Below, piece after piece: positions 1 through 64,000 of a stretch of 64,000 nt of DNA (positions within the stretch are counted from its first letter, which is position 1; each line of letters begins with the position of its first letter). The position numbers and the translations under genes are program-made. Source of the stretch: a virus. Taxonomy: Duplodnaviria; Caudoviricetes. Location: positions 1 through 64,000 of IMG/VR virus record IMGVR_UViG_2775506835_000006; one strand, given 5' to 3'. A model generated the notes under the pieces. The model was not told where the DNA came from and ran no database searches. It saw only the letters and a program-made list of their open reading frames with translations.

Positions 1-1101
1 TCATATTTTATTGACTGCTTCGACCTTATCTTTGACAGAAATCCGTACATAGTTTTTTAGTGTGGTATCGTAATCAGAATGGCCACCGGCTTCGGTAATA
101 ATACCGGGTTGTACGCCTGCTGCTGTGAGACGGGTGAAATAGGTATGTCGGCAAATCTGAGGGGGAAGATGCCGCACACCGAGTCTATTAAGCGTATCCC
201 AATAGGTAGTGTAGAAATTGTCTTCATTCATTTCTAGCAGCTTTTTCTTCCCGTGGTCATAGAAGTATTGAACGATAGGGAGAATTCGGTCTGCAATGGC
301 TATTTCCCGGTCGATTCCGGCATCTGTTTTTATACCGCCGATCATATACTGCTCGTCCAAATAAATGTTTTTCTTTAAGATTGTGGCCAATTCGCCATAT
401 CTCAAACCGGCATATATCATCAAAAGAATATAGCCGGTAAAAATATTGTGCTGATTTTCGTAATCATTCCAAAAAGTATGAATCTCGTCTTCTGTAAATG
501 CTTCCTTTTTAACCTTTTTTAGTTCAGGTAATTCCAGGTACTCAGTCTTATTGTAAGAAACTTTTTCTCTCTGGATCGCCAGTGTATACAAGTGGCTCAG
601 AAGAACCTTCATATCGCGAGCCGGATAATAGGTATTTACCTTTGAATCAATGGATTGCTGTAGCTCATCAACCGTGAGAGATGCAATTCCTCGGTGATGA
701 ATCGGTTTAAGCCGTTCCCAGGCATATTTGAGCTTGTCTTGCTGAGATTTGCTCAGCTTATCGTATTTTTTCGAAGATGTGAAAATCTCATGCAGTTCAT
801 ATAACGATGGATCCTTTTCTGGCTTTCCAGCGGATCGTAACTGTGGAAGTGCCTCCACCGCATCCTTTTTTCTGGTAAATGTTTTTGTTCTGCGCACTTT
901 TTTGAGTTTTCCGTCTTTTAAAAAATAACCTATGACGACTTCCGCCTTATACTTACCGTTTGGGAGTTGATACACAGTTCCAGTACCGTTTCCCCTGGAT
1001 TTAGGTTTGTGCGCTTTATCAGCCTGTGAAGCCCCGCAATAGAGGCAAAATAAAGCGTCGTTTGGGATTTCCTGTTTACATTTCTTGTTTTTACAAATCA
1101 T
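1..1101 (-). CDS. int: Tyrosine integrase with N-terminal zinc ribbon
   Basis: AGLRYGE, KT, CRHT, GGH..Y catalytic motifs; CKNKKC..CLYC N-terminus; RBS GAGG before ATG at 1101. Confidence 0.95.
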   Translation of the reverse strand: MICKNKKCKQEIPNDALFCLYCGASQADKAHKPKSRGNGTGTVYQLPNGKYKAEVVIGYFLKDGKLKKVRRTKTFTRKKDAVEALPQLRSAGKPEKDPSLYELHEIFTSSKKYDKLSKSQQDKLKYAWERLKPIHHRGIASLTVDELQQSIDSKVNTYYPARDMKVLLSHLYTLAIQREKVSYNKTEYLELPELKKVKKEAFTEDEIHTFWNDYENQHNIFTGYILLMIYAGLRYGELATILKKNIYLDEQYMIGGIKTDAGIDREIAIADRILPIVQYFYDHGKKKLLEMNEDNFYTTYWDTLNRLGVRHLPPQICRHTYFTRLTAAGVQPGIITEAGGHSDYDTTLKNYVRISVKDKVEAVNKI

Positions 1102-1145
1102 GTTATCCGCACCTCTTGAAAAAAGGGCATAAAAATGCCCGGGAC

Positions 1146-1174
1146 TTGATTTCCCGGGCAAAAACAGGTACAAT
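1146..1174 (+). promoter_or_regulatory. sigmaA-type promoter divergent from int, antisense to the immunity-int readthrough transcript
   Basis: TTGATT(1146-1151)-N17-TACAAT(1169-1174); identical hexamers and spacing at 51507-51535. Confidence 0.7.
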
Positions 1175-1180
1175 ATTAAT

Positions 1181-1265
1181 GCGAAATTAATCGTACTGTC
1201 GGCCCGGTGCCGATGGTGAACCGTCCTCCGGTGCTGGTAACGCCGAGGGGCGGTTTTTATTTTTA
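1181..1265 (+). ncRNA. Putative ~85-nt antisense sRNA upstream of int
   Basis: Promoter, GCGAAAT..ATCGTAC, hairpin, terminator hairpin and T-run; same architecture in prophage 2. Confidence 0.55.
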
Positions 1266-1266
1266 G

Positions 1267-1542
1267 TTAGAACCAAGCGTTCCAAAAGGCACGTTCAGCT
1301 TCGGATTCTGGATCACTGCGATCAATACCAGACGAACCTTGTGGAAATAGAGATGTTACACCCGGAACTGCAGGAAGGCTGGGTTCGTCAACGGTGATTG
1401 CGCAATGCCTTACAGGTTCTTGGCCAGGGAGAGTGGTATAAATTGCTGATGCGTCGCCAGGTCTTCCAATTGCCCAAACTTGAAAAAGATAAACATCTTC
1501 ACCTGATTCATTCTTTTCTTTGCGGCAATTTCCAGTTTGCAA
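1267..1542 (-). CDS. Hypothetical protein (possibly a remnant)
   Basis: ORF between immA and int, no clear RBS or motif. Confidence 0.3.
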   Translation of the reverse strand: MQTGNCRKEKNESGEDVYLFQVWAIGRPGDASAIYTTLPGQEPVRHCAITVDEPSLPAVPGVTSLFPQGSSGIDRSDPESEAERAFWNAWF

Positions 1543-1557
1543 TTTCTAATATAGATT

Positions 1558-2142
1558 TCAAAATAAATTAAAAGACGATATGTAATTACCAAACTGTTTG
1601 ATAACTTGAATTTCTAGTGGACTCTTATACCAAGCGTTGCGTTGTTCAAGTGTGGCCATACGCTGTGCTCGGATTTTCGCTGCCTGGTAAGATATGTCGC
1701 AAACACAGGCAATTGTTTCAGCATCCAGTGCATGAATTTCATGAAGTATGCAAGCCGGTGCCAGAAGACGAGAAGCGAAAATATCTGCTTCCCATTCTGA
1801 GTTTACATTAAATGTCCTGATGTTATTCCTTGTTAGAGGATGGCCCATAAGGATATGCCCCAATTCGTGAGCAATCGTAAATCGAAGCCTTGGTCGATAA
1901 GCGGTTTCGTTGTAATAAATAGTAAAATATCCGCGATCGCAAACACAAAATCCATCAGGGCTTAATTGTTGAGCTGCCTGCATTCTCTGAACTAAAAAAT
2001 GCGCGTCTTTATAGGCTATAATCTTAACTCTGTAGTTATTGGCTAATGTGGATGTTTTTACCGGTAGCTCCTGGATATGATTATCAATTAAACACTTCCA
2101 GACTGTGTTTCTTACTGCTTTATAATTTTTATATTCATTCAT
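1558..2142 (-). CDS. ImmA/IrrE-family metallopeptidase (anti-repressor)
   Basis: RFTIAHELGH (HExxH) and EWEADIFASRLLAP; adjacent to repressor. Confidence 0.92.
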   Translation of the reverse strand: MNEYKNYKAVRNTVWKCLIDNHIQELPVKTSTLANNYRVKIIAYKDAHFLVQRMQAAQQLSPDGFCVCDRGYFTIYYNETAYRPRLRFTIAHELGHILMGHPLTRNNIRTFNVNSEWEADIFASRLLAPACILHEIHALDAETIACVCDISYQAAKIRAQRMATLEQRNAWYKSPLEIQVIKQFGNYISSFNLF

Positions 2143-2211
2143 AAAACTCACCTCTGCTCTATATAGTAGAGGATTTATAATTTAAAATTCACTGGTAATA
2201 CATGGAAGCAA

Positions 2212-2673
2212 TTAAAAATCTAAATCTTGTTCTGGGGCTTCGTTACGCTCTTTTTGTTCCTCGTCAGTTAATTCAATGACGTGCACTCCGTTCCTTCCTC
2301 TAGCAGCTAAGAAAGCAGTACGTTTTTGATATTTTGAAATCTCTGTGAGTTCTTCCACTCTTTTTGCTGCTTCGGTCTGACCGAGATTATTTAGTTCATT
2401 ATAAGATTCTAAAATATGCTTTTTATTTAAGTCCTCCGCTTCCGATTCATTCGGAGTGGAGGATTTTTTTTGTTTTTCACTGAGGCCTAAAAGATAATCG
2501 GTTGTAACATTGAATTCTCTTGCCATTTGAATAATAAAAGAATGTCCTGGTTCTCTTGTGTTTGTTTCATAATTTCTAAGAGTAGTTTGTGGCATACCAA
2601 TTTTTTCAGCAAACTGTAACCTAGTGTACCCATGCTCTTTTCTAAGTTGGATAATTCGTTCTCCAAAAGTCAA
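2212..2673 (-). CDS. XRE-family HTH phage repressor (CI/ImmR-like)
   Basis: FGERIIQLRK..TLRNYETNTREP..TTDYLLG; TTG start with GAGG RBS. Confidence 0.9.
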   Translation of the reverse strand: MTFGERIIQLRKEHGYTRLQFAEKIGMPQTTLRNYETNTREPGHSFIIQMAREFNVTTDYLLGLSEKQKKSSTPNESEAEDLNKKHILESYNELNNLGQTEAAKRVEELTEISKYQKRTAFLAARGRNGVHVIELTDEEQKERNEAPEQDLDF

Positions 2674-2697
2674 ACTGCTCACCTCTTTACAAGATAC

Positions 2698-2821
2698 ATT
2701 ATAAAGTTTACAACTATGGAAGTCAACAAAAAATTGCTCGAAATGGATATATTGTTTCATCTTGAGTATTGACATTTGCTCAAAACGAGCTTATTATAAT
2801 AAAAAGAAATCCAAAATGAGC
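2698..2821. promoter_or_regulatory. Divergent lysogeny/lysis promoters with four 13-bp operators
   Basis: Leftward TTGACT-N17-TATAAT (2726-2698); rightward TTGACA-N17-TATTAT (2769-2797); operators GCTCGAAATGGAT 2736, TTTCATCTTGAGT 2755, GCTCAAAACGAGC 2778, ATCCAAAATGAGC 2809. Confidence 0.75.
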
Positions 2822-2838
2822 AAAAGGTGGTGAGGATA

Positions 2839-3045
2839 ATGTTTCCGAACATTGAAGCAGAGAGAGTTAGAAGAAAAATGTCACGGCAATATCTTTCAGA
2901 GGTATTAGGAGTGTCACTAAGAACACTATCAAATTGGGTAAACGGAAAGACTGAAATTCCAGCTGCTGCGATTATTACAATGGCAAAACTGTTTAAGTGC
3001 TCCACAGATTATCTCTTAGGCTTGGATGAGCAAAAACCCGCATGA
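2839..3045 (+). CDS. Cro-like HTH regulator
   Basis: HTH_3 pattern, divergent from repressor. Confidence 0.88.
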   Translation: MFPNIEAERVRRKMSRQYLSEVLGVSLRTLSNWVNGKTEIPAAAIITMAKLFKCSTDYLLGLDEQKPA

Positions 3046-3079
3046 GAAAAGCCGCCCCAACATGGGACGGCTTGTAGAG

Positions 3080-3652
3080 TCAATAGCATTTAGAGCACGG
3101 GGTGCGTCCGGAGGCTTCGGCCTCACTAACGCTGACTTCACGAGGATTTTTCATGTTACTACAGGATGGGCTGCTGTGGTATTTCTTTCCCTTTGCGGTT
3201 ATCCAGACCATCGCTCCATTCTTTTCTGGCGCAACTGGCTCTTCTTGTTTGGCCGGTTCAACGGGTTTAGAACTTTCTGCTTGAGGGCTGACAGCTTTTG
3301 TTGCCGGTACATCGGCCGCCTTCGATTCTGCGGCCTTTGAACTGGAAGAAGCAATCGGTTCTTTAGAAGAGCTGCTAGGTGCGGCAGAAGAACTGGATTC
3401 CCTGGAAGAGTCTGGTTCGCTTGCCTTTGACGTCGATGTATCTTCTGACCACAGGGAGTCCTGTAAATCCCTGACGCTGGAAGGTTCAGAAGACACTTTA
3501 CTGGATTTGCTTGAAGATGGTGTTGAGCTGGGTGAAACCATACTGGAAATAGCCGATGATGGTTCATGCTGCGATGCAGACGAATCATTACCACAGGCTG
3601 GCAGGGAAAAGAGAATAAGGGCTGTTAGCAAAAAACAACAAATCTTTTTCAT
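3080..3652 (-). CDS. Lipoprotein with Ser-rich linker and C-terminal Ada-like Zn-binding domain
   Basis: Lipobox LPAC; GKKYH..C..PCSKC C-terminus. Confidence 0.8.
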   Translation of the reverse strand: MKKICCFLLTALILFSLPACGNDSSASQHEPSSAISSMVSPSSTPSSSKSSKVSSEPSSVRDLQDSLWSEDTSTSKASEPDSSRESSSSAAPSSSSKEPIASSSSKAAESKAADVPATKAVSPQAESSKPVEPAKQEEPVAPEKNGAMVWITAKGKKYHSSPSCSNMKNPREVSVSEAEASGRTPCSKCY

Positions 3653-4080
3653 AAGCTTTCCTCCAACGAATCAATTATAGCACTTAAAGCACCTAATTGC
3701 AAAATTTATGTCAATAAAAGGAATAAAATTATCTGCTTTGGAAGATGGACAATCAAAACATATATTTCATAAAAGGATGTTGACAAACAATTACAGATAT
3801 TACTTTATCTCTGATAAAGCAATATCCAACAGATATGATAAAGTTTAGTTTAGAACGAAAATGGCAGAAAGGAGATGTGTGATGTAAAAAGTTGGATTTA
3901 GAGGAATAGTTTTCGGTTACATAGAAAATGCCCCTCTTCCGAGGGGCGGGCATAAATAGATTTTGACTAACCCATGCAGTTATGAATTTCAACCCAACGT
4001 CCTTATTCGGGAACGACATTAAAAGAATATCACGAGCAAGGAAAAAATACAATAATAAGCCAACCGAAGGTGGTAGGGAG

Positions 4081-4245
4081 GTGAAAAAAGTGGACAACTA
4101 TGTAGATCTGCTCTGTGAGGAACTTATGGATGCTTATAAACGTTATGCCTCTGCTGATGATATTAGCTGCGGAGAGGTAGTGTATCAGGATCGGCAGATG
4201 AAACGGGACAACCGGCAAAGTTCCATGGAACTTTTGATAGTTTGA
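4081..4245 (+). CDS. Small conserved hypothetical protein
   Basis: GGGAG RBS; homologous to 53554-53712 (EL.DAYKRY..GEV..Q.RQ.KRD.R). Confidence 0.65.
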   Translation: MKKVDNYVDLLCEELMDAYKRYASADDISCGEVVYQDRQMKRDNRQSSMELLIV

Positions 4246-4270
4246 TTTTTTTTGGAAAGGAGTGCAACAA

Positions 4271-4477
4271 GTGACAAAAGAAGAAATTATAAATTATCCA
4301 AAAGAGTATCTGACTCCCGCACAGGTTGCACCAGTGTTGGGACAGGATCCGCAATACATACGCACAGCGGCAAAGGTTGGTCCGGATAGTCTTCCGTATC
4401 CGTATTTTCGTTCTGGTAACCGGATCAAAATCCTTAAAGAAGGATTTATAAAATTTATGGGGTGGGATAACCATTGA
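4271..4477 (+). CDS. Excisionase-like DNA-binding protein
   Basis: LTPAQVAPVLG.DPQ.IR..GNRIKI; homolog at 53861. Confidence 0.7.
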   Translation: MTKEEIINYPKEYLTPAQVAPVLGQDPQYIRTAAKVGPDSLPYPYFRSGNRIKILKEGFIKFMGWDNH

Positions 4478-4695
4478 ACAAAGACAACCCATACATAAAG
4501 CACAGCCGGCTGGGCGTGATCCTGTTTGTTGCCGGTTTGACCGGGGCCATAATGACAGCGATGGCGTCAGACAGCGGTATGTTGACCATCTGGCAAGTGC
4601 TGATCCTAGCGACGGCAGAGAGTCTGGCCATGGGGATTGGCGGGTTGCTGCGTGATAAAGATTCACAGAATGGAGGTCGAGAAAAACAAAAATGA
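4474..4695 (+). CDS. Small two-TM membrane protein
   Basis: Two hydrophobic stretches; homolog at 54165. Confidence 0.7.
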   Translation: MNKDNPYIKHSRLGVILFVAGLTGAIMTAMASDSGMLTIWQVLILATAESLAMGIGGLLRDKDSQNGGREKQK

Positions 4696-5807
4696 AAAGT
4701 TGTATGGAGAGAATGAAGGAGAATCACACAGACGAGAAAATCGCTTCGTTTCGGGTAAAACAGAAACTACCGTATGAAGCAAAAATAAACTATGCATACA
4801 CACGCGCATGGGAGTTCTACAACGAGTGTGGCAAGCGAGGACTGAACTGTCATGTATCCGTAGGTGGTCTGGACAGCATTACTTTGCTGTTGTTTTTGCG
4901 GTCCATTGGGATAGATGTTCCAGCGGTTTCGGTATCGACCCTGGAGGACAAGAGCATTCAGGCCATACATAAAACATTGGGAATCATCTCGCTGAAACCT
5001 TTAAAGAGCAAAACACAAGTTCTGCAGGAATGCGGGTTCCCGGTACTGTCTAAAGAAACGGCGTCGAAGATCGAGCTGCTACAAAATCCATCTCCAAAGA
5101 ATGCCACAGTCCGGCATGCAATCATCACAGGAGAAACCGGAGCATACGGAGGAAACCGGACAGGCACCCGGATGAAGATGGCTCAGAAATGGCTGGAACT
5201 GTTTGCAGGAGGTGAAAATGAACGGGAGGATGTGCAATATCAATGTGCGCCGTTTAAAGTATCCGCCAAGTGTTGCTATTACCTCAAAGAGAAGCCATGT
5301 GATGACTGGGCGAAAGAACACAACAGTGTACCGTATCTGGGTCTCATGGCGTCCGAAGGAGGTCGCCGCCAAAAGTCGCTCATGATGAATGGATGCAACT
5401 ACTTTGGAAAGACAGCGATACGGTCAGCGCCATTTGCGATATTTGACCGCCAAGATCTGTTGCAGCTTGCCCTTGACCTGGATGTACCTGTTCCAGAGGT
5501 ATACGGCACCATAGAATGCCAAGCAGATGGCACGCTTTACACAACAAGAGCACAGAGGACAGGCTGCTCCATGTGCGGGTTTGGAATCCAGCTCGAAAAG
5601 AGACCGCATCGATTTGACCGGCTCTACGAAGACAACCCGAAAGAATGGAATTTTTGGATGCACCGATGTGTGAAAGATCCAGTTACAAATGAAGTATATG
5701 GGTGGGGTAGGGTGCTGGACTACATAGGGGTACATTGGACACAGGGATCATTACAAACAGATCTGGACTTGCAAGCAGGGAAAACTGCCAGCAGAAAGAA
5801 AGGATGA
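4692..5807 (+). CDS. PAPS-reductase-family (PP-loop) phage protein
   Basis: VSVGGLDS, CCYYLKEKP, RTGCSMCGFG motifs. Confidence 0.8.
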   Translation: MKSCMERMKENHTDEKIASFRVKQKLPYEAKINYAYTRAWEFYNECGKRGLNCHVSVGGLDSITLLLFLRSIGIDVPAVSVSTLEDKSIQAIHKTLGIISLKPLKSKTQVLQECGFPVLSKETASKIELLQNPSPKNATVRHAIITGETGAYGGNRTGTRMKMAQKWLELFAGGENEREDVQYQCAPFKVSAKCCYYLKEKPCDDWAKEHNSVPYLGLMASEGGRRQKSLMMNGCNYFGKTAIRSAPFAIFDRQDLLQLALDLDVPVPEVYGTIECQADGTLYTTRAQRTGCSMCGFGIQLEKRPHRFDRLYEDNPKEWNFWMHRCVKDPVTNEVYGWGRVLDYIGVHWTQGSLQTDLDLQAGKTASRKKG

Positions 5808-5814
5808 CGAAGAC

Positions 5815-6078
5815 TTGAGATTGCGAGAATATCCATTGGGGAACCGCAATATTGTAGGTGCCCGTGTTACGGAAGCACGCCGCCGTGTGAACATGCCTCA
5901 AAGAGTCTTACTTGCAAAAATGCAGGTCAAAGGCATAGAACTGAGCACGTCCGGTTTGTCCAAATTGGAAGGGCAGCACCGGTATGTTATGGATTTTGAA
6001 CTTGCGGCGCTGGCTGATATTTTGGATGTAAAAGTGGATTGGCTCCTTGGAAGAGACGACTACATAAAGGGGAAGTAG
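5815..6078 (+). CDS. XRE-family HTH protein
   Basis: NIVGARV..R..LSKLEGQHR..VDWLLG. Confidence 0.85.
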   Translation: MRLREYPLGNRNIVGARVTEARRRVNMPQRVLLAKMQVKGIELSTSGLSKLEGQHRYVMDFELAALADILDVKVDWLLGRDDYIKGK

Positions 6079-6080
6079 AA

Positions 6081-6374
6081 ATGCAGAAGGACAAAAAAGA
6101 AGCCGCCCTGGGCGTTACGAGCACCCAAAGCGGCAATGCGAAATGCGACAACATTTCTAATCAAAGTGTAGAGCAGAACAGCGTGGATGTCAAGACGCTG
6201 GAAATGGTAAAGGAGTTGGTTTGGTTAAAAGAAAGCGTGGAAAAGCGGTATACCGCCGGCAAGGTGGATTCCTGCTATGCGTACACCCATGACGATGATA
6301 ACGGCGCACAGGCCAGTGTTTCCTTTACATGTGCGGGAGAACTATACACCCTGACTTTGCGTCATGAGGTTTAA
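6081..6374 (+). CDS. Hypothetical protein
   Basis: RBS AAGGGGA; conserved at 55772. Confidence 0.7.
   Translation: MQKDKKEAALGVTSTQSGNAKCDNISNQSVEQNSVDVKTLEMVKELVWLKESVEKRYTAGKVDSCYAYTHDDDNGAQASVSFTCAGELYTLTLRHEV
6092..6193 (-). ncRNA. Putative antisense sRNA cassette embedded in the early operon
   Basis: Minus strand TTGACA(6193-6188)-N17-TACACT(6170-6165), then ~65 nt ending in a GC hairpin and T6; conserved at 55783-55884. Confidence 0.6.
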
Positions 6375-6385
6375 ATGAAAGAGAT

Positions 6386-6871
6386 ATGACACGTGCAGAG
6401 TTAATATCCATCTTGAACACGACACTGGATGATACCTTGAGAGACTGTAAAGAGGACAACCCCATTGTATTCTGGACGTTCTTCATGAATCACTTTGACG
6501 GAACAGTTCGCCGCAAAATCGGTGATGATCTGGAACGCAAGGGAAAGAACCGATACACGGGAGAACCAGCAAAAGCCAAACAGACAGAATCTGCGGTAAT
6601 AAGCAAATGTGACCAGTGCTGGTGTGACACATGCAAAAACTTTGATGACTGTGTGATTGATATGGAGGACTGTGATGCAGAGGTGGAACCATGTCCCTGT
6701 GATGCATGTGTAGACAGAGACTGCCCACCTTATGCACCCATTACAGCGGAACCGCCATGCGGCAAATACCGCGCACACGAAGCAGGAAGGATGGAACATG
6801 CCCAGGAAAGAGAACAGAGACAGGATATATACCAGCCAGAAAGAGGCGTGCGAGAACTGTCAATGCCATAG
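6386..6871 (+). CDS. Hypothetical protein with Cys-rich C-terminus
   Basis: CDQCWCDTC..CPCDAC; conserved in prophage 2. Confidence 0.75.
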   Translation: MTRAELISILNTTLDDTLRDCKEDNPIVFWTFFMNHFDGTVRRKIGDDLERKGKNRYTGEPAKAKQTESAVISKCDQCWCDTCKNFDDCVIDMEDCDAEVEPCPCDACVDRDCPPYAPITAEPPCGKYRAHEAGRMEHAQEREQRQDIYQPERGVRELSMP

Positions 6872-7034
6872 TTGCATGAAACGGGAAACCTGCAGGCTGC
6901 GCCGTCCACCGCCTCCGCCACCAGAACGGGAAATGCTGCCATATCCCTGTCAGGGCTGCGGGAAGGATGGGGTTTACCAGCCCTTTGTCCCGAGGACTAC
7001 GGCGGCGATCTGCCAGATGTGCATAATGTCGTAG
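6798..7034 (+). CDS. Small Cys-rich (putative Zn-binding) protein
   Basis: CENCQC..C, CQGC, CQMC; synonymous changes versus 56489-56725 fall in this frame. Confidence 0.7.
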   Translation: MPRKENRDRIYTSQKEACENCQCHSCMKRETCRLRRPPPPPPEREMLPYPCQGCGKDGVYQPFVPRTTAAICQMCIMS

Positions 7035-7049
7035 AGGGGGACCGGTGAA

Positions 7050-7244
7050 ATGAAACCGCCCTATGATAATACAATCTGCCCAGTCTGCGGGAAGGATGTA
7101 AAGCAAACACATATCTGGACGCATTGTCCATTGCATGAAGCTATGATTTGTCAGAATCACTGCTATGCCGGCTGTTCTTCCAGAAATGAATGGCCCCCGC
7201 ACTGCAGGTATGATGCTGCATTGGGGCGGGTAAACGGCAATTGA
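7050..7244 (+). CDS. Small Zn-finger-like protein
   Basis: CPVC..HCP..CQNHC..C. Confidence 0.7.
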   Translation: MKPPYDNTICPVCGKDVKQTHIWTHCPLHEAMICQNHCYAGCSSRNEWPPHCRYDAALGRVNGN

Positions 7245-7442
7245 ATAAGAATAAAAATCACCCATCGACATGAGGCCCGGCAGCCGTCGATGGGTGAAGC
7301 ATTACCCGGATAGTATCCGGAGCAAATATATTGTACACCATTTGTTCCCTGGGTATTATTCCAGCAGGCAAAAGTCCGGGCCTTTTCTACCTTGGTTGAG
7401 GTATTAACATTACGGGCATGGCCGGAAGAGGGAGGAAGATCG

Positions 7443-8228
7443 GTGTACCTGAAGAAGACTTGCAAAGCTGGAATCACCATAGAAGTACACAAGAGCTATT
7501 CCGCCCGGTACGGCCGAAACATCCCACGGGGAAACCGGGAAAGCCGCACACCGGAGGCGATGAAGAAATACAACGAGAAGATGGCGTGGAGAAAGCTCAC
7601 CCGGCAGATCAACGCGAATTTTGTCCCCGGGGATCTCTTTCTGACCTGCACCTATCGGAAGGAAGAGCGCCCGGATCCACAGCGGGCGAAGCAGAACATG
7701 GAGAATTTCCTGGACCGTGTACGCAGGCGCTTCAAAAGGGTAGGGGTAGAGTTTAAATACATTCTGGTGACGGCCTATGGAGAACAAGGCGCGCCCCATC
7801 ATCATGTGATTATCCCTGCATTTGATTACCGGATCGTTGCAGCATGTTGGCCGCACGGAGCCATGCGGTTTACAGGCTTGTATCCGAATGGAGAATACTC
7901 CGCCCTTGCCTGGTATCTCATGGGACAGTCTCACCTGTCGCCAAACGGAGAAGAGAGCATCCCAGGGAACCGGTGGTCGGGAAGCAGGAATCTCATTAAG
8001 CCGGTAGAGAAGATACAGGAAGTGGACGCCCGGGAATGGCGTGAGGAACCTAAGCCCATAAAGGGCTATTACATAGATCCGAATTCTGTAGAGAATGGGA
8101 TTTCGCCGGTCACGGGGATTCCATATCAGTTCTACAGGATGATTCAACTGCGCCCATTTGAGAAAGGAAGGTCAAAGAATGCAAAACGATCCGCGAAAGA
8201 TGCAACGGCAATGGCAAGGTATGGTTAA
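7443..8228 (+). CDS. HUH-family rolling-circle replication initiator-like protein
   Basis: FLTCTY (motif I), PHHHVII (HUH), LAWYL (catalytic Tyr), RWSGSRNL. Confidence 0.8.
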   Translation: MYLKKTCKAGITIEVHKSYSARYGRNIPRGNRESRTPEAMKKYNEKMAWRKLTRQINANFVPGDLFLTCTYRKEERPDPQRAKQNMENFLDRVRRRFKRVGVEFKYILVTAYGEQGAPHHHVIIPAFDYRIVAACWPHGAMRFTGLYPNGEYSALAWYLMGQSHLSPNGEESIPGNRWSGSRNLIKPVEKIQEVDAREWREEPKPIKGYYIDPNSVENGISPVTGIPYQFYRMIQLRPFEKGRSKNAKRSAKDATAMARYG

Positions 8229-8694
8229 CAATGCGCAAGGGCATCTCTTTGAAGACGAGATCAAAACGGCCTGTAAGCAATACAAAGCACAACGGCGCGC
8301 AAAGATCGACAAGATACCGGAGCCGTTCCGAGTGACGAAGAAGCATGGAAGCGGAATCTTCACCGGTCGGTTTACAGCGGCGGCAGAACCGGACTACCAG
8401 GGAACGCTGGCGGGTGGCCGATCCATTGTGTTTGAAGCCAAGTACACAACCACAGAGCGCATGCATCGGAACGTTCTGACGCAGGAGCAGCTGAACGCGC
8501 TGGAAGACCATGCGGGAATGGGCGCAATCGCAGCGGTATGCGTTGGAATCCGTGACCGCTTCTTTTTCGTGCCGTGGGTGGTGTGGCGCGATATGAAGGA
8601 GTTTTTTGGGAGAAAGTACGTTACAGCGGAAGACCTACAGCATTATCGCGTCAAGTTTAACGGTGCTGTGCTCTTTCTGGATTACTTACGATAA
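8179..8694 (+). CDS. RecU-like Holliday junction resolvase
   Basis: G.LFE, PDYQG, FEAK motifs. Confidence 0.85.
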   Translation: MQNDPRKMQRQWQGMVNNAQGHLFEDEIKTACKQYKAQRRAKIDKIPEPFRVTKKHGSGIFTGRFTAAAEPDYQGTLAGGRSIVFEAKYTTTERMHRNVLTQEQLNALEDHAGMGAIAAVCVGIRDRFFFVPWVVWRDMKEFFGRKYVTAEDLQHYRVKFNGAVLFLDYLR

Positions 8695-8713
8695 AGGAAT
8701 GGGAGGTGGTTGA

Positions 8714-9004
8714 ATGAACCGATTGGAAATACTCGATGCAGCCCAAAAGCGCGTTTGCGAGCGTCAAAATGACCACGGAAAGCCAGAGGACAATTTTAGT
8801 CTAATTGCTAATTATTGGGAGATTTATATTAAATATCACTGTGTATCTCCTGATGGTTGTGTTTGTATTAGACCTAAAGACGTCGCAATGCTAATGGCAT
8901 TACTTAAAATTGCCAGAGTTTGCACGGGTAAAAAACCAGAGGATAGCTACATTGATTTGGCTGGGTATGCGGCGTGCGGCGGTGAAATCGGTACGGGTGG
9001 ATAG
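8714..9004 (+). CDS. DUF6378-like phage protein
   Basis: R..DHGKPEDNF..IA..W..DVA..M..LKIAR..DS..DLAGYAA. Confidence 0.8.
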   Translation: MNRLEILDAAQKRVCERQNDHGKPEDNFSLIANYWEIYIKYHCVSPDGCVCIRPKDVAMLMALLKIARVCTGKKPEDSYIDLAGYAACGGEIGTGG

Positions 9005-9030
9005 TTCATAGAATAAGAAAGGAGATCACA

Positions 9031-9273
9031 ATGAATATTGAAGATTTTGGGCCGCGGCTTCGGTGGCTTCGGCGGCTTCGCGAGGCGCGCGGGATGTCTG
9101 TGAACCAGTTCGCGGAGAAGGCGGGAGTAAACAGGACGACAATTCTGTATCTCGAAGGGGGAAGAAGCCGGTATCCGAGAGTGGATACCATGATCATGCT
9201 GGCCGATCTTTTTGGAATTGCGCTGGACGAGCTGGTGGGGAGGAATATCAATTGTACAACCCCAAATACATAA
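9031..9273 (+). CDS. XRE-family HTH protein
   Basis: LRRLREARGMS..FAEKAGV..LEGG..P. Confidence 0.85.
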   Translation: MNIEDFGPRLRWLRRLREARGMSVNQFAEKAGVNRTTILYLEGGRSRYPRVDTMIMLADLFGIALDELVGRNINCTTPNT

Positions 9274-9659
9274 CACTCCCGAAGGATGTATATTGTATTT
9301 GCGTCGCTGTAGCGCACTCCTATTACGCTCTGCTGCGGCGACGAAAAGAAATAGAAGAAGAAATAATCCTATCTGGTCATCCTACTGATGGACAGCCACA
9401 CGGGGGTGGTACAAGCAATGAGACAGCGGATAAAGCGGAACAGATCATTCTAAGAAAGAGCGAAAATGAAAGAGAAATAAAAGCGATAGAGCAGGCGCTG
9501 TCGGGATGTCGCGATGATTATGAGCGGAAATTTATCAGGCTTAATTTTTTTGAAGGGGTGTGGATCCGTGATATAAATCTGTCCTTATCGGAAAGTACGA
9601 TGAAGCGCTACAGGAAACAATTCCTTATTCGATTGGCGATAAACCTACATAAAATCTAA
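9252..9659 (+). CDS. RinA/ArpU-like late transcriptional activator
   Basis: TDGQPHG..TADKA..AIEQAL plus C-terminal HTH; last early gene before packaging module. Confidence 0.7.
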   Translation: MYNPKYITLPKDVYCICVAVAHSYYALLRRRKEIEEEIILSGHPTDGQPHGGGTSNETADKAEQIILRKSENEREIKAIEQALSGCRDDYERKFIRLNFFEGVWIRDINLSLSESTMKRYRKQFLIRLAINLHKI

Positions 9660-9756
9660 AAGATGACACCTACGGAAAAAATCAAGGGGGTATAATGATA
9701 TCGTGAGGAATTGATTACAAGGATACGTCTTTTTCATATTTTCTTTCCCTTCTTTC

Positions 9757-9787
9757 AAAAGCGCCTCTTATCCAAGGGGCGCTTTTT
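9757..9787 (+). terminator. Intrinsic terminator in late leader
   Basis: AAAAGCGCCTCTT-ATCC-AAGGGGCGCTTTTT. Confidence 0.75.
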
Positions 9788-9814
9788 GCTGCCCATTTTT
9801 TGGAGGTGACACGC

Positions 9815-10021
9815 ATGTGTGAGCAAACCATTGCAGAATATGAGGCCGAAATCGCAGCCATTGACGCAAAGCTCGCTCAGCTCAGGACCAGCAACAACTG
9901 GATGGAGAACGCCCGATACAATCAGCTTTCTTGTATGCGGGGGGACCTTTGCTTACAGCTCCACGCTGCATGTATTTCAGAGAACAGAGGTCGGCCGCTG
10001 GATGAAGCCAGCCGCAATTAA
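9815..10021 (+). CDS. Small coiled-coil hypothetical protein, first late gene
   Basis: GGAGG RBS; close homolog at 59286-59492. Confidence 0.75.
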   Translation: MCEQTIAEYEAEIAAIDAKLAQLRTSNNWMENARYNQLSCMRGDLCLQLHAACISENRGRPLDEASRN

Positions 10022-10040
10022 GGATAGCCCATGAGAAAAA

Positions 10041-10087
10041 AGGTACTGTGACAGCCCCGCCCGGGGCGTTGCGGGCTCGACGACCCC
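10041..10087 (+). other. Candidate cos (packaging) site
   Basis: AGGTACT (cf. lambda cosQ GGGTCCT) followed by a GC-rich dyad just upstream of terS in a GpA-type phage. Confidence 0.35.
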
Positions 10088-10170
10088 AAATTTCAATCAG
10101 TTAGGAAAAGTAATTTTGGGGCATTTCGTTACGTTTGTTCCAAATAAGACGAATATAAGGAGATGGATGC

Positions 10171-10740
10171 ATGGCTGGACGTGAAAATGAGAAGACGGTG
10201 ACGAACGAAACAGAGGTCAGCACCACGGAACTGGCTATGGTGCTGGGTGTGACGGCACGCCGGGTGCAGCAGATGGCACAGGACGGGACCACTCCACCAG
10301 CAAAGCGAGGCTGTTTCCTTCTCTGTGATTCCGTCCAGCGATATATCAGTTTCCTTTCCAGCCGAGAGCGGGAGGCGTCGTCCCAGGACAAGGAGAAGCA
10401 GGATGCTGAGGTCAGTATCAAGAAGGCCAAGGCCACCATCGCCGTACTGGAGGCGAAAGAACTGCAGGGAAAGATGCACCGCAATGAGGACGTAGCCGCC
10501 ATGACAGAGGACTTGATCTATACCATCCGGGGGATGCTGGTGGCCCTACCCGGTCGACTGGCCGTGGACACCTCCGCCACCGAGACCCCCGCCGAGGCTG
10601 CTGAGATCATCCGTAAGGAGATTTTCAAGGTTATGGAGGAACTGTCGCGGTACCGATACGACCCACAAAAGTACGAGGAGCGCGTCCGGGAGCGGCGAAG
10701 CTGGGATGCCATAAACGAACGTGACGACGATGACGACTGA
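10171..10740 (+). CDS. terS: Terminase small subunit (Nu1-like)
   Basis: N-terminal wHTH ELAMVLGVTARRVQQM; precedes GpA terminase. Confidence 0.85.
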   Translation: MAGRENEKTVTNETEVSTTELAMVLGVTARRVQQMAQDGTTPPAKRGCFLLCDSVQRYISFLSSREREASSQDKEKQDAEVSIKKAKATIAVLEAKELQGKMHRNEDVAAMTEDLIYTIRGMLVALPGRLAVDTSATETPAEAAEIIRKEIFKVMEELSRYRYDPQKYEERVRERRSWDAINERDDDDD

Positions 10741-12658
10741 GCATGACGCTGTCCGGCTGAACACCGCCATTACCAAGGCGCTGGTTGGCATGAAGCCGCC
10801 AGAGGATCTGACTGTGACGGAATGGGCGGAGGAAAAGCGCCGCTTGTCTTCCGAGAGCAGCGCCGAGCCGGGACCATGGCGCACCAGTCGTACGCCCTAT
10901 CTGCGCGAACCAATGAATGCCTTCACCGATCCCAGAGTACGGCGCATCGTCATGGTGGCCGCATCCCAGGTTGGAAAGTCCGAATTTCTGAACAATGCTA
11001 TCGGCTACATTATCGACGAGGACCCCGGCAGCATCCTCTTTGTCCACCCCACCACCATTGACGCCAAGGAGTATTCCAAGCTCCGCATCGCGCCGATGAT
11101 CCGGGACTGCCCCACGCTGAAAAGGAAGGTCGCCCCGGCCAAGAGCCGGGAAAGCGGTAACACTCTCCTTCAGAAGACCTACCCTGGCGGTATCCTGACC
11201 ATGTGCGGTTCTACCGAGGCCCATGCATTGGCGTCCAAACCAATCCGTTATGTGTTCGGTGACGAACGCGACCGATGGGCGTCGTCGGCCGGTAACGAAG
11301 GCGACCCTTGGGAACTTGCAATGGCCCGCCAAATCACATTTTATAACGCGAAAGCAGTGGAGGTTTCTACCCCTACAGTAAAGAACGTCAGCGCTATCGA
11401 GGCTTCGTACTACGAGGGGACTATGGAACGCTGGAAGTCAAAGTGTCCCCATTGCGGCGAATACCACGAAATCAAGTGGGAAAGTATCCGCTATGAGCAC
11501 GAGATGGTGGAGGTCAACGGCAAGAAAACCTATACCATAACTCAAATCTGGTATATTTGTCCCGACTGCGGCTGCGTGTCCGACGAGCTGACCATGAAAC
11601 GCCAGCCCGCCCGGTGGGTGGCGGAAAATCCGACCGCATATGACCATGGGGTGCGCTCCTTTTGGCTCAATGCCTTCGTATCGCAGTGGGCCTCTTGGGA
11701 GTCCATTATCCTAAAGTATTTGAACGCCATCGGCGACACCCGGAAGCTACAGGTCGTCTACAACACCTGCTTCGGCGAACTGTGGGAGGACCGCGGCGAC
11801 CTGGAGGACGAGGACAGCCTGATGGCTCGCCGGGAGGAATATACCGCCGAGCTGCCCGACGGTGTGCTCGTGCTGACGGCGGGCGTTGACACCCAGGATA
11901 ACCGAATGGAGTATGAAATTCTCGGCCATGGCCACTTCGGGGAGACCTGGGGCATAGAGAAAGGTATCGTCATGGGACGACCTGACGACGACGCGACCTG
12001 GACCAAGTTGGACGAGATGGTATTCAACCGGGTGTTCCGGTTTGCGGACGGCGTGGGCTTGCACGTGTCCATGTCCTTCGTCGATGAAGGCGGACACTTC
12101 ACGCAGGATGTGCGCTTGCAATGCAGGTCGCGCATTGGCAAAAAAGTTTTTTGCATCAAGGGCATGTCCGGGCCGGACCGCCCGTTTACCGCCCCGCCGA
12201 AGAAACAGAAAATTGTGGTTCGGCAGCGCGCCATCGGCACTTGCTGGCAATATCAACTGGGCGTCGACGCGGGCAAGCAAATCATCATGGACAACCTGGG
12301 TGTCCAGACGAAGGGGCCGAAATACTGCCATTTCCCCAGGCGTGACGACTACGGACCGGCCTACTTTACCGGACTTCTGTCCGAACACCTGGTCTATAAG
12401 GCGGACAGGCGGCAGCCCTGGGTATGGGAGAAAATACCCGGCCACGAGCGCAACGAGGCGCTGGATTGCCGCAACTACGCCCTCGCGGCGTTCAAGGCCC
12501 TTCCCGCCGACCTTGACGAGGTGGGCAGGAGATTAAAAGCGGCCAGAGGAGAACGGCCTACAGAGGGCGTTGCAACTCCCGTGGCGGCCAAGTCCGCGCG
12601 CCCGTCCAAGCGACAGAAGGCCGGGGACGTGCTACGAAAGTATTATGACGATTGGTAA
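10721..12658 (+). CDS. terL: Terminase large subunit, lambda GpA family
   Basis: RTPYLRE, ASQVGKS, DERDR, STPT, AGVDTQ, RNEALDC. Confidence 0.95.
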   Translation: MTTMTTEHDAVRLNTAITKALVGMKPPEDLTVTEWAEEKRRLSSESSAEPGPWRTSRTPYLREPMNAFTDPRVRRIVMVAASQVGKSEFLNNAIGYIIDEDPGSILFVHPTTIDAKEYSKLRIAPMIRDCPTLKRKVAPAKSRESGNTLLQKTYPGGILTMCGSTEAHALASKPIRYVFGDERDRWASSAGNEGDPWELAMARQITFYNAKAVEVSTPTVKNVSAIEASYYEGTMERWKSKCPHCGEYHEIKWESIRYEHEMVEVNGKKTYTITQIWYICPDCGCVSDELTMKRQPARWVAENPTAYDHGVRSFWLNAFVSQWASWESIILKYLNAIGDTRKLQVVYNTCFGELWEDRGDLEDEDSLMARREEYTAELPDGVLVLTAGVDTQDNRMEYEILGHGHFGETWGIEKGIVMGRPDDDATWTKLDEMVFNRVFRFADGVGLHVSMSFVDEGGHFTQDVRLQCRSRIGKKVFCIKGMSGPDRPFTAPPKKQKIVVRQRAIGTCWQYQLGVDAGKQIIMDNLGVQTKGPKYCHFPRRDDYGPAYFTGLLSEHLVYKADRRQPWVWEKIPGHERNEALDCRNYALAAFKALPADLDEVGRRLKAARGERPTEGVATPVAAKSARPSKRQKAGDVLRKYYDDW

Positions 12659-12667
12659 GGTGAGAGC

Positions 12668-12925
12668 ATGACGGACAAAACCGAGCTGCGGGCGAGGCTG
12701 GAGTTCTGGAAAAAAGCCCTGGAGAAGCTGCGCACTGCGTATTTGGCTCTGGTCGACGGCGGCGTAAAAAGCTATACAATCGACGACCGGCAGCTCACGC
12801 GCTTTGACATCCCCGCCCTACAGAAGGAAATCGCGGAGTCAGAGCGGAAGGTTGACGAGTTGACGGCCCTGTTGTCCGGGCGAAAGCCGCGGCGGGCAGT
12901 CGGCGTTATCCCCCGCGATTGGTAA
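12668..12925 (+). CDS. gpW-like head-tail joining protein
   Basis: SYTIDDRQLTR motif; lies between terL and portal. Confidence 0.75.
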   Translation: MTDKTELRARLEFWKKALEKLRTAYLALVDGGVKSYTIDDRQLTRFDIPALQKEIAESERKVDELTALLSGRKPRRAVGVIPRDW

Positions 12926-13033
12926 ATCTGGGTACAGGCTCGAAAGAGTTGTTTTTACCGTGGGCAAGCCCGGCAGAGTTTGTGGCTCCTTTCGCCACCG
13001 GGCGGCCCGTTTTTTTATGACTACTGACAGGAG

Positions 13034-14662
13034 GTGGCCGACATATACCACGACAAAAAATCCGGGCTCTATCTTCCGGATGACGCACGGCCCCAGGCCA
13101 AAGGATACAGCGAGGCCGGCGCAAGCCTGACAAGGCGGGCCATGAAAGGCTTCACGCCGCGCAGTGGATCTCCCAATGAGGACATATCGTGCAACAACAT
13201 GACCTTGCGGCAGCGTGGCCGGATGCTCTACATGTCTTCCCCGGTGGCCACCAGCGCTATCAATACCAACCGCACGAAAGTCGTCGGTGTCGGCCTCGCC
13301 CTCAAAAGCTCAATCAACCGGGATGTACTGGGCCTTTCGCCGGAGTCGGCCAAGAGTTGGCAGCGGAGAACGGAAGCAGAGTTCAGCCTCTGGGCCAGCA
13401 GAAAAGCGAATTGCGACGCCACCGGCATGAACAATTTTGAAGGGATGCAACAACTGGCGCTGGTGTCCTGGCTGATGAGCGGAGATGTGTTCCCAGTGTT
13501 CAAGCGGTATAAGCCGACTCCCGCCAATCCCTACTCTCTGCGGATCCATCTGGTCGAGGCCGACCGAGTAAGCACTCCGGACGACTATGGCGGAGGGACC
13601 ATGTACCCGAGCGTGACCGACGGGAAAAACACTACTACTGGGAACAAGATTTACGACGGAGTGGAAGTGGACGACGAGGGCATGGTGGTCGCATACCATA
13701 TCCGCAACACCTACCCCTGGCAAATTACCGGAGAGCAGACCACGTGGACGCGAGTTGAGGCCTACGGCAAGAGCACAGGCCTACCCAATATTTTACACGT
13801 TATGAACAGCGAGCGGTGCGACCAGTACCGGGGTGTGACCTATCTTGCCCAGGTCATCGAGCCACTTCTGCAACTGCGCCGATATACCGAAAGCGAGCTG
13901 ATGGCCGCCCTGGTCCAGAGCTTCTTCACGGCGTGGATCGTCACCAAGACAGATGCGGAGGACATGCCGCTCAACGAGGTCGGCGGGGGCGATATTGCTG
14001 GCGTCCCTGGAGCCAATCCCGATGCGGAGAATGTCTCCGAGAGCCGCAACGAATATGAAATGGGACCTGGCACTGTAGCCCATCTGGAGGAGGGTGAGGA
14101 CGTCAAGTTTGGAAGCCCGAATATCCCGACCACTGGATTTGATACCTTTGTCAAGACTTTCTGCAAACTGATTGGCGCCGGCCTGGGCATCCCATACGAC
14201 GTACTGATCAAAGAGTACAACTCCTCTTATTCATCCGCCCGGGGCGCGCTGATGGACGCCTGGGAGGACTTTAAGATGCGCCGTTCCTGGTTTGTGGCCG
14301 ACTTCTGCCAGCCGGTCTACGAGGTCTGGCTGGCGGAGGCGGTTGCGCGCGGCCGCATCAAGGCCCCTGGTTTTTTTGAGGATCCACTGGTATGCGCCGC
14401 GTGGTGCGCCGCGCGGTGGATCGGACCAGTGCAGGGGTCTCTCGACCCGCTCAAGGAGGTCAAGGCCGCCGTGTTGCAGGTGCAGAAGGGATTTAAAACC
14501 CATGAGCAGGTTGCTCGGGAGACGGGCGGCGGTGACTGGGACGAAAATGTGGAGCAGTTGGCGGCGGAAAATGCGAAGCTGGCCGCAGCCGGTGATGGGT
14601 TGGCTTCCGTGACAGTTGACTTTAACGAAAAGGAAGATAACGAAGGAGGAAAAACCGAATGA
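13034..14662 (+). CDS. Portal protein, lambda family
   Basis: QYRGV, YSSARG, LDPLKE motifs. Confidence 0.93.
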   Translation: MADIYHDKKSGLYLPDDARPQAKGYSEAGASLTRRAMKGFTPRSGSPNEDISCNNMTLRQRGRMLYMSSPVATSAINTNRTKVVGVGLALKSSINRDVLGLSPESAKSWQRRTEAEFSLWASRKANCDATGMNNFEGMQQLALVSWLMSGDVFPVFKRYKPTPANPYSLRIHLVEADRVSTPDDYGGGTMYPSVTDGKNTTTGNKIYDGVEVDDEGMVVAYHIRNTYPWQITGEQTTWTRVEAYGKSTGLPNILHVMNSERCDQYRGVTYLAQVIEPLLQLRRYTESELMAALVQSFFTAWIVTKTDAEDMPLNEVGGGDIAGVPGANPDAENVSESRNEYEMGPGTVAHLEEGEDVKFGSPNIPTTGFDTFVKTFCKLIGAGLGIPYDVLIKEYNSSYSSARGALMDAWEDFKMRRSWFVADFCQPVYEVWLAEAVARGRIKAPGFFEDPLVCAAWCAARWIGPVQGSLDPLKEVKAAVLQVQKGFKTHEQVARETGGGDWDENVEQLAAENAKLAAAGDGLASVTVDFNEKEDNEGGKTE

Positions 14663-15987
14663 ACTTTTGGAGCAGGCTGAAAGCTGGTGCGCGAGGCGCG
14701 GCCACTCCGGCGGCCGGGGAAAGCATTACACAGCCCTATACTATGGAGCGGACCGGCGAGGATTCCGCCGAAATCGTGCTGTATGGCGATATTGTCAGCG
14801 AGCGACCCATCGACTGGCGGACGGGAAAGCCATCAGAGGAGGCGTACATCGTCCTCAGCGAGTTCCTGGAGGATTTGAAACAGGTAGAAGATGTGGCACG
14901 CTTGACGGTTCGTATCCACAGCGTGGGCGGCAACGCCTACGATTCTCTGGCCATCCATAATCGCCTGAAAAGCTTGAACGCCGATATCACGGTCATCGTG
15001 GACGGCGTGGCTATGTCCGGCGGCTCACTCATTATGTGCGCGGGTGGGAAGGTTCAGGTCTATCCCAGCAGCTTGATTATGATTCATCGGTGCTGGGCTT
15101 TCATCTGGGGCGGCTACAACGCTGCAGAGTTGAGAAAGATGGCCGACGGATATGACGCGGCCGACCGCTCTCAGGCCGCCATTTACCACATCAAGACCGG
15201 AATCGACACCCAAGAGCTGCTGGATATGATGGAGGCAGAAACTTACATGACTGGCCAGGAAGCCATCAGCAAGGGCTTTGCTGACGAATTGGTAGAGGGT
15301 AGCGATGGACTGGAAGTCGCCGCCAGCGCCGACCGACGCACACTTCTTGTAGGCGGCCGCCCGGTCTGGGCCTCCACGAGCAAGAGCGGCATCCCAGCCG
15401 CCATCCCTACGGTCAATCCCGGGAACTTGGTCCCGATTGAGATAAATAGACATCAGCCGGCACAGACCGGCGGACAGAATGGAGGAAACACCATGGCAAA
15501 CACCCTTGACGAGCTGAAGACGGAGAACCCGACCCTCGCAGAACAGCTGATGGCCGAAGCCAGAGCCGCCGTGTCTGCGTCCGGCGCAGCTGCTCCCAAC
15601 GCTTCGTCCCCTGCGGCTACCCCGCCTACCGATCCTGCGAGCAATCCCCAAACTGACCCCGTGGCCGCCGAGCGCCAGCGCATTCAGGACATTGACGTAC
15701 TGGCGGGTATCTTCGACACGGAGACCATCAATGCGGCCAAGTATGGCGACACCGCCTGTACCGCTCAGGAGATGGTTTACCGTGCGGCGCAAAAGGCATC
15801 TCAGCAGGGGCGGAAGTTCCTGGCCGCACTGGAGGGAGACACCGCAGCTTCCGGCGCGCAGCAGGTAGGCGCGGCAGCCGGCGATGGCGGCGAGGGAGAC
15901 GACGACACCCTGACCCCCGCGCAACTGATGGCCAAGGGCCGCGCCGACGCCAAAGCCCTGACCAATCCCGAAAAGGAGGAGAAATGA
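14659..15987 (+). CDS. ClpP-like head maturation protease/scaffold
   Basis: RIHSVGG, DGVAMSGGS, MIH, ETYMTGQEA..GFAD; C-terminal AERQRI scaffold region. Confidence 0.92.
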   Translation: MNFWSRLKAGARGAATPAAGESITQPYTMERTGEDSAEIVLYGDIVSERPIDWRTGKPSEEAYIVLSEFLEDLKQVEDVARLTVRIHSVGGNAYDSLAIHNRLKSLNADITVIVDGVAMSGGSLIMCAGGKVQVYPSSLIMIHRCWAFIWGGYNAAELRKMADGYDAADRSQAAIYHIKTGIDTQELLDMMEAETYMTGQEAISKGFADELVEGSDGLEVAASADRRTLLVGGRPVWASTSKSGIPAAIPTVNPGNLVPIEINRHQPAQTGGQNGGNTMANTLDELKTENPTLAEQLMAEARAAVSASGAAAPNASSPAATPPTDPASNPQTDPVAAERQRIQDIDVLAGIFDTETINAAKYGDTACTAQEMVYRAAQKASQQGRKFLAALEGDTAASGAQQVGAAAGDGGEGDDDTLTPAQLMAKGRADAKALTNPEKEEK

Positions 15988-15988
15988 C

Positions 15989-16381
15989 ATGGCGAATCAT
16001 CTCAATAACAAAGTGGACGAAATGTCCTACGACAATCTGATTGCCGGGATGATGCCGCCCGTCAAGGTAGCATCCGGCACCATCTCCAAGCTCTCCACCG
16101 CGGCTAGCTACGCCCGTGGCACTGTCCTGGCCAAGTCCTCCAGCGACGGAAAGCTCTACATCCTTGGCGGCGCGGCGGCTGGAGGCGACACCCTGACCCC
16201 CGACTGCATCCTCTGCGACCCGGAGGATGTCGGGACCACCGAGGACGTTGCGGCTGCCGTCTACGTGGCGGGCTGCTTCAACGTCAACGCACTCGTTACG
16301 ACGGAGGGCTACACTATTACCGAGGCGGACAAAGACAAGCTGCGCGAGCGTGGCCTGTACCTGGTTCAGCTTTGGGACTAA
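15989..16381 (+). CDS. Head decoration protein
   Basis: RGTVL..CIL..G.FN..LRERG; position before MCP. Confidence 0.8.
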   Translation: MANHLNNKVDEMSYDNLIAGMMPPVKVASGTISKLSTAASYARGTVLAKSSSDGKLYILGGAAAGGDTLTPDCILCDPEDVGTTEDVAAAVYVAGCFNVNALVTTEGYTITEADKDKLRERGLYLVQLWD

Positions 16382-16399
16382 CCGAAGGAGGATACGACT

Positions 16400-17473
16400 A
16401 TGCCTATCAGCGTTTTCAATACCTACTACATGGCGGGCATGATTGAAGAAATCGTGCTGCCGCAGAGCTTTTTCCGCGACCGCTATTTCCCCACCAACGC
16501 CGGGACGGATATCTTCGCCGCCGATAAAGTCCTGGTGGAGTACCGCGACGGCGACCGGAAGATGGCCCCCTTTGTGGTCCGCCGCGCCGGCGATATTCCC
16601 ATCGGTCGTTCCGGCTACGAGATCCACGAGTTCGAGCCGCCCTACATTGCCCCCTCCCGCCTGCTGACCATGGACGACCTGCGAAAGCGAGGCTTCGGGG
16701 AGGCACTTTTCTCCAACAGTACCCCCGCCGAGCGTACTCGCGCCCTGCAGATGCAGGACCTGACCGACCTCTCCCGGCGCATTCAGCGCCGCGAGGAGTG
16801 GATGGCCGCACAGACCATGATCAACAACGGCTGCACCGCCATCGCCTACATCGACAACGACACCGTGGGAGAGCCCTGGGACGTGTTCTACTACGACGTC
16901 AACGGCAGCAACCCCGCCATCTACACCGTGTCCAGCAAATGGGACGCCGCCGGAGGCGACTTCAAGGCGGACGTGGAGGCGATGACTGGCGACCTGCTGG
17001 ACCGCGGTTTGCCTGCCACCGACCTGGTTGTGGGAACCGCCGTCGGCCAGTTCATTCAGAGCGATGAAAAGCTGGCGAAGCTGCTGGACAACCGGCGCAT
17101 GGAGTATGGCCAGCTCGCGCCCAGGCTCACCAGCTACCCCGGCATTGCGTGGCTGGGCCGCCTGAATTTTGGCGGCGTCGACCTGGACATCTACGTGGTG
17201 CGCGAGACCGTGGTGGACGAGAAGAGCGTGACACAGCGCCTGTTCCCCGCGACTTCCGCCATGGTCACCGCCCCTGACTGCGGCCACATGATGTACGGCC
17301 AGGTCACCCAAATTGAGGATGACGGGGAGTTCCACACCTTCGCCATGCAGCGCGTACCGAAGTTCACCGTGGACAAGGAGCACGACATCCGCAAGCTGCG
17401 CGAGGCCGCCCGCCCCCTGGCCGCTCCCAAGCAGAAGGCACCGTGGATGTATGCGGCCAACGTGGTGGGCTGA
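16400..17473 (+). CDS. Major capsid protein (lambda E family)
   Basis: FFRDRYFP, MAPFV, RREEWMAAQ. Confidence 0.92.
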   Translation: MPISVFNTYYMAGMIEEIVLPQSFFRDRYFPTNAGTDIFAADKVLVEYRDGDRKMAPFVVRRAGDIPIGRSGYEIHEFEPPYIAPSRLLTMDDLRKRGFGEALFSNSTPAERTRALQMQDLTDLSRRIQRREEWMAAQTMINNGCTAIAYIDNDTVGEPWDVFYYDVNGSNPAIYTVSSKWDAAGGDFKADVEAMTGDLLDRGLPATDLVVGTAVGQFIQSDEKLAKLLDNRRMEYGQLAPRLTSYPGIAWLGRLNFGGVDLDIYVVRETVVDEKSVTQRLFPATSAMVTAPDCGHMMYGQVTQIEDDGEFHTFAMQRVPKFTVDKEHDIRKLREAARPLAAPKQKAPWMYAANVVG

Positions 17474-17497
17474 TATCCGCCCGGAGAGGAGTAGCCC

Positions 17498-17962
17498 ATG
17501 AAGGAGATCAAAATCATCAATGGAATCTACGGCTATAGACCGGATGGGTCCAAGATAGTCATCCCGGTTAAGGCCGGCGAGGTTGTCGAGGTATCTGAAG
17601 AAGAGGCTGCTCGGCTCATCAGCCTTGGCGTTGCCGCCTGCGATGACAAGGCGCCGCCTGAATTCCCGGCCATACCTGTTGCAATGCCCGGAGAGAGCGG
17701 GAATGGCGAGCCGGTTGGCGAAAACCCATCTGATGTAAATGACGGTCCAGAAGAGAGGGAAGAGGCTCACTTTAAAGAGCATCTGGAAGAGTGGACCAAT
17801 GCCGAACTGAAAGAGCTGGCAGAAAACATGTGTATCGATACTGCCAAACTCAAGACAAAGGCAGCACTTATCAACGCTATTCGTTCAATTGAATTTGGGC
17901 TTGGCTCCAAAGGCGACCACGAAGGAATGCCTAAGATCGACGTGGAGAAACCCGTGGTATGA
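17498..17962 (+). CDS. Hypothetical protein with Rho-N/HeH-like motif
   Basis: TNAELKELA..KTKAALINAI. Confidence 0.65.
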   Translation: MKEIKIINGIYGYRPDGSKIVIPVKAGEVVEVSEEEAARLISLGVAACDDKAPPEFPAIPVAMPGESGNGEPVGENPSDVNDGPEEREEAHFKEHLEEWTNAELKELAENMCIDTAKLKTKAALINAIRSIEFGLGSKGDHEGMPKIDVEKPVV

Positions 17963-18327
17963 GTAGCTTTAAAGATATGGTTGATATCGACAACTGTAAT
18001 GTATTTATGAACTTAAATGAGTTTGCAGAAAGCCGTACAGTGTTTTATGATGATGTATTTTATGAAGATATTCCGGTTGTGATTACGGGCATTAGCGAAA
18101 AAAGCCGGAGACAATTGGTATCAGATCATGCGCAGGGGTTGTATCTGGTTTCTGCCGTTTTACATTGCGCGGCGGCAGATCTGGGTGGAAATCAACCAGA
18201 AAAGGGACAACGCATCAAAATCAATGACCAGCAAGGTGGCGTAGGATTTTTCCGAGAATTTTATGTCGCGTCCTCGGTCTGCGAGATGGGAATGTTACGC
18301 GTGGAATTGGAGGCGGTGGATGAATGA
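17959..18327 (+). CDS. Head-tail joining/closure protein
   Basis: Size and position after MCP. Confidence 0.6.
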   Translation: MSSFKDMVDIDNCNVFMNLNEFAESRTVFYDDVFYEDIPVVITGISEKSRRQLVSDHAQGLYLVSAVLHCAAADLGGNQPEKGQRIKINDQQGGVGFFREFYVASSVCEMGMLRVELEAVDE

Positions 18328-18899
18328 GTGTTGTACGTGTTGATCAGGTAGGCAGCAATAGTTTGGACCGAGTGAACAAGCTGCTTGCCGGAATCCCTGG
18401 CGGGGTATACAAGGCAACCTATGCCGCCCTAAAGCGCGCCGGTGATACTGCCAAGACTAAGGCGGGTCAGTTTGCTGCCGCCGAGTATACCATTAACAAA
18501 GGGACGTTTGTGCGGAACGTCAACATGAAGTCCCACATTAGTAGTAGCGGGGGAAGCATCGTGGAGATGAAGATTTCATACGCTAGCAGCGTTCTTCCCT
18601 TGTTGACTTTCAACACCAAATTTTCCCGGAATGGCCAGGTGCAAACCCAAGTCAAGCGCAACGGTGGGGCGTCGATGCTGGAACACGCTTTTGTAGCCAG
18701 CATCTACGGACCTATTGCCGTCTATGAGCGCGTGGGTATACCTCGTTTCCCGGTGGAGCAAAAGTTTGGTCCGTCCACTGGCCACATGATGCAAAATGAC
18801 CGAGTCATTGAGAAAATGGACGAGACTATCCGGCAGACCTATGAAGCCCGTGTGGAACATGAGATTCTGCGCGTGCTCAACGGCTGGGGAGGTAGGTAA
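18324..18899 (+). CDS. Minor tail protein Z-like
   Basis: AF..R.P...FGPS..M motif; synteny. Confidence 0.7.
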   Translation: MSVVRVDQVGSNSLDRVNKLLAGIPGGVYKATYAALKRAGDTAKTKAGQFAAAEYTINKGTFVRNVNMKSHISSSGGSIVEMKISYASSVLPLLTFNTKFSRNGQVQTQVKRNGGASMLEHAFVASIYGPIAVYERVGIPRFPVEQKFGPSTGHMMQNDRVIEKMDETIRQTYEARVEHEILRVLNGWGGR

Positions 18900-19391
18900 A
18901 TGACACGGACTATCCTGTTGGAATGCTTGCGTGATGAGACCATGGAGGCTGTACACGACATCATTATGCCGGTATCCATGCAGAAAGGTGATGTTGACCA
19001 GGCATACCGGCCAGCTGATACCTACTTGGCCCGGTTGCCGGACAGCTCGGCCGCCAAGAAAAAAGTCCCTTATATTCTGCATCAGATCATCACCGGTAAG
19101 GACGCCCAGACATCGGGACAGAAGGTTCTGTCCACGGCTACCGTTCGTACCATCTTCTGTGTGTACAACAACGATGAACAGGAGGGTGGTCTTACGCTGC
19201 TCAACCTCATGGAACGGCTGCGTATCCAACTGCTCCGCAAGGTCGTTATCGGTAACCAGTTCACTCTTGACTTGGAGGCAGGACTGGAAGTGCTAGTTTA
19301 TCCCGAGGATACCGCCCCGTATTATGCCGGAGAGATGATAAGCGTTTGGAAACTCCCGGCAGTAGAAAGAGAGGTAAGACAATGGCTGTAA
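18900..19391 (+). CDS. Putative tail completion/terminator protein
   Basis: Position before sheath. Confidence 0.55.
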   Translation: MTRTILLECLRDETMEAVHDIIMPVSMQKGDVDQAYRPADTYLARLPDSSAAKKKVPYILHQIITGKDAQTSGQKVLSTATVRTIFCVYNNDEQEGGLTLLNLMERLRIQLLRKVVIGNQFTLDLEAGLEVLVYPEDTAPYYAGEMISVWKLPAVEREVRQWL

Positions 19392-19741
19392 ATGATAAAA
19401 TTGCCGAGCCGGCCCCCGCGGCGGATATTGAGGTTACCACAACCAAGGCTGATGATCAGTCGGCCAAAAAGAACATCTTGCAAAAGAAACCTGATGGTTT
19501 TTCCGGATTTTGCTGTTACATAGGACCAACCATCATCGGGGTTATTCAGTCCGGAACAATCTACCCCAAGTCCAAAGCAGAGGTGCTGAAGGACCTCGAG
19601 TCCGAAGTCAAGAAGCATCCGCTAATTGCTTCGCTGGTGGTGGGCGGCGAGACACTGGCCACTGACCGAATCAAGGTGAAAACGCCTGGAAACTTGCTTT
19701 TTGTAAACTATAGAAAACTTGCTTCCGGAAAGAACAAATAG
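19382..19741 (+). CDS. Hypothetical protein
   Basis: YIGPTI motif, RBS, overlapping start. Confidence 0.6.
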   Translation: MAVNDKIAEPAPAADIEVTTTKADDQSAKKNILQKKPDGFSGFCCYIGPTIIGVIQSGTIYPKSKAEVLKDLESEVKKHPLIASLVVGGETLATDRIKVKTPGNLLFVNYRKLASGKNK

Positions 19742-19754
19742 GGAGGAAACACAT

Positions 19755-21173
19755 ATGAATCACAGCGTATTTATCTCCGAACAAGCGACGAGTGTTAGCA
19801 CGCCTATTGTAGCTGAATCCGGCGTTCCTTTTGTCGTGGGCTTAGCGCCGGTACAGAGTGCAATTTCCCCGGGAAAGGCCGGTGTACCTGTACTCTGTAC
19901 CAGCTGGACAGAAGCGGTAGAAAAGCTTGGATATTCGGACAATTGGGAAGATTACACCCTTTGTGAATTTATGTATTCGCATTTCAAATTGTTTGGGTGT
20001 CAGCCTGCAGTCTTCTGCAATGTGTTGGATATTTCCAGTATGAAGGAAAGTGCAGCGGCAGCGGATGTGGAACTATCCGATCACAAAGCGAAACTGCCTA
20101 TTGAGGCCATTGACGATGCAAGATTAGTGCTCAAAGCTTCCGGCGCAACCGGCGCAGCCTATGTCAAGGGTACTGACTATAGCACCTATTATGACGGGGA
20201 ACATCTGGTCATCGAAGTGCTTGCCGGTGGCGCCTGTTATGATGCCGAAACAATCAGTGCAGCATACAACAAGGTTACCCCTTCTTCGGTTAACGCCGTC
20301 AATATCGCCGCTGCAATGGAAAGCATTGAACTGTGCATGACCACCTTGGGAGTGGTTCCCGATTTGATCTGTGCCCCGAGATTTTCCAGTGAGAGCACAG
20401 TGGCAGCTGTTATGGCAACCAAGGCGGGGAGTATCAACGGAATGTTCAAAGCAAAAGCCCTGATCGACATTAGTTCTAAAGAGGGCGGGGCAGAAAGCTA
20501 CACCGAGGCAATTTCCTTGAAGAAGGCCAACAACTTTATCGATACGAATGAAATCCTCTCCTGGCCGATGTTAAAACTGGGTGATTACACCTTCCATATG
20601 TCCACGCAGCAAGCGGGCTTAATGGCTCAGGTGGACAGCAACAACGGCTGTCCTTATGAGAGTCCTTCCAACAAGGCATTTCGGTGCGATGCAATGGTTT
20701 TGGAGGACGGTTCGGAAGTCAACTTGACGTTGGAGCAAGCCAACATGCTGAATTTCAACGGAATTGGAACCGCGCTGAACTTTATGGGTGGTTGGATGTG
20801 TTGGGGCAATTACACTGCCTGTTATCCGGCCAGTACGGATGTTAAAGATTATTTTATCCCTGTGTCCCGGATGTTCGGCTGGATCGGCAATTCGCTTGTA
20901 CGTTCTTTCTGGAGCAAACTTGACAAGCCCATGAATCGCCGCTTGATTGATACAATTTTAGACTCTGCAAACATTTGGCTTAACGGTTTGGCCGGCGCCG
21001 GTTATCTGCTTGGCGCGCGAGCGGAAATGCTGGAGTCCGAGAATCCGGAAACCAGCCTGATGGCGGGGGTGATTAAAATTCATATTTATATGACGCCTCC
21101 CAGTCCTGCGCAGGAAATCGAATTTGTTCTGGAATACGATGCCGAGTATGTAGCCAGTGCGCTTCAGCCCTGA
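19755..21173 (+). CDS. Tail sheath protein
   Basis: H.V..SE, VVG.AP, SPSN, WGN, PPSPAQEIEF. Confidence 0.92.
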   Translation: MNHSVFISEQATSVSTPIVAESGVPFVVGLAPVQSAISPGKAGVPVLCTSWTEAVEKLGYSDNWEDYTLCEFMYSHFKLFGCQPAVFCNVLDISSMKESAAAADVELSDHKAKLPIEAIDDARLVLKASGATGAAYVKGTDYSTYYDGEHLVIEVLAGGACYDAETISAAYNKVTPSSVNAVNIAAAMESIELCMTTLGVVPDLICAPRFSSESTVAAVMATKAGSINGMFKAKALIDISSKEGGAESYTEAISLKKANNFIDTNEILSWPMLKLGDYTFHMSTQQAGLMAQVDSNNGCPYESPSNKAFRCDAMVLEDGSEVNLTLEQANMLNFNGIGTALNFMGGWMCWGNYTACYPASTDVKDYFIPVSRMFGWIGNSLVRSFWSKLDKPMNRRLIDTILDSANIWLNGLAGAGYLLGARAEMLESENPETSLMAGVIKIHIYMTPPSPAQEIEFVLEYDAEYVASALQP

Positions 21174-21188
21174 AAGGAGGGTTAATCA

Positions 21189-21698
21189 ATGGATCAAAGT
21201 GTTATTAACTTTGCAGTTTATGAAGACAGTGTAGAGTATATCGGCATGGCAAAGGCAACCCTGCCGGATCTCACCGCACTGACACAATCCATATCCGGTG
21301 CAGGAATCGCCGGAAATATAGAAGCTGTCATTCTGGGGCATTACGACGCAATGACGCTTGGACTGAGCTTCCGTACCACCAGTGAGCAGGCGGTTAAACT
21401 GTCCGAGCCCCGTCGTCATACGATTGATCTCCGGGTTGCACAGCAAACAGAGGATACCGTGGCCGGCGAAGTTAAAGTGCAAAAAATCAAACATATTTTA
21501 GTGGTGGTCCCGAAGTCGGATAAAGGCGGTTCCATTGCTCCCGCTGCTCCTACAGACGGCTCCGGAGAATATGCGGTTCGCTATTGGGCTACTTACATTA
21601 ATGGAAAAAAGAAGCGGGAAATCGACCCACTCAATTTCATTTGTTATGTGAACGGCGTCGATTATTTGGACGATGTCCGCAAAGCTCTCGGAAAGTAA
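21189..21698 (+). CDS. Tail tube protein (P2 FII-like)
   Basis: LPDL..GAGIAG..EID..N..VNGVD. Confidence 0.9.
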   Translation: MDQSVINFAVYEDSVEYIGMAKATLPDLTALTQSISGAGIAGNIEAVILGHYDAMTLGLSFRTTSEQAVKLSEPRRHTIDLRVAQQTEDTVAGEVKVQKIKHILVVVPKSDKGGSIAPAAPTDGSGEYAVRYWATYINGKKKREIDPLNFICYVNGVDYLDDVRKALGK

Positions 21699-21777
21699 AT
21701 AAATGCCCGGAACAGCCGTTCCGGGTTATTTTTTAATCAATACAGTCTGGTCTTCGACTGAAAAAAGGAGTGTCGTT

Positions 21778-22155
21778 ATGAACAGTAACGTTAAAAACGA
21801 TTATGGAGTTAATGTAAAGGAATTTTCTGCTGCTGAAAAAGAGGCGGAGAAAAGCGTCTTTGTGTATACTCATAAATTTACTTTGCCTTTTACATATGAA
21901 GACAAAACTTATGAGGAATTGATTTTCGATTGGGGAAGATTAACCGGTGAGGACGGGTTGTCCATTGAAAACGAGATGCAGGCATTAGGGAAACCGGTTA
22001 TTGTGCCGACTTTCTCCGGCGAATACTTGGTGCGTATGGCAGCCCGTGCCTGCACAATGCCCATTGGCGACGATGCTATCCGGGCCATGTCCATTTCCGA
22101 CTACAATAAAATTCGGAGCGCCGCGCGGTCTTTTTTGCTGAAATCGGAGCTGTAA
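21778..22155 (+). CDS. Tail assembly chaperone (gpE-like)
   Basis: LTGED motif, between tube and TMP, TTTTTTG slippery site near the end. Confidence 0.85.
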   Translation: MNSNVKNDYGVNVKEFSAAEKEAEKSVFVYTHKFTLPFTYEDKTYEELIFDWGRLTGEDGLSIENEMQALGKPVIVPTFSGEYLVRMAARACTMPIGDDAIRAMSISDYNKIRSAARSFLLKSEL

Positions 22156-22310
22156 TTGGCGATGGCGGAGAGTGGCTCCGAAAACAGTGTTTGATCTTGG
22201 CGCAGACAAATAACACTCCCGTTCCATTCTGGTTGTCTTTGCCGCTCTCAGATTTAAGTAAATGGATTCAAACGAGTAACAAGATTGTAGAAATCAGGAA
22301 TAAACGATAG
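22131..22310 (+). CDS. -1 frameshift extension of the chaperone (gpE'-like)
   Basis: T TTT TTG at 22131-22137; -1 frame open to TAG 22310 (WLRKQCLILA..FWLSLPL..W). Confidence 0.75.
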   Translation, partial: FFAEIGAVIGDGGEWLRKQCLILAQTNNTPVPFWLSLPLSDLSKWIQTSNKIVEIRNKR

Positions 22311-22328
22311 CGGAAAGGAGGACTTTGA

Positions 22329-25300
22329 ATGGCGAGCAGAAGAGAATATGAAATGCTGTTTCATCTGAACGCACAGCTCGGAAGCAGCTACAACGGCACC
22401 TTTAAGTCAGCGCAAAGCACTTTGTCGTCCATGCAAAAGGAAGTCTTAAATCTTAGCAAGACTCAATCAGATATCTCAGCATTTCAAAAGCAACAGGGTG
22501 CGGTAGAAGCAACCCGCCAAAAGTTATCCGTTTTGCAGCAGCAGTACGACAATATCCAAAAGGAAATAAAGGAAACGGAAGGATACTCCTCCTCACTGGA
22601 AAACAAGCTGCTTTCCAAACAACAGCAGATAGATCGGACATCCTCTTCTTTGGAGCAACAGACCCAAAAGCTGAATCAAATGGACACAGCTTTGCGGGAA
22701 GCTGGCGTTGACACCGGAAACCTTGATAAAGAGAGCGCCCGGCTCAGTACGCAAATGACTGAGCTGAAACAGAGTCAGGAGGATGCCGCCGAAGGGGCCA
22801 AGGACTTTGGAGAAGCATCTTCCGAAGCTTTTTCTGCTGTACAACAAGCTATTGTGGCGGCTGGTGTTGCAACAGCGCTTAAAGAGATTTACGAAGCTTT
22901 CATGGAGTGTGTTACTATTGCTGGAGATTTCGAGGAAGCGATGTCCAATGTTGAAGCCCTATCGGGAGCTACAGCTATGGACATGGCCGATTTAAGCGCC
23001 AAAGCCAAAGAACTTGGTGCGACTACCAAATTTACCGCCCAAGAATCTGCCGATGCCATGGGATACATGGCAATGGCCGGTTGGGATGCTGTCGACATGC
23101 TTTCCGGCATGGACGGTGTACTGCAATTGGCTGCTGCGTCCGGCGAAGACCTGGCCATGGTGTCTGATATTGTTACCGATAGTCTGAGTGCCTTTGGTCT
23201 GACAGCGGCAGATACTGCACATTTTTCTGATGTATTGGCAGCCACAGCAACCAATTCCAATACCAACGTGTCTATCATGGGCGAGACATTCAAGATGTCT
23301 GCATCCGTTGCAGGAGCGCTGGGATATTCCATTGAGGATGTGGCGACGGCAGTTGGCTTGATGGCAAACAGTGGTATCAAAGGGAGCATTGCTGGCACCG
23401 CGTTGAAGAACACCTTTAACGGTCTGTTGGAAGGCGTAACGCTGACCGGTGCAGCTTTTGGAGAGTATGAATATTCAGCAATTAAAGCCGATGGCAGTAT
23501 GAAATCCTTTGGCGGTACGATCAATGAACTGCGTAATTATTTTGACCAGATGACAGAAGCGGAACGCGTTAATAACGCGATGACGATTGCTGGACAACGC
23601 GGGTACAATGGTTTGCTCGCCATTCTAAATGCAACCGACGAGGATTATACTTCTCTGACTGACAGCATCAATAATTGCACCGGTGCAGCTGCAAAAATGG
23701 CAGCCATTAAATTGGACAACATGAACGGCCAATTGACCTTAATGAATTCCGCGTGGGACGCCTTAAAAACTACGATAGGTGAACAATTCACACCAGAAAT
23801 GCGTGGCCTGTACAGTATTGGAACGGATGTATTTGGGATGCTGAATGATTTTGTAGCGAAACATCCAGCGTTGGTTAAGGCAGTGATGGCATTTGTAGCG
23901 GTTCTCGGCACCGCTACTTTAGCGCTCACCGCTTATGCGACGATCTCAAAGGTAGTGAAAGCGTTGGATTTGGTCACTTTGTTTACAGGACCGGCCGGCG
24001 TAATTATCGGTGTGATTTCCGGTGTTGCCGCTCTCACTGCCGCGATAGTCGCGTTTGCGACTGCTACCAATGAAGCAATTCCCTCTGTCAGAGAATTGAC
24101 GACCGCTGCACAGGAAATGAACCAGGCAATGGAAGAGGCAAACAATATCTTTAACGAGACGGTAACTTCAACGCTAGCGACTGTCGATGTTGCTGAGACC
24201 TATATCAGAAAGCTGGAGGAACTGGAAGCAGCCGGTATTACCACAGACGAACAGGCCAAACAATATCACAACACCCTAGCGCTTTTGTGCCGTACCGTTC
24301 CGGAACTCACGGACTATATTGACTTGGAAAAAGATACGATTGAAGGCGGTACAGAAGCTTTGCGCACCCATACCAAGGCATGGAAAGAAAATGCCAAAGC
24401 ACAGGCGTATCAAGAGTATATGAACTCGCTCTATGATGAGTATAACGACGTTTTGCTTGAAGCTGCAGAGAATGAAATAGGACTGACAAAAGCTCAAATG
24501 CAGCTGGAAGATGCCAATAAAAAGCATGGCGACACGCTGGGTAAGATGAATAAGCTGTACGCTGAAGCTCAGAAATCCGCAGGAGATTACAATGAAAAGT
24601 ACGGTGGCTGGACGGAGGCAACAGATTATCTTACACAGGAATACTACGATCTGCAGGATACCCTCATCAGCATCAATGAAGAGGTTTACACGGCTGAACA
24701 GTGTGTGAATAATTACACCAAAGCAATTGAGGAAGATGGTAAAGCGACATCTGAAGCACAGAAAGCGATTGATTCGGCAGAAGAGGCATATAACCGGTTA
24801 ACGGGGACCACAGAAGAAAGCATTGAGGCCACAAAGGAAGCAGCTCGACAGGAGCAGGAGCTGCAATTTGTGATTGAAGACATTACCGGAAAAATGAACG
24901 ATCTTGCGGAAGCATATTCGTCTGCCTACTTTGAAGCGCTTAACAGCGTATCTGGTCAATACGAGCTCTGGGATAAGACGGAAAAGGTCGTTGCAACGAG
25001 CACGGATAAAATGAACGCCGCCATTGAAAGCCAAATTACATATTGGCAGAATTACAACTCCAATCTTCAATCTTTAACAGAGCGCAGCGGCGATATTGAA
25101 GGTTTAAGCGACGTCATAGCCAGCTTTGCAGATGGAAGCGAAGACAGTGTAAACGCGATTGCGGGTATGGCGAACGCCAGCGATAAAGACTTGGCTAAAA
25201 TGGTTGAAAACTGGCAGGCATTAAAAAAAGAGCAGGATACTACTGCCGGAAGTATTGCAGATCTTAAAACAGATTTTTCTGCGACTATGGACGAGCTGCA

Positions 25301-25901
25301 GAAAGAACTTGCCGCGGATATTGAAGCGATGAACCTTGGGCCTGAGGCGGCTGAAAGCGGAAAATCCACGATTCAGGGATTTATTGACGGCGCGGCTGAT
25401 ATGCTGGGACCGGTACAGGCAGCGTACGCCCGTATTGCCAAAGCTGCACAAAATGCGCTTAATCCAGGAACAGGAGGCGGTTCATCTGGAATTCCTGGCT
25501 ATGCCGTCGGAACGCAGTCCGCAGCTCCCGGTTTCGCTATGGTTGGAGAAAACGGGCCGGAAATTGTTTATTTTAACGGCGGGGAACAGGTCATGACTGC
25601 AACCGAAACAGCAGTAATGCAAAGAGGTTTACCTACATCTGAACTCCAAACAGTAACCTTTGCGCCTCAGCTATTAGAAGCATTGTCCTCCATGCGCGGT
25701 ACAAATGCACTTTCGGCGCAAGGAAACAGTGCGGGAAACAATATTCATTTGACGGTTGCCCCGACTTATACCATTTCCGGCGTTACCAGCTCCAGAGGAA
25801 TAGAGGATATTCTTCGCCGGCATGACGAGGATCTGCGCAATTACATTTTGGAGATTATGCAACAGGCTGATATTGACTCGACCAGGAGGGCTTACCGATG
25901 A
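22329..25901 (+). CDS. Tape measure protein (TP901-type core)
   Basis: AKELGATTKFTAQE, GIKGSIAGTALK; C-terminal YAVGT..VGENGPE. Confidence 0.93.
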   Translation: MASRREYEMLFHLNAQLGSSYNGTFKSAQSTLSSMQKEVLNLSKTQSDISAFQKQQGAVEATRQKLSVLQQQYDNIQKEIKETEGYSSSLENKLLSKQQQIDRTSSSLEQQTQKLNQMDTALREAGVDTGNLDKESARLSTQMTELKQSQEDAAEGAKDFGEASSEAFSAVQQAIVAAGVATALKEIYEAFMECVTIAGDFEEAMSNVEALSGATAMDMADLSAKAKELGATTKFTAQESADAMGYMAMAGWDAVDMLSGMDGVLQLAAASGEDLAMVSDIVTDSLSAFGLTAADTAHFSDVLAATATNSNTNVSIMGETFKMSASVAGALGYSIEDVATAVGLMANSGIKGSIAGTALKNTFNGLLEGVTLTGAAFGEYEYSAIKADGSMKSFGGTINELRNYFDQMTEAERVNNAMTIAGQRGYNGLLAILNATDEDYTSLTDSINNCTGAAAKMAAIKLDNMNGQLTLMNSAWDALKTTIGEQFTPEMRGLYSIGTDVFGMLNDFVAKHPALVKAVMAFVAVLGTATLALTAYATISKVVKALDLVTLFTGPAGVIIGVISGVAALTAAIVAFATATNEAIPSVRELTTAAQEMNQAMEEANNIFNETVTSTLATVDVAETYIRKLEELEAAGITTDEQAKQYHNTLALLCRTVPELTDYIDLEKDTIEGGTEALRTHTKAWKENAKAQAYQEYMNSLYDEYNDVLLEAAENEIGLTKAQMQLEDANKKHGDTLGKMNKLYAEAQKSAGDYNEKYGGWTEATDYLTQEYYDLQDTLISINEEVYTAEQCVNNYTKAIEEDGKATSEAQKAIDSAEEAYNRLTGTTEESIEATKEAARQEQELQFVIEDITGKMNDLAEAYSSAYFEALNSVSGQYELWDKTEKVVATSTDKMNAAIESQITYWQNYNSNLQSLTERSGDIEGLSDVIASFADGSEDSVNAIAGMANASDKDLAKMVENWQALKKEQDTTAGSIADLKTDFSATMDELQKELAADIEAMNLGPEAAESGKSTIQGFIDGAADMLGPVQAAYARIAKAAQNALNPGTGGGSSGIPGYAVGTQSAAPGFAMVGENGPEIVYFNGGEQVMTATETAVMQRGLPTSELQTVTFAPQLLEALSSMRGTNALSAQGNSAGNNIHLTVAPTYTISGVTSSRGIEDILRRHDEDLRNYILEIMQQADIDSTRRAYR

Positions 25902-26110
25902 AGAGGACTTACACAACGGTTCAGGGAGATATGTGGGACAGCATCGCCAATGCACAACTGGGCGATGTGTCTTATACCGATAAGTTAATGAATCTCAATC
26001 AGCAATACCGTAATTTTTTTACATTCCCAGCCGGAATCGAACTGATCCTTCCAGATCCGGTTGAAACGGTTGGCAATGCACTGCCGCCCTGGAAGGCGGC
26101 GGTTGGATGA
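25898..26110 (+). CDS. Tail protein X (LysM-like)
   Basis: YTTVQGDMWDSIA..LPPWK. Confidence 0.88.
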   Translation: MKRTYTTVQGDMWDSIANAQLGDVSYTDKLMNLNQQYRNFFTFPAGIELILPDPVETVGNALPPWKAAVG

Positions 26111-27639
26111 GCCGGGTGGAACAAGCCCGCCGTACAACGGCAGAAATTGCATTTGACGGGGTGAATATTACATCATCCATTCGGCCCTATCTGCTGTCGG
26201 TTACATATACGGATAACGAAGAGGATGAAACGGATGACCTTCAACTTCGTATTCAGGACCGGGATAATGTATGGATGTGTAAATGGCTGAACGATGCAAT
26301 ACAGGCAGCTGCTGCAACAGCCGAAGTGCCTACTGCAAACAAAGCATCTTCCAAAAGTTATACGGTTACGGCGAAAAGTGGATTGAATGTGCGCTCCGGA
26401 CCAGGGACGAGTCACGGCAGGTTGGGAACGCTTGCCTACGGCACAGTTGTCGATGTGTCTTCTATTTCCAATGGGTGGGCGAAGATCCAGTACAGTGGAA
26501 AAACGGCCTATATCAGCGCCGGCTATATCGCACAAGGCAGTTCCAGCGGGATTACGTCGACTTGGAACATTGGAGATTCTGTGATTGCAAATGGGCGCCC
26601 GCAGTATACAAGCTATGGTAACGGTACGCCAGGCAAAAATGTTACAAATTACAGAGGAAACATTACACATCTAAACCTGAAAAGCGGAGTTCCATACCCC
26701 ATCCATGTCGGAAACTTGGGGTGGTTTGCAGAGAGTCAAATCACAAAAGCTACATCTACAGAAGCAGGGGGGAGTTCTGGGACAAAGGGTCTTCGGATTC
26801 AGGCGGTGATTGTACGTGAAAATTGGACAGGTGATGGAAAAGACCTTATTCTTGACTGCGGACAATTTGCTCTCGATTCAATTGATGCGTCCGGACCACC
26901 CGCCGTTATCACCATAAAAGGGACATCGCTTCCATATAGCTCCCAAATTCGTCAGACCAAAAAGTCCAAGGCGTGGGAATCCTACACATTATCCGGCCTT
27001 GCCAATGAGATGGCCGCATCCAACGGAATGACCTGCCTTTATTTGGCAGCGAATGTTCCTTTCTACGAGAGGGTAGAACAGTACAATACCAGCGATATCA
27101 ACTTCCTCTCCACGCTTTGCCATAACGCTGGGATTTCCCTCAAAGCAACCAACAACGTTCTTGTACTGTTCGATCAAGCTTCTTATGAGGCGAAGAGCGC
27201 AGTGTTGACCATCAAGCGGGGGGACGGTACCTATACCAAATATAAACTGAGTGTCGGGCAAGCTGATATCCAATATTCCTCCTGCCGTGTCAGCTATGTG
27301 AATCCGTCTACCGGAAAGTGTATCCAGGCCATAGCCTATGTTGAGGAATACAAATCGGATTCCAAAAAGAATCAACAATTGGAAGTGAAAGCGAAGGTAT
27401 CCAGTATTGCAGAAGCGAAAGATTTGGCCGAAAAACGGTTAAGGCTGCACAACAAATATGAACGGACTGCAACGTTTACTTTGCCGGGCAATCCCAATTT
27501 GGCGGCTGGCGTCACCGTCTTTCTTTCCGGTTGGGGAGCATGGGACGGGAAGTATATCGCCAAACAGGCGAAACATTCTGTAACTGACAGCGGATATACG
27601 GTGCAGGTACAGCTCCGCCGTGTATTGGAGGGATATTGA
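26107..27639 (+). CDS. Baseplate hub (gpD-like) with inserted SH3b domain
   Basis: YTD..DDLQL N-terminus, PGNP.L.AG C-terminus; insert LNVRSGPGT..GWAKIQY..YIS. Confidence 0.85.
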   Translation: MSRVEQARRTTAEIAFDGVNITSSIRPYLLSVTYTDNEEDETDDLQLRIQDRDNVWMCKWLNDAIQAAAATAEVPTANKASSKSYTVTAKSGLNVRSGPGTSHGRLGTLAYGTVVDVSSISNGWAKIQYSGKTAYISAGYIAQGSSSGITSTWNIGDSVIANGRPQYTSYGNGTPGKNVTNYRGNITHLNLKSGVPYPIHVGNLGWFAESQITKATSTEAGGSSGTKGLRIQAVIVRENWTGDGKDLILDCGQFALDSIDASGPPAVITIKGTSLPYSSQIRQTKKSKAWESYTLSGLANEMAASNGMTCLYLAANVPFYERVEQYNTSDINFLSTLCHNAGISLKATNNVLVLFDQASYEAKSAVLTIKRGDGTYTKYKLSVGQADIQYSSCRVSYVNPSTGKCIQAIAYVEEYKSDSKKNQQLEVKAKVSSIAEAKDLAEKRLRLHNKYERTATFTLPGNPNLAAGVTVFLSGWGAWDGKYIAKQAKHSVTDSGYTVQVQLRRVLEGY

Positions 27640-27974
27640 TGGAACTGGAAAGTATTTTATTGAGGTTGGTACAGATTGGGACTGTCAGTGCTGTGGACAA
27701 CGACAAACGGAAAGTCCGTGTGATCTTTCAGGACACAGGAGCTACTTCCGGCTGGTTGTATGTGCTGCAGCATTATGCGGCCGGTCTTTACATTGAGCCG
27801 GATGCAGAACACACACATACCATTACGGGAAGTAATAGTGCAAGCACCTGTCCTGCCCACGACCACATTCCAGGTTCGTATCTGGCCTATTGGATGCCAA
27901 AGGTCAATGATATCGTGTTGGTCCTGTATTTGCCCCTGGAAGACTCGGACGGATTCATATTGGGAGGGATGTAA
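27639..27974 (+). CDS. Baseplate spike (gpV-like)
   Basis: IGTVS..RV.F..SGWL..WMP.V.D.V..GFILG. Confidence 0.8.
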   Translation: MELESILLRLVQIGTVSAVDNDKRKVRVIFQDTGATSGWLYVLQHYAAGLYIEPDAEHTHTITGSNSASTCPAHDHIPGSYLAYWMPKVNDIVLVLYLPLEDSDGFILGGM

Positions 27975-28376
27975 ATGGCGCAGGTTGGATGCCTTGGAGT
28001 GATCCCCTTCGTTGTGTCTGCCGACATGATCCAGACCATCAATAACGTTGCCTGGTCCGGCTCCGTGCGATATGGAGAACATCAGCGACACCTTTCCAGT
28101 ACGCTTACAGAATTTACAGGCGTGAATCCGGATACGTTTTCCTTTGAAATGATACTTTCCGCTTATCTTGGCGTTGATCCAATGACCGCAATCGTTCAGC
28201 TTTGTCAGTATGAAAACAATGGAATTGCGGTGCCAGTGGTCATCGGAACTAGATCATATGGGAAGTATCGATGGACCGTGCAAAAGCATCAAATTAAAAT
28301 GACTGACTATGATAAGAGCGGCAACCTCGCTATTGCTGCTGTATCAGTTGAATTACTGGAATACCTGAAAGAATGA
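27975..28376 (+). CDS. gpU-like tail protein
   Basis: VG.LG..F.VS..EFTG..LLEY. Confidence 0.8.
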   Translation: MAQVGCLGVIPFVVSADMIQTINNVAWSGSVRYGEHQRHLSSTLTEFTGVNPDTFSFEMILSAYLGVDPMTAIVQLCQYENNGIAVPVVIGTRSYGKYRWTVQKHQIKMTDYDKSGNLAIAAVSVELLEYLKE

Positions 28377-28384
28377 GGTGCTCT

Positions 28385-28705
28385 ATGAGATACACAGTCA
28401 GTGCTCAAAGCTCCGGAATCGTTCAAATTAACGAGACTGACACGGTAGCTTCTATCCTGCAAAATGTAGCAATAATCCTTGCCACCCGAAAAGGAAGCGT
28501 GCCGTTATATCGTAATTTCGGACTCTCTCAAGAATTCGTGGATAAACCGATTTCCGTTGCAAAGTCCATGCTTTATGCGGAAATCAAGGAGGCCGTAGAG
28601 GCGTATGAACCACGTGCGGAGATCGTTAATATTTCTTTTCAGGAGGACGCGGCAGCGTTAGGCCGGCTGATTCCAGTGGTGGAGGTGGAGATTGTCAATG
28701 AGTAG
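28385..28705 (+). CDS. Baseplate wedge gpW/gp25-like
   Basis: T.KGSVP..R.FG..YEPR. Confidence 0.85.
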   Translation: MRYTVSAQSSGIVQINETDTVASILQNVAIILATRKGSVPLYRNFGLSQEFVDKPISVAKSMLYAEIKEAVEAYEPRAEIVNISFQEDAAALGRLIPVVEVEIVNE

Positions 28706-29834
28706 GAATGTTGAGTACCAATTTGTCAGCACAGATACGGAAACACTGATTGCGGACTTGGTGTCTGCATATGAAAAAATCACTGGCACCAGTGTGAAAC
28801 CAGCCAGTCCCGAAAAGCTGTTTATTCAATGGGTCGCATCTATAATCCTCCAGGAACGTATCCTGAACAACTACACCGGCAATCAAAACATTCCCAGCAG
28901 GGCGGAAGGAGAAAATCTGGACGCCTTGGGAGAATTGTTCTTTGTTACAGAACGCCCGGAAGCGCAAAGTGCAGTGTGTACCGAACGGTTTTATATTTCA
29001 GCGACTCAAAGCACCGCCATTCTGATTCCATCCGGTACGAGGGTAACCGATACAAGTAATGCACTGGTATGGGAAACGGTTTCCGACGTATATGTCCCTA
29101 TTGGCTCTCTCTATGTTGATGCACAGTTGAGGTGCCAAACACCAGGAGCAATAGGCAATGGATACGCGATCGGGCAGCTCAATAACCTAGTTGATTTGTT
29201 TGATTACTATGACCATTGCGAAAATATTACGGTCAGTGACGACGGCGCCGATGAAGCGACCGATGATGAATATTATGAATTGATGCGTGCCAGTACGGAT
29301 GGATATAGCTGCGCCGGCGCCAAGGGCGGATATGTTTACTTTGCCAAACAGGTATCCACTGAAATTGCAGATGTTGTTGCCAACCGTCCCAGCGACGGCT
29401 GCGTAGCTCTGTATATCTTGATGGATGACGGATCCATAGCTACTACAGAAATCAAGAATGCCGTGTTGGCAGCTTGCAATCCGGATTATGTCCGTCCACT
29501 GACGGATCGAATTTCTGTCGCTGATCCTGAAACAGTAAATTACAATATCACTTTTACCTATTACATATCCCGTGACACTTCTATTAGCTCTACGGAGATT
29601 CAACAGTCTGTCGATGCAGCTGTAAAGGAGTATACAGTGTGGCAATGTGGAAAATTGGGCCGAGATATCAATCCGTCTTATTTGATCGGACTGTTGATGC
29701 AAACCGGGATCAAACGGGTGGAATTGACAAGCCCGTCCTTTATTGCGTTGCGGGACGGCGCGGATAACACTGTTCCTCAGGTTGCCGCAGTAAATACGAT
29801 TGCGGTGACGGATGGAGGGCATGAGGATGAATAG
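28698..29834 (+). CDS. Baseplate J-like protein
   Basis: GENLDALG, DG.D..DD, AGA..Y, VRPLTD. Confidence 0.92.
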   Translation: MSRNVEYQFVSTDTETLIADLVSAYEKITGTSVKPASPEKLFIQWVASIILQERILNNYTGNQNIPSRAEGENLDALGELFFVTERPEAQSAVCTERFYISATQSTAILIPSGTRVTDTSNALVWETVSDVYVPIGSLYVDAQLRCQTPGAIGNGYAIGQLNNLVDLFDYYDHCENITVSDDGADEATDDEYYELMRASTDGYSCAGAKGGYVYFAKQVSTEIADVVANRPSDGCVALYILMDDGSIATTEIKNAVLAACNPDYVRPLTDRISVADPETVNYNITFTYYISRDTSISSTEIQQSVDAAVKEYTVWQCGKLGRDINPSYLIGLLMQTGIKRVELTSPSFIALRDGADNTVPQVAAVNTIAVTDGGHEDE

Positions 29835-30414
29835 CCAGCATGATATCTCAGTTGAAAATCTATTGGTTGTTCTTCCTGACGTGCTCCGGAACGATGAAAA
29901 CATGCGAGCTTTAGCGACCTCAATTTCCAGTGTATTGGCAAAACGGACGGAAGAAATTCAAAGGCTGATGATATACTCCCGGATCAATGAGCTTCCGGAA
30001 GAATTGCTGGATATATTGGCCCATGATTTCAAAGTCGATTGGTGGGATGGAGATTACACGCTGGAGGAAAAGCGTAAGACGTTAAAAGAAAGTTGGCGTG
30101 TTCACCGAACCCTCGGTACAAAAGCAGCGGTAGAGACGGCAATTTCAGCTATTTATCCTGATACACAGGTAAGCGAGTGGTTTCAATACGGCGGTGCCCC
30201 TTATCATTTTAAACTGCTGATCGACGCCACATATGAAGATGTAGATCCTGAGAAGTATCGACGTGTTCTCGAAAAAGTGGACTACTACAAAAATTTACGT
30301 TCTGTGCTGGATGAAGTGGAATATTACGACTCAGGCGGCACGGCTGCTGTCTATGCGGCAGCCGCTTGCATCGGATGTGAAGTTGAAGATGGAGCAACGG
30401 CAGAGCATTATTAG
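29827..30414 (+). CDS. Tail protein I (P2 gpI-like)
   Basis: LLDILA..VD.W..H..GT..AV..EWF.YGG.PYHF. Confidence 0.88.
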   Translation: MNSQHDISVENLLVVLPDVLRNDENMRALATSISSVLAKRTEEIQRLMIYSRINELPEELLDILAHDFKVDWWDGDYTLEEKRKTLKESWRVHRTLGTKAAVETAISAIYPDTQVSEWFQYGGAPYHFKLLIDATYEDVDPEKYRRVLEKVDYYKNLRSVLDEVEYYDSGGTAAVYAAAACIGCEVEDGATAEHY

Positions 30415-30431
30415 ACGGAGGTGTTTTTTCT

Positions 30432-32102
30432 ATGGCAAATTGGATCGGCGTCGTCACAAACGTCGGTAATGCACTCTTTTCTCAATGGCTCGTTGGGACC
30501 AAACTAAATATTAGTAGCGCTGCAGCAGGTACAGGAACTGTTCCACCCGCAGCTTTGCTTGCGCAGACGGCTCTTGTAAATCAAAAGCAGGTAGCGAGCA
30601 TAGTGTCTTACGAACGTATGGAAAAGGGAATTAAACTCAAAGTGCAAATCACTGCACCGCAAACTGGCTATTTTCTCAATCAGTTTGGCTTATGGGGAAC
30701 TTTGGACAGCGGAACGCCAACGATGGTTGCTATTTTCCAGAACGAAGACAGCATTCCAATTCCCAATCATGCAGATTCCCCTGACTTTGTGTATACTTTC
30801 TACGGTATTATTGCCATGTCTAACACGGGAGATTTTTCGGTAACGGTTGATGCCAGTGCAGTAGTTTCGATGTCTACAATGACTGCAGCTATTTCTGAAG
30901 CTGTTGCAACGAAGCAAGAGGCAATTAAAACTGTCGGTGTATTAAAAGGACAGGGAAACGGTTCTGTGTCTGCAGCGCTCGCTGGAACAGACTATGTTAC
31001 ACCAAGCAACCTGAACAGCGCAGTAGAAACGCACAGCACTAATTCAGCTGCTCATAGAGATATCCGGCAAGCAGTTGAAACAGCACAGACGGCGGCAAAC
31101 GACGCAAAGGCGGTTGCGAATGGAATCACTTTAGGGTCAATTTCCGGAATATTGCCGGTCAGCCGCGGGGGTACGGGAAAGACAAGCTGGGTTGCCAATC
31201 GTTTGGCTTATCCTTCGGGTAGCACGACGATGACGCAACTTCTTAATCCGACGACATCCGGTTCGTTTCTGCGTCAAAACACCAGCGGCGCTCCATTTTG
31301 GACAGGACCAGCCGATGTGCTTGGAGCAATCGGCGCCGTACCAGAAACACGCACAATAAATGGGAAGGCTCTAACAGGCAATATCACTTTGACCGCACCA
31401 GAGATGGGCGCTCCGTCTTTGGGGAATGACGGGAAAATCTCATTGGAGCAGATGCCCAATATTCCGCCTGCTGTCACTACATCGGGAAGTGGAAGTGCGT
31501 ATACCGCTACGATTGATGGTATCACAGAAATTTCAAAAGGATTGCTTATCACAATTATCCCACACACATCGAGCACCAGCGTCAGTCCTACACTCAACCT
31601 CAACGGAATGGGCGCAAAGACGATCAAACGGCGATACAGCTATACCAATGATAGTATGGCAAGCGGACAAACCAGCAGCTGGCTTTATTCTGGCAGAACT
31701 CAATTGTTGCAGTATGACGGCGGTTATTGGATTGCCATTGGTGCCAATAAACCTTATGGTCCGGATATGTACGGTACAGTGGGAATTTCCAATGGCGGTA
31801 CTGGGAAGACAAGCTGGACCAGCAATCGCTTGGTTTATGCTTCCACAAGTTCTACGTTAACACAGTTAGCGCCGCCAACTTCTGGAACAGGATATTTATC
31901 GCAGGGTGTAAGCGGTGCACCATCCTGGGTTTTTCCAGCTAATATGGAAGTTGGCAGAGCAGATTTTTCAACAGAATCTGCTTCTGCAACTGAGGCGGTT
32001 CATGCTTTGGATTCCGATAGTGTAAACGGATACACAATTGTCGTTTCTGATTCAGCACCAACCGATGTTGTGCCTGGGCGGATCACTCTTGTATATGAAT
32101 AG
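30432..32102 (+). CDS. Tail fibre protein
   Basis: Position after gpI; RTINGKAL and two GGTGKTSW repeats. Confidence 0.8.
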   Translation: MANWIGVVTNVGNALFSQWLVGTKLNISSAAAGTGTVPPAALLAQTALVNQKQVASIVSYERMEKGIKLKVQITAPQTGYFLNQFGLWGTLDSGTPTMVAIFQNEDSIPIPNHADSPDFVYTFYGIIAMSNTGDFSVTVDASAVVSMSTMTAAISEAVATKQEAIKTVGVLKGQGNGSVSAALAGTDYVTPSNLNSAVETHSTNSAAHRDIRQAVETAQTAANDAKAVANGITLGSISGILPVSRGGTGKTSWVANRLAYPSGSTTMTQLLNPTTSGSFLRQNTSGAPFWTGPADVLGAIGAVPETRTINGKALTGNITLTAPEMGAPSLGNDGKISLEQMPNIPPAVTTSGSGSAYTATIDGITEISKGLLITIIPHTSSTSVSPTLNLNGMGAKTIKRRYSYTNDSMASGQTSSWLYSGRTQLLQYDGGYWIAIGANKPYGPDMYGTVGISNGGTGKTSWTSNRLVYASTSSTLTQLAPPTSGTGYLSQGVSGAPSWVFPANMEVGRADFSTESASATEAVHALDSDSVNGYTIVVSDSAPTDVVPGRITLVYE

Positions 32103-32114
32103 GAGGATTTGCTC

Positions 32115-33062
32115 ATGCCTTTATATTTGGATTCAAGCTCAACCAATCAAAAAATTTCTAAAATTTATATTGATTCTTCGGATAGTGTGCAAAAGGTAGT
32201 AAAAGAAGCGTGGCTGGCAGATGAAGCGGGTGTAAACCGAAAAATATTCAGTATGGGTATTCCTATTGGTCAGCTTCCTATTGGTAGTGTCGTAAAAGAT
32301 ATAAACACAAAATACAATGATGCAGTTATAAGGTTCATTGTAGGGTATAAGGATGTAAATGCCGTACGACTGATTACAGAACGAATTATTACCTTAAAGT
32401 GCTTTGACGCAAAGGAACCTACAAATCCAAACAGCCAGAGGAAAAGCTATGGAAATAACCGTTATAGCCAATCTAATATAGATCAATGGTTGAACAGTAC
32501 TGCTACTGCTGGCACATGGTATAATGCACGCCATGAATACGATACACCTCCTGCAAGTGCAAACGTTAGCAGTAACTATTACGATCAACAGCCTGGGTTT
32601 TTAGTGGGCTTTTCAGAACCTCTTAAAAACATCCTTCAGGATGATACTGTTGTAATCGCTTTAAATACAGTCTCGGATGGAGGAGGGTCGGAAACAATCA
32701 CTAGAAAGGTTCGCCTTATCACCAGGACAGAAGCAGGAAAAGGAAATGAAAATGGAATTGTTGAAGGGGCTCAATGGGAATATTTTAAAAGTTACCAAAA
32801 CCGCCAAGCATTTCCTACATATGAAGCAGCTCAACAGTCTGAATATTCTGTATCGGCCTCCCAACCTTGGTGGTGGTTTTTGGCTACACCGTATATTGGG
32901 CGTGCAGGATCTGTTCGATTTATCTCGGAAAATGATGATCCGATTAGTTTCAAGAATGCTTATGACGGAAGTGGTGGGATTCGACCAGCAATATTTTTGT
33001 CGCCTACTACCTTAGTATTTCCGAAGCCAGATACGGACGGCGCATATATGTTGCAATTTTAA
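32115..33062 (+). CDS. DUF6273-like (C-type lectin fold) receptor-binding protein
   Basis: FDAKE, YGNNRY..SNI.QWLN, C-terminal WWW..TP..GIRPA. Confidence 0.75.
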   Translation: MPLYLDSSSTNQKISKIYIDSSDSVQKVVKEAWLADEAGVNRKIFSMGIPIGQLPIGSVVKDINTKYNDAVIRFIVGYKDVNAVRLITERIITLKCFDAKEPTNPNSQRKSYGNNRYSQSNIDQWLNSTATAGTWYNARHEYDTPPASANVSSNYYDQQPGFLVGFSEPLKNILQDDTVVIALNTVSDGGGSETITRKVRLITRTEAGKGNENGIVEGAQWEYFKSYQNRQAFPTYEAAQQSEYSVSASQPWWWFLATPYIGRAGSVRFISENDDPISFKNAYDGSGGIRPAIFLSPTTLVFPKPDTDGAYMLQF

Positions 33063-33075
33063 GAGGAACATAAAT

Positions 33076-33843
33076 ATGGATATAAAAAAGGATCTTTTGA
33101 CAATTAATTCCTACAGCCGGCCCGGTACAAAGCTTAGCAAAGTTACCAAGATTGCAGTACACTACGTCGGCAATCCAGGAAGCACGGCACAGGCCAATCG
33201 GAACTATTTTGAATCGCTAAAGGAAGGAAAGTGCAACAGTAGCGGCCAGCTGATTTATGCATCATCCCACTATATCGTTGGATTGGATGGAGAGATTCTC
33301 CAGTGTATCCCGGAAATGGAGATCAGTTACGCGACGAACCAAGCCAACCTGTATAGCATCAGCATTGAGTGCTGCCACCCGGCGGCGGACGGCAAGTTTA
33401 CAGTGGCCACAGAACGGGCGCTGGTTGTCCTCTGCGCCGATCTCTGCCAGCGGTACAAGCTCGATCCTCTGAAAGATATCATTCGTCATTACGATGTGAC
33501 GAAAAAGGTGTGTCCAAAGTACTATGTTGATCATCCGGAGGCCTACGAGGATTTCAGGCAACGCGTGCGAAGCTTAATGGTTATTGAGATTGACACCACC
33601 ATGGACGTCGTACGGCGGCACGGAGACTGCTACACGGTAGCTATGAAATGTGTAGACAAGCCGGTGATCTATCCCGGCACAGAAAAGGTTGTGACGGTCT
33701 GCCCACCCTACCCCTACGGCGGCGGCTGGCGGGCGAATATCGTTGCGATAAACCAGGCAGGGAGCAGCACGGGGATTTATACGCGCCTTCCGGATCAGGA
33801 TAAGACGGACGGTGTACTGCGGTTTGAGTTTAAAATTACATAA
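33076..33843 (+). CDS. Endolysin, N-acetylmuramoyl-L-alanine amidase (Amidase_2)
   Basis: VHYVGN, SSHY, SIECC, RHYDVT.K.CP. Confidence 0.92.
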   Translation: MDIKKDLLTINSYSRPGTKLSKVTKIAVHYVGNPGSTAQANRNYFESLKEGKCNSSGQLIYASSHYIVGLDGEILQCIPEMEISYATNQANLYSISIECCHPAADGKFTVATERALVVLCADLCQRYKLDPLKDIIRHYDVTKKVCPKYYVDHPEAYEDFRQRVRSLMVIEIDTTMDVVRRHGDCYTVAMKCVDKPVIYPGTEKVVTVCPPYPYGGGWRANIVAINQAGSSTGIYTRLPDQDKTDGVLRFEFKIT

Positions 33844-33858
33844 TAGGAGGATGGACTT

Positions 33859-34347
33859 ATGAACGAACACACCATTATTGGAATCAAAGCAACTATTACT
33901 GCGGCCTGCGCCGCTATGTCTGCCTGGCTGGGTTGGTTTGGGTGGCTCGTCGTCGCTTGGGCTGCATGCATGGTCTTGGATTACCTCACCGGATCGGCGG
34001 CGGCATGCAGAGCCGGCGAATGGAGTAGCGCAATAGCAAGGGACGGACTGTGGCATAAAGCAGGAGCAATCGTTGCAGTCGCTGCATCTCTACTAACGGA
34101 TATTTTAGTTGGTTTGGTTGTCAATCACATTCCTGCTATTTCTCTGCCGTTTGCATACACAGTGCTCTTCTGCCCAGTTGTAATCGTGTGGTATATTTTA
34201 ACTGAATTAGGATCAATTGTCGAAAATGCCGGTAAGCTGGGCGCTCCCGTTCCGCCTTTTTTGGCGCGAGTAATTACCATTTGCAAGGGAAGCGTGGATG
34301 CTGCCGGAGATAAGATCTCAGAAGAAAAAGAGGATAAACAGGACTGA
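33859..34347 (+). CDS. Holin (phage holin 4_1-like)
   Basis: DYLTG..SS..G..K..E.GSI.EN..G.PVP. Confidence 0.9.
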   Translation: MNEHTIIGIKATITAACAAMSAWLGWFGWLVVAWAACMVLDYLTGSAAACRAGEWSSAIARDGLWHKAGAIVAVAASLLTDILVGLVVNHIPAISLPFAYTVLFCPVVIVWYILTELGSIVENAGKLGAPVPPFLARVITICKGSVDAAGDKISEEKEDKQD

Positions 34348-34354
34348 CAACAAC

Positions 34355-34388
34355 AGCGCCCTGCTTCGTGAGTGGAGCAGGGCGCTTT
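34355..34388 (+). terminator. Hairpin after holin (probable terminator, short T tail)
   Basis: AGCGCCCTGCTTC..GGAGCAGGGCGCT-TT. Confidence 0.6.
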
Positions 34389-34409
34389 CGTTATTTTGGG
34401 GGTATTCAT

Positions 34410-36398
34410 ATGATTACTTTAAATGACAAGTGGATATTATTAGGCAATTGGGGGGATACGGATCTCGGATATGCAGGCGAAAACGAGGTGCGTATCATGC
34501 ATATACAAATGCCCGAAGTTCTGTATAACGATTGGAGCATTGTTATAGACGTCAAATACGATAATACGAAAAAGAATATTTGGGCAACTGAAAAGAGCAT
34601 AGACAATGGGAAACTGATTCTGTCAACTGTGATCAGAAAGGAGTATATTCCAAAAGAAGGAAATATCCATATTCAGGTTCGTGCGTCAAGCTCTGATGGC
34701 AGAGTTAAAAAATCGTCCTTACTTACCCTAAACATTAAAGATAGCATTAATGCCCCGGATATGGTTCCATTGCCACTTCCATCCGAGTTCTATGAATACG
34801 AACAGAATGTCATAAGTGCAAAATCTGCGGCTGAAATTGCAGCAAGTCGTGCTGGACTATCTGAACAGTCTGCGGAAAACTCGGTAGCAGAATGTGAACG
34901 CATTCTTGAAGAGGTAAAGGACAATAACACTTGGCGTGAATATGGACAAACACCTTGCAAATTTAATTTATCATTATTTGGAGAAGTAAAGTTAAAATCA
35001 GAAGGAGAATGTTCATATTGTATCTATTCCGATACGGTTAAGGACATGGCGAGCCAAGAACGAAATTATTATGGCAGCATTACGGAAGACACCAGCCGTG
35101 GTTACTATGAGTTTACGTTGGGCAGCAAAGCAACTGCCTGGTATAATGTGTACTTCAAAATGACTTTCTCTAAACTGGAAATAGGGAAGGCGTACAAGAT
35201 TTATGTTGATACTACCGGGTTGCAGCCAGGCTCTACGACTGCAACCATGATGTATGGACAATTTCTTTTGGCTGAATTGATCAACGGTCAAAAGGGAAAT
35301 CAAATCATGGCGCCAACGCGTATATCTTCAGCAGGGCTACATGGATTCGAGTTTGTGCCAACGACTGCTGATATTATCTTGGAGTACTATCCGGGCAATG
35401 TATTAGCAGAACTTGTTGCAGGTTACCAGTTCCGTTTTCGTGATTTATATGTAAACCGATCGGGTAGCGGGGATGAGCACACACCTATTTATGAAAAGAG
35501 GGGCATATTTAATGGCGAGACTATAATACAGGATGCAGTTTCCGGTTTGAATCTTGAATCGGTTCCGGTTTGCACTGTATGGTATTCTAAAGCACAATCT
35601 AACGTTTATACAGTCAACGGTATTCGCCCGGACGATACCGGGAACGTACTGCTCCAGAAACCTCCTTTATCGAGGCTGGAGGGTAAGATACTGGCCTGCT
35701 TTGGAGACAGTATTACAGGGAATTTTCAGCCGCCGGTGGACTATCCTTCCGTAATTGCAAAGCTGACCGGTATGCAGGTATATAACTTTGGGGTGGGCGG
35801 CTGCCGGATGTCTCAGCACCCGGATCAGTATTATGACGCCTTTAGCATGTACCGGCTGGCAGACGCCGTAACTACTGGAAATTTTGCGTTACAGGAAGCG
35901 GCGGTGGGGCATACCGCAAATTATGCAGCCGACCGCGTGACATCATTAAAATCTATTGACTGGACAAAAGTGGACTATGTTACCATTCTATTTGGAACAA
36001 ACGATATTCAGGGAGGCGTGTCACTGGATATCGTAAATGATCCCAAAGATGTCACAACTTACCTGGGTGCTGCCCGGTACAGCCTGGAAGCGCTCTGGAA
36101 CCGCTATCCGAATCTGCGGGTTTTGCTTTTGACTCCCATTTATCGCTACTGGGATAATGAACGTATTGATAGCGATGAAAAAATGTTTGGAAACAGGCAC
36201 TTTTACGAATTTGGAAATGCGCTTCTTCAGTTGGCAAAGGATTACAAAACACCAGCGCTGGATTTATATTATACTTTGGGAATCAACAAATACAACCGGG
36301 GGCAGTATTTCTCAACTGGCGATGGGACACATCCAAATGATGCGGGCCGCGTGTTGTTGGGAGAAAAGGTCGCATGGAAGCTGCTGAGTGAGTTTTAA
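34410..36398 (+). CDS. Tail-associated protein: BppU-like N-terminus, C-terminal SGNH/GDSL hydrolase
   Basis: LGYAGEN N-terminal motif, VNGIRPDDTGNV, FGDSIT, GTND, DGTHPN. Confidence 0.88.
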   Translation: MITLNDKWILLGNWGDTDLGYAGENEVRIMHIQMPEVLYNDWSIVIDVKYDNTKKNIWATEKSIDNGKLILSTVIRKEYIPKEGNIHIQVRASSSDGRVKKSSLLTLNIKDSINAPDMVPLPLPSEFYEYEQNVISAKSAAEIAASRAGLSEQSAENSVAECERILEEVKDNNTWREYGQTPCKFNLSLFGEVKLKSEGECSYCIYSDTVKDMASQERNYYGSITEDTSRGYYEFTLGSKATAWYNVYFKMTFSKLEIGKAYKIYVDTTGLQPGSTTATMMYGQFLLAELINGQKGNQIMAPTRISSAGLHGFEFVPTTADIILEYYPGNVLAELVAGYQFRFRDLYVNRSGSGDEHTPIYEKRGIFNGETIIQDAVSGLNLESVPVCTVWYSKAQSNVYTVNGIRPDDTGNVLLQKPPLSRLEGKILACFGDSITGNFQPPVDYPSVIAKLTGMQVYNFGVGGCRMSQHPDQYYDAFSMYRLADAVTTGNFALQEAAVGHTANYAADRVTSLKSIDWTKVDYVTILFGTNDIQGGVSLDIVNDPKDVTTYLGAARYSLEALWNRYPNLRVLLLTPIYRYWDNERIDSDEKMFGNRHFYEFGNALLQLAKDYKTPALDLYYTLGINKYNRGQYFSTGDGTHPNDAGRVLLGEKVAWKLLSEF

Positions 36399-36573
36399 TG
36401 TCATAAATTACCTCTAGCCCCCGGTGAATGTGGCAGTCTCTTCATGGGGACAAAGCGCTCGACCTCTTTATTGCCAAAATTGCAGGTTAGGGGCTCTTTT
36501 ATATTTAATGACTATTACACAAAATCTTGATATAATAGGACACACCAAGATAAGTTTGGAAGGGAGTAGTGGT

Positions 36574-37158
36574 ATGTCTAATACTGGAAAATTGTTTGAA
36601 GACCTTGTGTACAATATAGTTGTAAGCCAAGTCAATAAGGGGCAATTTTTACTATCTGACCCTAATGTACGTGTTTGCAGGAATGCAAAATACTACTCGA
36701 AAGATAGAGAGGCAAATATTGAGTGCGAAATATCCGTAGAAAAATATCTAATAGATCCAAGTACTAACACTGATGTGCGACCGTCTATTATTGTAATTAT
36801 AGAATGCAAAGACTATTCAGGACCTATTCCAGTCAGTGATGTAGAAGAGTTTCATGCTAAGTTGCAGCAGATCGGTGCGGACAACACGAAAGGTATTATA
36901 ATTATAAGATCGGGATACTATCAAAAGAGTGCTTTAAAGTATGCGCTATCAAAAGGGATTACCTTAGCAAGGATAATGCCTGAAAATCAAGTGAGCTATA
37001 TTTTGTATAGAAGGGCAAACAGCTTTTCGAACGTTTTAGGTGCAAGCATGTTCCGAGCGCTCACTGAGCCGGGTTTTTGTTCAGATGATGGCGAGGAATT
37101 TTTTTCATTATCCGGAGAAAAGTGCTTATGTAGCCTTATTGATAATTTAATAAAATAA
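36574..37158 (+). CDS. Mrr-like PD-(D/E)XK restriction endonuclease
   Basis: GKLFE, IECKDY, V..VEEF..K. Confidence 0.75.
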   Translation: MSNTGKLFEDLVYNIVVSQVNKGQFLLSDPNVRVCRNAKYYSKDREANIECEISVEKYLIDPSTNTDVRPSIIVIIECKDYSGPIPVSDVEEFHAKLQQIGADNTKGIIIIRSGYYQKSALKYALSKGITLARIMPENQVSYILYRRANSFSNVLGASMFRALTEPGFCSDDGEEFFSLSGEKCLCSLIDNLIK

Positions 37159-37208
37159 ACAATTCTCCTGATCAGCTGTAACAGCCTATCAGGAGAATTG
37201 TTTATTTT
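37151..37208. terminator. Bidirectional terminator
   Basis: 21-bp perfect stem AAAATAAACAATTCTCCTGAT / ATCAGGAGAATTGTTTATTTT between convergent genes. Confidence 0.85.
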
Positions 37209-37329
37209 ACGTTATATTGAGTTTTAGTTGCCTTCCGCCCATAATTTCAAGGGTAGCTTCCGTATCCATAATCCACTGGTCTTTTTCTTTGCGCGACACG
37301 ATCACCGGAATGGGGGCCAGTTTTCCATT

Positions 37330-38694
37330 TTATAGGATGCTTTTTAAAAGTTCCACCGCACTTTCTTCGGTGGGATCGTTTGTACCAAGCTCCCCGCGAA
37401 AAGCACGGGAGAGGATAGATTTTTTAATGAGGTCAATGTTGTCAAGCATAGAACAGAGTTCCTTTGCCTTTTGCTCTTTGGCAAAGAAGTCGTCAAGGAT
37501 ACGGACGATTTCGGTTTGCTCAACTAAAGGAGGTAGATATAGGGGATATGTTTCCATGAAATCTTTTGGTACACGTTGTTGCCCCACTGCGCCGCTCATA
37601 ACTGCTTGTGCTTTATCCCTAAAAGTACGGTTACGTACAATGTAATATAAATATCGGTTATATAACTCTTTTTCGCACCTTAATACAAAAAATTCAGTTG
37701 ATCCATAGCCAATGTCGTTTATTAATTTACCAATTATGGCCGACTTTCCGTTCTCCATACAAGGAGTAATTTTCGCAAATACAACGTCACCTTCTGAAAA
37801 ATTTGTAAATCCAGTACGAACGTCTTTCAGCTTTCGCTTTTGCGGTGCCACTATTGCTCCGTGGATTTCGGACAATGAAGCCATTGGAAAAAAAGAGACA
37901 TCAAGACTGTCAGGCAGATCTTTTGTATTGGCTTTTTTGGGGTTGACAGTACAAACTTGGCGCAATTCAAATTTTTTCCATGTTTCTATATCCACATCGT
38001 TTTCCCTGCGCCATTTGGTAGTCAGCTCGCCAGTAAAGGCTTTATGGAGAATGGCGGCCTTACGGGTTTCAAAACTGTCTAGTGCTGCCTGTGCCTTTTC
38101 CTTGACCTCGTCCAGCTTGGAAAATAGTCTTTCGATACGGCCAACGATACGTTGTTGCTCGGCAAGGGGAGGTAGTGGTATAGGATAATTTTGAACGTAC
38201 TTTGGCTGTGCTCTCATCAAAGATCCACCAACACCAGATACATTTGAAAGCATAAATTCTCTAAAATACTTTGATTGGTAACACCACATTAAATAGTCTG
38301 GACTAATCTGGGGCGCACGAATTATAATCCATTCTGATGATGCCAAAAGAATATTTTCTGTATGCTTGGACACTTTCCATACGCGGTTAATTCGAGGATT
38401 GATTTTGCACAACAAAATATCGTTCTTCTCTACCAGTTGTTTCGTTGAGCCAATTTCGCTTCCATATACAATTTCAGGGGAATTTTCTGCACTGCTTGGA
38501 ACACTGTATAATTCAAATGTTGAATCTGGTGACTGTATTGGATTAATTGAAGTACCTCGATATTTATTTATTGCTACAACTCTCGTCCAACACCAATTCC
38601 CCGGCACAGGATATGGTTGCTCTGCCTCTGGCACCAACGCCTGTTCCAGCCGTTCCTCCAATGTGAGGTCATCTGCTTTTTTTGCTTTTGCCAT
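37330..38694 (-). CDS. hsdS: Type I RM specificity subunit
   Basis: Two TRDs with PLPPLAEQQRIV and LPPLVEQTEIV; AF.GEL repeats. Confidence 0.95.
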   Translation of the reverse strand: MAKAKKADDLTLEERLEQALVPEAEQPYPVPGNWCWTRVVAINKYRGTSINPIQSPDSTFELYSVPSSAENSPEIVYGSEIGSTKQLVEKNDILLCKINPRINRVWKVSKHTENILLASSEWIIIRAPQISPDYLMWCYQSKYFREFMLSNVSGVGGSLMRAQPKYVQNYPIPLPPLAEQQRIVGRIERLFSKLDEVKEKAQAALDSFETRKAAILHKAFTGELTTKWRRENDVDIETWKKFELRQVCTVNPKKANTKDLPDSLDVSFFPMASLSEIHGAIVAPQKRKLKDVRTGFTNFSEGDVVFAKITPCMENGKSAIIGKLINDIGYGSTEFFVLRCEKELYNRYLYYIVRNRTFRDKAQAVMSGAVGQQRVPKDFMETYPLYLPPLVEQTEIVRILDDFFAKEQKAKELCSMLDNIDLIKKSILSRAFRGELGTNDPTEESAVELLKSIL

Positions 38695-40109
38695 TACTCT
38701 ACCTCCAATGCTCGCAGCTCTTTCACCACGCTCATCAGAAGGTCAACGGCTTCTTCCAGCTGTGCAATGGCTTCTTCCGCACTGTCAGCAGGGTCGGGGA
38801 GGTCGTTATAGTCCAAAACGCTGTCGTCCCGAATCAAACCGAGATCAAGGCTGTTGCTCTTGGCGGCAATCTCCTCGCGCGTGAAACAGTTCCAGCGTTC
38901 ATCCTGTACCGTGTGACGGTCATCCGAGCGGTAAGCCGCCTCAAAGCTCGTAAAATGTTCCGTTTTTAGTGGATTTGTCTTGCCGAAGGAAGGCATATTG
39001 GTGCGCAAATCATAGAACCAGACCTCTTTTGTATTGCCCTTATCCGCCGCTCCGCGCGTGAAAAACAGCACATTGGTTTTTACGCCCTGCGCATAAAAAA
39101 TTCCGGTGGGCAGACGCAACACCGTATGCAGATTGCATTTTTCCATCAAGTCCTCACGGATCTTCTCTCCATCACCGTCGGCAAACAAGACGTTATCTGG
39201 TAGCACCACAGCGGCGCGCGATTTCCCATTTGGTTTCAAGCTTCGATAAATGTGTTGCAAGAAATTAAGCTGCTTATTGCTGGTGGGGTAGGTAAAGTCG
39301 TCACGGGTAGCTCGCTCACCGCCCTTCTTAGTACCGAAAGGCGGATTGGTCAGCACCACATCAAATCCGCTCATTTGCTTACCGAAGTTGGAGAGGGTAT
39401 CACCCAGCAAAATTTGTCCGTCAATATCATGGAGCATGGCGTTCATCAAAGCGAGACGGTGGGTTTCGTGCACCAGCTCACATCCGGTGAAGGCCGCTTC
39501 TCGCTGAAATTTGGCGGTATCGGCATCCAAATCGAAAAGCTGATCAGTGTGTTCTTTAATATAGCGGTCGGCGGCGATCATAAAGCCAAACGTGCCGCAG
39601 GCAGGGTCGTTGCATTTTTCTCCGGCCTGTGGGTCAACAAGGCGGGTCATTACATCGATCAGTACGCGAGGCGTAAAATACTGTCCGGCGCCAGACTTCT
39701 TTTCATTGGCATTCTTTTCAAGCAATCCTTCATAGAGATTGCCCAACCCCTCTTCCCGGGCGGAATACCAGTCCAGAGAATCGATGGTGGCAATGATTTT
39801 TTCAAGGTTTTTCGGTTCTTCGATGTTGGAGGAAGCCCCTTGGTAAATCTCCCGGACACGTCCGGTGCATTGCTCACCCAGGTGGTTAAGCAGTTCTTTG
39901 TAAAAATGTTTCAACTCCGTACCGCTTAAAGCAGTCAGTTTATTCCAGCGATAATCCTCTGGAATGTGCTCTTCGGTACCTGTTTCTTTTGCCATTTTTA
40001 AAAAAAGAATATACGTGAGTTCGGTGACATATTGGTGGTAGGTAATCCCATCATCCCGCAGTACGTTACATAAGTTCCATAGTTTTGATACGATTTCTTG
40101 GGTTGTCAT
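38694..40109 (-). CDS. hsdM: Type I RM methyltransferase (m6A)
   Basis: GQYFTPR, DPACGT, NPPF. Confidence 0.96.
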   Translation of the reverse strand: MTTQEIVSKLWNLCNVLRDDGITYHQYVTELTYILFLKMAKETGTEEHIPEDYRWNKLTALSGTELKHFYKELLNHLGEQCTGRVREIYQGASSNIEEPKNLEKIIATIDSLDWYSAREEGLGNLYEGLLEKNANEKKSGAGQYFTPRVLIDVMTRLVDPQAGEKCNDPACGTFGFMIAADRYIKEHTDQLFDLDADTAKFQREAAFTGCELVHETHRLALMNAMLHDIDGQILLGDTLSNFGKQMSGFDVVLTNPPFGTKKGGERATRDDFTYPTSNKQLNFLQHIYRSLKPNGKSRAAVVLPDNVLFADGDGEKIREDLMEKCNLHTVLRLPTGIFYAQGVKTNVLFFTRGAADKGNTKEVWFYDLRTNMPSFGKTNPLKTEHFTSFEAAYRSDDRHTVQDERWNCFTREEIAAKSNSLDLGLIRDDSVLDYNDLPDPADSAEEAIAQLEEAVDLLMSVVKELRALEVE

Positions 40110-43100
40110 GCAGTTTTTCCTCCGTCGTCGTATAGATATTCATTGAGTTCTATTACAATGCTCTCTAATTTATTATGAAACACTTTGTTTATCTTTGAAA
40201 AACCGCCCTGCGATTTGAAACGTCCGTCCTCGTCAAACACAGATATATTTAGAACAGATTCCTCCATTAGGTACTTTTCCATGCGACCAATCCAGCCCAT
40301 CTCCATTTTGGAAAAAGAGTGCGATTTTTTTAACCTGTCTACTGCGCGGCGAATGCGGGCTTCGTGGCTTAGAAGTGTGGAACCGATGGCATACCGGCGA
40401 ATCAAACTGATAATGTCCGCAGCAATTTCTTCGTTGGTAAGCTCAGAGAGCGCGGTATTCAGCTGCTGGGCAGTAAAGCCCTCCCGGTCTAATGAGAGCC
40501 GCAAAGTTTTAAGCGTGTCCCGTGTCAGCTCCTTAGGGCGGGTGCAGACGATGCTTAAAGCGGCAATCTCGTTCATGTTGTTTTTTACGTAGTCGGCAAA
40601 CGCATCCAGATAATCTTCTGGCTTGTTGCCTTTCCCATATCCGCGCTCATGGCTGATGAGGCGGTCTTCTTTGTCGGAAATCACTACGGGGCGGCGGCCA
40701 TTGGTGTGTATCTCATCCAATAGGGCAAAGAGCATGTCACCGTTTAAGAGGTGGGTTTTGGCATCTTCGGGGCTGCGTTCCAGCACGTCACCAATAAACT
40801 GTGTTGGGTCAAGCCCTCCGGACAAATCTATAAAGTGCTCCATTGCCTTTGCGTCCATATCGCGCTTTTTGCGCTGTATCTTGGCAAGTATCTGGTTGAT
40901 TTGATATTGGACCTGCTGTGGTTCCTACATCGTTTCCAGACCGTTCAGAAGTTGCTCAAAGGTAGCAGAGGGATTTACGACAACGGGTTTCATAGTATTC
41001 AGTTTGTCCAAGTCCTCATACACGCCCACCGCATCGTAAATCTCGAAATGGGTCTTATGTATATCCGGACAGAGACGGGTGGCACGCCCCAGCATCTGCT
41101 CGTACAGGATACGGGATTTTACCTTGCGCATAAACACAAGGCTTGTGATTTCCGGCACGTCGATACCGGTCGTCAATAAATCCACCGTCACAGCGATGCT
41201 GGGAAATCGTTCATTTTTAAAACGTTTGATTGCTTCCAGTACCTTTTTCTTGTTGCCGCCGCCCACACTGCCGGTGATTTTCATAATGGCGTCGTTATCG
41301 ACGCCGCGTTCAGTGTATAACTCTTTTAAGATCTTTACAATCAAATCCGCATGCTGGTCGTCCACGGCATAAATCAAGGTTTTACCTTGTTCCGGCGATT
41401 CAGGGTCGATATCTTGGGAAATTTCTTCCAGTATTGCTCGGTTAAACGGCTCGGTGATAACCTGTCGGTTAAATGTTTCTACATCAAACTGTAATTCGTC
41501 CTCAAGCGCATCGCTGTTGGTTATTTCACCTGTTACCGGATCGTAGATGGCCAATGTTTCGCCTTTGGTGTAGTGAATGCCATTTTTACTGAGGTCTGTT
41601 CCCAAAAGATGAGGCGCATCGTGATCCACCAAATAGCCTTCGATGACTGCTTCCCGGTAAGAATAGGTGAATACCGGACGGCCAAAAATCTCCGTTGTGT
41701 GCTTGGCAGGAGTTGCGGTAAGGGCGATCTTGACGGCATCAAAATAGTCAATTACCGTACGGTATTTACTGACATAATCCCGCTGGTCACGATACAAAAG
41801 TTCATCTTCACCCATTTCTTTATCCAATATGTAGCCACGGTGCGCTTCGTCAATGATAATTAGGTCATAATCCGTTACGGCGGGCATGCTTTCTTCATCG
41901 TTATACAGGAGGCGCTTGACCATTCCCTGTACGGTACTTATTTGAACGCGGGTTTCCGGATCTATGGATTTTTCATCCAGACCTTTAATGTTATATATGT
42001 CGTCCAGCGTCATCAATTCTTCCAGCTTAACTTCTTTGAAAACATCCTGCGCTTGTTCACCCAAGGCAGTTCGGTCGACCAAGAAAAGGATTCGACGGAA
42101 ACGCCCCGTTTTTAGGAAACGATAGATCATTCCTAAAATGGTTCTGGTTTTGCCGGTACCGGTTGCCATGGCGAGCAAAGCCGTGTTTTGTCCATCTATA
42201 ATTGCCTGTTCAACGGCACGGATTGCCTTTAGCTGGTATTCACGCAAATTCAGTCCGTCTTTATCACGCAATAAATCGTAGGGCGCTGCTTGGAGCGTTT
42301 GATTTGCGCTTGCAATGTCTTTTTTTAATAGTTCCATCATGCCGGAAGGGCTGATCCAGCCTTGCAACGCTCTGGGGGAATTTGACGGCTGACGCAGATC
42401 AAGAAACCATATACCGGACTTTGTTTCCAACTGCTTCAAATAGGGTCTGCCGTTGGTAGCAAATGTAAAGGGAACTTTGTAAGCTCCCCATGTGCCAATT
42501 AGATAATTTGTATCCTCTTCCCGGATGCAGCGGGGGTAATCCTTGCCTTGATAATCAATGACCGATGGAATGTCCTTGTGTTCGGCTTTGGCTTCAATGA
42601 TACCCACCAGTTTCGTGTCAATGAATAAGGCGTAATCGGCAAATCCCTTCGCTCCCAGTTTTGATTTTGTTGGCCACTCGGCAATGGCAAGGTTCCGCCC
42701 CTTCGTCGGGCGGGTCCCCTTGGAATAACGAAGATGGATTGTATCTGCCTCCCAGCCAACTTTCCGCAATTGTTCATCTATTAAATATCTTGTTTCGGCC
42801 TCTGATTTTTGCCGCTGGCTGGCAGCCTTGCTGGCGCGTGCCTTACGATCAGTTTGAGAAACCGACGGGGCAGAAGCCGCTTGCGCTTCGGCTTGTTTTA
42901 GCAGCAATTTTTCTTGCTCGTCTATGGTTTTGGTGTCCGGGAGATTTGTTTCCGGCGCTTGCCGCGGCAACGTAAAAGGCTGATTTTGATAATTCCAATC
43001 GCCGTAAGTTTGCATAAACCATTCGCAAAGGCTGTGCGCCATTTGCAACAGGGTCTTTCCGTCTTCGATAGACGCATAGTTTTCATGTACCGCACGGTTG

Positions 43101-43369
43101 CGTGCTTTTCGCAAAGCGTGAAGAACATCTATGATATCTCGTGTAAGTAAGCCTTCGTTACTTAAACGGTTAATGCGGGCAATGGCTGTATTTTCTGTAG
43201 GTAATGATATTTTATCGTAGGTGAACATAAGGTTTGCAATTGTTTCGCCTACCATTCCCAGCTTCATCAGGCAGGAATTAGGATCTGAATAAAGATAGGC
43301 TTCTGCTGTTTTCCCCAGCTGAGATAAAACTGGAAACTCCTGATCCATAAAGCTGAAATTACTTCCCAT
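40106..43369 (-). pseudogene. hsdR: Type I RM restriction subunit interrupted by in-frame TAG at 40927-40925
   Basis: ADY..EAK, ATGTGKT, DEAHR, QMLGRATR; ..ETM*EPQQ.. continues in frame into the 250-aa ORF (1087 codons in total). Confidence 0.9.
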
Positions 43370-43874
43370 CTTTTAATCCTCCTCTAAAAGATTGAATAAT
43401 CCATTTACTAGCTTTTAAGTATTGCATGAAATAACCCATATTTTCCCCAACGGGCGGCCCCTGAAATTTTTATGTACTCACGTGAAATCTGAACTTAGCA
43501 CATAGTAAGTTGCCATGGCTCTGTCAGTCCCTTTGCAGTAACATAATCCTAGAGATATCACCATATTCCACCATTTTCTTCATTATAATTCATTAATGCG
43601 AGCAATACAAGCAGAGTATGGAAAAGCTGTCAAAGACAAAACCTCGGTGGCCATTTGTAGCCTCAAGAGATTAATCAAATAGGGTGTTTTCTGCTACCAT
43701 AAATGTACCGAAAAACAATCCGATATCAAGCGATAAATGCGATTTAAAAAAATGATAAAATAATTGCTTATGATAAAAATATTTGGTATAGTTAATACAA
43801 AGATTATTTAAAGATTTACGTTTTAATGAGTAAGCATTTATTAAGTTATCTGGCAGGGAAATCAACAGAATGAG

Positions 43875-46800
43875 GTGGCAATTGTGGGGCAAGGGAAAGA
43901 GAATATTTATCTGCGCATAGAAATGATGACGGTGGTCAATTATGCACTGCAGCAAAATTCTGTGCCGGTAATCCAGGAAATTAAAATTGAAAACGCTACA
44001 AAACAAGACATTACTGATGTTACAATTCAGGTACAAAGCAGTCCAGCTATTGTATGTCCTTTTGCTTTAAATATAGCTGCGCTTTCAGCAGGAGAATCTT
44101 ATTCTATTAGGGAGCCTTCGCTTGTATTAGACGGCGCGTATTTAGCGGGATTAACAGAGCGTATCAACGTAATATTGCAAATTTTTGTAAAAAAAGAGTC
44201 AAATACTTTAGCTTCCTTTGAAAGGTCTCTGACAGTTCTGGCTTTTGACGAGTGGCCGGGAATAACGGTTCTCCCGGAACTCCTGACTGCATTTATCTTA
44301 CCAAACCATTCGGAAGTAGTACAAATAAATGCGAAAGCGGCAAAATTTTTGGAACAGTGGAGTGGAGATCCTTCCTTAGATGCATATCAGTCTCGCGACC
44401 CCAACCGAGCCCGGTTGCAGGCAGCCGCCATATACGGTGCTTTGCAGGCGCAAAATATTGTATATTCGGTTCCGCCAGCCAGTTTTGAAGCAATTGGCCA
44501 ACGTATACGATTATGCGATGCTGTTATGCAGCAAAAGATGGGGACCTGTATGGACTTAACGTTACTCTATGCCGCCTGTTTGGAGGCCGCTGGATTGCAT
44601 CCGTTGCTTCTATTGCAGCCGGGCCATATTTTTGCAGGCGTATGGTTGGAGGACTTAACGTTTCCGGAGGCAATACAGGATGATCCTTCTCTAATAACAA
44701 AGCGTTTGGCGGACGGTGTCAACGAAATTGCTGTTGTGGAATGTACCGCGTTTACAGCTGGCAAAGGGTTAAGCTTTGAACAGGCATCTTCTGCTGCGGA
44801 ACAGAAACTGACGGGAGGGTCGTTGGACTGCCTGATTGATGTTTTTCGTGCAAGATTAAGTGGAATTCACCCTCTACCTTTGCGCGTTTTGGATGGAAAT
44901 CAATGGACGATTGCTCGTGATGAAGTAGATATTGAAAAGATTACAAAGGCTCCTGCGTCAAAGATCGAAACCGTTCGCGTTTTGGAAGGCCATCCAGAGA
45001 ATGCTGGAAAAATGGCGCAGTGGGAACGAAAATTGCTTGACTTAGGAATGCGGAATACATTGCTAAATCTCCGTCTTACGCGAACGGTTATTCCAATTCT
45101 GTCTCCGTCTCTCCGCGATTTAGTGGAGGCACTGGTGGATCGAGGCGAATTTGGTATTGCGTCGCGTCCGGATGAATGGTCTGTCCGTGAGGAAGATCAA
45201 AAGGATCCGGAAAAGCTCGTGTGTACAAGCAATATACATCATTTAATTAAGTGTGAATTTCATAATATGCGATTGCGTACGTCTCTCAGCGAAGGGGAAT
45301 TGGCCCGGTCTGTCATCCATTTATACCGTTCCGCTAGAACCGCTTTGGAGGAAAACGGGGCAAATACGCTGTATTTAGCCATAGGTTTGCTGCGATGGTA
45401 TGAAACGAAAACAAGTCAAACAGCGAGATATGCGCCGGTCGTGTTGTTGCCAGTGGAGATTGTCCGGAAATCTGCCTTGAAAGGCTATGTAATCCGCTCC
45501 CGAAGTGATGAGGAACCACAGATAAACGTTACACTTTTGGAGAAGCTCAAACAAGATTTTGAAATTACCATTAGCGGGTTGGACCCATTGCCGCAGGATG
45601 AAAACGGCTTAGATATTCGGCTTATTTTGGTCAGGATGCGTAGGGCAATTATGGATCAACGCGGATGGGATGTTCTGGAAACAGCAGTTCTTGGAGTTTT
45701 CTCTTTTTCCCAGTTTGTAATGTGGAATGATATACGTAATCGTGCGGAAGATTTGCAAAAAAATAGACTTGTGCGCAGTTTAATGGATGGAAAACTGGCG
45801 TGGATGCCACCGGCAATGCAATTGGGAGCATGCGTTCCGGAAGAAGGTGTTTTGTTGCCTATTCCAGCGGATGCATCCCAGCTTTATGCTATCGAAGCGG
45901 CGGCCCGTGGAGAGAGTTTTGTATTGCATGGCCCGCCAGGCACAGGCAAATCCCAGACAATTACGGCCATGATAGCCAATGCGGTTGCACAGGGTAAGAC
46001 GGTTCTTTTTGTTGCAGAAAAAATGGCGGCTCTATCGGTTGTACAGCGCCGGTTAGAAGAAATAGGCATTGGACCGTTTTGCTTGGAATTACATTCTAAT
46101 AAGTCTCAAAAGCATGCTGTATTGGAGCAACTGCGTATGGCAACAGAAATCGCCAATCGAAATGAATCCGCGAACTATAAAGAACAAGCGGAGCAAGCAG
46201 CGCAAATGCGTAAGGAGTTGGATGCGTACGCGCGTTCTCTACATCAAAAGAGAGCGTCGGGCCTATCTCTTTTTGAGATGATCAGTGGCTATGAAAAATG
46301 CCGGCTTGCGCCGGATACCGTTCATTTCTCCGATGAATTTGCCTTTTCAGCTAATTGCTCTGTGTTGGCTAAGTATAAACTGTTGATTGGTCAGCTTATC
46401 GCTGCTGGCAAGGCGATTGGACATCCATATGGAAACCCGTTGCGTTTGATTCCTTTATCCGTTTATACGCAGCAGTTGCACTTCGGTTTGCCTAACGCGC
46501 TGATTTCTTACCGATCTGCTTTAGAGCAGCTTGAAGAGGCAGGGACGCAGTTTTCAGAAGCTTTGGATCGGAAGGTACCGGATAGTTTGGAAGAGTGGAA
46601 ACAACTTTATCAGATAGCCGAAGCGTTAATGAAATGGATTTTCATTCCAAGAGCTTGGGCAAAGGATGAAACCTTTTCTTATTCCATGCAGAAGATGAGA
46701 GAAATGTCACGGCATTACCAAAAGGCACGCGAACTTTCCGATGATTTAAACGGTTCGTGGAACAAAGAGTTTTTAAAACAAGATGGCGAAGCTTTACTTA

Positions 46801-49667
46801 CACAATGGCGGCAAATTTCTAGTCAATGGTTTTTAACAAAGGCGTTAGGTCAAAACAAAATAGAGAGTCAACTTTCGCCGTTTGCCCGCAGAATTGTAAA
46901 TAAAACGTTGTTGGAACGGGACCTAGAACGATTGGTCAATTATCAAAAGGAGCAGTCTGCTGCCAATGAGTTGTTTACGTTCTATAAAGAGTATTTGGAG
47001 CCAGTTTTTAAGGGCGAAGATACGGACTGGAAACAACTCGAAACACAAATTGAACAGGCATTGCACGATGCGTCTGAGTTAGCTGAATTGACTGGTGGAG
47101 AGGAAATGCGTCTCCGTTTTGCTGCCCGAAAAGAACTTCAGGGCACAATCGGGCAAATGATAGAATCTTATTCTGTTATGCAAGACGCCAAATCCTCGCT
47201 GTACTCCCTGCTGGAGGTATATGACGGAGAATGGGGGCCAGCTGATTGGTTACATGGGCAATTGCAATTTTGTAATCAGATGGAAAAACATATTGAGATG
47301 CTGCGTGATTGGATTTTATGGAATCGCACCTGCCAGGAAATAGAAAAAGAGGGACTTGGACCGTTGGTGAGAGCTTATGAAAATGGGCTGGAACATGAAA
47401 ATGTTGAAAGTGCTTGTTTTCGAGGCATTTATAAAGCGTTAATTGAGCATACCATTGACGAGGATCCTGCACTGTTGCGGTTTTCCGGCGCGATGTTCAA
47501 TGAAAAGATTCAGCAATTTAAACAAATGGATCAAAAATTGCAGAAATTGGCGAAGGTTGAAATATACAACCAATTGACAGCCAAGATGCCTCATTTTGAG
47601 CTGGAGGCAGTGCAAAGTTCGGAAGTGGGTATACTGCAAAGAGCCATTCGCAGTGGTGGCCGAGGAATCAGTATCCGACGGTTGTTTGAACAAATTCCTG
47701 AACTTTTGACTAGATTGTGTCCCTGCATGCTTATGAGTCCTATTTCAGCGGCGCAATACTTGAATCCGAAATGTAAGCCTTTTGATATTGTGGTGTTTGA
47801 CGAAGCTTCTCAAATGCCAACTTGCAAAGCAGTAGGAGCGATCGCCAGGGGGAAGAGTGCGGTGATTGTGGGTGATCCCAAACAGATGCCACCGACCAGT
47901 TTTTTCTCCGGCAATACAGTAGATGAAGATAATTTACAGCAAGAAGATTTGGAAAGCATTCTGGATGATTGCCTGGCGATCCAATTGCCGCAGGCGTATT
48001 TGCTCTGGCACTATCGAAGCCATCATGAAAGCCTGATCTCTTTTAGTAATAGTCAATTTTATGAGAACAAACTTTATACGTTTCCATCGGCGGATGATTT
48101 GGCATCCAAAGTTTCGTTAGTGCATGTAGAAGGCTTTTTTGATCGGGGAAAAACAAGACAAAATAAAGCAGAAGCGAAAGCGGTCATCCATGAGTTACAA
48201 AGGCGTTGCCACAATCCAGTTTTTGCAAACCAGAGTGTGGGCGTTGTAACGTTTAATATAACACAACAGAGTCTGATCGAAGATCTTTTGACAGATGCTT
48301 GTAAAGAAGATGCGGATTTAGAAGATTGGGCATACAACCGGCCTGAGCCACTGTTTATAAAAAATCTGGAGAATGTACAGGGTGATGAGCGGGACGTTGT
48401 ATTGTTTTCTGTGGGATATGGTCCTGATGAGCAAGGCCGTATTACTATGAATTTTGGACCGCTCAATCGGGACGGCGGTTGGTGCAGGTTAAACGTAGCT
48501 GTTTCCCGAGCGCGGGAAGAAATGATAGTGTTTTCTACTATCACTGCGGAGCAGATCAATTTATCCAGGTGCGGCGGGGCAGGTGTAGCTGCCTTAAAAG
48601 CATTTTTAAGGTATGCCAACGGTGAGCGAATCGCGGAACAAAAAGAGACAGGACAGGAGCATACGATTCGTAATGGGATTGCGGACATGCTTTGTTGTAA
48701 GCTGACCGATGAGGGATATGAAACCCGGACAATGATTGGCCGTTCCGACTTTCGGATAGATGTAGGTGTTGTGGATCCAAGTCAGCCGAAACAATATTTG
48801 CTGGGTATTTTGTTAGACGGCCCTATGTACGGCGCAGCTAAAACAACGCGTGACCGTGAAATTGCTCGAGCGGATGTATTAAAAAAGCTGGGGTGGGAGC
48901 TTCATCGCATTTGGTCAATAGATTGGTGGATCAACAGTCAAAAAGAATTTGATCGTTTACTGGAACATATAAAGCAAACCGTTGAGAGTCGTAAAAAGCT
49001 CCAAGCGGATCCAGAGTACAACCTGTCCGTTAAATCAAGTAAGCGCTTGGTGGCAGATAGCTGCGCGCAGTATGCACCATGTGTCCAGGAATCATGTATT
49101 TTACTTTATGAAGCCGCCTCGTTGGCGAAAGAGACGCTCTCTTCCGACGCTTTTTTATTGCCGCAGTATGATAATCGAATTAAAGAGGCGTTTGAACAAG
49201 TCCTGAGTGTAGAGGCTCCTATTAGAGAAAGTTTACTAATCCGGCGCGTTCTGCAAAGTTTTGGATTTGGAAGGACTGGCGCCCGGCTGCAGGAACGGGC
49301 AGAGATTTTGTTGAAGCAGATGGGTCTTTCCTATACAATGCAGCGAGGCGAAAAATTTTACTGGCGCAATGACCAGAACCCCGATACATATTCAGAATTC
49401 CGTCAATCTGGTATAGGAAATCACAAGCGAGACGCGCAGGATCTACCTGTAGAAGAAGTGTCGAATGCGGTTTGCAGGGTTTTGCAGGATAAGGTTGGTC
49501 TGCAAAAAGAGGACCTTATTCGTGAAACTGCAAGGCTGCTAGGCTATGCGAGATCGGGTAATGTTGTCGTTGAAGTTGTGACCTACGGAATAAAACATGC
49601 CTTAAAGACAAGTAAAATACTTGTAGACGACACAGCCCATTTGTATAACTTAAAACAAAATAGATAA
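43875..49667 (+). CDS. DUF4011 / SF1 helicase / Vsr-like nuclease / DUF3320 protein (Hhe-like anti-phage)
   Basis: WERKLLDL..RN.LLN, GPPGTGKS, DEASQ, VQGDERD, RLNVAVSRAR, RIWS.DWW. Confidence 0.85.
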   Translation: MAIVGQGKENIYLRIEMMTVVNYALQQNSVPVIQEIKIENATKQDITDVTIQVQSSPAIVCPFALNIAALSAGESYSIREPSLVLDGAYLAGLTERINVILQIFVKKESNTLASFERSLTVLAFDEWPGITVLPELLTAFILPNHSEVVQINAKAAKFLEQWSGDPSLDAYQSRDPNRARLQAAAIYGALQAQNIVYSVPPASFEAIGQRIRLCDAVMQQKMGTCMDLTLLYAACLEAAGLHPLLLLQPGHIFAGVWLEDLTFPEAIQDDPSLITKRLADGVNEIAVVECTAFTAGKGLSFEQASSAAEQKLTGGSLDCLIDVFRARLSGIHPLPLRVLDGNQWTIARDEVDIEKITKAPASKIETVRVLEGHPENAGKMAQWERKLLDLGMRNTLLNLRLTRTVIPILSPSLRDLVEALVDRGEFGIASRPDEWSVREEDQKDPEKLVCTSNIHHLIKCEFHNMRLRTSLSEGELARSVIHLYRSARTALEENGANTLYLAIGLLRWYETKTSQTARYAPVVLLPVEIVRKSALKGYVIRSRSDEEPQINVTLLEKLKQDFEITISGLDPLPQDENGLDIRLILVRMRRAIMDQRGWDVLETAVLGVFSFSQFVMWNDIRNRAEDLQKNRLVRSLMDGKLAWMPPAMQLGACVPEEGVLLPIPADASQLYAIEAAARGESFVLHGPPGTGKSQTITAMIANAVAQGKTVLFVAEKMAALSVVQRRLEEIGIGPFCLELHSNKSQKHAVLEQLRMATEIANRNESANYKEQAEQAAQMRKELDAYARSLHQKRASGLSLFEMISGYEKCRLAPDTVHFSDEFAFSANCSVLAKYKLLIGQLIAAGKAIGHPYGNPLRLIPLSVYTQQLHFGLPNALISYRSALEQLEEAGTQFSEALDRKVPDSLEEWKQLYQIAEALMKWIFIPRAWAKDETFSYSMQKMREMSRHYQKARELSDDLNGSWNKEFLKQDGEALLTQWRQISSQWFLTKALGQNKIESQLSPFARRIVNKTLLERDLERLVNYQKEQSAANELFTFYKEYLEPVFKGEDTDWKQLETQIEQALHDASELAELTGGEEMRLRFAARKELQGTIGQMIESYSVMQDAKSSLYSLLEVYDGEWGPADWLHGQLQFCNQMEKHIEMLRDWILWNRTCQEIEKEGLGPLVRAYENGLEHENVESACFRGIYKALIEHTIDEDPALLRFSGAMFNEKIQQFKQMDQKLQKLAKVEIYNQLTAKMPHFELEAVQSSEVGILQRAIRSGGRGISIRRLFEQIPELLTRLCPCMLMSPISAAQYLNPKCKPFDIVVFDEASQMPTCKAVGAIARGKSAVIVGDPKQMPPTSFFSGNTVDEDNLQQEDLESILDDCLAIQLPQAYLLWHYRSHHESLISFSNSQFYENKLYTFPSADDLASKVSLVHVEGFFDRGKTRQNKAEAKAVIHELQRRCHNPVFANQSVGVVTFNITQQSLIEDLLTDACKEDADLEDWAYNRPEPLFIKNLENVQGDERDVVLFSVGYGPDEQGRITMNFGPLNRDGGWCRLNVAVSRAREEMIVFSTITAEQINLSRCGGAGVAALKAFLRYANGERIAEQKETGQEHTIRNGIADMLCCKLTDEGYETRTMIGRSDFRIDVGVVDPSQPKQYLLGILLDGPMYGAAKTTRDREIARADVLKKLGWELHRIWSIDWWINSQKEFDRLLEHIKQTVESRKKLQADPEYNLSVKSSKRLVADSCAQYAPCVQESCILLYEAASLAKETLSSDAFLLPQYDNRIKEAFEQVLSVEAPIRESLLIRRVLQSFGFGRTGARLQERAEILLKQMGLSYTMQRGEKFYWRNDQNPDTYSEFRQSGIGNHKRDAQDLPVEEVSNAVCRVLQDKVGLQKEDLIRETARLLGYARSGNVVVEVVTYGIKHALKTSKILVDDTAHLYNLKQNR

Positions 49668-49745
49668 TTATCTTGCAGTTCGTTCTCACTTTATTCTTTA
49701 TCTTTTACTGAAGATATTGCATAGGGCCTACATTGAATCATCATT

Positions 49746-49848
49746 CTAAGGAAGTAAGCCGGTCAACTGGCACAAGGATTCAAATCCCTTTACCCTCCGA
49801 CAAAAGCCGCATGGTTAAGCCGTTTTCGGACAACCATGCGACTTTTTT
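49746..49848 (+). repeat. Degenerate att relic (tRNA-Ser 3' end plus terminator)
   Basis: Mismatched copy of 50173-50276. Confidence 0.8.
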
Positions 49849-50106
49849 ATTGCTTTCAGGCAGGTTCAACAAAAACAGCGCGAAGCTATCCGGAAATGGA
49901 TAGTTGCGCCACGATTGACAGATTCCAGTTTCGGGTGCAAAATATTTTATAATGTAAAGAAAATCTAATCGAACTCATCTAAAATATCGAGGAGTTCAGA
50001 ACCATGCAGTGATGGGGAGAAGATCGTCGGGAAGCTTCTGAGCGAGTGTAATGGCAAAAATAAAAGCGCAGCTATTCATTGCGGACGGCTGTATTAAAAT
50101 TTTAGC

Positions 50107-50127
50107 CATTCCCACTCTATTCCCACT
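50107..50127 (+). repeat. Putative integrase arm sites (left of core)
   Basis: ATTCCCACT x2 with 11-bp period. Confidence 0.55.
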
Positions 50128-50166
50128 TTATGTTCAAAGTATTGCATAAAGCCACAAAATAAATCA

Positions 50167-50228
50167 CCCCTGCTAAGGGAGTAGGTCGGGCAACTGGCGC
50201 AAGGGTTCAAATCCCTTCTTCTCCGCCA
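50167..50228 (+). other. att core: 3' portion of tRNA-Ser(GCT), not a complete tRNA
   Basis: CCC-CTGCTAA-GGGAG, long variable arm, GGTTCAAATCC, CTCCGCCA; 5' acceptor strand and D-arm absent. Confidence 0.9.
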
Positions 50229-50276
50229 AAAGCCGCATGGTTAAGCCGTTTTTCGGACAACCATGCGGCTTTTTTG
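50228..50276. terminator. Terminator after att / end of int2
   Basis: AAAAGCCGCATGGTT..AACCATGCGGCTTTTTT. Confidence 0.85.
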
Positions 50277-50325
50277 TTATGCAAAAGTACGCGGTTTGTG
50301 GCACTGCCGCGTGCAAAAAATGAAG

Positions 50326-50347
50326 CTATTACACACCTATTACACAC
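50326..50347 (+). repeat. Putative integrase arm sites (right of core)
   Basis: CTATTACACAC x2 tandem. Confidence 0.6.
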
Positions 50348-50352
50348 AGGAT

Positions 50353-51467
50353 TTAAAGCTGATCCACAGCTTTTAAGAGTTCTTCCAAAGGAGTATGAAT
50401 GTAGTTCTCGTAGGTGGTTTCAAAATCAGCGTGCCCGCCCGCTTCTGCAATCACCGCTGGGGCAATGGTGCTCTTGCTTGCGAGGCGCGTGAAATAGGTA
50501 TGCCGGCAAGTGTAGGGAACAAGGTGCCGGACGCCTACACGCTCTACAGTCTCCCAATAGGCAGCATAGAAATTGTCTTCATTCATTTCAAGTAGCTTGC
50601 GGCGTCGGGAATGCATGAGTTCCCGGATGATGGGGACGATCTTTGTGGCGATCGGGATTCTTCGGTTTGTGCCTGCTTCGGTTTTGTTTCCTCCGATCAT
50701 ATACCGTTCATCCAGATAAATGTTTTTTAAAAGGATGTCGAAGAGTTCTCCCGGGCGCATACCGGTATATAGAAGAATCAGTATGTATCCGGTAAAAGGG
50801 TGCAGCCTCTGGCCGATGTCGTTGAGCTCATTAAAGTCTTTCCAAAAACGCTGCACTTCCAGATCGTCAAACGCTTCTCGCTGTTTCTTTTTTAACTCAG
50901 GAAGTTCCAGATTCTCTGTTTTATTATAGGTGCAGATTTCTTTTTTCATCGCCAGTTTGTACAGGTGCGAAAGCATGTCTCGCATATCCCTGGCGGGGTA
51001 ATAGGTATTCGTCATTCTATTGATAACGGTTTGCATATCATCCACACCGGTTTCGGAAATTGGCTTCCGATGCAGGGCGGCCAGTCGCTTCCAGGCATAC
51101 CCAAGCTTGTCCTTCTGCGATTTGCTGAGCTTTTGGTATTTGCGCGATTCCAGAAACTCGTTGTGCAATTGTTCAAAGGTGATACCTGCTTTGTCGCTTG
51201 TGCCCGCCAAAGTAGGGAGGTAGTCCACCGCATCCTTTTTCCTTTCAAAGGTTTTGGTGGCCTTCTTCCGATGAAGATTTCCGTCGTCTCCTATGTAGTA
51301 GTAAAGCGTGACTTCGGCAACGTACTTCTTACCGCGCTGATATACGGTTCCGGTACCGTTCCCCCTGGACTTAGGTTTGCGCTCCCTGGCAGCGAGACCC
51401 CGCAGTAAAGGCAATATGCAGAACTGTCGGGAATCTCCTTTCCGCATTTTTTGTTTTTACAAATCAC
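50353..51467 (-). pseudogene. int: Tyrosine integrase 2, frameshifted near 51392
   Basis: AAGGAGG+GTG at 51467 opens VICKNKKC..CLYCGVS; homology to int1 resumes (KPKSRGNGTG) in another frame. Confidence 0.85.
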
Positions 51468-51506
51468 GTTGTACCTCCTTGGAAAAGGGCGCAAAAAAGC
51501 AGCCCC

Positions 51507-51630
51507 TTGATTCAAAGGGCTGTGCATGGTACAATATGACTGCGAAATCTTATCGTACCGGCAGCCCGATCGGGTTTGTTGGTCAGCCGCTTCATCCTGT
51601 TGGCGCAGGGTGGGGCGGCTTTTTTATTTT
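51507..51630 (+). ncRNA. Putative antisense sRNA cassette upstream of int2 (promoter included)
   Basis: TTGATT-N17-(TGG)TACAAT, GCGAAAT..ATCGTAC, two hairpins, T-run. Confidence 0.55.
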
Positions 51631-52029
51631 GCTGGGTGAAACTTTTTGACATTTTCCAAATATTAGGTAATAATTCGCTAAATTGGTAAATATTACATGT
51701 CCGTAAAATTGCATCTCAATCGTTGTAGGGGTAGAAGGGGATTTGTTTAATCCACAATGCCCTGAAACTTCAACGAAGGGGATGAACAATATATGCGGTC
51801 AGAATTACCAAAAATTAACATGTCGCCTTTTACCTCGCCCAATCGTTACATTTATAGAGGGATATTTAAATTTAACCTACAGGTTCCCACGGAGCCTGTC
51901 TTGTGCGGACTGGGGGCTATTACAATGCGGATAATTTGCATTTCCACAATAGGTCGTAGTTAGTTTATTCAATCCATAAGCTTGCATGGAACCTGACTTT
52001 AAAAATACGGGGAATGAGAGGGCTGCACA

Positions 52030-52143
52030 ATGAATGAATTAGAGTTTAAGCAACATATTACCGAAATGGTGAATCACATACATAAAATTAGCAGCTTGGA
52101 AAGAATATTGAATCTTATTCTATATTTGATAACAAAAGAATAA
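52030..52143 (+). CDS. 37-aa peptide convergent on the repressor
   Basis: GAGAGG RBS; MNELEFKQHITEMV..LERILNLILYLITKE; shared terminator 52149-52177. Confidence 0.55.
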   Translation: MNELEFKQHITEMVNHIHKISSLERILNLILYLITKE

Positions 52144-52166
52144 ACTGGGGCCGGAGAAATCCGGCC

Positions 52167-52547
52167 TTATTTTTTTTGTCTTAAAGATTCTGCAACGTCG
52201 CAAATTACTTTATAAATGACCTGCCATTCATCGTCTCCCAGCTTTGCCAAAGCTTTAAAAAGCGCCTTTGCTGTTTCGTTGCTGCCGGCCATGATGCGGT
52301 CAAACATCGCAGTTGTATCCGCTTCATCGGAAAGAAATGTGTCTCCGATGCCTTTTGTGAGCCATAAAAAAGAGACGTTAAATTCTCGGCTAATAGATTT
52401 TAAAGATTGTTCAGAGAAATTTCGTCTTCCATTTTCCCATGCACAGACTGATGATCTTGTAACACCTATTCTATCTCCGAATTCTTCTTGGCTTAGGTTT
52501 AGCCTTTGTCTTACTTCAATTACACGATCTTTTATAGATTGCTCCAA
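52167..52547 (-). CDS. XRE-family phage repressor
   Basis: LSQEEFGDRIGVTRSSV..WENGRR..WL..G.G. Confidence 0.9.
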   Translation of the reverse strand: MEQSIKDRVIEVRQRLNLSQEEFGDRIGVTRSSVCAWENGRRNFSEQSLKSISREFNVSFLWLTKGIGDTFLSDEADTTAMFDRIMAGSNETAKALFKALAKLGDDEWQVIYKVICDVAESLRQKK

Positions 52548-52681
52548 TGGTTACACCACCTTTTACTAACATCATATACTATGTTGTAAGCTATGTCAAC
52601 ATTTAAGTAAAAAAAGTTGTTCACAATGTAATCTTAGTATACTATAATGTAAGCGTAGTAAACAGAAGGGGGTGACATAGA

Positions 52682-52849
52682 ATGGCGAGCATTGAACTCA
52701 TGACTAAGGTCGCAGTGAAATTTGCTGGAATGCCGAAAGAGGGGCAAGATACAGCGGAAATCTTATTGTGCGGAATGAAACTTATGTACGATGCCTTGAA
52801 GGATAAGCTTCCTCCGGATCCCAGCCCGCCCGAAAAGAAACCTGCATAG
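52682..52849 (+). CDS. 55-aa protein in the Cro position
   Basis: GGGGGTG RBS, divergent from repressor, no obvious HTH. Confidence 0.6.
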   Translation: MASIELMTKVAVKFAGMPKEGQDTAEILLCGMKLMYDALKDKLPPDPSPPEKKPA

Positions 52850-52931
52850 AAAAAGCTGCCCGAAGGCGTCAAGGAGATGGTGAAAATATACGAGTTTGAA
52901 ATTGCCAGATTAGTTTTGGCTGTCACAGCTA

Positions 52932-53444
52932 TTATTCTTTCTGTTGCAACAATTGCTTTACGTCGGAGAATATAGGAACTTCTATTTCCTTCTGAAGGTT
53001 TCCTCTATTGGTATATATGAAAATAATTATCTTTTGATATGGAAGTAAAAAGGATTCAGATGTTGTACTCAATTTAAAAAGATTACCACTTGCTTCTAAC
53101 CCTTGGAGCGAAAGAGGAAAGGAAGTCGATCGAATGATTCTTTGATTCAGAAGTTCGGTACCTTTATGATTATTAATTTCCATTATAATTTTGGAATCGT
53201 ATTCAACATTGTGTGTAACCGACCCATCTGATATAGCTAACTTTGTAATAGAAATTGGTAACTGTGACTTATTGGATATTGTAAAACGTAACGCATATGC
53301 TGAGTTTTTATCATTGAGATTTAAGGGGTAAATTTTGTCAAGGAATATATCTACCTTTTTTCTGTTCGAAATTACACTGTATACAAAATTATAAACTGAC
53401 AAAGCAAATGCTGCGATTGTTAAAATATTTAAAAATAAGTTCAT
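52932..53444 (-). CDS. N-terminally membrane-anchored hypothetical protein (moron)
   Basis: Hydrophobic N-terminus, AT-rich, AGGAG RBS. Confidence 0.75.
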   Translation of the reverse strand: MNLFLNILTIAAFALSVYNFVYSVISNRKKVDIFLDKIYPLNLNDKNSAYALRFTISNKSQLPISITKLAISDGSVTHNVEYDSKIIMEINNHKGTELLNQRIIRSTSFPLSLQGLEASGNLFKLSTTSESFLLPYQKIIIFIYTNRGNLQKEIEVPIFSDVKQLLQQKE

Positions 53445-53553
53445 GTTTTTTATCTCCTCTCATCAAAATTTTACCACTCAAAAGAGGTCGATGCAATGAT
53501 GAAATCTTGCAAAGTAAAAAAGCCGCCCGAAGGCGGCGAGGGGGTGAACATAG

Positions 53554-53712
53554 TTGGACTCGTCATATTTAAGCCAGCTCAAAGATGAGCTCGCAGACGC
53601 ATACAAAAGGTATTCAAACTCCAATAAGGTTGGACGTGGAGAGGTGGCACATCAAATTCGGCAGATAAAGCGAGATATTCGGTGTAATTCTATGAAATCG
53701 GGAGATACGTAA
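53554..53712 (+). CDS. Small conserved hypothetical protein
   Basis: Homologous to 4081-4245. Confidence 0.6.
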   Translation: MDSSYLSQLKDELADAYKRYSNSNKVGRGEVAHQIRQIKRDIRCNSMKSGDT

Positions 53713-53860
53713 TTTTTATGTAAACTCAAAGTTGCACAAAGTTTTGAGAAGTGATTTTTAGCCGAAAAGTTTATTCTTGGGAAATAAAAATTGTCCCATA
53801 TCAAATTTGAGAAAGTAAAGCAAACGCGAGACAATTGAAAAGTAAATGAGGTGAATAAAA

Positions 53861-54082
53861 TTGACTAAAGAAGAAATTATGGCGTCTGAAAAAGACCCAT
53901 TGACCCCGGCAGATATAGCCCCAATTCTTGGTTGCGATCCGCAGCTTATTCGTGTGGCTGCCAAAGATAAGGAAAACCGGCACCTGTTGTCCTTTCCAGT
54001 GGACATCATAGGGAACCGCGTGAAAATTCCACGCATTCCGTTTATTCGATCGCGTGGATGGAAGTCAGGTGAAGAATACTGA
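53861..54082 (+). CDS. Excisionase-like DNA-binding protein
   Basis: LTPADIAPILG.DPQLIR..GNRVKIPR. Confidence 0.72.
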   Translation: MTKEEIMASEKDPLTPADIAPILGCDPQLIRVAAKDKENRHLLSFPVDIIGNRVKIPRIPFIRSRGWKSGEEY

Positions 54083-54164
54083 TCAAATCAATTGAAAAAA
54101 TTGTCTTCTATGTGGTCAGACAACGGGAGACGAGCAGAAATCACGCAATGAAGGAGAACAAGCC

Positions 54165-54386
54165 GTGAACAAAGACAGTCCATACATAAAGCACAGCCGT
54201 CTGGGCGTGATCTTGTTTGTTACCGGCCTGATCGGGGCCTTCCTCACAGCCATGGCGTCGGACAGCGGAATGCTGACCGTCTACCAAGTGTTGATTATGA
54301 CAACGGCAGAGAGTTTGGCTATGGGGATTGGCGGGTTGCTGCGTGATAAAGATTCACAGAATGGAGGTCGAGAAAAACAAAAATGA
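54165..54386 (+). CDS. Small two-TM membrane protein
   Basis: Homolog of 4474-4695. Confidence 0.7.
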   Translation: MNKDSPYIKHSRLGVILFVTGLIGAFLTAMASDSGMLTVYQVLIMTTAESLAMGIGGLLRDKDSQNGGREKQK

Positions 54387-55498
54387 AAAGCTGTATGGAG
54401 AGAATGAAGGAGAATCACACAGACGAGAAAATCGCTTCGTTTCGGGTAAAACAGAAACTACCGTATGAAGCAAAAATAAACTATGCATACACACGCGCAT
54501 GGGAGTTCTACAACGAGTGTGGCAAGCGAGGACTGAACTGTCATGTATCCGTAGGTGGTCTGGACAGCATTACTTTGCTGTTGTTTTTGCGGTCCATTGG
54601 GATAGATGTTCCAGCGGTTTCGGTATCGACCCTGGAGGACAAGAGCATTCAGGCCATACATAAAACATTGGGAATCATTTCACTGAAACCTTTAAAGAGC
54701 AAAACACAAGTTCTGCAGGAATGTGGGTTCCCGGTACTGTCTAAAGAAACGGCGTCGAAGATCGAGCTGCTACAGAATCCATCTCCAAAGAATGCCACAG
54801 TCCGGCATGCAATCATCACAGGAGAAACCGGAGCATACGGAGGAAACCGGACAGGCACCCGGATGAAGATGGCTCAGAAATGGCTGGAACTGTTTGCAGG
54901 AGGTGAAAATGAACGGGAGGATGTGCAATATCAATGTGCGCCGTTTAAAGTATCCGCCAAGTGTTGCTATTACCTCAAAGAGAAGCCATGTGATGACTGG
55001 GCGAAAGAACACAACAGTGTACCGTATCTGGGTCTCATGGCGTCCGAAGGAGGTCGCCGCCAAAAGTCGCTCATGATGAATGGATGCAACTACTTTGGAA
55101 AGACAGCGATACGGTCAGCGCCATTTGCGATATTTGACCGCCAAGATCTGTTGCAGCTTGCCCTTGACCTGGATGTACCTGTTCCAGAGGTATACGGCAC
55201 CATAGAATGCCAAGCAGATGGCACGCTTTACACAACAAGAGCACAGAGGACAGGCTGCTCCATGTGCGGGTTTGGAATCCAGCTCGAAAAGAGACCGCAT
55301 CGATTTGACCGGCTCTACGAAGACAACCCGAAAGAATGGAATTTTTGGATGCACCGATGTGTGAAAGATCCAGTTACAAATGAAGTATATGGGTGGGGTA
55401 GGGTGCTGGACTACATAGGGGTACATTGGACACAGGGATCATTACAAACAGATCTGGACTTGCAAGCAGGGAAAACTGCCAGCAGAAAGAAAGGATGA
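54383..55498 (+). CDS. PAPS-reductase-family phage protein
   Basis: Protein identical to 4692-5807. Confidence 0.8.
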   Translation: MKSCMERMKENHTDEKIASFRVKQKLPYEAKINYAYTRAWEFYNECGKRGLNCHVSVGGLDSITLLLFLRSIGIDVPAVSVSTLEDKSIQAIHKTLGIISLKPLKSKTQVLQECGFPVLSKETASKIELLQNPSPKNATVRHAIITGETGAYGGNRTGTRMKMAQKWLELFAGGENEREDVQYQCAPFKVSAKCCYYLKEKPCDDWAKEHNSVPYLGLMASEGGRRQKSLMMNGCNYFGKTAIRSAPFAIFDRQDLLQLALDLDVPVPEVYGTIECQADGTLYTTRAQRTGCSMCGFGIQLEKRPHRFDRLYEDNPKEWNFWMHRCVKDPVTNEVYGWGRVLDYIGVHWTQGSLQTDLDLQAGKTASRKKG

Positions 55499-55505
55499 CG
55501 AAGAC

Positions 55506-55769
55506 TTGAGATTGCGAGAATATCCATTGGGGAACCGCAATATTGTAGGTGCCCGTGTTACGGAAGCACGCCGCCGTGTGAACATGCCTCAAAGAGTCTT
55601 ACTTGCAAAAATGCAGGTCAAAGGCATAGAACTGAACACATCCGGTTTATCCAAATTGGAAGGGCAGCACCGGTATGTTATGGATTTTGAACTTGCGGCG
55701 CTGGCTGATGTTTTGGATGTAAAAGTGGATTGGCTCCTTGGAAGAGACGACTACATAAAGGGGAAGTAG
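55506..55769 (+). CDS. XRE-family HTH protein
   Basis: Two substitutions versus 5815-6078. Confidence 0.85.
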   Translation: MRLREYPLGNRNIVGARVTEARRRVNMPQRVLLAKMQVKGIELNTSGLSKLEGQHRYVMDFELAALADVLDVKVDWLLGRDDYIKGK

Positions 55770-55771
55770 AA

Positions 55772-56065
55772 ATGCAGAAGGACAAAAAAGAAGCCGCCCT
55801 GGGCGTTACGAGCACCCAAAGCGGCAAAGCGAAATGCGACAACATTTCTAATCAAAGTGTAGAGCAGAATAGCGTGAATGTCAAGACGCTGGAAATGGTA
55901 AAGGAATTGGTTTGGTTAAAGGAAAACGTGGAAAAGCGGTATACCGCCGGCAAGGTGGATTCCTGTTATGTGTATACCCATGACGATGATAACGGTGCAC
56001 AGGCAGGTGTTTCCTTTACGTGTGCGGGAGAGCTGTACACGTTGACATTGCATCATGAGGTTTAA
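55772..56065 (+). CDS. Hypothetical protein
   Basis: Homolog of 6081-6374. Confidence 0.7.
   Translation: MQKDKKEAALGVTSTQSGKAKCDNISNQSVEQNSVNVKTLEMVKELVWLKENVEKRYTAGKVDSCYVYTHDDDNGAQAGVSFTCAGELYTLTLHHEV
55783..55884 (-). ncRNA. Putative antisense sRNA cassette (copy 2)
   Basis: TTGACA-N17-TACACT and terminator conserved; promoter substitutions only in the spacer. Confidence 0.6.
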
Positions 56066-56076
56066 ATGGTAGAGAT

Positions 56077-56562
56077 ATGACACGTGCAGAGTTGATATCC
56101 ATCTTAAATACGACACTGGATGCTACCTTGAGAGACTGTAAAGAGGACAACCCCATTGTATTCTGGACGTTCTTCATGAATCACTTTGACGGAACAGTTC
56201 GCCGCAAAATCGGTGATGATCTGGAACGCAAGGGAAAGAACCGATACACAGGAGAACCAGCAAAAGCCAAACAGACAGAATCTGCGGTAATAAGCAAATG
56301 TGACCAGTGCTGGTGTGACACATGCAAGAACTTTGATGACTGTGTGATTGATATGGAGGACTGTGATGCAGAGGTGGAGCCATGTCCCTGTGATGCATGT
56401 GTAGACAGAGACTGCCCACCTTATTCACCCATTACAGCGGAACCGCCATGCGGCAAATACCGCGCACACGAAGCAGGAAGGATGGAACATGCCCAAGAAA
56501 AAGAACAGAAACAGAATATTTATCAGCCAAAAAGAAGCCTGCGAAAACTGCCAGTGCCATGA
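56077..56562 (+). CDS. Cys-rich hypothetical protein
   Basis: Homolog of 6386-6871. Confidence 0.75.
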   Translation: MTRAELISILNTTLDATLRDCKEDNPIVFWTFFMNHFDGTVRRKIGDDLERKGKNRYTGEPAKAKQTESAVISKCDQCWCDTCKNFDDCVIDMEDCDAEVEPCPCDACVDRDCPPYSPITAEPPCGKYRAHEAGRMEHAQEKEQKQNIYQPKRSLRKLPVP

Positions 56563-56725
56563 CTGCGCAAAGCGGGAAATCTGCCGGCTGCGCCGTCCAC
56601 CGCCTCCGCCACCAGAACGGGAAATGCTGCCATATCCCTGTCAGGGCTGCGGGAGGGATGGGGTTTACCAGCCCTTTGTCCCGAGGACTACGGCGGCGAT
56701 CTGCCAGATGTGCATAACGTCGTAG
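56489..56725 (+). CDS. Small Cys-rich protein
   Basis: Homolog of 6798-7034. Confidence 0.7.
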   Translation: MPKKKNRNRIFISQKEACENCQCHDCAKREICRLRRPPPPPPEREMLPYPCQGCGRDGVYQPFVPRTTAAICQMCITS

Positions 56726-56739
56726 GGGGGACCGGTGAA

Positions 56740-56934
56740 ATGAAACCGCCCTATGATAATACAATTTGCCCACTATGCGGAAAGGACGTGCAACAAACGC
56801 GTGTCTGGACACATTGTCCATTGTATGAAGCTATGATTTGTCAGGATCACTGCTATGCCGGCTGTTCTTCCAGAAATGAATGGTCCCCGCACTGCAGGTA
56901 CGATGCCGCATTGGGACAGGTAAACGGCAATTGA
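56740..56934 (+). CDS. Small Zn-finger-like protein
   Basis: Homolog of 7050-7244. Confidence 0.7.
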   Translation: MKPPYDNTICPLCGKDVQQTRVWTHCPLYEAMICQDHCYAGCSSRNEWSPHCRYDAALGQVNGN

Positions 56935-57132
56935 ATATGAATAAAAATCACCCATCGACATGAGGCCCGGCAGCCGTCGATGGGTGAAGCATTACCCGGA
57001 TAGTATCCGGAGCAAATACATTGTACACCATCTGCTCCATGTGTATTATCCCAATAGGCAAAAGTCCGGGCCTTTTCTGCCTTGGTTGAGGTATTAACAT
57101 TACGGGCATAACTGGGAGAGGGAGGAAGAGCG

Positions 57133-57936
57133 GTGTACCTGAAGAAGACCTGTAAAGCTGGAATCACTATAGAAGTACACAAGAGCTATTCCGCCCGGTA
57201 CGGCCGAAACATCCCAAGGGGAAAAAGAGAAAGCCGCACACCGGAGGCGATGAAAAAATACAACGAGAAGATGGCGTGGAGAAAGCTCACCCGGCAGATC
57301 AACGCGAACTTTGTTCCCGGGGATCTATTCCTGACCTGCACCTACCGGAAGGAGGTGCGTCCGGATCCACAGCGGGCGAAGCAAAATATAGAGAATTTCC
57401 TGGACCGTGTACGTAGGCGTTTCAAAAAGGCAGGGGTGGAGTTTAAATACATTCTGGTGACAGCCTATGGAAAGCAGGGCGGGATCCATCATCACGTGAT
57501 CATTCCTGCATTTGATTATCAGGTTGTTACAGCATGTTGGCCGCACGGAGCTATGCGGTTTGAGGCCCTGTATCCAGATGGCGAATACTCCGCCCTTGCC
57601 TGGTATCTTATCAAACAATCCCGCCTGTCCCCAGATGGAAGGGAATCCATTCCCGGGAATCGATGGTCCGGAAGCCGGAATCTTATCAAGCCGGTGGAGA
57701 AGGTGCAGGAGGTAGACGCCAGGGAGTGGCGCGAGGAACCGAAACCTGTTAAAGGCTATTACATAGATCCGAATTCTGTAGAGAATGGGATTTCGCCGGT
57801 CACGGGGATTCCATATCAGTTCTACAGGATGATTCAAATACAGTCATTACAAAAGGAAAGAGAAAGTTTAACAAATACAAAGCGATCCAAGGGAGAGAAA
57901 CTAAAAGATAAACGAAGTAAAGGACATTCTAAATAG
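57133..57936 (+). CDS. HUH-family replication initiator-like protein
   Basis: FLTCTY, IHHHVII, LAWYL; C-terminal tail differs from copy 1. Confidence 0.8.
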   Translation: MYLKKTCKAGITIEVHKSYSARYGRNIPRGKRESRTPEAMKKYNEKMAWRKLTRQINANFVPGDLFLTCTYRKEVRPDPQRAKQNIENFLDRVRRRFKKAGVEFKYILVTAYGKQGGIHHHVIIPAFDYQVVTACWPHGAMRFEALYPDGEYSALAWYLIKQSRLSPDGRESIPGNRWSGSRNLIKPVEKVQEVDAREWREEPKPVKGYYIDPNSVENGISPVTGIPYQFYRMIQIQSLQKERESLTNTKRSKGEKLKDKRSKGHSK

Positions 57937-58037
57937 AATTAAAAGTAAAATCAACCGGTCGTAAGTGTTTAAAGTACAGCGGCTTAAAGAGCAAAAGTCA
58001 CGTGCGTTGAGCTTTTTCTAACGAGCATATAGATAAA

Positions 58038-58204
58038 GTGCGAATCGCAAGCTCACATAGATTTCTTAAGAGATTCGCACCTCGCATAGTTACTGGATTT
58101 TTTGCATTTTAATTCTCATACAGGGGAATTGTTTTCTCATTTTTATGGGATTCGCATTTTAGGCCTTTACAACCCGCATGGTTACTGGGTATAATAGGGG
58201 TGCA
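58038..58204 (+). promoter_or_regulatory. CRISPR leader with inverted repeat and promoter
   Basis: GTGCGAATC(58038)..GATTCGCAC(58080); AT-rich stretch; TTTACA(58166)-N18-TATAAT(58190). Confidence 0.75.
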
Positions 58205-58566
58205 GTCAAAATCCACGCCCCGTAAGGGGACGGAAACCCCCTGCTTCCCGATGCGGTAAATCCCGAAGTCGTGTCAAAATCCACGCCCCGTAAGGGGACG
58301 GAAACAGCTCTTTCTACATCCAACTGATAAGTTTCATAGGTCAAAATCCACGCCCCGTAAGGGGACGGAAACGGCTGACCGCCAAGCCGCACCAGTAAAA
58401 TGCGCGTCTAAATCCACGCCCCGTAAGGGGACGGAAACATTCCAAAGCTGCTTTAGCTTTGTAGGATTACCGGTCTAAATCCACGCCCCGTAAGGGGACG
58501 GAAACCCGCCCTGAATATCATTCGTCCCATAAAAGATGGGTCTAAATCCACGCCCCGTAAGGGGAC
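58205..58566 (+). CRISPR. Orphan CRISPR mini-array: 6 repeats (last truncated), 5 spacers of 35, 34, 33, 34, 34 bp
   Basis: 33-bp repeat GTC(A/T)AAATCCACGCCCCGTAAGGGGACGGAAAC at 58205, 58273, 58340, 58406, 58473, 58540; unique spacers; no cas gene in window. Confidence 0.97.
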
Positions 58567-58572
58567 AAAAAG

Positions 58573-58610
58573 AAGCGCCCATTCCGGAAACTTGCCGGAA
58601 TGGGCGCTTT
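58573..58610 (+). terminator. Terminator closing the CRISPR transcript
   Basis: AAGCGCCCATTCCGG..CCGGAATGGGCGCTTT. Confidence 0.85.
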
Positions 58611-58715
58611 GTTCGCGTCTAAAAACTGCATCTGTTCCATTTGTGCGATACTTAGAAATAATAGAAGGTATCAATATATCGCATACCACAGCGGTTAAGA
58701 ATGGAGGCAGGCAGC

Positions 58716-59126
58716 GTGGGGCGCAGAGACCTGAATTTGGATGAATACAATATCACAAAACTACAGTATCGAGAACTTCATAACTTTTGTTTGCAATATG
58801 CTGATAAGAAACAGCAGCTTGCGGAACTGAAAAATCCATATGGGAGTTCACAGGGTTACAATACGCCGACTGGCTGTACAATAGGAGATCCAACTGCAAG
58901 GACAGCGGAACGAATCATAATCCTTTCTAAAGAGATTGAAGCAATTGAACAAACCGCTATGGAGATCGCCCCGGAAGAATACCAGAATATTCTGTTGGCG
59001 GTAACGGAGGACGTTCCCTGGCATTTCCTACAGCTGTTAAAAGGGTTAGAAATGGGAAGGCATGACTTTGAATGTGCTAGAAGGCGCTTTTACTATAATC
59101 TTGCACAAAGAAAAGGGATGATATAA
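58716..59126 (+). CDS. Putative late transcriptional activator (RinA/ArpU-like position)
   Basis: YRELHNFCLQY..GDPTARTA..AIEQTA..RRRFYY; precedes late module. Confidence 0.65.
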   Translation: MGRRDLNLDEYNITKLQYRELHNFCLQYADKKQQLAELKNPYGSSQGYNTPTGCTIGDPTARTAERIIILSKEIEAIEQTAMEIAPEEYQNILLAVTEDVPWHFLQLLKGLEMGRHDFECARRRFYYNLAQRKGMI

Positions 59127-59285
59127 GGAAATATTTTATATTGCTTGGCGTTCTGAACACATACCTATGGTTTATGATAGAATTACCGAAAACAAAATAA
59201 AATACAAGATCTTCTTCTCTTCCTTCCGTGATAGCGCTCTGCATTCGCAGGGCGCTATTTCTTTACCTGAAAGGAGGCCATTGTA

Positions 59286-59492
59286 TTGAATTACAAAGAA
59301 ACGATAGCAGAATGTGAGGCCGAAATAGCCGTTATTGACGCAAAGCTTGCCCAGATCAGAACCAGCAACAATTGGCTGGAGAACGCCCGATACAATCAGC
59401 TCTCTTGTATGCGCGGGGACCTGTGTCTGCAGCTCCACGCGGCACGGATCGCAGCGAGCAGGGGCCGGCCACCGGATGGAGGTGATCCGTAA
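59286..59492 (+). CDS. Small coiled-coil hypothetical protein, first late gene
   Basis: Homolog of 9815-10021. Confidence 0.75.
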   Translation: MNYKETIAECEAEIAVIDAKLAQIRTSNNWLENARYNQLSCMRGDLCLQLHAARIAASRGRPPDGGDP

Positions 59493-60013
59493 TGGCATTA
59501 AAAGCAAAACAAAAACGATTCGTTGAAGAATACCTTGTTGATTTAAATGCAACGCAGGCGGCAATCCGCGCCGGATATTCTCCGGAATCTGCTGGATCAA
59601 TCGGGAGTGAAAACCTGCATAAACCTGAAATCCGCACGCGTATAGACAAGGCTATGGCCGAACGCTCGAAACGGACCGGAATCAACGCCGACCGTGTCCT
59701 TATGGAATTGGGTAAGATTGCCTTCATCAATGCCACCGACGTGATCAATATGGATGATGCGACAATCTTGTCTGAAGCCAATCGCGACGACACAGCCGCA
59801 ATTGCATCCGTGAAAGTCAAGACCATACCCGGAGAAGATGGAGATGGTGTCGAACGGGAAATCCGCTTGGCTGATAAACTAAAAGCTTTGGAATTGCTGG
59901 GTAAACATTTGGGCCTCTTTACCGATAAGGTAGAAGTGAAAGGGCAGATCGACACCGGGCAGAAAAAGCTTGAGGACATTTTAAGCCAGCTGCGAGGGGA
60001 TTCCGGTGAATGA
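59492..60013 (+). CDS. terS: Terminase small subunit (Terminase_2 type)
   Basis: KQKRFVEEYLVDLNATQAAIRAGYS..KALELLGKHLGLF. Confidence 0.95.
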   Translation: MALKAKQKRFVEEYLVDLNATQAAIRAGYSPESAGSIGSENLHKPEIRTRIDKAMAERSKRTGINADRVLMELGKIAFINATDVINMDDATILSEANRDDTAAIASVKVKTIPGEDGDGVEREIRLADKLKALELLGKHLGLFTDKVEVKGQIDTGQKKLEDILSQLRGDSGE

Positions 60014-61370
60014 GCGCCTGATACTTTCAGAAAAGTATAAAGCCTTTCTCCGGTGCCGGGCACCGTATGAGTTCCTGGAGGGGACCACGGCCGCCGGCAA
60101 AACCACGGTGGGGCTGTTCAAATTCATGCTTCGCGTTGCGGAAAGCCCGAAGAAAATACATATCCTTTCCGGCCTTGACCTTGGCACAATCGAGAAGAAC
60201 ATTATCAACAAAGACCTGGGGATTCTTGACGACTTCGGCCCGCTGGTGGAATACAATGCGTCCGGCCGCGGACAGAATTCCTTGCCGCATTTGCTTTTCC
60301 ATGCGCCGTCAGAGGACAAAATCGTTTACGTGCTTGGCTACGATAACAAGGCCCGCTGGAAAAAGGCTCTGGGCGGACAGTACGGGTGCCTGTACATTGA
60401 TGAGATCAATATTGCAGACATGGAATTCGTCCGTGAAGCGTCTATGCGTTGCGACTACCTGTTGGCCACGCTCAACCCGGATAATCCGGATCTTCCTATC
60501 TACTCGGAATACATCAACCATGCCCGTCCTTTGCCGGAGTGGGAAAACGAGACACCAAAAGAAATATTGTCGATGCTCAACGAAAAACCAAAGCCAGGCT
60601 GGGTGCATTGGTTCTTTTCTTTTGAACATAATCTCGGGTTGCCAGCGGAAAAGGTGCAGCAGATCAGGGACAGCGTCCCGAAGGGTACAAAGCTTTATAA
60701 AAACAAAATTCAGGGCCTGCGCGGCCGCGCAACAGGGCTGGTGTTCAACTTGCAGCCGCATAATCTGGTTTCCGCCAAGTGGCTTCTGGAACAGATGCAG
60801 AGCAATCAAATTAAATTTCTGCAAGTGTCTGCAGGCGTAGATACATCGTATTCGCAGCAGTCAGCCGATACATTTGCATTCGTGTTTTCCGGTATTACGA
60901 CCGACAGGCGGAAGATCACGCTGGCCACGGAGGTACACAACAACCGGGGTCTAACAACGCCGCTGGCGCCCAGCGATATACCACCTCTGCTGATCACGTT
61001 CTTGGAGAAGTATCGCACCATCTTTGATCTGTTCGCCCGCAGCGTCTTCATCGATTCCGCGGATGAGGCCACGATCATTGAATGCCAGAAATACAAACGT
61101 CTGCACGGAAGCGTCTATGAGTTTTGCCCGGCCTGGAAGAAGACAAAAATCATTGACCGTATCAATTTACAGTCCGGCTGGCTGGCGAGCGGGGATTATC
61201 TCCTTGTAACAGAATATTGCAGAGCGGAGATTGATGAACTGAATGCATATAGCTGGAAGGAAGACAAAGACAATGAGCCGGAGGACGGCAACGACCATAC
61301 GATCAACGCAGACCAGTACAGCTGGCTGCCGTACAAAGGCAGGATAGGGGGCAAGGTGATGGTTACTTGA
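60006..61370 (+). CDS. terL: Terminase large subunit (PBSX/Terminase_3-like)
   Basis: GTTAAGKT, YIDE, TLNP, GVD, DGNDH. Confidence 0.9.
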   Translation: MNERLILSEKYKAFLRCRAPYEFLEGTTAAGKTTVGLFKFMLRVAESPKKIHILSGLDLGTIEKNIINKDLGILDDFGPLVEYNASGRGQNSLPHLLFHAPSEDKIVYVLGYDNKARWKKALGGQYGCLYIDEINIADMEFVREASMRCDYLLATLNPDNPDLPIYSEYINHARPLPEWENETPKEILSMLNEKPKPGWVHWFFSFEHNLGLPAEKVQQIRDSVPKGTKLYKNKIQGLRGRATGLVFNLQPHNLVSAKWLLEQMQSNQIKFLQVSAGVDTSYSQQSADTFAFVFSGITTDRRKITLATEVHNNRGLTTPLAPSDIPPLLITFLEKYRTIFDLFARSVFIDSADEATIIECQKYKRLHGSVYEFCPAWKKTKIIDRINLQSGWLASGDYLLVTEYCRAEIDELNAYSWKEDKDNEPEDGNDHTINADQYSWLPYKGRIGGKVMVT

Positions 61371-62842
61371 AATTGAGGGAGAAGGTGAAAGATATGCTGC
61401 GCAATTGGCTGCAAATCCAGCCCGCAACGCCGAACGGGATCGTAATCCAGGAGCCCTTGGATTTTCAGGCGTCGGTGATACGCAATCAAATTTGGTATCG
61501 CGGGGAGGCTGCGGAGCTGGAGCAGCTCTACAAGCAGCTTGGAGCGCAGGACAGTACGAACGCATCCCGGTTTTGGGCTGCCGTGCCCGCCAACGCGATG
61601 AAACTGCGCAAAATTCATTCCGGCCTGCCCGCGATCCTGGTAGACACACTGGCGTATTTGGTCAAGTCGGATATGGATGATGTAGCTTTTAAAGACAACT
61701 GCGGGGAAGCAGAGTGGAAGGCGATCACAGAAGAACTGGATTTTCAAGATACCGTTGGACAGGGTGTCGCCGGCGCGCTGAAAGCAGCGGACGGGGCCTG
61801 GAAAATATCCATAGATATAACCGTATCTCAGTACCCGATCGTCGAGTTTTATGAAGCGGACCGCGTGGAATACATCCAAAGCCGCGGGCGTGTAATAGGT
61901 GTGAAATTTTGGTCGGACCATTCAGACGGCTATAAGGTGTACCGGCTATGTGAGGAATACGGGAAGGGGTATGTTTCGTACGCCCTGTATGACGGGACCA
62001 GTGAAGTCCCGCTCGACCGCATACCGGAGCTGGCGGAATTGAAACCGGTTGCTTTTGATGGGGACTTCATGATGGCGGTGCCGTTCAAAGTCTTTGAGAG
62101 CGCCAAATTCCCAGGCCGCGGAAAAGCTCTGTATGAAAGCAAACTGGACAGCTTTGACGCGCTGGATGAAGTCATCAGCCAATGGTGGGACGCCATGCGC
62201 GCGGGCCGGGTGAAAAAGTATATCCCACGCGACCTGTTGCCGGTAGACCCCAAAACAGGAAATCTGTTGCCGCTGAATGATTTTGGCAGCGAGTACATCA
62301 CTACGGAATCGCTGACGGATGAAAACGGCGTGAGTAGAATCGATACCATACAGCCGGAAATCCGGTATGAAGCGTTTCTGTCTTCCTATACGGCCGCGCT
62401 GGACATGTGCCTGCAGGGGGTTGTTTCCCCGGCCACTCTGGGCATTGACGTTGGTAAGATGAGCAGCGCGGAGGCCCAGCGGGAAAAAAAGGATGTCACA
62501 GGGTATACGCGCAATACCATAACCGGAGTTCTGGAAAAAGTGCTGCCGCAGCTGGTGTCGACGATCCTGATGGTCAACGATCTTATGCAGGGACGCGCCC
62601 CGGGAAACTACGAGCCATCTGTGGGCTTTGGCGAATATGGCGCACCGTCTTTTGATAGCCGGGTGGAGACAGTCAACAGGGCCGCCGCCGCCAATACCAT
62701 GAGCATAGAAACACAGGTGGATGAGCTGTGGGGGAACAGTAAAGACGACGGATGGAAGACCGGTGAAGTTGCCCGCATCAAGCAACTGCGCGGGATCGAG
62801 ACGGTAGATGGACCGCCCGCGGTGGGGGATGAGCTGGCATGA
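61367..62842 (+). CDS. Portal protein (SPP1/A118-like)
   Basis: Follows terL; WYRG, FDALDE, SPATLG. Confidence 0.85.
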   Translation: MKLREKVKDMLRNWLQIQPATPNGIVIQEPLDFQASVIRNQIWYRGEAAELEQLYKQLGAQDSTNASRFWAAVPANAMKLRKIHSGLPAILVDTLAYLVKSDMDDVAFKDNCGEAEWKAITEELDFQDTVGQGVAGALKAADGAWKISIDITVSQYPIVEFYEADRVEYIQSRGRVIGVKFWSDHSDGYKVYRLCEEYGKGYVSYALYDGTSEVPLDRIPELAELKPVAFDGDFMMAVPFKVFESAKFPGRGKALYESKLDSFDALDEVISQWWDAMRAGRVKKYIPRDLLPVDPKTGNLLPLNDFGSEYITTESLTDENGVSRIDTIQPEIRYEAFLSSYTAALDMCLQGVVSPATLGIDVGKMSSAEAQREKKDVTGYTRNTITGVLEKVLPQLVSTILMVNDLMQGRAPGNYEPSVGFGEYGAPSFDSRVETVNRAAAANTMSIETQVDELWGNSKDDGWKTGEVARIKQLRGIETVDGPPAVGDELA

Positions 62843-64000
62843 CTTGGCGTCAAATCGCGGCACTCTTCGAGAAAATAGAACTGCGCCTGATCGCGTCCCT
62901 GAAACGGAATCTGGCTGCACACAAGCGCTGGGAGTGCGACGAAGGTTTTAAGTGGCCTGCCTGGCAGGCGGAGAAACTTCATAATCTGGAACGCTTTCGT
63001 AAGGAAAATCAGGAGATTTTAAATGAGTACCAGAACGTGATTGATGAAGAAACACAGGCCATGTTGCAGGCGCAGTTTGCAGAGGGTGCGGAAGCACCCG
63101 AAGAAAGCCTCCCTGAACCCACTTTCTTCGGCGTCAATGAGCCGCGATTAGAAAACCTGATCGAGGATATCCAACATGTGGAGGGGAAAGCCGAAAGCGC
63201 TGCACTGCGCATGATGGACGACGTCTATCGTCGGACCATACTGCAGGCGGAAACGGCTATGTCGGCAGGTGCGGTAACTTTGCCGCAGGCGATCGACCTG
63301 GCGGTCAAAGACTTTTTAGAACGTGGGATCACCTGCATTGAGTACAAAGACGGCAGCCGCCACAATATCACCGATTATGTCCAGATGGCTCTGCGCACAG
63401 CGGCAACGCGTTCCTACCTGCAAGGGGAGGCACAACGCCGGGAAGATCTGGGAATCGATACCGTACTGGTCAGCCAGTACGGGCAGTGCTCAGAAACCTG
63501 CCTCCCCTGGCAAGGGCGCGTATACATTGACGATGTTTGGGGGAGCTGGAACGGGGAACGGGCGGGAGACCGAGGGAAAAGCGTAAACGGAAAATGGTAT
63601 CCGTTGCTTTCTGTGGCTGTGAAAAACGGGCTTTTTCACCCCAATTGCCGCCACACGCTCTCCACCTGGTACGAAGGGATCAGTACGGTGCCGGAGCCGA
63701 TGGACGCTAAAAAAATCCGCAGGGACGCCGCTCTTGAGCAAAAACAGCGGGCGATAGAACGGAACATCCGACGCCTGAAACGCCTCTCAGAGGGCACGCA
63801 GGAGCCGGAAAAAGCGAAAGAATACCGAAGGCAGGTCAAACAAGCCCAGAAAGAGCTGCGGGACATTATCGCGGAGCACGACGACGTATTGCGCCGCGAC
63901 TATTGGCGTGAAAAGACCTACGGTGTGCCGGAGGTTGAAAAGCCCGCAAAAACTGCTATACTGAGGGATATAAACACAGACTATCTGCCGGTGACCAATG
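62839..64000 (+). CDS. Minor capsid protein (MuF / phage min cap 2), truncated by window end
   Basis: ATG 62839 overlapping portal stop; C.PWQG, GLFHPNCRH, QRAIERNIR motifs; absent from ORF track because no stop. Confidence 0.85.
   Translation, partial: MTWRQIAALFEKIELRLIASLKRNLAAHKRWECDEGFKWPAWQAEKLHNLERFRKENQEILNEYQNVIDEETQAMLQAQFAEGAEAPEESLPEPTFFGVNEPRLENLIEDIQHVEGKAESAALRMMDDVYRRTILQAETAMSAGAVTLPQAIDLAVKDFLERGITCIEYKDGSRHNITDYVQMALRTAATRSYLQGEAQRREDLGIDTVLVSQYGQCSETCLPWQGRVYIDDVWGSWNGERAGDRGKSVNGKWYPLLSVAVKNGLFHPNCRHTLSTWYEGISTVPEPMDAKKIRRDAALEQKQRAIERNIRRLKRLSEGTQEPEKAKEYRRQVKQAQKELRDIIAEHDDVLRRDYWREKTYGVPEVEKPAKTAILRDINTDYLPVTN

Follow-up and report, generated by a model that had tools for sequence, protein, structure and literature searches.

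Virus-borne mini-arrays are defined in Medvedeva et al. (2019; PMC6858448) as CRISPR arrays with one or two spacers. In SPV1 and SPV2, the portogloboviruses of Sulfolobales described there, the array lies within the viral genome behind a host-like leader that bears a promoter, the repeats match those of the host, the spacers show a relation to genes in related viruses, and the orthologous site in the carrier itself differs from the spacer by point mutations. Mini-arrays of bacterial phages are described in the same article as leaderless, and those reported by Shmakov et al. (2023; bioRxiv 10.1101/2023.03.03.530964) are of type I or V-A and are aimed at cas promoters. For type III-A, Goldberg et al. 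(2018; PMC5754349) reported that targeting is dependent on transcription, so that repressed prophages are tolerated, and used spacers engineered into a host array whose matches to the late genes of prophages resident in a polylysogen are imperfect. In the Cmr-NucC system of V. metoecus, as described in PMC8682760, an HD-less Cas10 is found with NucC beside the effectors and no adjacent adaptation genes, and the system is prophage-associated.

We analyzed a 64,000-nt stretch of DNA (the window) that contains two prophages in tandem, the second of which carries a short CRISPR array. This array is a bacterial example of virus-borne mini-arrays. Most work on such arrays concerns archaeal viruses and type I systems, and the locus is a clean bacterial III-A case. 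It shares with SPV1 and SPV2 all of the features listed above, with the carrier's own site matching at 27/34, and as in those viruses no cas genes were identified in the phage gene set, here from the integrase to the SGNH gene of prophage 2. It differs from them in that the carrier is a temperate phage of bacteria rather than an archaeal virus, that there are five spacers instead of one or two, and that the system involved is a III-A Csm with NucC. Also, no protospacer with 100% identity in a sibling virus was found here, where matches are at the family level (24-30/34), and reciprocal targeting was not seen. As in the mini-arrays of bacterial phages covered by these two reports (PMC6858448; bioRxiv 10.1101/2023.03.03.530964), the array is short, sits in a prophage with a cognate host system, and has partial matches, but it has a leader and a promoter, is type III, and has spacers from late genes. 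The situation resembles that of Goldberg et al. (2018) in that, in a polylysogen, late genes of its prophages are imperfectly matched by a III-A spacer, except that here the spacer is carried by a prophage and has eight partial targets. The likeness to the Cmr-NucC system (PMC8682760) extends to all four features given above, with the HD-less state of Cas10 predicted here, whereas here the subtype is III-A (Csm), the Cas6 and the repeat type are its own, and there is an additional array inside the phage gene set.

The integrase of prophage 1 (1-1173, - strand) adjoins a tRNA-Ser(GCT) that sits just left of the window, and the integrase of prophage 2 (50353-51447, - strand) is 53% identical to it at the amino acid level. 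A copy of the 3' part of tRNA-Ser(GCT) together with a terminator (49715-49851, + strand) is the att at the right end of a unit consisting of prophage 1 and a defense island. The island (36424-49667), which sits between the SGNH gene of prophage 1 and this att copy, encodes an Mrr-like nuclease, the S, M, and R proteins of a type I restriction-modification system, and a 1930-aa ProA anti-phage protein. A second copy of the tRNA 3' part (50140-50278, + strand) is the att left of the prophage 2 integrase and is preceded, at about 50002-50080, by a remnant of the 3' end of an SGNH gene. A weak Rfam match presents the fragments at 49715-49851 and 50140-50278 as pieces of tmRNA, a reading that we rejected because both duplicate the 3' part of tRNA-Ser(GCT); the real ssrA shares nothing with them. 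A search of window-equivalent positions 60001-100000 gave no right-hand att copy for prophage 2. The two prophages share an early block that is 94% identical (54166-57888 in prophage 2, 4475-8192 in prophage 1) and a second block that is 83% identical (59299-59481 and 9825-10007, respectively). Prophage 2 is colinear with prophage 1, running from the early block through the terminase and lysis genes to the SGNH gene. An inversion between the opposed leader-repeat copies (58038-58237 on the + strand and a solitary copy beside cas10 on the - strand) was considered and set aside given this colinearity.

The mini-CRISPR array (58205-58572, + strand) occupies a variable slot of 1.4 kb between the blocks shared with prophage 1. 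It lies between the replication-associated gene of prophage 2 (57133-57936, + strand), with which the early block ends, and the small terminase gene (59492-60013). The latter is followed by an ORF at the large-terminase position (60006-61370), so that the pair spans 59492-61370 on the + strand; a Pfam search of this ORF gave no match. These flanking phage genes confirm the placement of the array inside prophage 2 that was made in the initial annotation, and judged by this context the array is truly phage-borne. It consists of six 33-nt repeats, the last of them degenerate, and five spacers on the + strand (58238-58272, 58306-58339, 58373-58405, 58439-58472, and 58506-58539). The phage repeat is identical to the host type III-A repeat at 32 of 33 positions. 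The single difference, at repeat position 8, falls outside of the hairpin and the 8-nt tag, both of which are identical to those of the host. All but one of the six repeats have an intact hairpin and tag, and one extra substitution is present in the repeats around spacers 4 and 5. Upstream is a 167-nt leader (58038-58204, + strand) that is 77-82% identical to the two host leaders and includes a sigma-70-like promoter (58166-58195, + strand). This promoter agrees with the consensus at 11 of 12 positions and ends 10 nt before repeat 1. Directly 3' of the degenerate last repeat is a hairpin of 15 pairs (58573-58609), scored on the - strand and T-rich on both sides by sequence reading, that is likely to be the array terminator. 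With a near-consensus promoter and a 3' hairpin, the array looks expressible.

Two of the spacers have an identifiable origin. The reverse complement of spacer 2 (58306-58339, + strand) encodes a conserved large-terminase motif, and spacer 5 (58506-58539, + strand), which is distal to the leader, corresponds to an SGNH-esterase gene. Both crRNAs would be antisense to late-gene mRNAs (2/2, a small number). The spacer 2 pattern matches more than 116 contigs in IMG/VR, with a best score of 31/34 among the 80 loci scored, and targets were looked for but none identified for spacers 1, 3, and 4. As a side point, a codon-phase rule in which wobble positions coincide with flipped-out positions holds for spacer 5 and fails for spacer 2, and we make no claim about design.

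The host has a complete type III-A Csm locus that includes a NucC nuclease. It begins directly past prophage 2, about 50 nt past the SGNH stop codon and with no right-hand att copy between the two. Given this locus and a repeat that differs by only 1 nt, the assignment of the array to a type III system in the initial annotation holds. Cas10/Csm1, Csm3, Csm4, and Csm5 (NCBIfam equivalogs) and a Csm2 domain scored above the curated cut-offs. Cas6, the exception, is supported by Pfam, and a NucC homolog lies 3' of the Csm genes (E 3e-72). Cas10 retains GGDD and we infer from its sequence that it has no HD domain. No cas1 or cas2 is found next to the Csm locus and the sole Cas1 is on another contig. 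Because of this, the gain of spacers by the mini-array is unexplained and the array may be static. The host upstream array has collapsed to a single repeat, and the only solitary repeat seen lies outside of the window, beside cas10. In a genome of the same genus (G173), the stretch from the tRNA-Ser cluster to ssrA is approximately 5.4 kb long; an att copy and an SGNH remnant are present there and a Csm locus is not, so the Csm locus is accessory DNA.

The initial annotation reported that the reverse complement of spacer 5 aligns with 35983-36016 of prophage 1 (+ strand). We reproduced this alignment, which is ungapped with 26 of 34 positions identical. The best matches in the window for the other nine combinations of spacer and strand were only 19-21. 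When spacer 5 was shuffled and both strands scanned, none of 2000 shuffles reached 26 and the maximum was 24, in three shuffles. The peptide readings TIFYGTNDIQGG and TILFGTNDIQGG were verified. By our reading of the alignment, the eight mismatches comprise five synonymous changes at third positions (target positions 5, 14, 17, 20, and 32), as had been claimed, and three further ones, at target positions 6, 8, and 10, that are confined to the two changed codons. Relative to the gene at 34368-36398 (+ strand), the transcribed strand of the spacer complements the sense strand, and the array promoter and leader are on the same strand as this gene, so the crRNA would lie antisense to its mRNA. The 3' flank of the site forms two of eight Watson-Crick pairs and one wobble pair with the 8-nt tag and is not an anti-tag, again in agreement with the initial annotation.

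The matching site encodes block III (the GxND motif) of an esterase gene (34368-36398, + strand) that is the last late gene of prophage 1. It lies directly 3' of the holin gene of a preceding lysis cassette (33076-34347, + strand) that comprises an amidase endolysin (33076-33843) and the holin (33859-34347). The gene encodes a 676-aa protein with an SGNH/GDSL hydrolase domain at its C terminus (residues 443-667), found with Pfam PF13472 (E 4e-16) and also PF00657, both above cut-off. Matches to PHROG tail-fiber families and to GDSL structures in the PDB were also obtained. The blocks GDS, GxND, and DxxH are all readable in the translation; we take these to provide the catalytic Ser, the oxyanion Asn, and the Asp/His, respectively.

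This gene belongs to a family of tail-esterase genes present in eight resident prophages. The genome has eight full-length SGNH paralogs with 54-62% amino acid identity, and seven of the eight have a holin and/or endolysin homolog upstream. Spacer 5 matches the eight at 24, 24, 25, 26, 26, 27, 28, and 30 of 34 positions, in all eight cases (8/8) with the crRNA antisense to the mRNA. The copy in prophage 1 is thus joint fourth, and among the other seven paralogs of the genome four match equally well or better. Prophage 2's own copy, at 27/34, ranks above it, and the best copy, at 30/34, is in another prophage. The initial annotation had also named a perfect match in prophage 2's own downstream genes as a refuting observation; the match there is better than that of prophage 1, but it is not perfect. 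When the paralogs were compared with one another over the protospacer window, they scored 21-32/34 with a mean of 25.2, which equals the scores between the spacer and the paralogs. Since the paralogs are equally alike in this window, spacer 5 behaves like a ninth member of the family. The proposed origin of spacer 5 from an SGNH homolog of some related phage is supported by these data, the match being homologous, in coding phase, and antisense. On the sequence comparison, the 26/34 match to prophage 1 is a family likeness and not a specific attack on the neighboring prophage. The earlier proposal that the spacer points to prophage 1 in particular, through conflict at the att site, escape, or partial-match silencing, is not supported, given that all eight paralogs match at 24-30/34. 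Escape is further opposed by the protospacer window of prophage 1 being better conserved than average (rank 165/726) and free of local hyper-divergence. A practical consequence is that conflict should be inferred from a single partial match of a spacer to a neighboring prophage only after comparison with every paralog in the genome.

We put a probability of roughly 60% on the explanation that spacer 5 records a family of phage genes and not prophage 1. According to this explanation, the spacer would have been taken from block III (GxND) of an SGNH-esterase late gene in a phage absent from the genome, the type of gene with which the lysis region closes in most of this host's resident prophages. 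Host Cas6 and Csm proteins, encoded with NucC directly beyond prophage 2, would process the array transcript and load its crRNAs. Prophage 2 would in this way borrow the type III-A immunity of its host against competing phages with matching late transcripts, as has been proposed for virus-borne mini-arrays, and the 26/34 match in prophage 1 would be the background likeness of any family member.

Counting against this explanation, the supposed source phage was not observed and the scans gave no perfect or near-perfect protospacer. The exact 34-mer of spacer 5 had no match in the viral or the genome collection. A codon-degenerate pattern gave one match in the viral collection and none in genomes or metagenomes, and the exact 23-nt core had none in metagenomes. 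Because the scans were limited to exact sequences and patterns, they would miss a source that has one or two non-synonymous differences beyond the core. The single viral match (L005) is at 28/34 and is identical at the site to the genome's own C12 copy. For none of the array spacers did the viral, genome, and metagenome scans yield a perfect target. The search for relatives of prophage 2 with such an array covered IMG/VR with the repeat pattern and with two proteins, Cas10 and the 141-aa protein 3' of the array, and none of the three queries found one. The leader with the first repeat matched in four of 201 genomes of the family, this genome included, where the other three matches are short and weak (E 1.6e-5 to 2.4e-4), and it was absent from the one other genome of the genus. 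Also weighing against this explanation are the lack of cas1 and cas2 beside the Csm locus, the three spacers for which no target was identified, and a spacer number above that of the published definition.

A resident target could be added to this explanation. Spacer 5 may police other prophages in the same cell such that, upon induction, late transcripts of the copies on contigs C11 (near 22380, 30/34) and C12 (near 173403, 28/34) activate Csm-NucC and the cell is killed or arrested. We consider this rather unlikely, although it is compatible with spacer 5 as a memory of the gene family. The C11 and C12 copies have four and six mismatches to the crRNA, respectively, and a perfect segment 1. 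If the positions that published complexes flip out, every sixth one, are discounted, three and two effective mismatches are left. In the S. aureus type III-A system on induction, targeting was kept with six or fewer mismatches and could not be detected at eight and above (PMC5754349). Goldberg et al. (2018) also proposed that mismatched spacers against resident prophages persist in polylysogens, where lysogeny represses late genes and type III tolerance is conditional. Prophages 2 and 1 would be spared by a mismatch at +3, which only their copies have among the eight paralogs; none of the other six copies has a mismatch in segment 1. Against policing of siblings, the C12 copy has a flank that can pair with six of the eight tag positions, which could damp Cas10 activation, and the tolerance figures are taken from other species. 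The locus could show whether prophages turn borrowed CRISPR guides on each other, and its eight graded natural targets (24-30/34) in one genome, together with a NucC-coupled locus, make it a test bed for the mismatch tolerance of Csm-NucC.

It is also conceivable, though again improbable, that we are looking at an inert relic. In that case a leader-bearing fragment of a type III array would have been gained by recombination from an earlier host and would now be decaying, with spacers that are old and of no use at present. The lack of cas1 and cas2 at the Csm locus, the leader-distal position of spacer 5 with the extra substitution in the repeats around spacers 4 and 5, and the lack of a perfect target for any spacer in our scans are all consistent with this. 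So are the limited identity between the phage leader and the host leaders (77-82%) and the reduction of the host upstream array itself to a single repeat. However, the promoter is at 11/12, hairpin and tag are intact in 5/6 repeats, and a likely terminator follows. The two traceable spacers, although few, are also both oriented as type III requires.

A more elaborate proposal, which we regard as doubtful, is that this type III-A mini-array programs the adjoining HD-less Csm-NucC against catalytic motifs of late genes (terminase and SGNH) such that cells with induced, better-matching siblings are killed while prophage 2 and its neighbor are exempt through their shared +3 mismatch. Csm-NucC may in that case be phage cargo, because the first CRISPR repeat and the prophage's last terminator are fused and no att was found on the right.

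The idea put forward in the initial annotation, that spacer 5 acts on prophage 1 in a conflict between tandem tRNA-Ser prophages and that 26/34 reflects escape or partial-match silencing, appears very unlikely to us. The match is real and antisense, the flank is not an anti-tag, and crRNA positions 4-14 pair ungapped with the site. Type III mismatch tolerance is quoted in PMC5754349 as 3 to 10 mismatches, hence sometimes up to ten, and partially matching regulatory spacers are known in other CRISPR types (bioRxiv 10.1101/2023.03.03.530964). However, the rank of prophage 1 as joint fourth of eight, scores that equal the family background, and the conservation rank of the site (165/726) give it no special place. 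Its site has eight mismatches, a number with no detectable targeting in the S. aureus series (PMC5754349), and one of these is at +3. This lies in segment 1, the segment most critical for Cas10 activation, where one mismatch, at +1 or +3, left almost no signaling in the Cmr-NucC system of V. metoecus (PMC8682760), and it is common to the carrier's own copy. In addition, the survey of regulatory mini-arrays reported no enrichment of repeat-like elements between type III cas genes (bioRxiv 10.1101/2023.03.03.530964). By the S. aureus and Cmr-NucC benchmarks, targeting of prophage 1 by spacer 5 is thus unlikely, and the copy in prophage 2, with the same +3 mismatch, is most likely not targeted either. 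These benchmarks come from systems of other species and vary widely, so weak activity on prophage 1 could still occur.

RNA anti-CRISPRs built from solitary repeats exist, in which a phage-borne repeat without functional guide content blocks complex formation. By analogy, the array could be a decoy whose promoter, predicted to be strong from its sequence, floods Cas6 and Csm with phage crRNAs and dilutes the guides of the host, to the benefit of prophage 2 and its kin. Phage mini-arrays have been proposed to abrogate CRISPR immunity (bioRxiv 10.1101/2023.03.03.530964). We find a decoy role highly improbable here. Comparison of 43 spacers from six arrays with both prophages at 78% identity or above gave only spacer 5 and one unrelated match of 26/33, so there is nothing obvious to dilute, and the five spacers are regular, well formed, and derived from phage genes. 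The host array also had no match in the phage collection. Finally, chance resemblance of spacer 5 to the SGNH genes, for which only the shortness of the sequence speaks, is refuted for practical purposes by the shuffle results and by the recurrence of the coding-phase match in eight paralogs.

A minor observation concerns the other end of the prophage 1 esterase. Its N-terminal part may be a BppU-like baseplate protein (atlas score 0.90), which we give as a lead only.

The CRISPR array of prophage 2 lies on the + strand at 58205-58572 and consists of six 33-nt repeats, the last of which is degenerate, and five spacers of 33-35 nt. The initial annotation reported that the reverse complement of spacer 5 (58506-58539, + strand) resembles part of the SGNH gene of the neighboring prophage 1, and it suggested a shuffle test. 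We reproduced this match, which is an ungapped 26/34 alignment to 35983-36016. Across the whole window the remaining nine spacer/strand combinations reached at best 19-21. When spacer 5 was shuffled 2000 times and both strands were scanned, no shuffle scored 26; the maximum was 24, which occurred 3 times. The match is in the coding phase of gene 34368-36398 and translation in this phase bore out that, of the eight differences, five are third-position changes that leave the amino acid unchanged. The promoter-bearing strand of the array is antisense to the gene, as is needed for a crRNA antisense to the SGNH mRNA, and the 3' flank of the target is not an anti-tag: against the 8-nt repeat tag it forms only 2 pairs and one wobble. 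The observations in the earlier description were thus all correct.

The 676-aa product of gene 34368-36398 has an SGNH/GDSL hydrolase as its last 230 residues, based on Pfam PF13472 (E 4e-16), PF00657, and matches to three PDB GDSL proteins. The GDS, GxND, and DxxH motifs are all legible in the translation, and the GxND block is the region spanned by the protospacer. PHROG tail fibre families also match the C-terminal part, and, as a lead only, a protein atlas likens the N-terminal 425 residues to BppU-type baseplate proteins (score 0.90). This is the final late gene of prophage 1 and it follows an amidase endolysin (33076-33843) and a holin (33859-34347), the latter ending approximately 20 nt before it.

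A protein search of the resident genome returned eight full-length SGNH paralogs at 54-62% identity and four partial matches. A holin and/or endolysin homolog is immediately upstream in 7/8 of the paralogs, and the lysis-SGNH module is common to the resident prophages. Spacer 5 is antisense to all eight genes. It matches the copy near 22380 on contig C11 at 30/34, that near 173403 on contig C12 at 28/34, the SGNH gene of prophage 2 itself at 27/34, and that of prophage 1 at 26/34; the other copies match at 26/34 (C12 near 557905), 25/34 (C12 near 133537), and 24/34 (C11 near 651223 and near 136186). In the same 34-nt window the paralogs score 21-32 against each other, with a mean of 25.2. Because these scores are similar to those of spacer 5 against the paralogs, the spacer would pass for a ninth family member, and 26/34 would be the score that any member gives. 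These data support the proposal that spacer 5 was derived from a homologous gene of a related phage. They do not support a conflict aimed at prophage 1, since eight paralogs match at 24-30/34. Nor do they support escape by prophage 1; the protospacer window ranks 165/726 in conservation along the domain, with no local excess of divergence there. Of the 43 spacers in six arrays of the genome, none but spacer 5 has multi-copy self matches of this kind, and an unrelated spacer had a single 26/33 match.

Numbered from the tag, the mismatches to prophage 1 are at 3, 15, 18, 21, 25, 27, and 29, with a G:U pair at 30, and those to the copy of prophage 2 are at 3, 6, 21, 25, 27, and 29, again with a G:U pair at 30. 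Only these two of the eight paralogs have a mismatch in segment 1. Gruschow et al. (2021; PMC8682760) describe a duplex made up of 5-bp segments, each sixth base being flipped out, where segment 1 matters most for Cas10 activation and one mismatch, at either +1 or +3, is enough to nearly abolish the NucC read-out. As a comparison, Goldberg et al. (2018; PMC5754349) report for type III-A in S. aureus that targeting persisted with up to 6 mismatches and was undetectable with at least 8, and quote tolerance across contexts as three to ten mismatches. Judged by the +3 mismatch and the mismatch counts against these benchmarks, recognition is probably less likely for the copies of prophages 1 and 2 than for any of the other six. 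Those matching at 30/34 and 28/34 would be within the tolerated range and, with every sixth position discounted, have 3 and 2 effective mismatches, respectively. That spacer 5 polices better-matching sibling prophages is an idea to which these numbers are relevant, and we regard it as unlikely.

The array occupies a 1.4-kb variable slot flanked by two blocks conserved in prophages 1 and 2, and it is therefore part of the phage and not of the chromosome. Prophage 2 starts on the left with its integrase (50353-51447, - strand). An early block of 3.7 kb, common to both prophages at 94% identity, is followed by the array, a 141-aa protein, terminase, portal, and further late genes past the window end; the prophage closes with endolysin, holin, and its own SGNH gene (690 aa) at C11:509364-511397. 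The window corresponds to 429882-493881 of contig C11. Prophage 1 begins with its integrase (1-1173, - strand), which adjoins tRNA-Ser(GCT), just left of the window. Copies of the 3' part of this tRNA are at 49715-49851 and 50140-50278, and the interval separating these contains an SGNH gene 3'-end remnant (50002-50080). A weak Rfam tmRNA match at 50016-50228 is not a tmRNA; it scores 19.8 bits, where the gathering score is 47, and the tRNA-Ser 3' copy accounts for it. SGNH 3'-end remnants beside tRNA-Ser att copies also occur in the other species of the genus (stretch L150 of contig C11 in genome G173). Their presence next to att copies in both genomes shows that SGNH-ending prophages integrated and decayed repeatedly at this site. 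From the SGNH gene of prophage 1 to the first att copy, inside the att-bounded unit of this prophage, is a defence island (36424-49667) encoding an Mrr-like nuclease, type I restriction-modification hsdS, hsdM, and an R that is split and includes an EcoEI_R_C piece, and the anti-phage protein ProA (1930 aa; 2079 bits to an NCBIfam equivalog).

Between the last terminator of prophage 2 and cas10 is a lone CRISPR repeat accompanied by a complete leader and a promoter (C11:511449-511650, - strand; window-equivalent 81568-81769). It is approximately 50 nt past the stop of the prophage 2 SGNH gene, directly after a terminator hairpin that is also found after several other paralogs. The repeat points away from cas10, its distal end is fused to the phage terminator, and it looks like an upstream array that collapsed to one repeat. 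Beyond it on the + strand are cas10/csm1, csm2, csm3, csm4, csm5, cas6, and a 299-aa NucC endonuclease homolog (L027:9049-9948, C11:518048-518947; PADLOC E 3e-72; Pfam name DUF6602), and 3' of this are a 13-repeat array (- strand), its leader, ssrA, and smpB. Phage and host repeats differ at one position, outside the hairpin and tag, and the three leaders have the same promoter and are 77-82% identical. Cas10 retains GGDD, but an HD motif is absent from its first 170 residues; family alignments begin at protein residue 38, model position 62. We infer an HD-less Cas10 signalling to NucC in a type III-A system. Two adjacent spacers in the host array are identical (C11:519202-519340), a duplicated spacer-repeat unit that fits recombination rather than active adaptation. 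The sole Cas1 of the genome is at C12:233667-234533, not on C11.

Within window-equivalent positions 60001-100000 no right-hand att copy was found for prophage 2, and no tRNA-Ser att copy on the cas10 side. In G173, the one other genome of the genus, the distance from the tRNA-Ser cluster to ssrA is approximately 5.4 kb with no Csm locus in between. The Csm-NucC locus, which separates ssrA from the phage integration site, is therefore accessory DNA. It may be prophage 2 cargo, or an independent island that a deletion joined to the prophage.

An origin can be named for 2/5 of the mini-array spacers. Spacer 2 matches large-terminase genes in 7 records of a phage collection (best 33/37, over a stretch slightly longer than the spacer). 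Its reverse complement encodes an 11-residue motif carried by more than 116 IMG/VR contigs, with a best nucleotide match of 31/34 among 80 loci scored; no resident terminase reached 24/34. Spacers 2 and 5 both derive from conserved regions of late phage genes, and each is antisense. Exact and pattern scans with spacer 5 in viral, genome, and metagenome collections identified no perfect target. That the array is an inert relic seems improbable to us, about as much so as the policing of siblings, and that it is a decoy is very improbable.

Among described systems, the prophage 2 array comes closest to the virus-borne mini-CRISPR arrays reported by Medvedeva et al. (2019; PMC6858448). As described there, these have a leader, host-type repeats, and no cas genes, and their spacers are against related viruses, the carrier's own site differing by point mutations. 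Unlike those arrays, which have one or two spacers, the one in prophage 2 has five and is bacterial, type III-A with NucC. It also has a leader, whereas the bacteriophage mini-arrays known to that paper are without one, and no perfect target was identified for it. The interest is in this whole arrangement more than in the 26/34 match, and it is open to testing by ordinary genetics.

Arrays with related repeats, which end in ATTGAAAT, are at C9:380913-381409, C11:122263-122497, and C12:1062870-1063438, and none of these three has a spacer matching prophages 1 or 2 at 78% or above. A further candidate, C12:745600-746300, is a tandem repeat of approximately 103 nt in about 6 copies and not a CRISPR array. 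Another resident prophage, whose SGNH gene is the best spacer 5 match (30/34), has directly after that gene one for a 509-aa Cas12f / Cas12-U4-like protein (C11:22941-24470, L003:10942-12471; PADLOC E 3e-13 and 5e-13) that also has a weak OrfB_IS605 match. It is followed by a 9-repeat array (C11:24668-25236, L003:12669-13237), and together the two look like a miniature type V CRISPR-Cas system at a prophage end.

Follow-up and report, generated by a model that had tools for sequence, protein, structure and literature searches.

A CRISPR array without cas genes in a tRNA-Ser prophage, and the host type III-A system that it may supply with guides

A temperate prophage next to tRNA-Ser(GCT), hereafter prophage 2, appears to carry a self-contained CRISPR transcription unit with no cas genes of its own, and the repeats of this unit are nearly identical to those of a type III-A array in the same genome. 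Judging from the sequence, we consider it probable (roughly 0.6) that this virus-borne array uses the host Csm for inter-phage exclusion. By the window we mean the whole stretch of 64,000 nucleotides that was analysed (positions 1 to 64,000 of IMG/VR record IMGVR_UViG_2775506835_000006); coordinates without a prefix refer to it, and those prefixed C11 refer to contig C11 of the same genome.

The array consists of six 33-nt direct repeats on the + strand (58205..58237, 58273..58305, 58340..58372, 58406..58438, 58473..58505 and 58540..58572), whose start-to-start spacing is 68, 67, 66, 67 and 67. Repeats 1, 2 and 3 are identical, repeats 4 and 5 have an A to T change at position 4, and repeat 6, a degenerate terminal repeat ending in ...GGGGACAAAAAG, combines the T at position 4 with changes at three of its final six bases relative to repeats 1-3. 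Comparably degenerate 3' ends occur in a unit beside the host cas10 (...ACAGAAAA) and in an array from an Oscillibacter MAG (...ACAAAAAC). Between the repeats, also on the + strand, lie spacers m1 (58238..58272, 35 nt), m2 (58306..58339, 34 nt), m3 (58373..58405, 33 nt), m4 (58439..58472, 34 nt) and m5 (58506..58539, 34 nt), no two of which are alike. Repeat mapping in the window thus agrees with the earlier note, made from the letters alone, which had counted six 33-bp repeats and five unique spacers, and a 33-mer so regularly spaced with unique inserts rules out a chance pattern. CRISPR arrays are recognised by at least three near-identical direct repeats of 23-50 nt with unique spacers of similar length, of which there are six and five here, and by their ends, here a promoter-bearing leader on one side and the degenerate repeat 6 on the other. 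The 23-nt repeat core (at most two mismatches) occurs 20 times in the whole genome, with no occurrence of a reversed control, and the phage repeat is rare elsewhere, having no match in IMG/VR and one other species genome in a scan of genome contigs. A single repeat forms a small CCCC/GGGG hairpin (-10.2 kcal/mol, z = -2.09). In Rfam the array stayed below gathering scores (CRISPR-DR36, 19.8 bits vs 38; CRISPR-DR10, 18.4 vs 39); the CRISPR-DR entries of Rfam represent only part of all repeat families. Tandem Repeats Finder gave no report on the array, which is expected because the repeats are interspaced.

The region upstream of repeat 1 (58038..58204, +) is a CRISPR leader homologous to two host leaders, sharing 138/185 positions (74.6%) with the one before the host 13-repeat array and 124/185 (67.0%) with the one of a spacer-less unit beside cas10; a metagenomic, chromosomal csm-linked leader shares 115/184. 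Blocks held in common with the host leaders are GTGCGAA...TTCGCACC and CTTTACAACCCGCATGG.TACTGGGTATAAT, and none of the four leaders, when aligned, has lost the -10 box. This box belongs to a sigma-70-type promoter, TTTACA-18-TATAAT (58166..58195, +; 11/12 consensus positions), that ends 9 nt upstream of repeat 1; a promoter scan of the 850-nt region returned two promoter-like sites, with 1.2 expected. The array closes with a terminator-like hairpin (58573..58609, listed without strand) that has a 15-pair stem, a predicted energy of -30.9 kcal/mol and z = -7.55, with none of 200 shuffles equally good. The leader, promoter and terminator that the earlier note described were therefore all recovered, the terminator with the qualification that its T-tail on the + strand is weak (TTTGTT) and that the scan scored the hairpin on the - strand only. 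Polarity follows from the promoter on the + strand and the degenerate repeat at the far end. Read on the opposite strand, the repeat looks I-C-like (a hairpin followed by GTGGATTTTGAC), and the genome does possess a type I-C locus (Cas3, Cas5c, Cas8c, Cas7, Cas1, Cas2), so that the suggested I-C alternative is real in this respect; the array there is built on a different 31-nt repeat, and a repeat search found no phage-type repeat in it. We rejected the opposite-strand reading because promoter, degenerate-repeat polarity and conserved leaders all favour the + strand, because the I-C array carries another repeat, and because m2 and m5 run antisense to the coding strands of their targets in the + reading alone.

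Prophage 2 extends from an integrase to lysis genes, and the array lies inside it, between the Rep gene and the packaging genes. Its attL-like left border is a 3' fragment of tRNA-Ser(GCT) with its terminator (50167..50278, +), which aligns over 112 nt with the intact tRNA-Ser(GCT) (C11:429667-429756) at 86.6% identity; another copy of the fragment is found at 49715-49851. The integrase gene follows (50353..51447, -; phrog_1, E 1.6e-38). Directly upstream of the array is the gene for Rep, a replication initiation protein (57133..57936, +; phrog_3584, E 1.1e-59; PF23343, E 1.9e-15), and 3' of it is a 141-aa gene of unknown function (58701..59126, +; phrog_11237, E 4.9e-20; no Pfam family). The array had been placed between rep and a late activator, a description that holds on the Rep side and lacks support for the late-activator label. 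The packaging module (59492..62842, +; phrog_51, phrog_10250, phrog_533) comprises the small terminase (59492-60013), large terminase (60006-61370) and portal (61367-62842), all on the + strand.

The same genome has an intact type III-A operon, cas10-csm2-5-cas6, 398 bp past the last gene of prophage 2; its start is 23.3 kb from the array and 17.9 kb beyond the window end. Profile matches are strong for cas10/csm1 (2.1e-143), csm2 (2.2e-14), csm3 (6.3e-59), csm4 (3.1e-61) and csm5 (9.1e-29), and cas6 scored below the cut-off in NCBIfam (42.6 bits, cut-off 58.65) and above it in Pfam (PF10040, 59.3 bits, cut-off 25). Host Cas10 has the cyclase motif GGDD at residue 528 and lacks the HD nuclease motif. 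Adjoining the operon is an array of 13 repeats, from which phage repeats 1-3 differ at 1/33 positions and repeats 4-5 at 2/33; position 8 always differs, and position 4 differs too in repeats 4-6. Host repeats 7, 8 and 10-13 share the last 25 nt of the phage repeat without change, and this 3' part contains both hairpin and 8-nt tag. With cas10/csm1 to csm5, cas6 and an adjacent array whose repeat departs from the phage one at 1-2/33 positions, the host turned out to contain just what the earlier note had guessed at in naming type III-A and in proposing a search for cas6, cas10 and arrays of this repeat. The likeness it saw to the repeats of M. tuberculosis is also reflected in literature excerpts, where the 12-mer GGGGACGGAAAC recurs in 56 papers, mostly in M. 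tuberculosis genotyping among the 12 listed. Whole-genome searches placed every match to Cas1, Cas2 and Cas10 outside the window, so the statement that 64 kb contain no cas gene is right for the window and misleading as a picture, given a csm operon 17.9 kb further on. Cas genes further along prophage 2 would make this an ordinary phage-encoded locus; none was found between its integrase and its last gene, but the csm operon begins just beyond that gene, no attR was found before it, and such a locus is therefore not cleanly set apart.

Recognisable targets were found for two of the five spacers, both in phage late genes at 88-94% identity. Spacer m2 matches three genomes of the family at 30/33, 30/32 and 30/34 positions, in frame, within reading frames of 584-593 aa (..YETYQLDVERA..) for phrog_9-type large terminases, and more weakly the large terminase genes of Faecalibacterium phage FP_oengus and two Rhodococcus phages; it is antisense to the coding strand in 3/3 genomic matches and in FP_oengus. 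The best match of m5 (30/34) falls in a different prophage of this genome (C11:22380-22413), where it lies antisense to the coding strand of a GDSL-domain, tail-fibre-like gene, over its conserved GxND block. Type III targeting needs spacers antisense to the coding strand. Both spacers with targets have this orientation, in a sample of two with the other three targetless. Paralogues of the GDSL gene occur at nine places in the genome, that of prophage 2 included; m5 has 4-10 mismatches to eight of them and 7/34 to prophage 2's own copy. A close phrog_9 large terminase is absent from the genome, the sole tblastn match having 23% identity over 184 aa. By this comparison, the homologous genes of prophage 2 itself should be too different to be targeted by m2 or m5.

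Matches to phage genes were thus obtained for m2 and m5 and not for m1, m3 and m4. No perfect protospacer for any of m1-m5 was present in the collections searched, and the best matches, at 30/32 and 30/34, suggest that the true targets are unsampled. Exact 24-nt cores of m1, m3, m4 and m5 had no match in IMG/VR, and comparison of the array with plasmids gave no protospacer, only repeat-like arrays on two cyanobacterial plasmids. Against the genome including the csm locus, the five spacers had no match above 15 contiguous nt, the m5 paralogue excepted. Matches of m1 in three family genomes (E 0.002-0.009; 14-19 contiguous nt), in transporter, potassium-uptake-like and repressor-like genes, were rejected as chance. 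A 22-nt exact match of m1 in an order-level genome, in the sense orientation within a tRNA-guanine transglycosylase-like gene (25/35 overall), was likewise rejected because about 0.1 such matches are expected over 400 genomes. The host 13-repeat array had no match among GenBank phages.

On the preferred reading, the array would be transcribed in the lysogen from its own leader promoter, host Cas6 would cut each repeat 8 nt before the spacer to give crRNAs with the 5' tag ACGGAAAC, and the type III-A Csm complex of the host would take these up. Late-gene transcripts of a rival phage that pair with such a guide would activate Csm, and the infection would be blocked, probably via a signalling-dependent accessory nuclease. 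A polylysogenic host with GDSL paralogues at nine places provides a setting for such inter-phage conflict.

The array is missing from both of the closest sister prophages, whose Rep proteins are 94% and 86% identical, and its site is a mosaic junction at which the sister phages carry a different 1-kb module. Homologues of the 141-aa gene occur in 13 other family genomes, with the array beside none of 17 loci; no relative of the protein was found in IMG/VR. Two IMG/VR entries that looked like independent related phages were set aside, being 100% identical to contig C12 of the same genome, and this pair are sister prophages of that genome. Absence from the sisters and from 17/17 loci has the look of a lineage-specific capture and not of a conserved trait under visible selection, and we infer that the phage lineage captured the unit from a related host array and did not build it. 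A recent capture from the host's present arrays was rejected because leader identity reaches only 74.6% and 67.0% and no spacers are shared; with a leader only about 75% identical to that of the host, the unit may stem from a different host system. The same absences, together with the mosaic junction, the three targetless spacers and the great rarity of the repeat, would also suit an inert passenger, that is, a leader and array copied from a host CRISPR locus by recombination and now silent or unloaded. We think this rather unlikely, since decay would be expected first in the very parts that are intact: the 11/12 promoter and all conserved leader blocks are kept despite about 25% leader divergence, hairpin and tag are undamaged in 5/6 repeats, and the strong closing hairpin is present as in the host arrays. 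Nor does a counter-defence role fit well. Phage repeat units that mimic those of the host have been described, in the portion of the source consulted, as RNA anti-CRISPRs for most CRISPR types (PMC11656645), and the strong promoter here and a further leader with a single degenerate repeat at the right end of prophage 2 would agree with repeats that titrate host Cas6 or Csm and so weaken immunity against the phage. However, the described decoys are single repeat units, solitary and without functional spacers, whereas this unit has six repeats and five spacers of normal length, two of which match phage genes in the productive strand; moreover, host spacers have no match to prophage 2 or to any resident prophage, which leaves no visible threat for a decoy to neutralise. 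We therefore hold this explanation to be very unlikely. That a partly complementary phage guide represses host cas or another host gene is extremely improbable: prophage mini-arrays targeting cas promoters are known for types I-B and I-F1, but the type III-linked ones lacked targets and were judged degraded repeats, according to excerpts of the survey (bioRxiv 10.1101/2023.03.03.530964), and no spacer has a match of at least 13 nt in the csm locus or its leaders (C11:511449-520143; word-size-7 BLAST, whole genome).

The alternative that touches the preferred reading most closely places the csm operon and its arrays on the same mobile element as the phage, with the prophage array as one of three. 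In its favour, cas10 starts only 398 bp past the last phage gene, and between prophage 2 and the csm operon on its right no copy of the tRNA-Ser fragment turned up that could be attR; a genome of the same genus, its flanks 91% identical, has about 5.4 kb in place of the 90.6 kb between tRNA-Ser(GCT) and tmRNA; and Cas10 occurs in 0/2 same-genus genomes and in 9/400 genomes of the family, there at no more than 39% identity. Against this, homology to the paralogous prophages ends before cas10, at C11:511451, just past the terminator of the GDSL gene, as it does after that terminator in three or more other paralogues; the genome has nine related prophage regions with a GDSL gene and a single copy of Cas10; and a metagenomic relative has the same csm5-cas6-DUF6602-array order next to clpB, a chromosomal setting. 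We regard a shared element as unlikely, but because the csm operon abuts the prophage and no attR was found, Cas borrowed from the host and Cas linked to the phage are not fully separable. A duplication of the tmRNA end was also searched for as an island border and not found. The sole exact match of at least 11 nt between the left border and the right junction, a 13-mer (AACCATGCGGCTT) in the leader beside cas10, was not taken as an att core because about 0.2 chance matches are expected and because it belongs to a conserved leader block. The last phage-homologous base of prophage 2 directly abuts a leader-repeat unit without spacers, at its terminal repeat. This unit stands back to back with cas10; its single repeat (C11:511449-511481) lies on the cas10 side of that base and is closer in form to an RNA anti-CRISPR unit. 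Because no attR was found at this fusion, we entertain as a tentative possibility that recombination takes place between this phage lineage and the CRISPR locus, a natural route for leader and array into a phage genome, or that the csm module moves with the phage; were the recombination route true, the phage would carry type III immunity along. PhiAP1.1, which integrates into the CRISPR repeats of Streptococcus pyogenes, is likewise a temperate phage physically joined to a CRISPR repeat, and spacers can be lost or passed on as it integrates and excises, as given in excerpts of Varble et al. (bioRxiv 10.1101/2020.10.09.333658). That case, in the same excerpts, belongs to type II-A, and the phage attP there matches the repeat, whereas prophage 2 has a tRNA-Ser left end and touches a repeat at its right end only; a repeat-like attP in prophage 2 was not found. 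The resemblance may serve as a lead to how phages pick up array pieces.

The proposed use of host Csm by a prophage array has close parallels, which we describe from excerpts of the reports concerned. In Sulfolobales viruses, mini-CRISPR arrays turn the Cas proteins of the host against related viruses (Medvedeva et al. 2019, PMC6858448); like the present array they are virus-borne and have a leader. They depend on host Cas, the viruses having no cas genes, and their spacers are directed at related viruses, features that the present array would probably share; heterotypic superinfection exclusion was the role proposed for them. They differ in having one or two spacers and residing in archaeal viruses, in contrast to five spacers in a bacterial temperate phage with a type III-A host system, and their spacers hit close relatives in the same population, whereas those found here point, with no perfect match, to a different terminase type and to diverged paralogues. 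Prophages of Clostridioides difficile carry multi-spacer arrays whose partner is the type I-B system of the host (Hargreaves et al. 2014, PMC4173771), again in a gut Firmicute, with other phages as targets and cas genes elsewhere in the host. That system is DNA-targeting and PAM-dependent, unlike type III-A; what the present case has in addition, as far as those excerpts go, is leader homology, antisense spacers and a prophage directly beside the cas operon. Surveyed phage mini-arrays also have near-host repeats, exploit the host effector and target mostly related viruses (PMC11656645; bioRxiv 10.1101/2023.03.03.530964). By definition they contain one or two spacers, single repeat units being inhibitors and not guides, so that five spacers make this a short array outside the strict mini-array definition (PMC11656645).

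Arrays carried by viruses that make use of host Cas proteins are thus already described in the excerpts consulted (PMC6858448; PMC11656645; PMC4173771), and no new category is opened here. What prophage 2 offers is a well-delimited bacterial case, in a gut anaerobe with many related prophages, of a phage that probably supplies guides for a host type III-A system, and one that is directly testable, since array and promoter, a compatible effector and two target genes have been defined. The signalling arm of type III systems often halts the growth of the whole cell. Since the host Cas10 has the cyclase motif and no HD motif, a phage-supplied guide would act through this arm, and, if so, the prophage would steer an abortive-type response against its rivals.

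The CRISPR array of prophage 2, the prophage adjoining tRNA-Ser(GCT), comprises six direct repeats of 33 nt (starts 58205, 58273, 58340, 58406, 58473 and 58540; array span 58205-58572) separated by five unique spacers, m1 to m5, of 35, 34, 33, 34 and 34 nt. The first three repeats are identical, the other three have T for A at position 4, and repeat 6 is additionally degenerate in its final six bases. Within the repeat, CCCC and GGGG pair into a small hairpin, after which comes ACGGAAAC; an Rfam search gave only sub-threshold CRISPR-DR matches. A promoter scan identified a near-consensus promoter (TTTACA-18-TATAAT, 11/12) ending 9 nt before repeat 1, and directly after repeat 6 stands a terminal hairpin (58573-58609; 15-pair stem, -30.9 kcal/mol, z = -7.55). 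We found the sequence description in the earlier note, which had proposed a prophage-borne mini-array without cas genes, to be right in every countable detail.

The window corresponds to C11:429882-493881 of the host genome. The array is flanked by the phage replication initiator (Rep, 57133-57936; phrog_3584) on one side and, on the other, by a gene of unknown function encoding 141 aa (phrog_11237), after which comes the packaging and head module (small terminase, large terminase, portal and head genes). Prophage 2 begins with its integrase (50353-51447), adjoining a 3' fragment of tRNA-Ser(GCT), and continues beyond the window with major head protein, tape measure, tail, endolysin and holin genes, up to a 690-aa GDSL-domain, tail-fibre-like gene ending at C11:511397 on the same host contig. 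The tape-measure gene appears as two overlapping open frames, both matching phrog_1535 (5885-8579 of L009, a stretch of C11 right of the window), which could reflect a frameshift or programmed slippage. The tRNA-Ser(GCT) 3' end occurs in three same-orientation copies, the intact gene (C11:429667-429756) and two fragments 385 bp apart (49715-49851 and within 50100-50340), and these mark tandem integrations. Motifs ATTCCCACTCTATTCCCAC and ATTACACACCTATTACACAC, which recur beside integrase genes, look like arm-type sites. Between the prophage 1 lysis module and the tRNA-Ser fragment (37330-49667) lie four open frames on the minus strand (454, 471, 250 and 814 aa) and one of 1930 aa on the plus strand, which may be cargo or another island.

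In the 3.5-Mb host genome, the 23-nt repeat core (up to two mismatches) occurs 20 times: six times in the phage array, 13 times in a minus-strand array at C11:519135-519976 (5254-6096 of L010, a further stretch right of the window), and once as a single repeat at C11:511449-511481. Between the latter two is an intact type III-A operon (cas10/csm1, csm2, csm3, csm4, csm5, cas6 and a gene for a DUF6602 protein). Its cas10 starts at C11:511795; the last phage gene ends 398 bp before that point, the phage array is 23.3 kb away, and the window ends 17.9 kb short of it. A host system compatible with the phage array, as the earlier note had supposed, is at hand: a type III-A csm operon with cas6 and a near-identical 13-repeat array. 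Position 8 is the sole difference between the host repeat and phage repeats 1-3, and host repeats 7, 8 and 10-13 share the 3' 25 nt of the phage repeat (hairpin plus tag) without a single change. Repeats of the main host array end in GGAAGT in the five leader-proximal copies and GGAAAC in the eight older ones, so the 5' tag of the newest crRNAs would match neither that of the older crRNAs nor that of the phage guides. In that array, spacers 10 and 11 duplicate each other exactly, and repeat 13 is followed by a strongly degenerate 14th repeat and then a hairpin.

Cas10 (L009 17914 to L010 ~150) has GGDD at residue 528, but residues 1-128 contain no His; the HD nuclease motif is thus apparently missing, and host Cas10 probably lacks an HD nuclease. 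After cas6 comes a 299-aa DUF6602 protein (L010 4167-5066), which shares 64% identity with its positional counterpart in a related metagenomic csm locus. One preprint describes the DUF6602 domain as a distant relative of the RmuC nuclease (10.1101/2024.07.02.601686). In this type III-A variant the protein is a candidate for the role of accessory nuclease. Cas1 and Cas2 are found in the host genome only at a separate type I-C locus with a different repeat, on contig C12 (~232.9-240.7k; L047 8874-9035 and 9226-16718; cas3, cas5c, cas8c, cas7, cas1, cas2). This locus is complete, with a 279-aa open frame in the cas4 position and an array of only three repeats, and is the sole adaptation module of the genome, the type III-A locus having none.

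Three leaders in the genome align as homologues over ~185 nt: phage versus main array 138/185, phage versus single-repeat unit 124/185, and main array versus single-repeat unit 138/185. The same leader blocks (115/184) precede a metagenomic array downstream of csm5-cas6-DUF6602. Phage, host and metagenomic arrays of this leader family all end in a degenerate last repeat with a hairpin immediately after. Given these homologous leaders and the shared ending, the phage unit is a complete copy of the family's array module, and its polarity is set by homology and not by the promoter scan alone. All four leaders (phage copy 58038-58095) hold an inverted pair, GTGCGAA(N~30)TTCGCAC, with a third GATTCGCA copy closer to the promoter; the conserved pair may be a regulator binding site. 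The single-repeat unit (C11:511449-511700, minus strand; L009 17568-17800) has a complete leader and promoter and one degenerate repeat (...GGGGACAGAAAA). It stands back to back with cas10, its repeat running directly into the hairpin that also terminates the prophage 2 GDSL gene, and is an empty array or array stump.

Within the prophage 2 phage lineage the array is not conserved. Two sister prophages, both on C12 of the same genome and with Rep proteins 94% and 86% identical to that of prophage 2, share 92-96% nucleotide identity with it up to position 57888 and again from 59210, and in the gap hold a different 1-kb module without repeats. No CRISPR-like repeat lies within 1.5 kb of homologues of the 141-aa gene at any of 17 loci, which come from 13 other genomes plus a second site in the host genome. 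The phage repeat is rare: it has no match in IMG/VR, and scans recovered it in a single further species genome (an Oscillibacter MAG) and in two real metagenomic arrays. Two IMG/VR provirus records considered as independent relatives were rejected, being 100% identical to C12 (L068, L069, L075, L076); by that identity they represent prophages carried by this strain or by one almost identical to it.

Two of the five spacers, m2 and m5, match phage genes. Spacer m2 (58306-58339) has matches in three genomes, all belonging to other genera of the family (30/33, 30/32 and 30/34), each time in frame within an open frame of 584-593 aa; the one that was profile-scanned is a phrog_9 large terminase (E 4e-102). 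Faecalibacterium phage FP_oengus and two Rhodococcus phages gave weaker matches, located in their large terminase genes, and m2 is antisense to the target gene in all three genomic matches and FP_oengus. No close phrog_9 terminase was found in the host genome. Spacer m5 (58506-58539) lies antisense to a conserved part of the GDSL-domain phage gene, its GxND block, with 4-10 mismatches in 34 to eight genome paralogues (seven to prophage 2's own copy); its best match, 30/34, is in a third prophage region (C11:22380-22413). For m1, m3 and m4, no credible target emerged from the genome, GenBank phages, plasmids, 400 family and 400 order genomes, or exact 24-mers in IMG/VR. None of the five matches the csm locus. 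Paralogues of the GDSL and lysis module occur at about nine places (C11 ~22k, ~136k, ~466k, ~511k, ~651k; C12 ~133k, ~173k, ~558k; C9 ~346k), so the strain is heavily polylysogenic with related phages.

The most likely reading, to which we give a probability of roughly 0.6, is that the array would be transcribed from its own leader, that host Cas6 would process the transcript, and that host Csm would turn the phage guides on rival phages. That the array is instead an inert passenger seems unlikely, and we consider it still less probable that csm and phage are linked as one element. The interval from tRNA-Ser(GCT) to tmRNA measures 90.6 kb here versus ~5.4 kb in a same-genus genome with 91% identical flanks, and contains two prophages, cargo genes and the csm locus; Cas10 is found in neither of two same-genus genomes and in 9 of 400 family genomes, at no more than 39% identity. 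Prophage 2 is fused to the CRISPR locus with no recognisable attachment site at the junction, as such linkage would have it, and we found neither an attR copy of the tRNA-Ser fragment to its right nor a tmRNA-end duplicate. However, homology with the paralogous prophages stops at C11:511451, just past the GDSL-gene terminator. This point coincides exactly with the 3' edge of the lone degenerate repeat and comes before the csm operon, which therefore probably lies outside the phage. A decoy array is slightly more improbable again, and a role as a regulatory guide very improbable.

Use of the phage array with host Cas, the reading we favor, would resemble known biology, as described for virus-borne mini-arrays used with host Cas against related viruses (PMC6858448; PMC11656645) and for prophage arrays in Clostridioides difficile (PMC4173771). 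What is notable here is the type III-A host system, the five spacers, the captured leader, the polylysogenic host, and the position of the array-bearing prophage directly beside the cas operon.

Follow-up and report, generated by a model that had tools for sequence, protein, structure and literature searches.

The 64,000-nucleotide stretch of DNA analyzed here (the window, corresponding to C11:429882-493881 of a 3.5-Mb genome) carries a CRISPR mini-array that, judging from its neighboring genes, lies within a prophage. On balance, we find it probable that this virus-borne mini-array of the type III-A family is used by the Cas6 and Csm proteins of the host, and that it likely receives its spacers in trans from the type I-C machinery. 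To us, the array has the look of a weapon in competition between phages, one that host enzymes could both load and use. The complete unit opens with a leader of ~190 bp, continues with six repeats interleaved with five spacers, and closes with a terminator; its features are listed below.

58038..58080, + strand: leader dyad, GTGCGAAT-N27-ATTCGCAC, 43 bp, located 124 bp upstream of repeat 1
58149..58156, + strand: GATTCGCA, a further (third) half-site copy immediately preceding the -35 box
58166..58195, + strand: predicted sigma-70-type promoter, TTTACA-18-TATAAT, ending 9 nt before repeat 1
58205..58572, + strand: CRISPR mini-array of six 33-bp repeats and five spacers
58306..58339, + strand: spacer 2, resembling phage large-terminase genes, antisense to the coding strand
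58506..58539, + strand: spacer 5, antisense to the coding strand of the gene it resembles, a GDSL-esterase gene in a second prophage-like region
58540..58572, + strand: degenerate terminal repeat (copy 6), ending in ...GGGGACAAAAAG
58573..58609, no strand assigned: GC-rich 15-bp hairpin terminator that abuts the array end, scored on the - strand

The six direct repeats start at 58205, 58273, 58340, 58406, 58473, and 58540 (spacing of 68, 67, 66, 67, and 67 bp), and the repeats of 33 bp are separated by spacers of 35, 34, 33, 34, and 34 bp. Copies 1 through 3 read GTCAAAATCCACGCCCCGTAAGGGGACGGAAAC, and copies 4 and 5 have a T at position 4. Decay like that of copy 6 is also seen in the last repeat of related arrays. 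On the top strand, the 3' part of the repeat reads CCCC-GTAA-GGGG-ACGGAAAC; the + strand folds into a hairpin of nucleotides 12-28 followed by 5 unpaired nucleotides, and the 8-nt ACGGAAAC lies directly 3' of the CCCC/GGGG core stem. When the terminator at 58573..58609 is read on the + strand, the hairpin is followed by TTTGTT. A first-pass annotation of this DNA had described the hairpin repeat, its 33-bp length, GTC start, and reverse complement, the spacers of 33-35 bp, and a GTGCGAA..TTCGCAC dyad, all of which were confirmed in the sequence; the prophage setting had escaped that annotation.

The array is situated between the replication initiation protein (Rep) gene and the terminase small subunit gene of a prophage that has no cas genes when the csm cassette described below is counted as host. 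The phage genes that frame the array in the window are listed here.

50353..51447, - strand: prophage integrase, adjoining a displaced tRNA-Ser 3' fragment at about 50150-50228
57133..57936, + strand: phage replication initiation protein gene, the left neighbor of the array (phrog_3584, E 1.1e-59)
58701..59126, + strand: 141-aa phage ORF, the right neighbor of the array (phrog_11237, function unknown)
59492-60013, + strand: terminase small subunit
60006-61370, + strand: terminase large subunit
61367-62842, + strand: portal

Genes for scaffold, major head, tape measure, tail, and endolysin proteins and for a 690-aa GDSL protein follow past the end of the window. Two IMG/VR proviruses encode proteins with 86-94% identity to the replication initiation protein, and their replication modules align with that of the prophage (81-96% identity) as far as window position 57888; homology resumes at 59210. 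Between these points, the two proviruses have a different segment of ~1 kb that includes an ORF of ~170 codons and another regulator gene, and neither the array nor the dyad was present in either provirus between the Rep module and 59210. Contigs of a public sequencing run, X1, span the junction of Rep, leader, and first repeat at ~98% identity (463 nt, 10 differences) and also contain the downstream flank, and a separate contig of the same run represents an array-less variant. Leader and flanks were found at ~98% identity in both X1 and a second run, X2, with no contig over the five spacers in either. The gap in the X1 contigs is only weakly consistent with different spacers at that position, as a hole between contigs proves nothing. 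A search for prophage attachment sites gave no convincing direct repeat of 11 nt or more, and the limits of the prophage were placed by homology. We also considered, and dropped, the idea that the array had been captured when a prophage excised aberrantly: the array occupies the middle of the phage genome instead of an end, and identity between its leader and those of the host is only 69-76%. The second prophage-like region of the same genome carries a one-spacer I-C-type mini-array and, at its end, a GDSL gene, after which come a TnpB/Cas12-like gene and an array.

The top strand of the repeat had been assigned to type III-A, and the genome bears this out. An array of 13 repeats plus one decayed copy is present 31 kb downstream on contig C11, and its repeat is identical to that of the prophage array at 32 of 33 positions, one base apart. 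This host array adjoins csm1, csm2, csm3, csm4, csm5, and cas6 (C11:511795-519976), followed by a DUF6602 gene; the csm1 through csm5 family matches have E values of 1.4e-146 to 2.2e-14. By these matches, the locus is a type III-A system, and the prophage-array repeat is of the same family. Neither cas1 nor cas2 is present in the host III-A operon, and the host array that the prophage repeat matches is, accordingly, one that has no adaptation module of its own. The result that would have contradicted the first-pass reading, a standard single-subtype host array equipped with its own adaptation module, was thus not obtained. In the same-genus genome G403, a cassette of array, csm1-5, cas6, DUF6602, and array is flanked by pcrA/uvrD and clpB and has no phage genes as neighbors; the csm cassette was, therefore, taken to be host-borne. 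Five leader-proximal repeats of the host array share a variant ending in GGAAGT, and four metagenome arrays have trailer-side spacers in common and leader-side spacers that differ. By these patterns, spacer acquisition in the related III-A arrays is active and polar. The 1-2 changes in the prophage repeat could possibly have an effect on Cas6, the enzyme whose cut keeps the final 8 nt of the repeat on the crRNA as its tag.

Homology over the 125 bp preceding repeat 1 links the prophage array with the host main array and with a second host unit that consists of a leader plus a single repeat upstream of csm1. Identity between the prophage leader and these host leaders is only 76% and 69%, so that it is no fresh copy. 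The predicted promoter matches 11 of 12 positions, is the sole strong site within 57900-58750, and is common to both host leaders and to the same-genus and metagenome leaders. Of 6 III-A-type leaders that were aligned, 5 keep the third half-site in slightly altered form. The degenerate repeat copy is at the leader-distal end of the array, as expected if the + strand is read. Together, the conserved promoter, the decayed last repeat, and the antisense near-matches of the spacers point to transcription of the array from the + strand (GTC...GAAAC). The leader-repeat junction of the prophage array reads ..GGGGTGCA followed by GTC, and that of I-C leaders reads ..TTTTGCT followed by GTC. With this difference, an I-C integrase might refuse the prophage-array leader if it reads the junction.

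The first-pass annotation called the dyad I-C-like and suggested acquisition by I-C Cas1/2/4 combined with processing by Cas6 and type III enzymes. Both suggestions fit the genome. Its single Cas1 match falls within a complete cas3-cas5c-cas8c-cas7-cas4-cas1-cas2 operon on another contig, the III-A locus being the one without cas1 and cas2. The pattern GTGCGAA-N20-40-TTCGCAC occurs at nine sites, and all nine (9/9) are upstream of a CRISPR array, so that the dyad stands ahead of every array type in the genome: five I-C-type arrays, three III-A-type units, and one array of 33-bp repeats by a TnpB/Cas12-like gene. A control in which the pattern was read backwards gave 0 occurrences. The dyad is degenerate in another two I-C arrays and missing from one small array. 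The pattern was also found in 19 genomes among 40 relatives, which are not independent samples. One locus per genome was then examined, with the source genome included. When dyads were 42-43 nt in length (GTGCGAA-N28/29-TTCGCAC), 13 of 14 preceded an I-C array (GTC...GTGGATTGAAAT, period 66-70) located 117-147 nt downstream, compared to 0 of 6 for dyads of other lengths. The dyad is, therefore, a mark of I-C leaders in this clade, and the dyad of the prophage array, 124 bp upstream, is inside the I-C distance range of 117-147 bp.

The genes of related genomes were also compared. G403 has a single cas1, beside an I-C leader, and one csm1, with the csm operon flanked by 33-nt arrays. In G404, also of the same genus (88% complete), csm1 is present and cas1 was not found. 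G173 and G301 have the I-C cas1 only, with neither csm1 nor a 33-bp III-A array. A search of 400 other genomes for the array-family pattern gave a single match, with one mismatch, in 1 genome; the sample excluded G403 and G404, both of which carry the array family. These sequence comparisons support an I-C link of the III-A array family, and we propose that the leader dyad may be a docking motif for the I-C Cas1-Cas2(-Cas4) integrase.

A repeat length of 33 bp had been noted as atypical for III-A, which held when the repeat family was surveyed. Loci of other taxa were picked by an identical 20-mer at the 3' end of the repeat, which yielded at least 119 loci from many Firmicutes and cyanobacteria. 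Among the 60 distinct consensus repeats of these loci, 58 are truly 34-38 nt, with periods mostly of 69-77. The two exceptions are L041 and L107, the latter scored as 36 nt and found to be 33 on inspection. L041, with a 33-nt repeat and a visible leader, is the only dyad carrier among the at least 119 loci listed; the leader of L107 is lost at a contig end. The 33-bp III-A subfamily is also present in G403, G404, and four metagenome contigs. All visible leaders of 33-nt III-A arrays have the dyad (11/11; 8 exact and 3 with 1-2 changes), and the dyad of L195 has a symmetric change across both half-sites. In the functional orientation, the prophage repeat has several features in common with I-C repeats, namely the length of 33, a GTC(A) start, a GAAA(C/T) end, and the spacer size.

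Two of the five spacers have a recognizable relative; spacers 1, 3, and 4 of the prophage array have none. Spacer 2 matches the large terminase (TerL) gene of two Rhodococcus phages at 33/37 positions and that of Faecalibacterium phage FP_oengus at 31/37, in each phage on the strand opposite to the gene. Spacer 5 matches C11:22380-22413 at 30/34 positions, inside the gene of a 673-aa GDSL protein, and three of the four differences fall at the same codon position; the GDSL gene of the prophage itself has only a 14-nt run in common with this spacer. With one spacer of a related array included, 3 of 3 near-matches are antisense to the gene, and these are homologues of 84-91% identity and not true protospacers. 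No true protospacer was found for any III-A-type spacer in IMG/VR, metagenome, phage-record, and local searches. Exact scans of IMG/VR with the repeat core, spacer 2, and a degenerate leader-repeat junction gave 0 matches each, as did an exact metagenome scan with spacer 1. The host array had no match by BLAST to 50,697 phage records. Against the same records, three of five related arrays had no match and the other two had the same weak endolysin match (29/32 and 27/29). The 97 distinct III-A-type spacers of related arrays gave only one chance-level match (24/26) to the genome and fetched loci, and the 26 I-C and V-like spacers of the genome had no match within it. The upstream triplets at 4 homologous but inexact sites were TTC, CTC, CTG, and ACG, one of the four being the 5'-TTC PAM predicted for I-C acquisition.

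Taken together, these data suggest the following course of events for the reading that we favor. The unit would belong to the array family of the host type III-A (Csm) system, with transcription of the + strand driven by its own promoter. Host Cas6 would then cut 8 nt from each repeat 3' end to give crRNAs tagged with ACGGAAAC, and the host Csm complex may turn these crRNAs on the transcripts of rival phages, a role suggested because two of the five spacers resemble late phage genes in antisense. Type III systems need transcription, so that resident prophages would be tolerated until induced. New spacers would be inserted in trans, most likely by the only integrase of the host, I-C Cas1-Cas2-Cas4, which may recognize the dyad and the 33-bp GT-initiated repeat. 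Insertion by this integrase is suggested because the III-A array family has the I-C dyad at the I-C distance and a repeat of 33 bp, not the usual 35-37 bp. A broader idea, which we offer tentatively and hold to be possible rather than probable, is that the dyad is a portable "adaptation socket", through which one I-C Cas1-Cas2-Cas4 feeds the I-C Cascade, the III-A cassette, the TnpB/Cas12-like gene, and the prophage arrays, the III-A repeat having been trimmed from ~36 to 33 bp with its Cas6/Csm end kept.

The bottom strand of the repeat allows another reading. The first-pass annotation had viewed the repeat as a hybrid whose reverse complement has a hairpin and an 11-nt tail of I-C type, and had considered that both strands are used. 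The likeness as such is above chance: the reverse complement has a local score of 12 against the I-C repeats of the genome, reached by ~0.2% of 2000 shuffles (P ~0.002), with GTGGATT in common, and the forward strand has a score of 9, reached by 5.4% of shuffles. However, when 60 ordinary III-A repeats of other taxa were compared with I-C repeats, 6 scored at least as high as the bottom strand (13-18), led by a 35-nt repeat with a reverse tail of GTGGTTTGAAAT. Since some ordinary III-A repeats are at least as I-C-like, the likeness is a recurring trait of the repeat family and no mark of the prophage array, and the notion of a special hybrid was not supported. The tail was also corrected, as the bottom strand has a 13-nt tail after the 4-bp CCCC/GGGG core stem, or 7 nt in the minimum-energy fold, compared to a 7-bp stem and an 11-nt tail for the I-C repeat of the genome itself. 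A stem of ~7 bp with an 11-nt GTGGATTGAAAT-type 3' tail is absent from the + strand, and the - strand has only a partial likeness to it, with the I-C-like motif at the leader-proximal end of the repeat; real I-C arrays have it at the opposite end. Use of both strands, or cleavage of a bottom-strand transcript by Cas5c as an I-C-type repeat, is scarcely credible on this evidence. The sole strong promoter within 57900-58750 reads the + strand, and no promoter there reads the - strand into the array. The 15-bp hairpin terminator would block entry on the - strand from the right, each repeat is itself terminator-like on that strand, and all three spacer near-matches fit pairing of a + strand crRNA with mRNA.

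Three further explanations concern the purpose of the dyad, the array, and the whole locus. The dyad could be a regulatory site for a repressor or activator shared by all arrays, in which case the phage array would be frozen, used by Csm, and never extended by I-C. A position ~90-130 bp upstream of the promoter is a normal place for a regulator, the -35 box has the third half-site directly next to it, the phage array showed no sign of expansion, and the junction of the prophage array is unlike that of I-C leaders. We nonetheless think this explanation unlikely, as related III-A arrays without a cas1 of their own show spacer turnover on the leader side, no cas1 other than that of I-C was found in G000 and G403, and the repeat is at the I-C length solely in the subfamily that carries the dyad; the leader and flanks in X1 and X2, with no contig over the spacers, speak against it only weakly. 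Alternatively, the III-A module as a whole, csm operon and arrays included, could be cargo of the same prophage and thus one phage-encoded CRISPR-Cas system. A gap of 60 bp separates the end of the last prophage gene (690-aa GDSL) from the leader-plus-single-repeat unit that precedes csm1, a related provirus is homologous to within 4 nt of that single repeat, the second prophage-like region ends in a similar manner, and the stretch from tRNA-Ser to tmRNA is 90 kb here compared to 5.4 kb in the same-genus G173. The position of the G403 cassette, the lack of any match past the GDSL gene in the two related proviruses, and the failure to find an att repeat enclosing the csm cassette make a cargo module improbable. 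RNA-based anti-CRISPR decoys are known, and an array that is phage-borne with a host-like repeat and a strong predicted promoter could act as one, titrating Cas6 or Csm to blunt the immunity of the host and not guiding it. To our knowledge, the decoys described to date are mostly solitary repeats. The array has a full leader with an acquisition-linked dyad, five spacers that are all unique and regularly sized, and a terminal repeat of normal form, and two of its spacers are antisense to phage late genes, all of which make a decoy highly improbable.

The array, with its probable use by host Csm and probable I-C loading, can be compared to known systems. It is like type III-A (Csm) arrays in its CCCC-GTAA-GGGG hairpin followed by ACGGAAAC, the presence of csm1-5 and cas6 in the host, and its antisense near-matches. 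It is unlike typical III-A arrays in that the repeat is 33 bp, compared to 34-38 bp in 58 of 60, and the spacers are 33-36 bp, compared to about 35-41 bp; further differences are the I-C leader motif, a locus without cas1 and cas2, and the prophage-borne copy. The array is like I-C arrays, which are processed by Cas5c, in its 33-bp length, GTC start, GAAA(C/T) end, 33-36-bp spacers, and a dyad at 117-147 bp; it differs from them in having no 7-bp stem and 11-nt tail on the transcribed strand, another junction, and a position away from I-C cas genes.

Many type III and some type V systems have no cas1-cas2, and the source of their spacers has mostly been inferred from shared PAMs. The service of type I adaptation modules to type III arrays in trans is statistically established (PMC8482600; PMC12814883), and PAMs of type I go with those type III arrays that lack cas1-2 (Vink et al. 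2021, PMC8482600). A passage of PMC8482600 lists I-B/III and I-E/III under distinct repeats with shared acquisition, and I-C/III only with shared repeats; its supplement could hold an I-C/III-A case. The genome studied here is like the cases in that text in having an effector-only type III system, a co-resident type I system that owns the sole cas1-cas2, and distinct repeats. It is unlike them, as presented there, in that the link is legible in the DNA, through the I-C dyad and a repeat at the I-C length. According to a study of leaders (10.1101/2023.05.26.542337), motifs specific to the subtype are present 100-200 bp upstream in most leaders of I-F and I-C and in some of I-E, inverted repeats of I-F leaders bind Cas2, and leader motifs and repeat length, not repeat sequence, direct the type I integrase, foreign repeats included. 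These statements fit the proposed I-C insertion step. The inverted-repeat motifs 100-200 bp upstream in leaders of the I-F Cas1-2/3 system, which acts with IHF (10.1101/2023.05.26.542337), are like the dyad in placement. Searches of the literature on I-C leader motifs and on I-C/III-A trans-acquisition gave no description of the dyad, with supplements and the 2021 leader-motif survey outside that scope.

Three aspects of the array are new. It is a chimera of an I-C leader dyad, a III-A promoter and repeat, and an I-C repeat length that recurs in several genomes. It pairs I-C with III-A at distinct repeats, a pairing that the passage in PMC8482600 does not list for that category. The chimera is on a prophage in the same genome as an I-C mini-array and a dyad-bearing array by a TnpB/Cas12-like gene. 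The coupling is here legible in DNA, as an I-C leader motif joined to the promoter and repeat of III-A, and both genomes and metagenomes, several in number, show it. The system, therefore, offers a simple test of what an integrase needs from a foreign array, be it the leader motif, the repeat length, or the end bases.

Prophage-borne CRISPR arrays occur in Clostridioides difficile. Virus-borne mini-CRISPR arrays were already known (Medvedeva et al. 2019, PMC6858448). The array studied here is like these in that it is short, has the repeat of its host and no cas genes of its own, and carries spacers resembling genes of other viruses; it therefore probably serves conflict between viruses. It is unlike the virus-borne mini-arrays of that report in its location in a bacterial prophage, its III-A repeat, and its leader suited to the I-C integrase. 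Since prophages of a gut Clostridia lineage carry such arrays, the immune memory and integrase of the host may serve in wars between phages. If the dyad is indeed a portable socket, a temperate phage array kept updated by the host integrase would be an adaptive, and not a fixed, weapon against competitors. The prophage region is itself matched by a genuine I-C spacer of G404, at window 50447-50480 in the integrase region, with 32 of 34 positions identical and a 5'-TTC.

Relatives of the host carry type I-C immunity to this phage, because the integrase region of the prophage is matched at 32/34 positions, with a 5'-TTC flank, by spacer 7 of a type I-C array in the same-genus genome G404 (locus L160). 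At window 57802-57837, both phage variants were found within one sample, the public sequencing run X1. In one variant, the X1 contig runs from Rep on into the leader and first repeat; in the other, the contig switches to the array-less segment known from the IMG/VR proviruses.

Window 50447-50480: match of the G404 type I-C spacer to the prophage integrase region

Further features lie on contig C11 of G000, the genome containing the prophage, within locus L012, with one counterpart in the same-genus genome G403 (locus L189).

C11:511410-511648 (L012 1411-1649), strand opposite csm1: III-A leader, single degenerate repeat and terminator
L012 8049-8948: DUF6602 protein gene of the G000 III-A cassette
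C11:519100-519976 (L012 9101-9977): host III-A array
L189 12487-13473: DUF6602 protein gene of the G403 III-A cassette

The single-repeat unit is located upstream of csm1, precisely where prophage homology ends, and its leader is a full III-A leader with both the dyad and the promoter. At the equivalent position G403 has an array with nine repeats. Possible readings of the unit are an emptied array and a stand-alone repeat that serves in regulation. The DUF6602 gene lies downstream of cas6 in the III-A cassettes of G000 and G403 alike, and is a conserved accessory gene of these cassettes. The five repeats nearest the leader of the host III-A array end in GGAAGT, not GGAAAC, and their crRNA tags would therefore differ. 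Spacers 10 and 11 of this array are the same 36-mer, a duplication.

Two other loci on C11, both outside the window, also contain arrays.

C11:11940-12230: I-C-type mini-array with one spacer
C11:22941-25218 (locus L015 8942-11219): TnpB/Cas12-like gene, dyad and array

The dyad of the mini-array is degenerate, its leader end is TTTTGCT|GTC, and it has a terminator. Immediately downstream is a phage-like ORF of coiled-coil type, and the mini-array would count as a second phage-borne array for G000. The TnpB/Cas12-like product is 509 aa and was matched by the NCBIfam model guided_TnpB with an E value of 6e-20, which is under the family cut-off. Downstream of the gene are the same leader dyad and an array of nine 33-bp repeats of a third type. 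Gene and array form the last part of a prophage-like region, downstream of an amidase and a GDSL protein of 673 aa. The locus has no cas1-2 and is a candidate for a type V system linked to a phage. In the array leader of a metagenome contig (L195), the dyad reads GTGCGGAC...GTCCGCAC, with the change mirrored between the two half-sites, a pattern compatible with a hairpin or with a symmetric protein site.

The window opens with a separate island of 50 kb.

Window 1-50228: island
Window 43875-49667: 1930-aa ORF of the island
Window about 49776-49802: different tRNA-like 3' fragment

An intact tRNA-Ser lies immediately before the window start, and the original 3' part of tRNA-Ser is displaced to about window 50150-50228 (73 nt at 100% identity to the same-genus genome G173).
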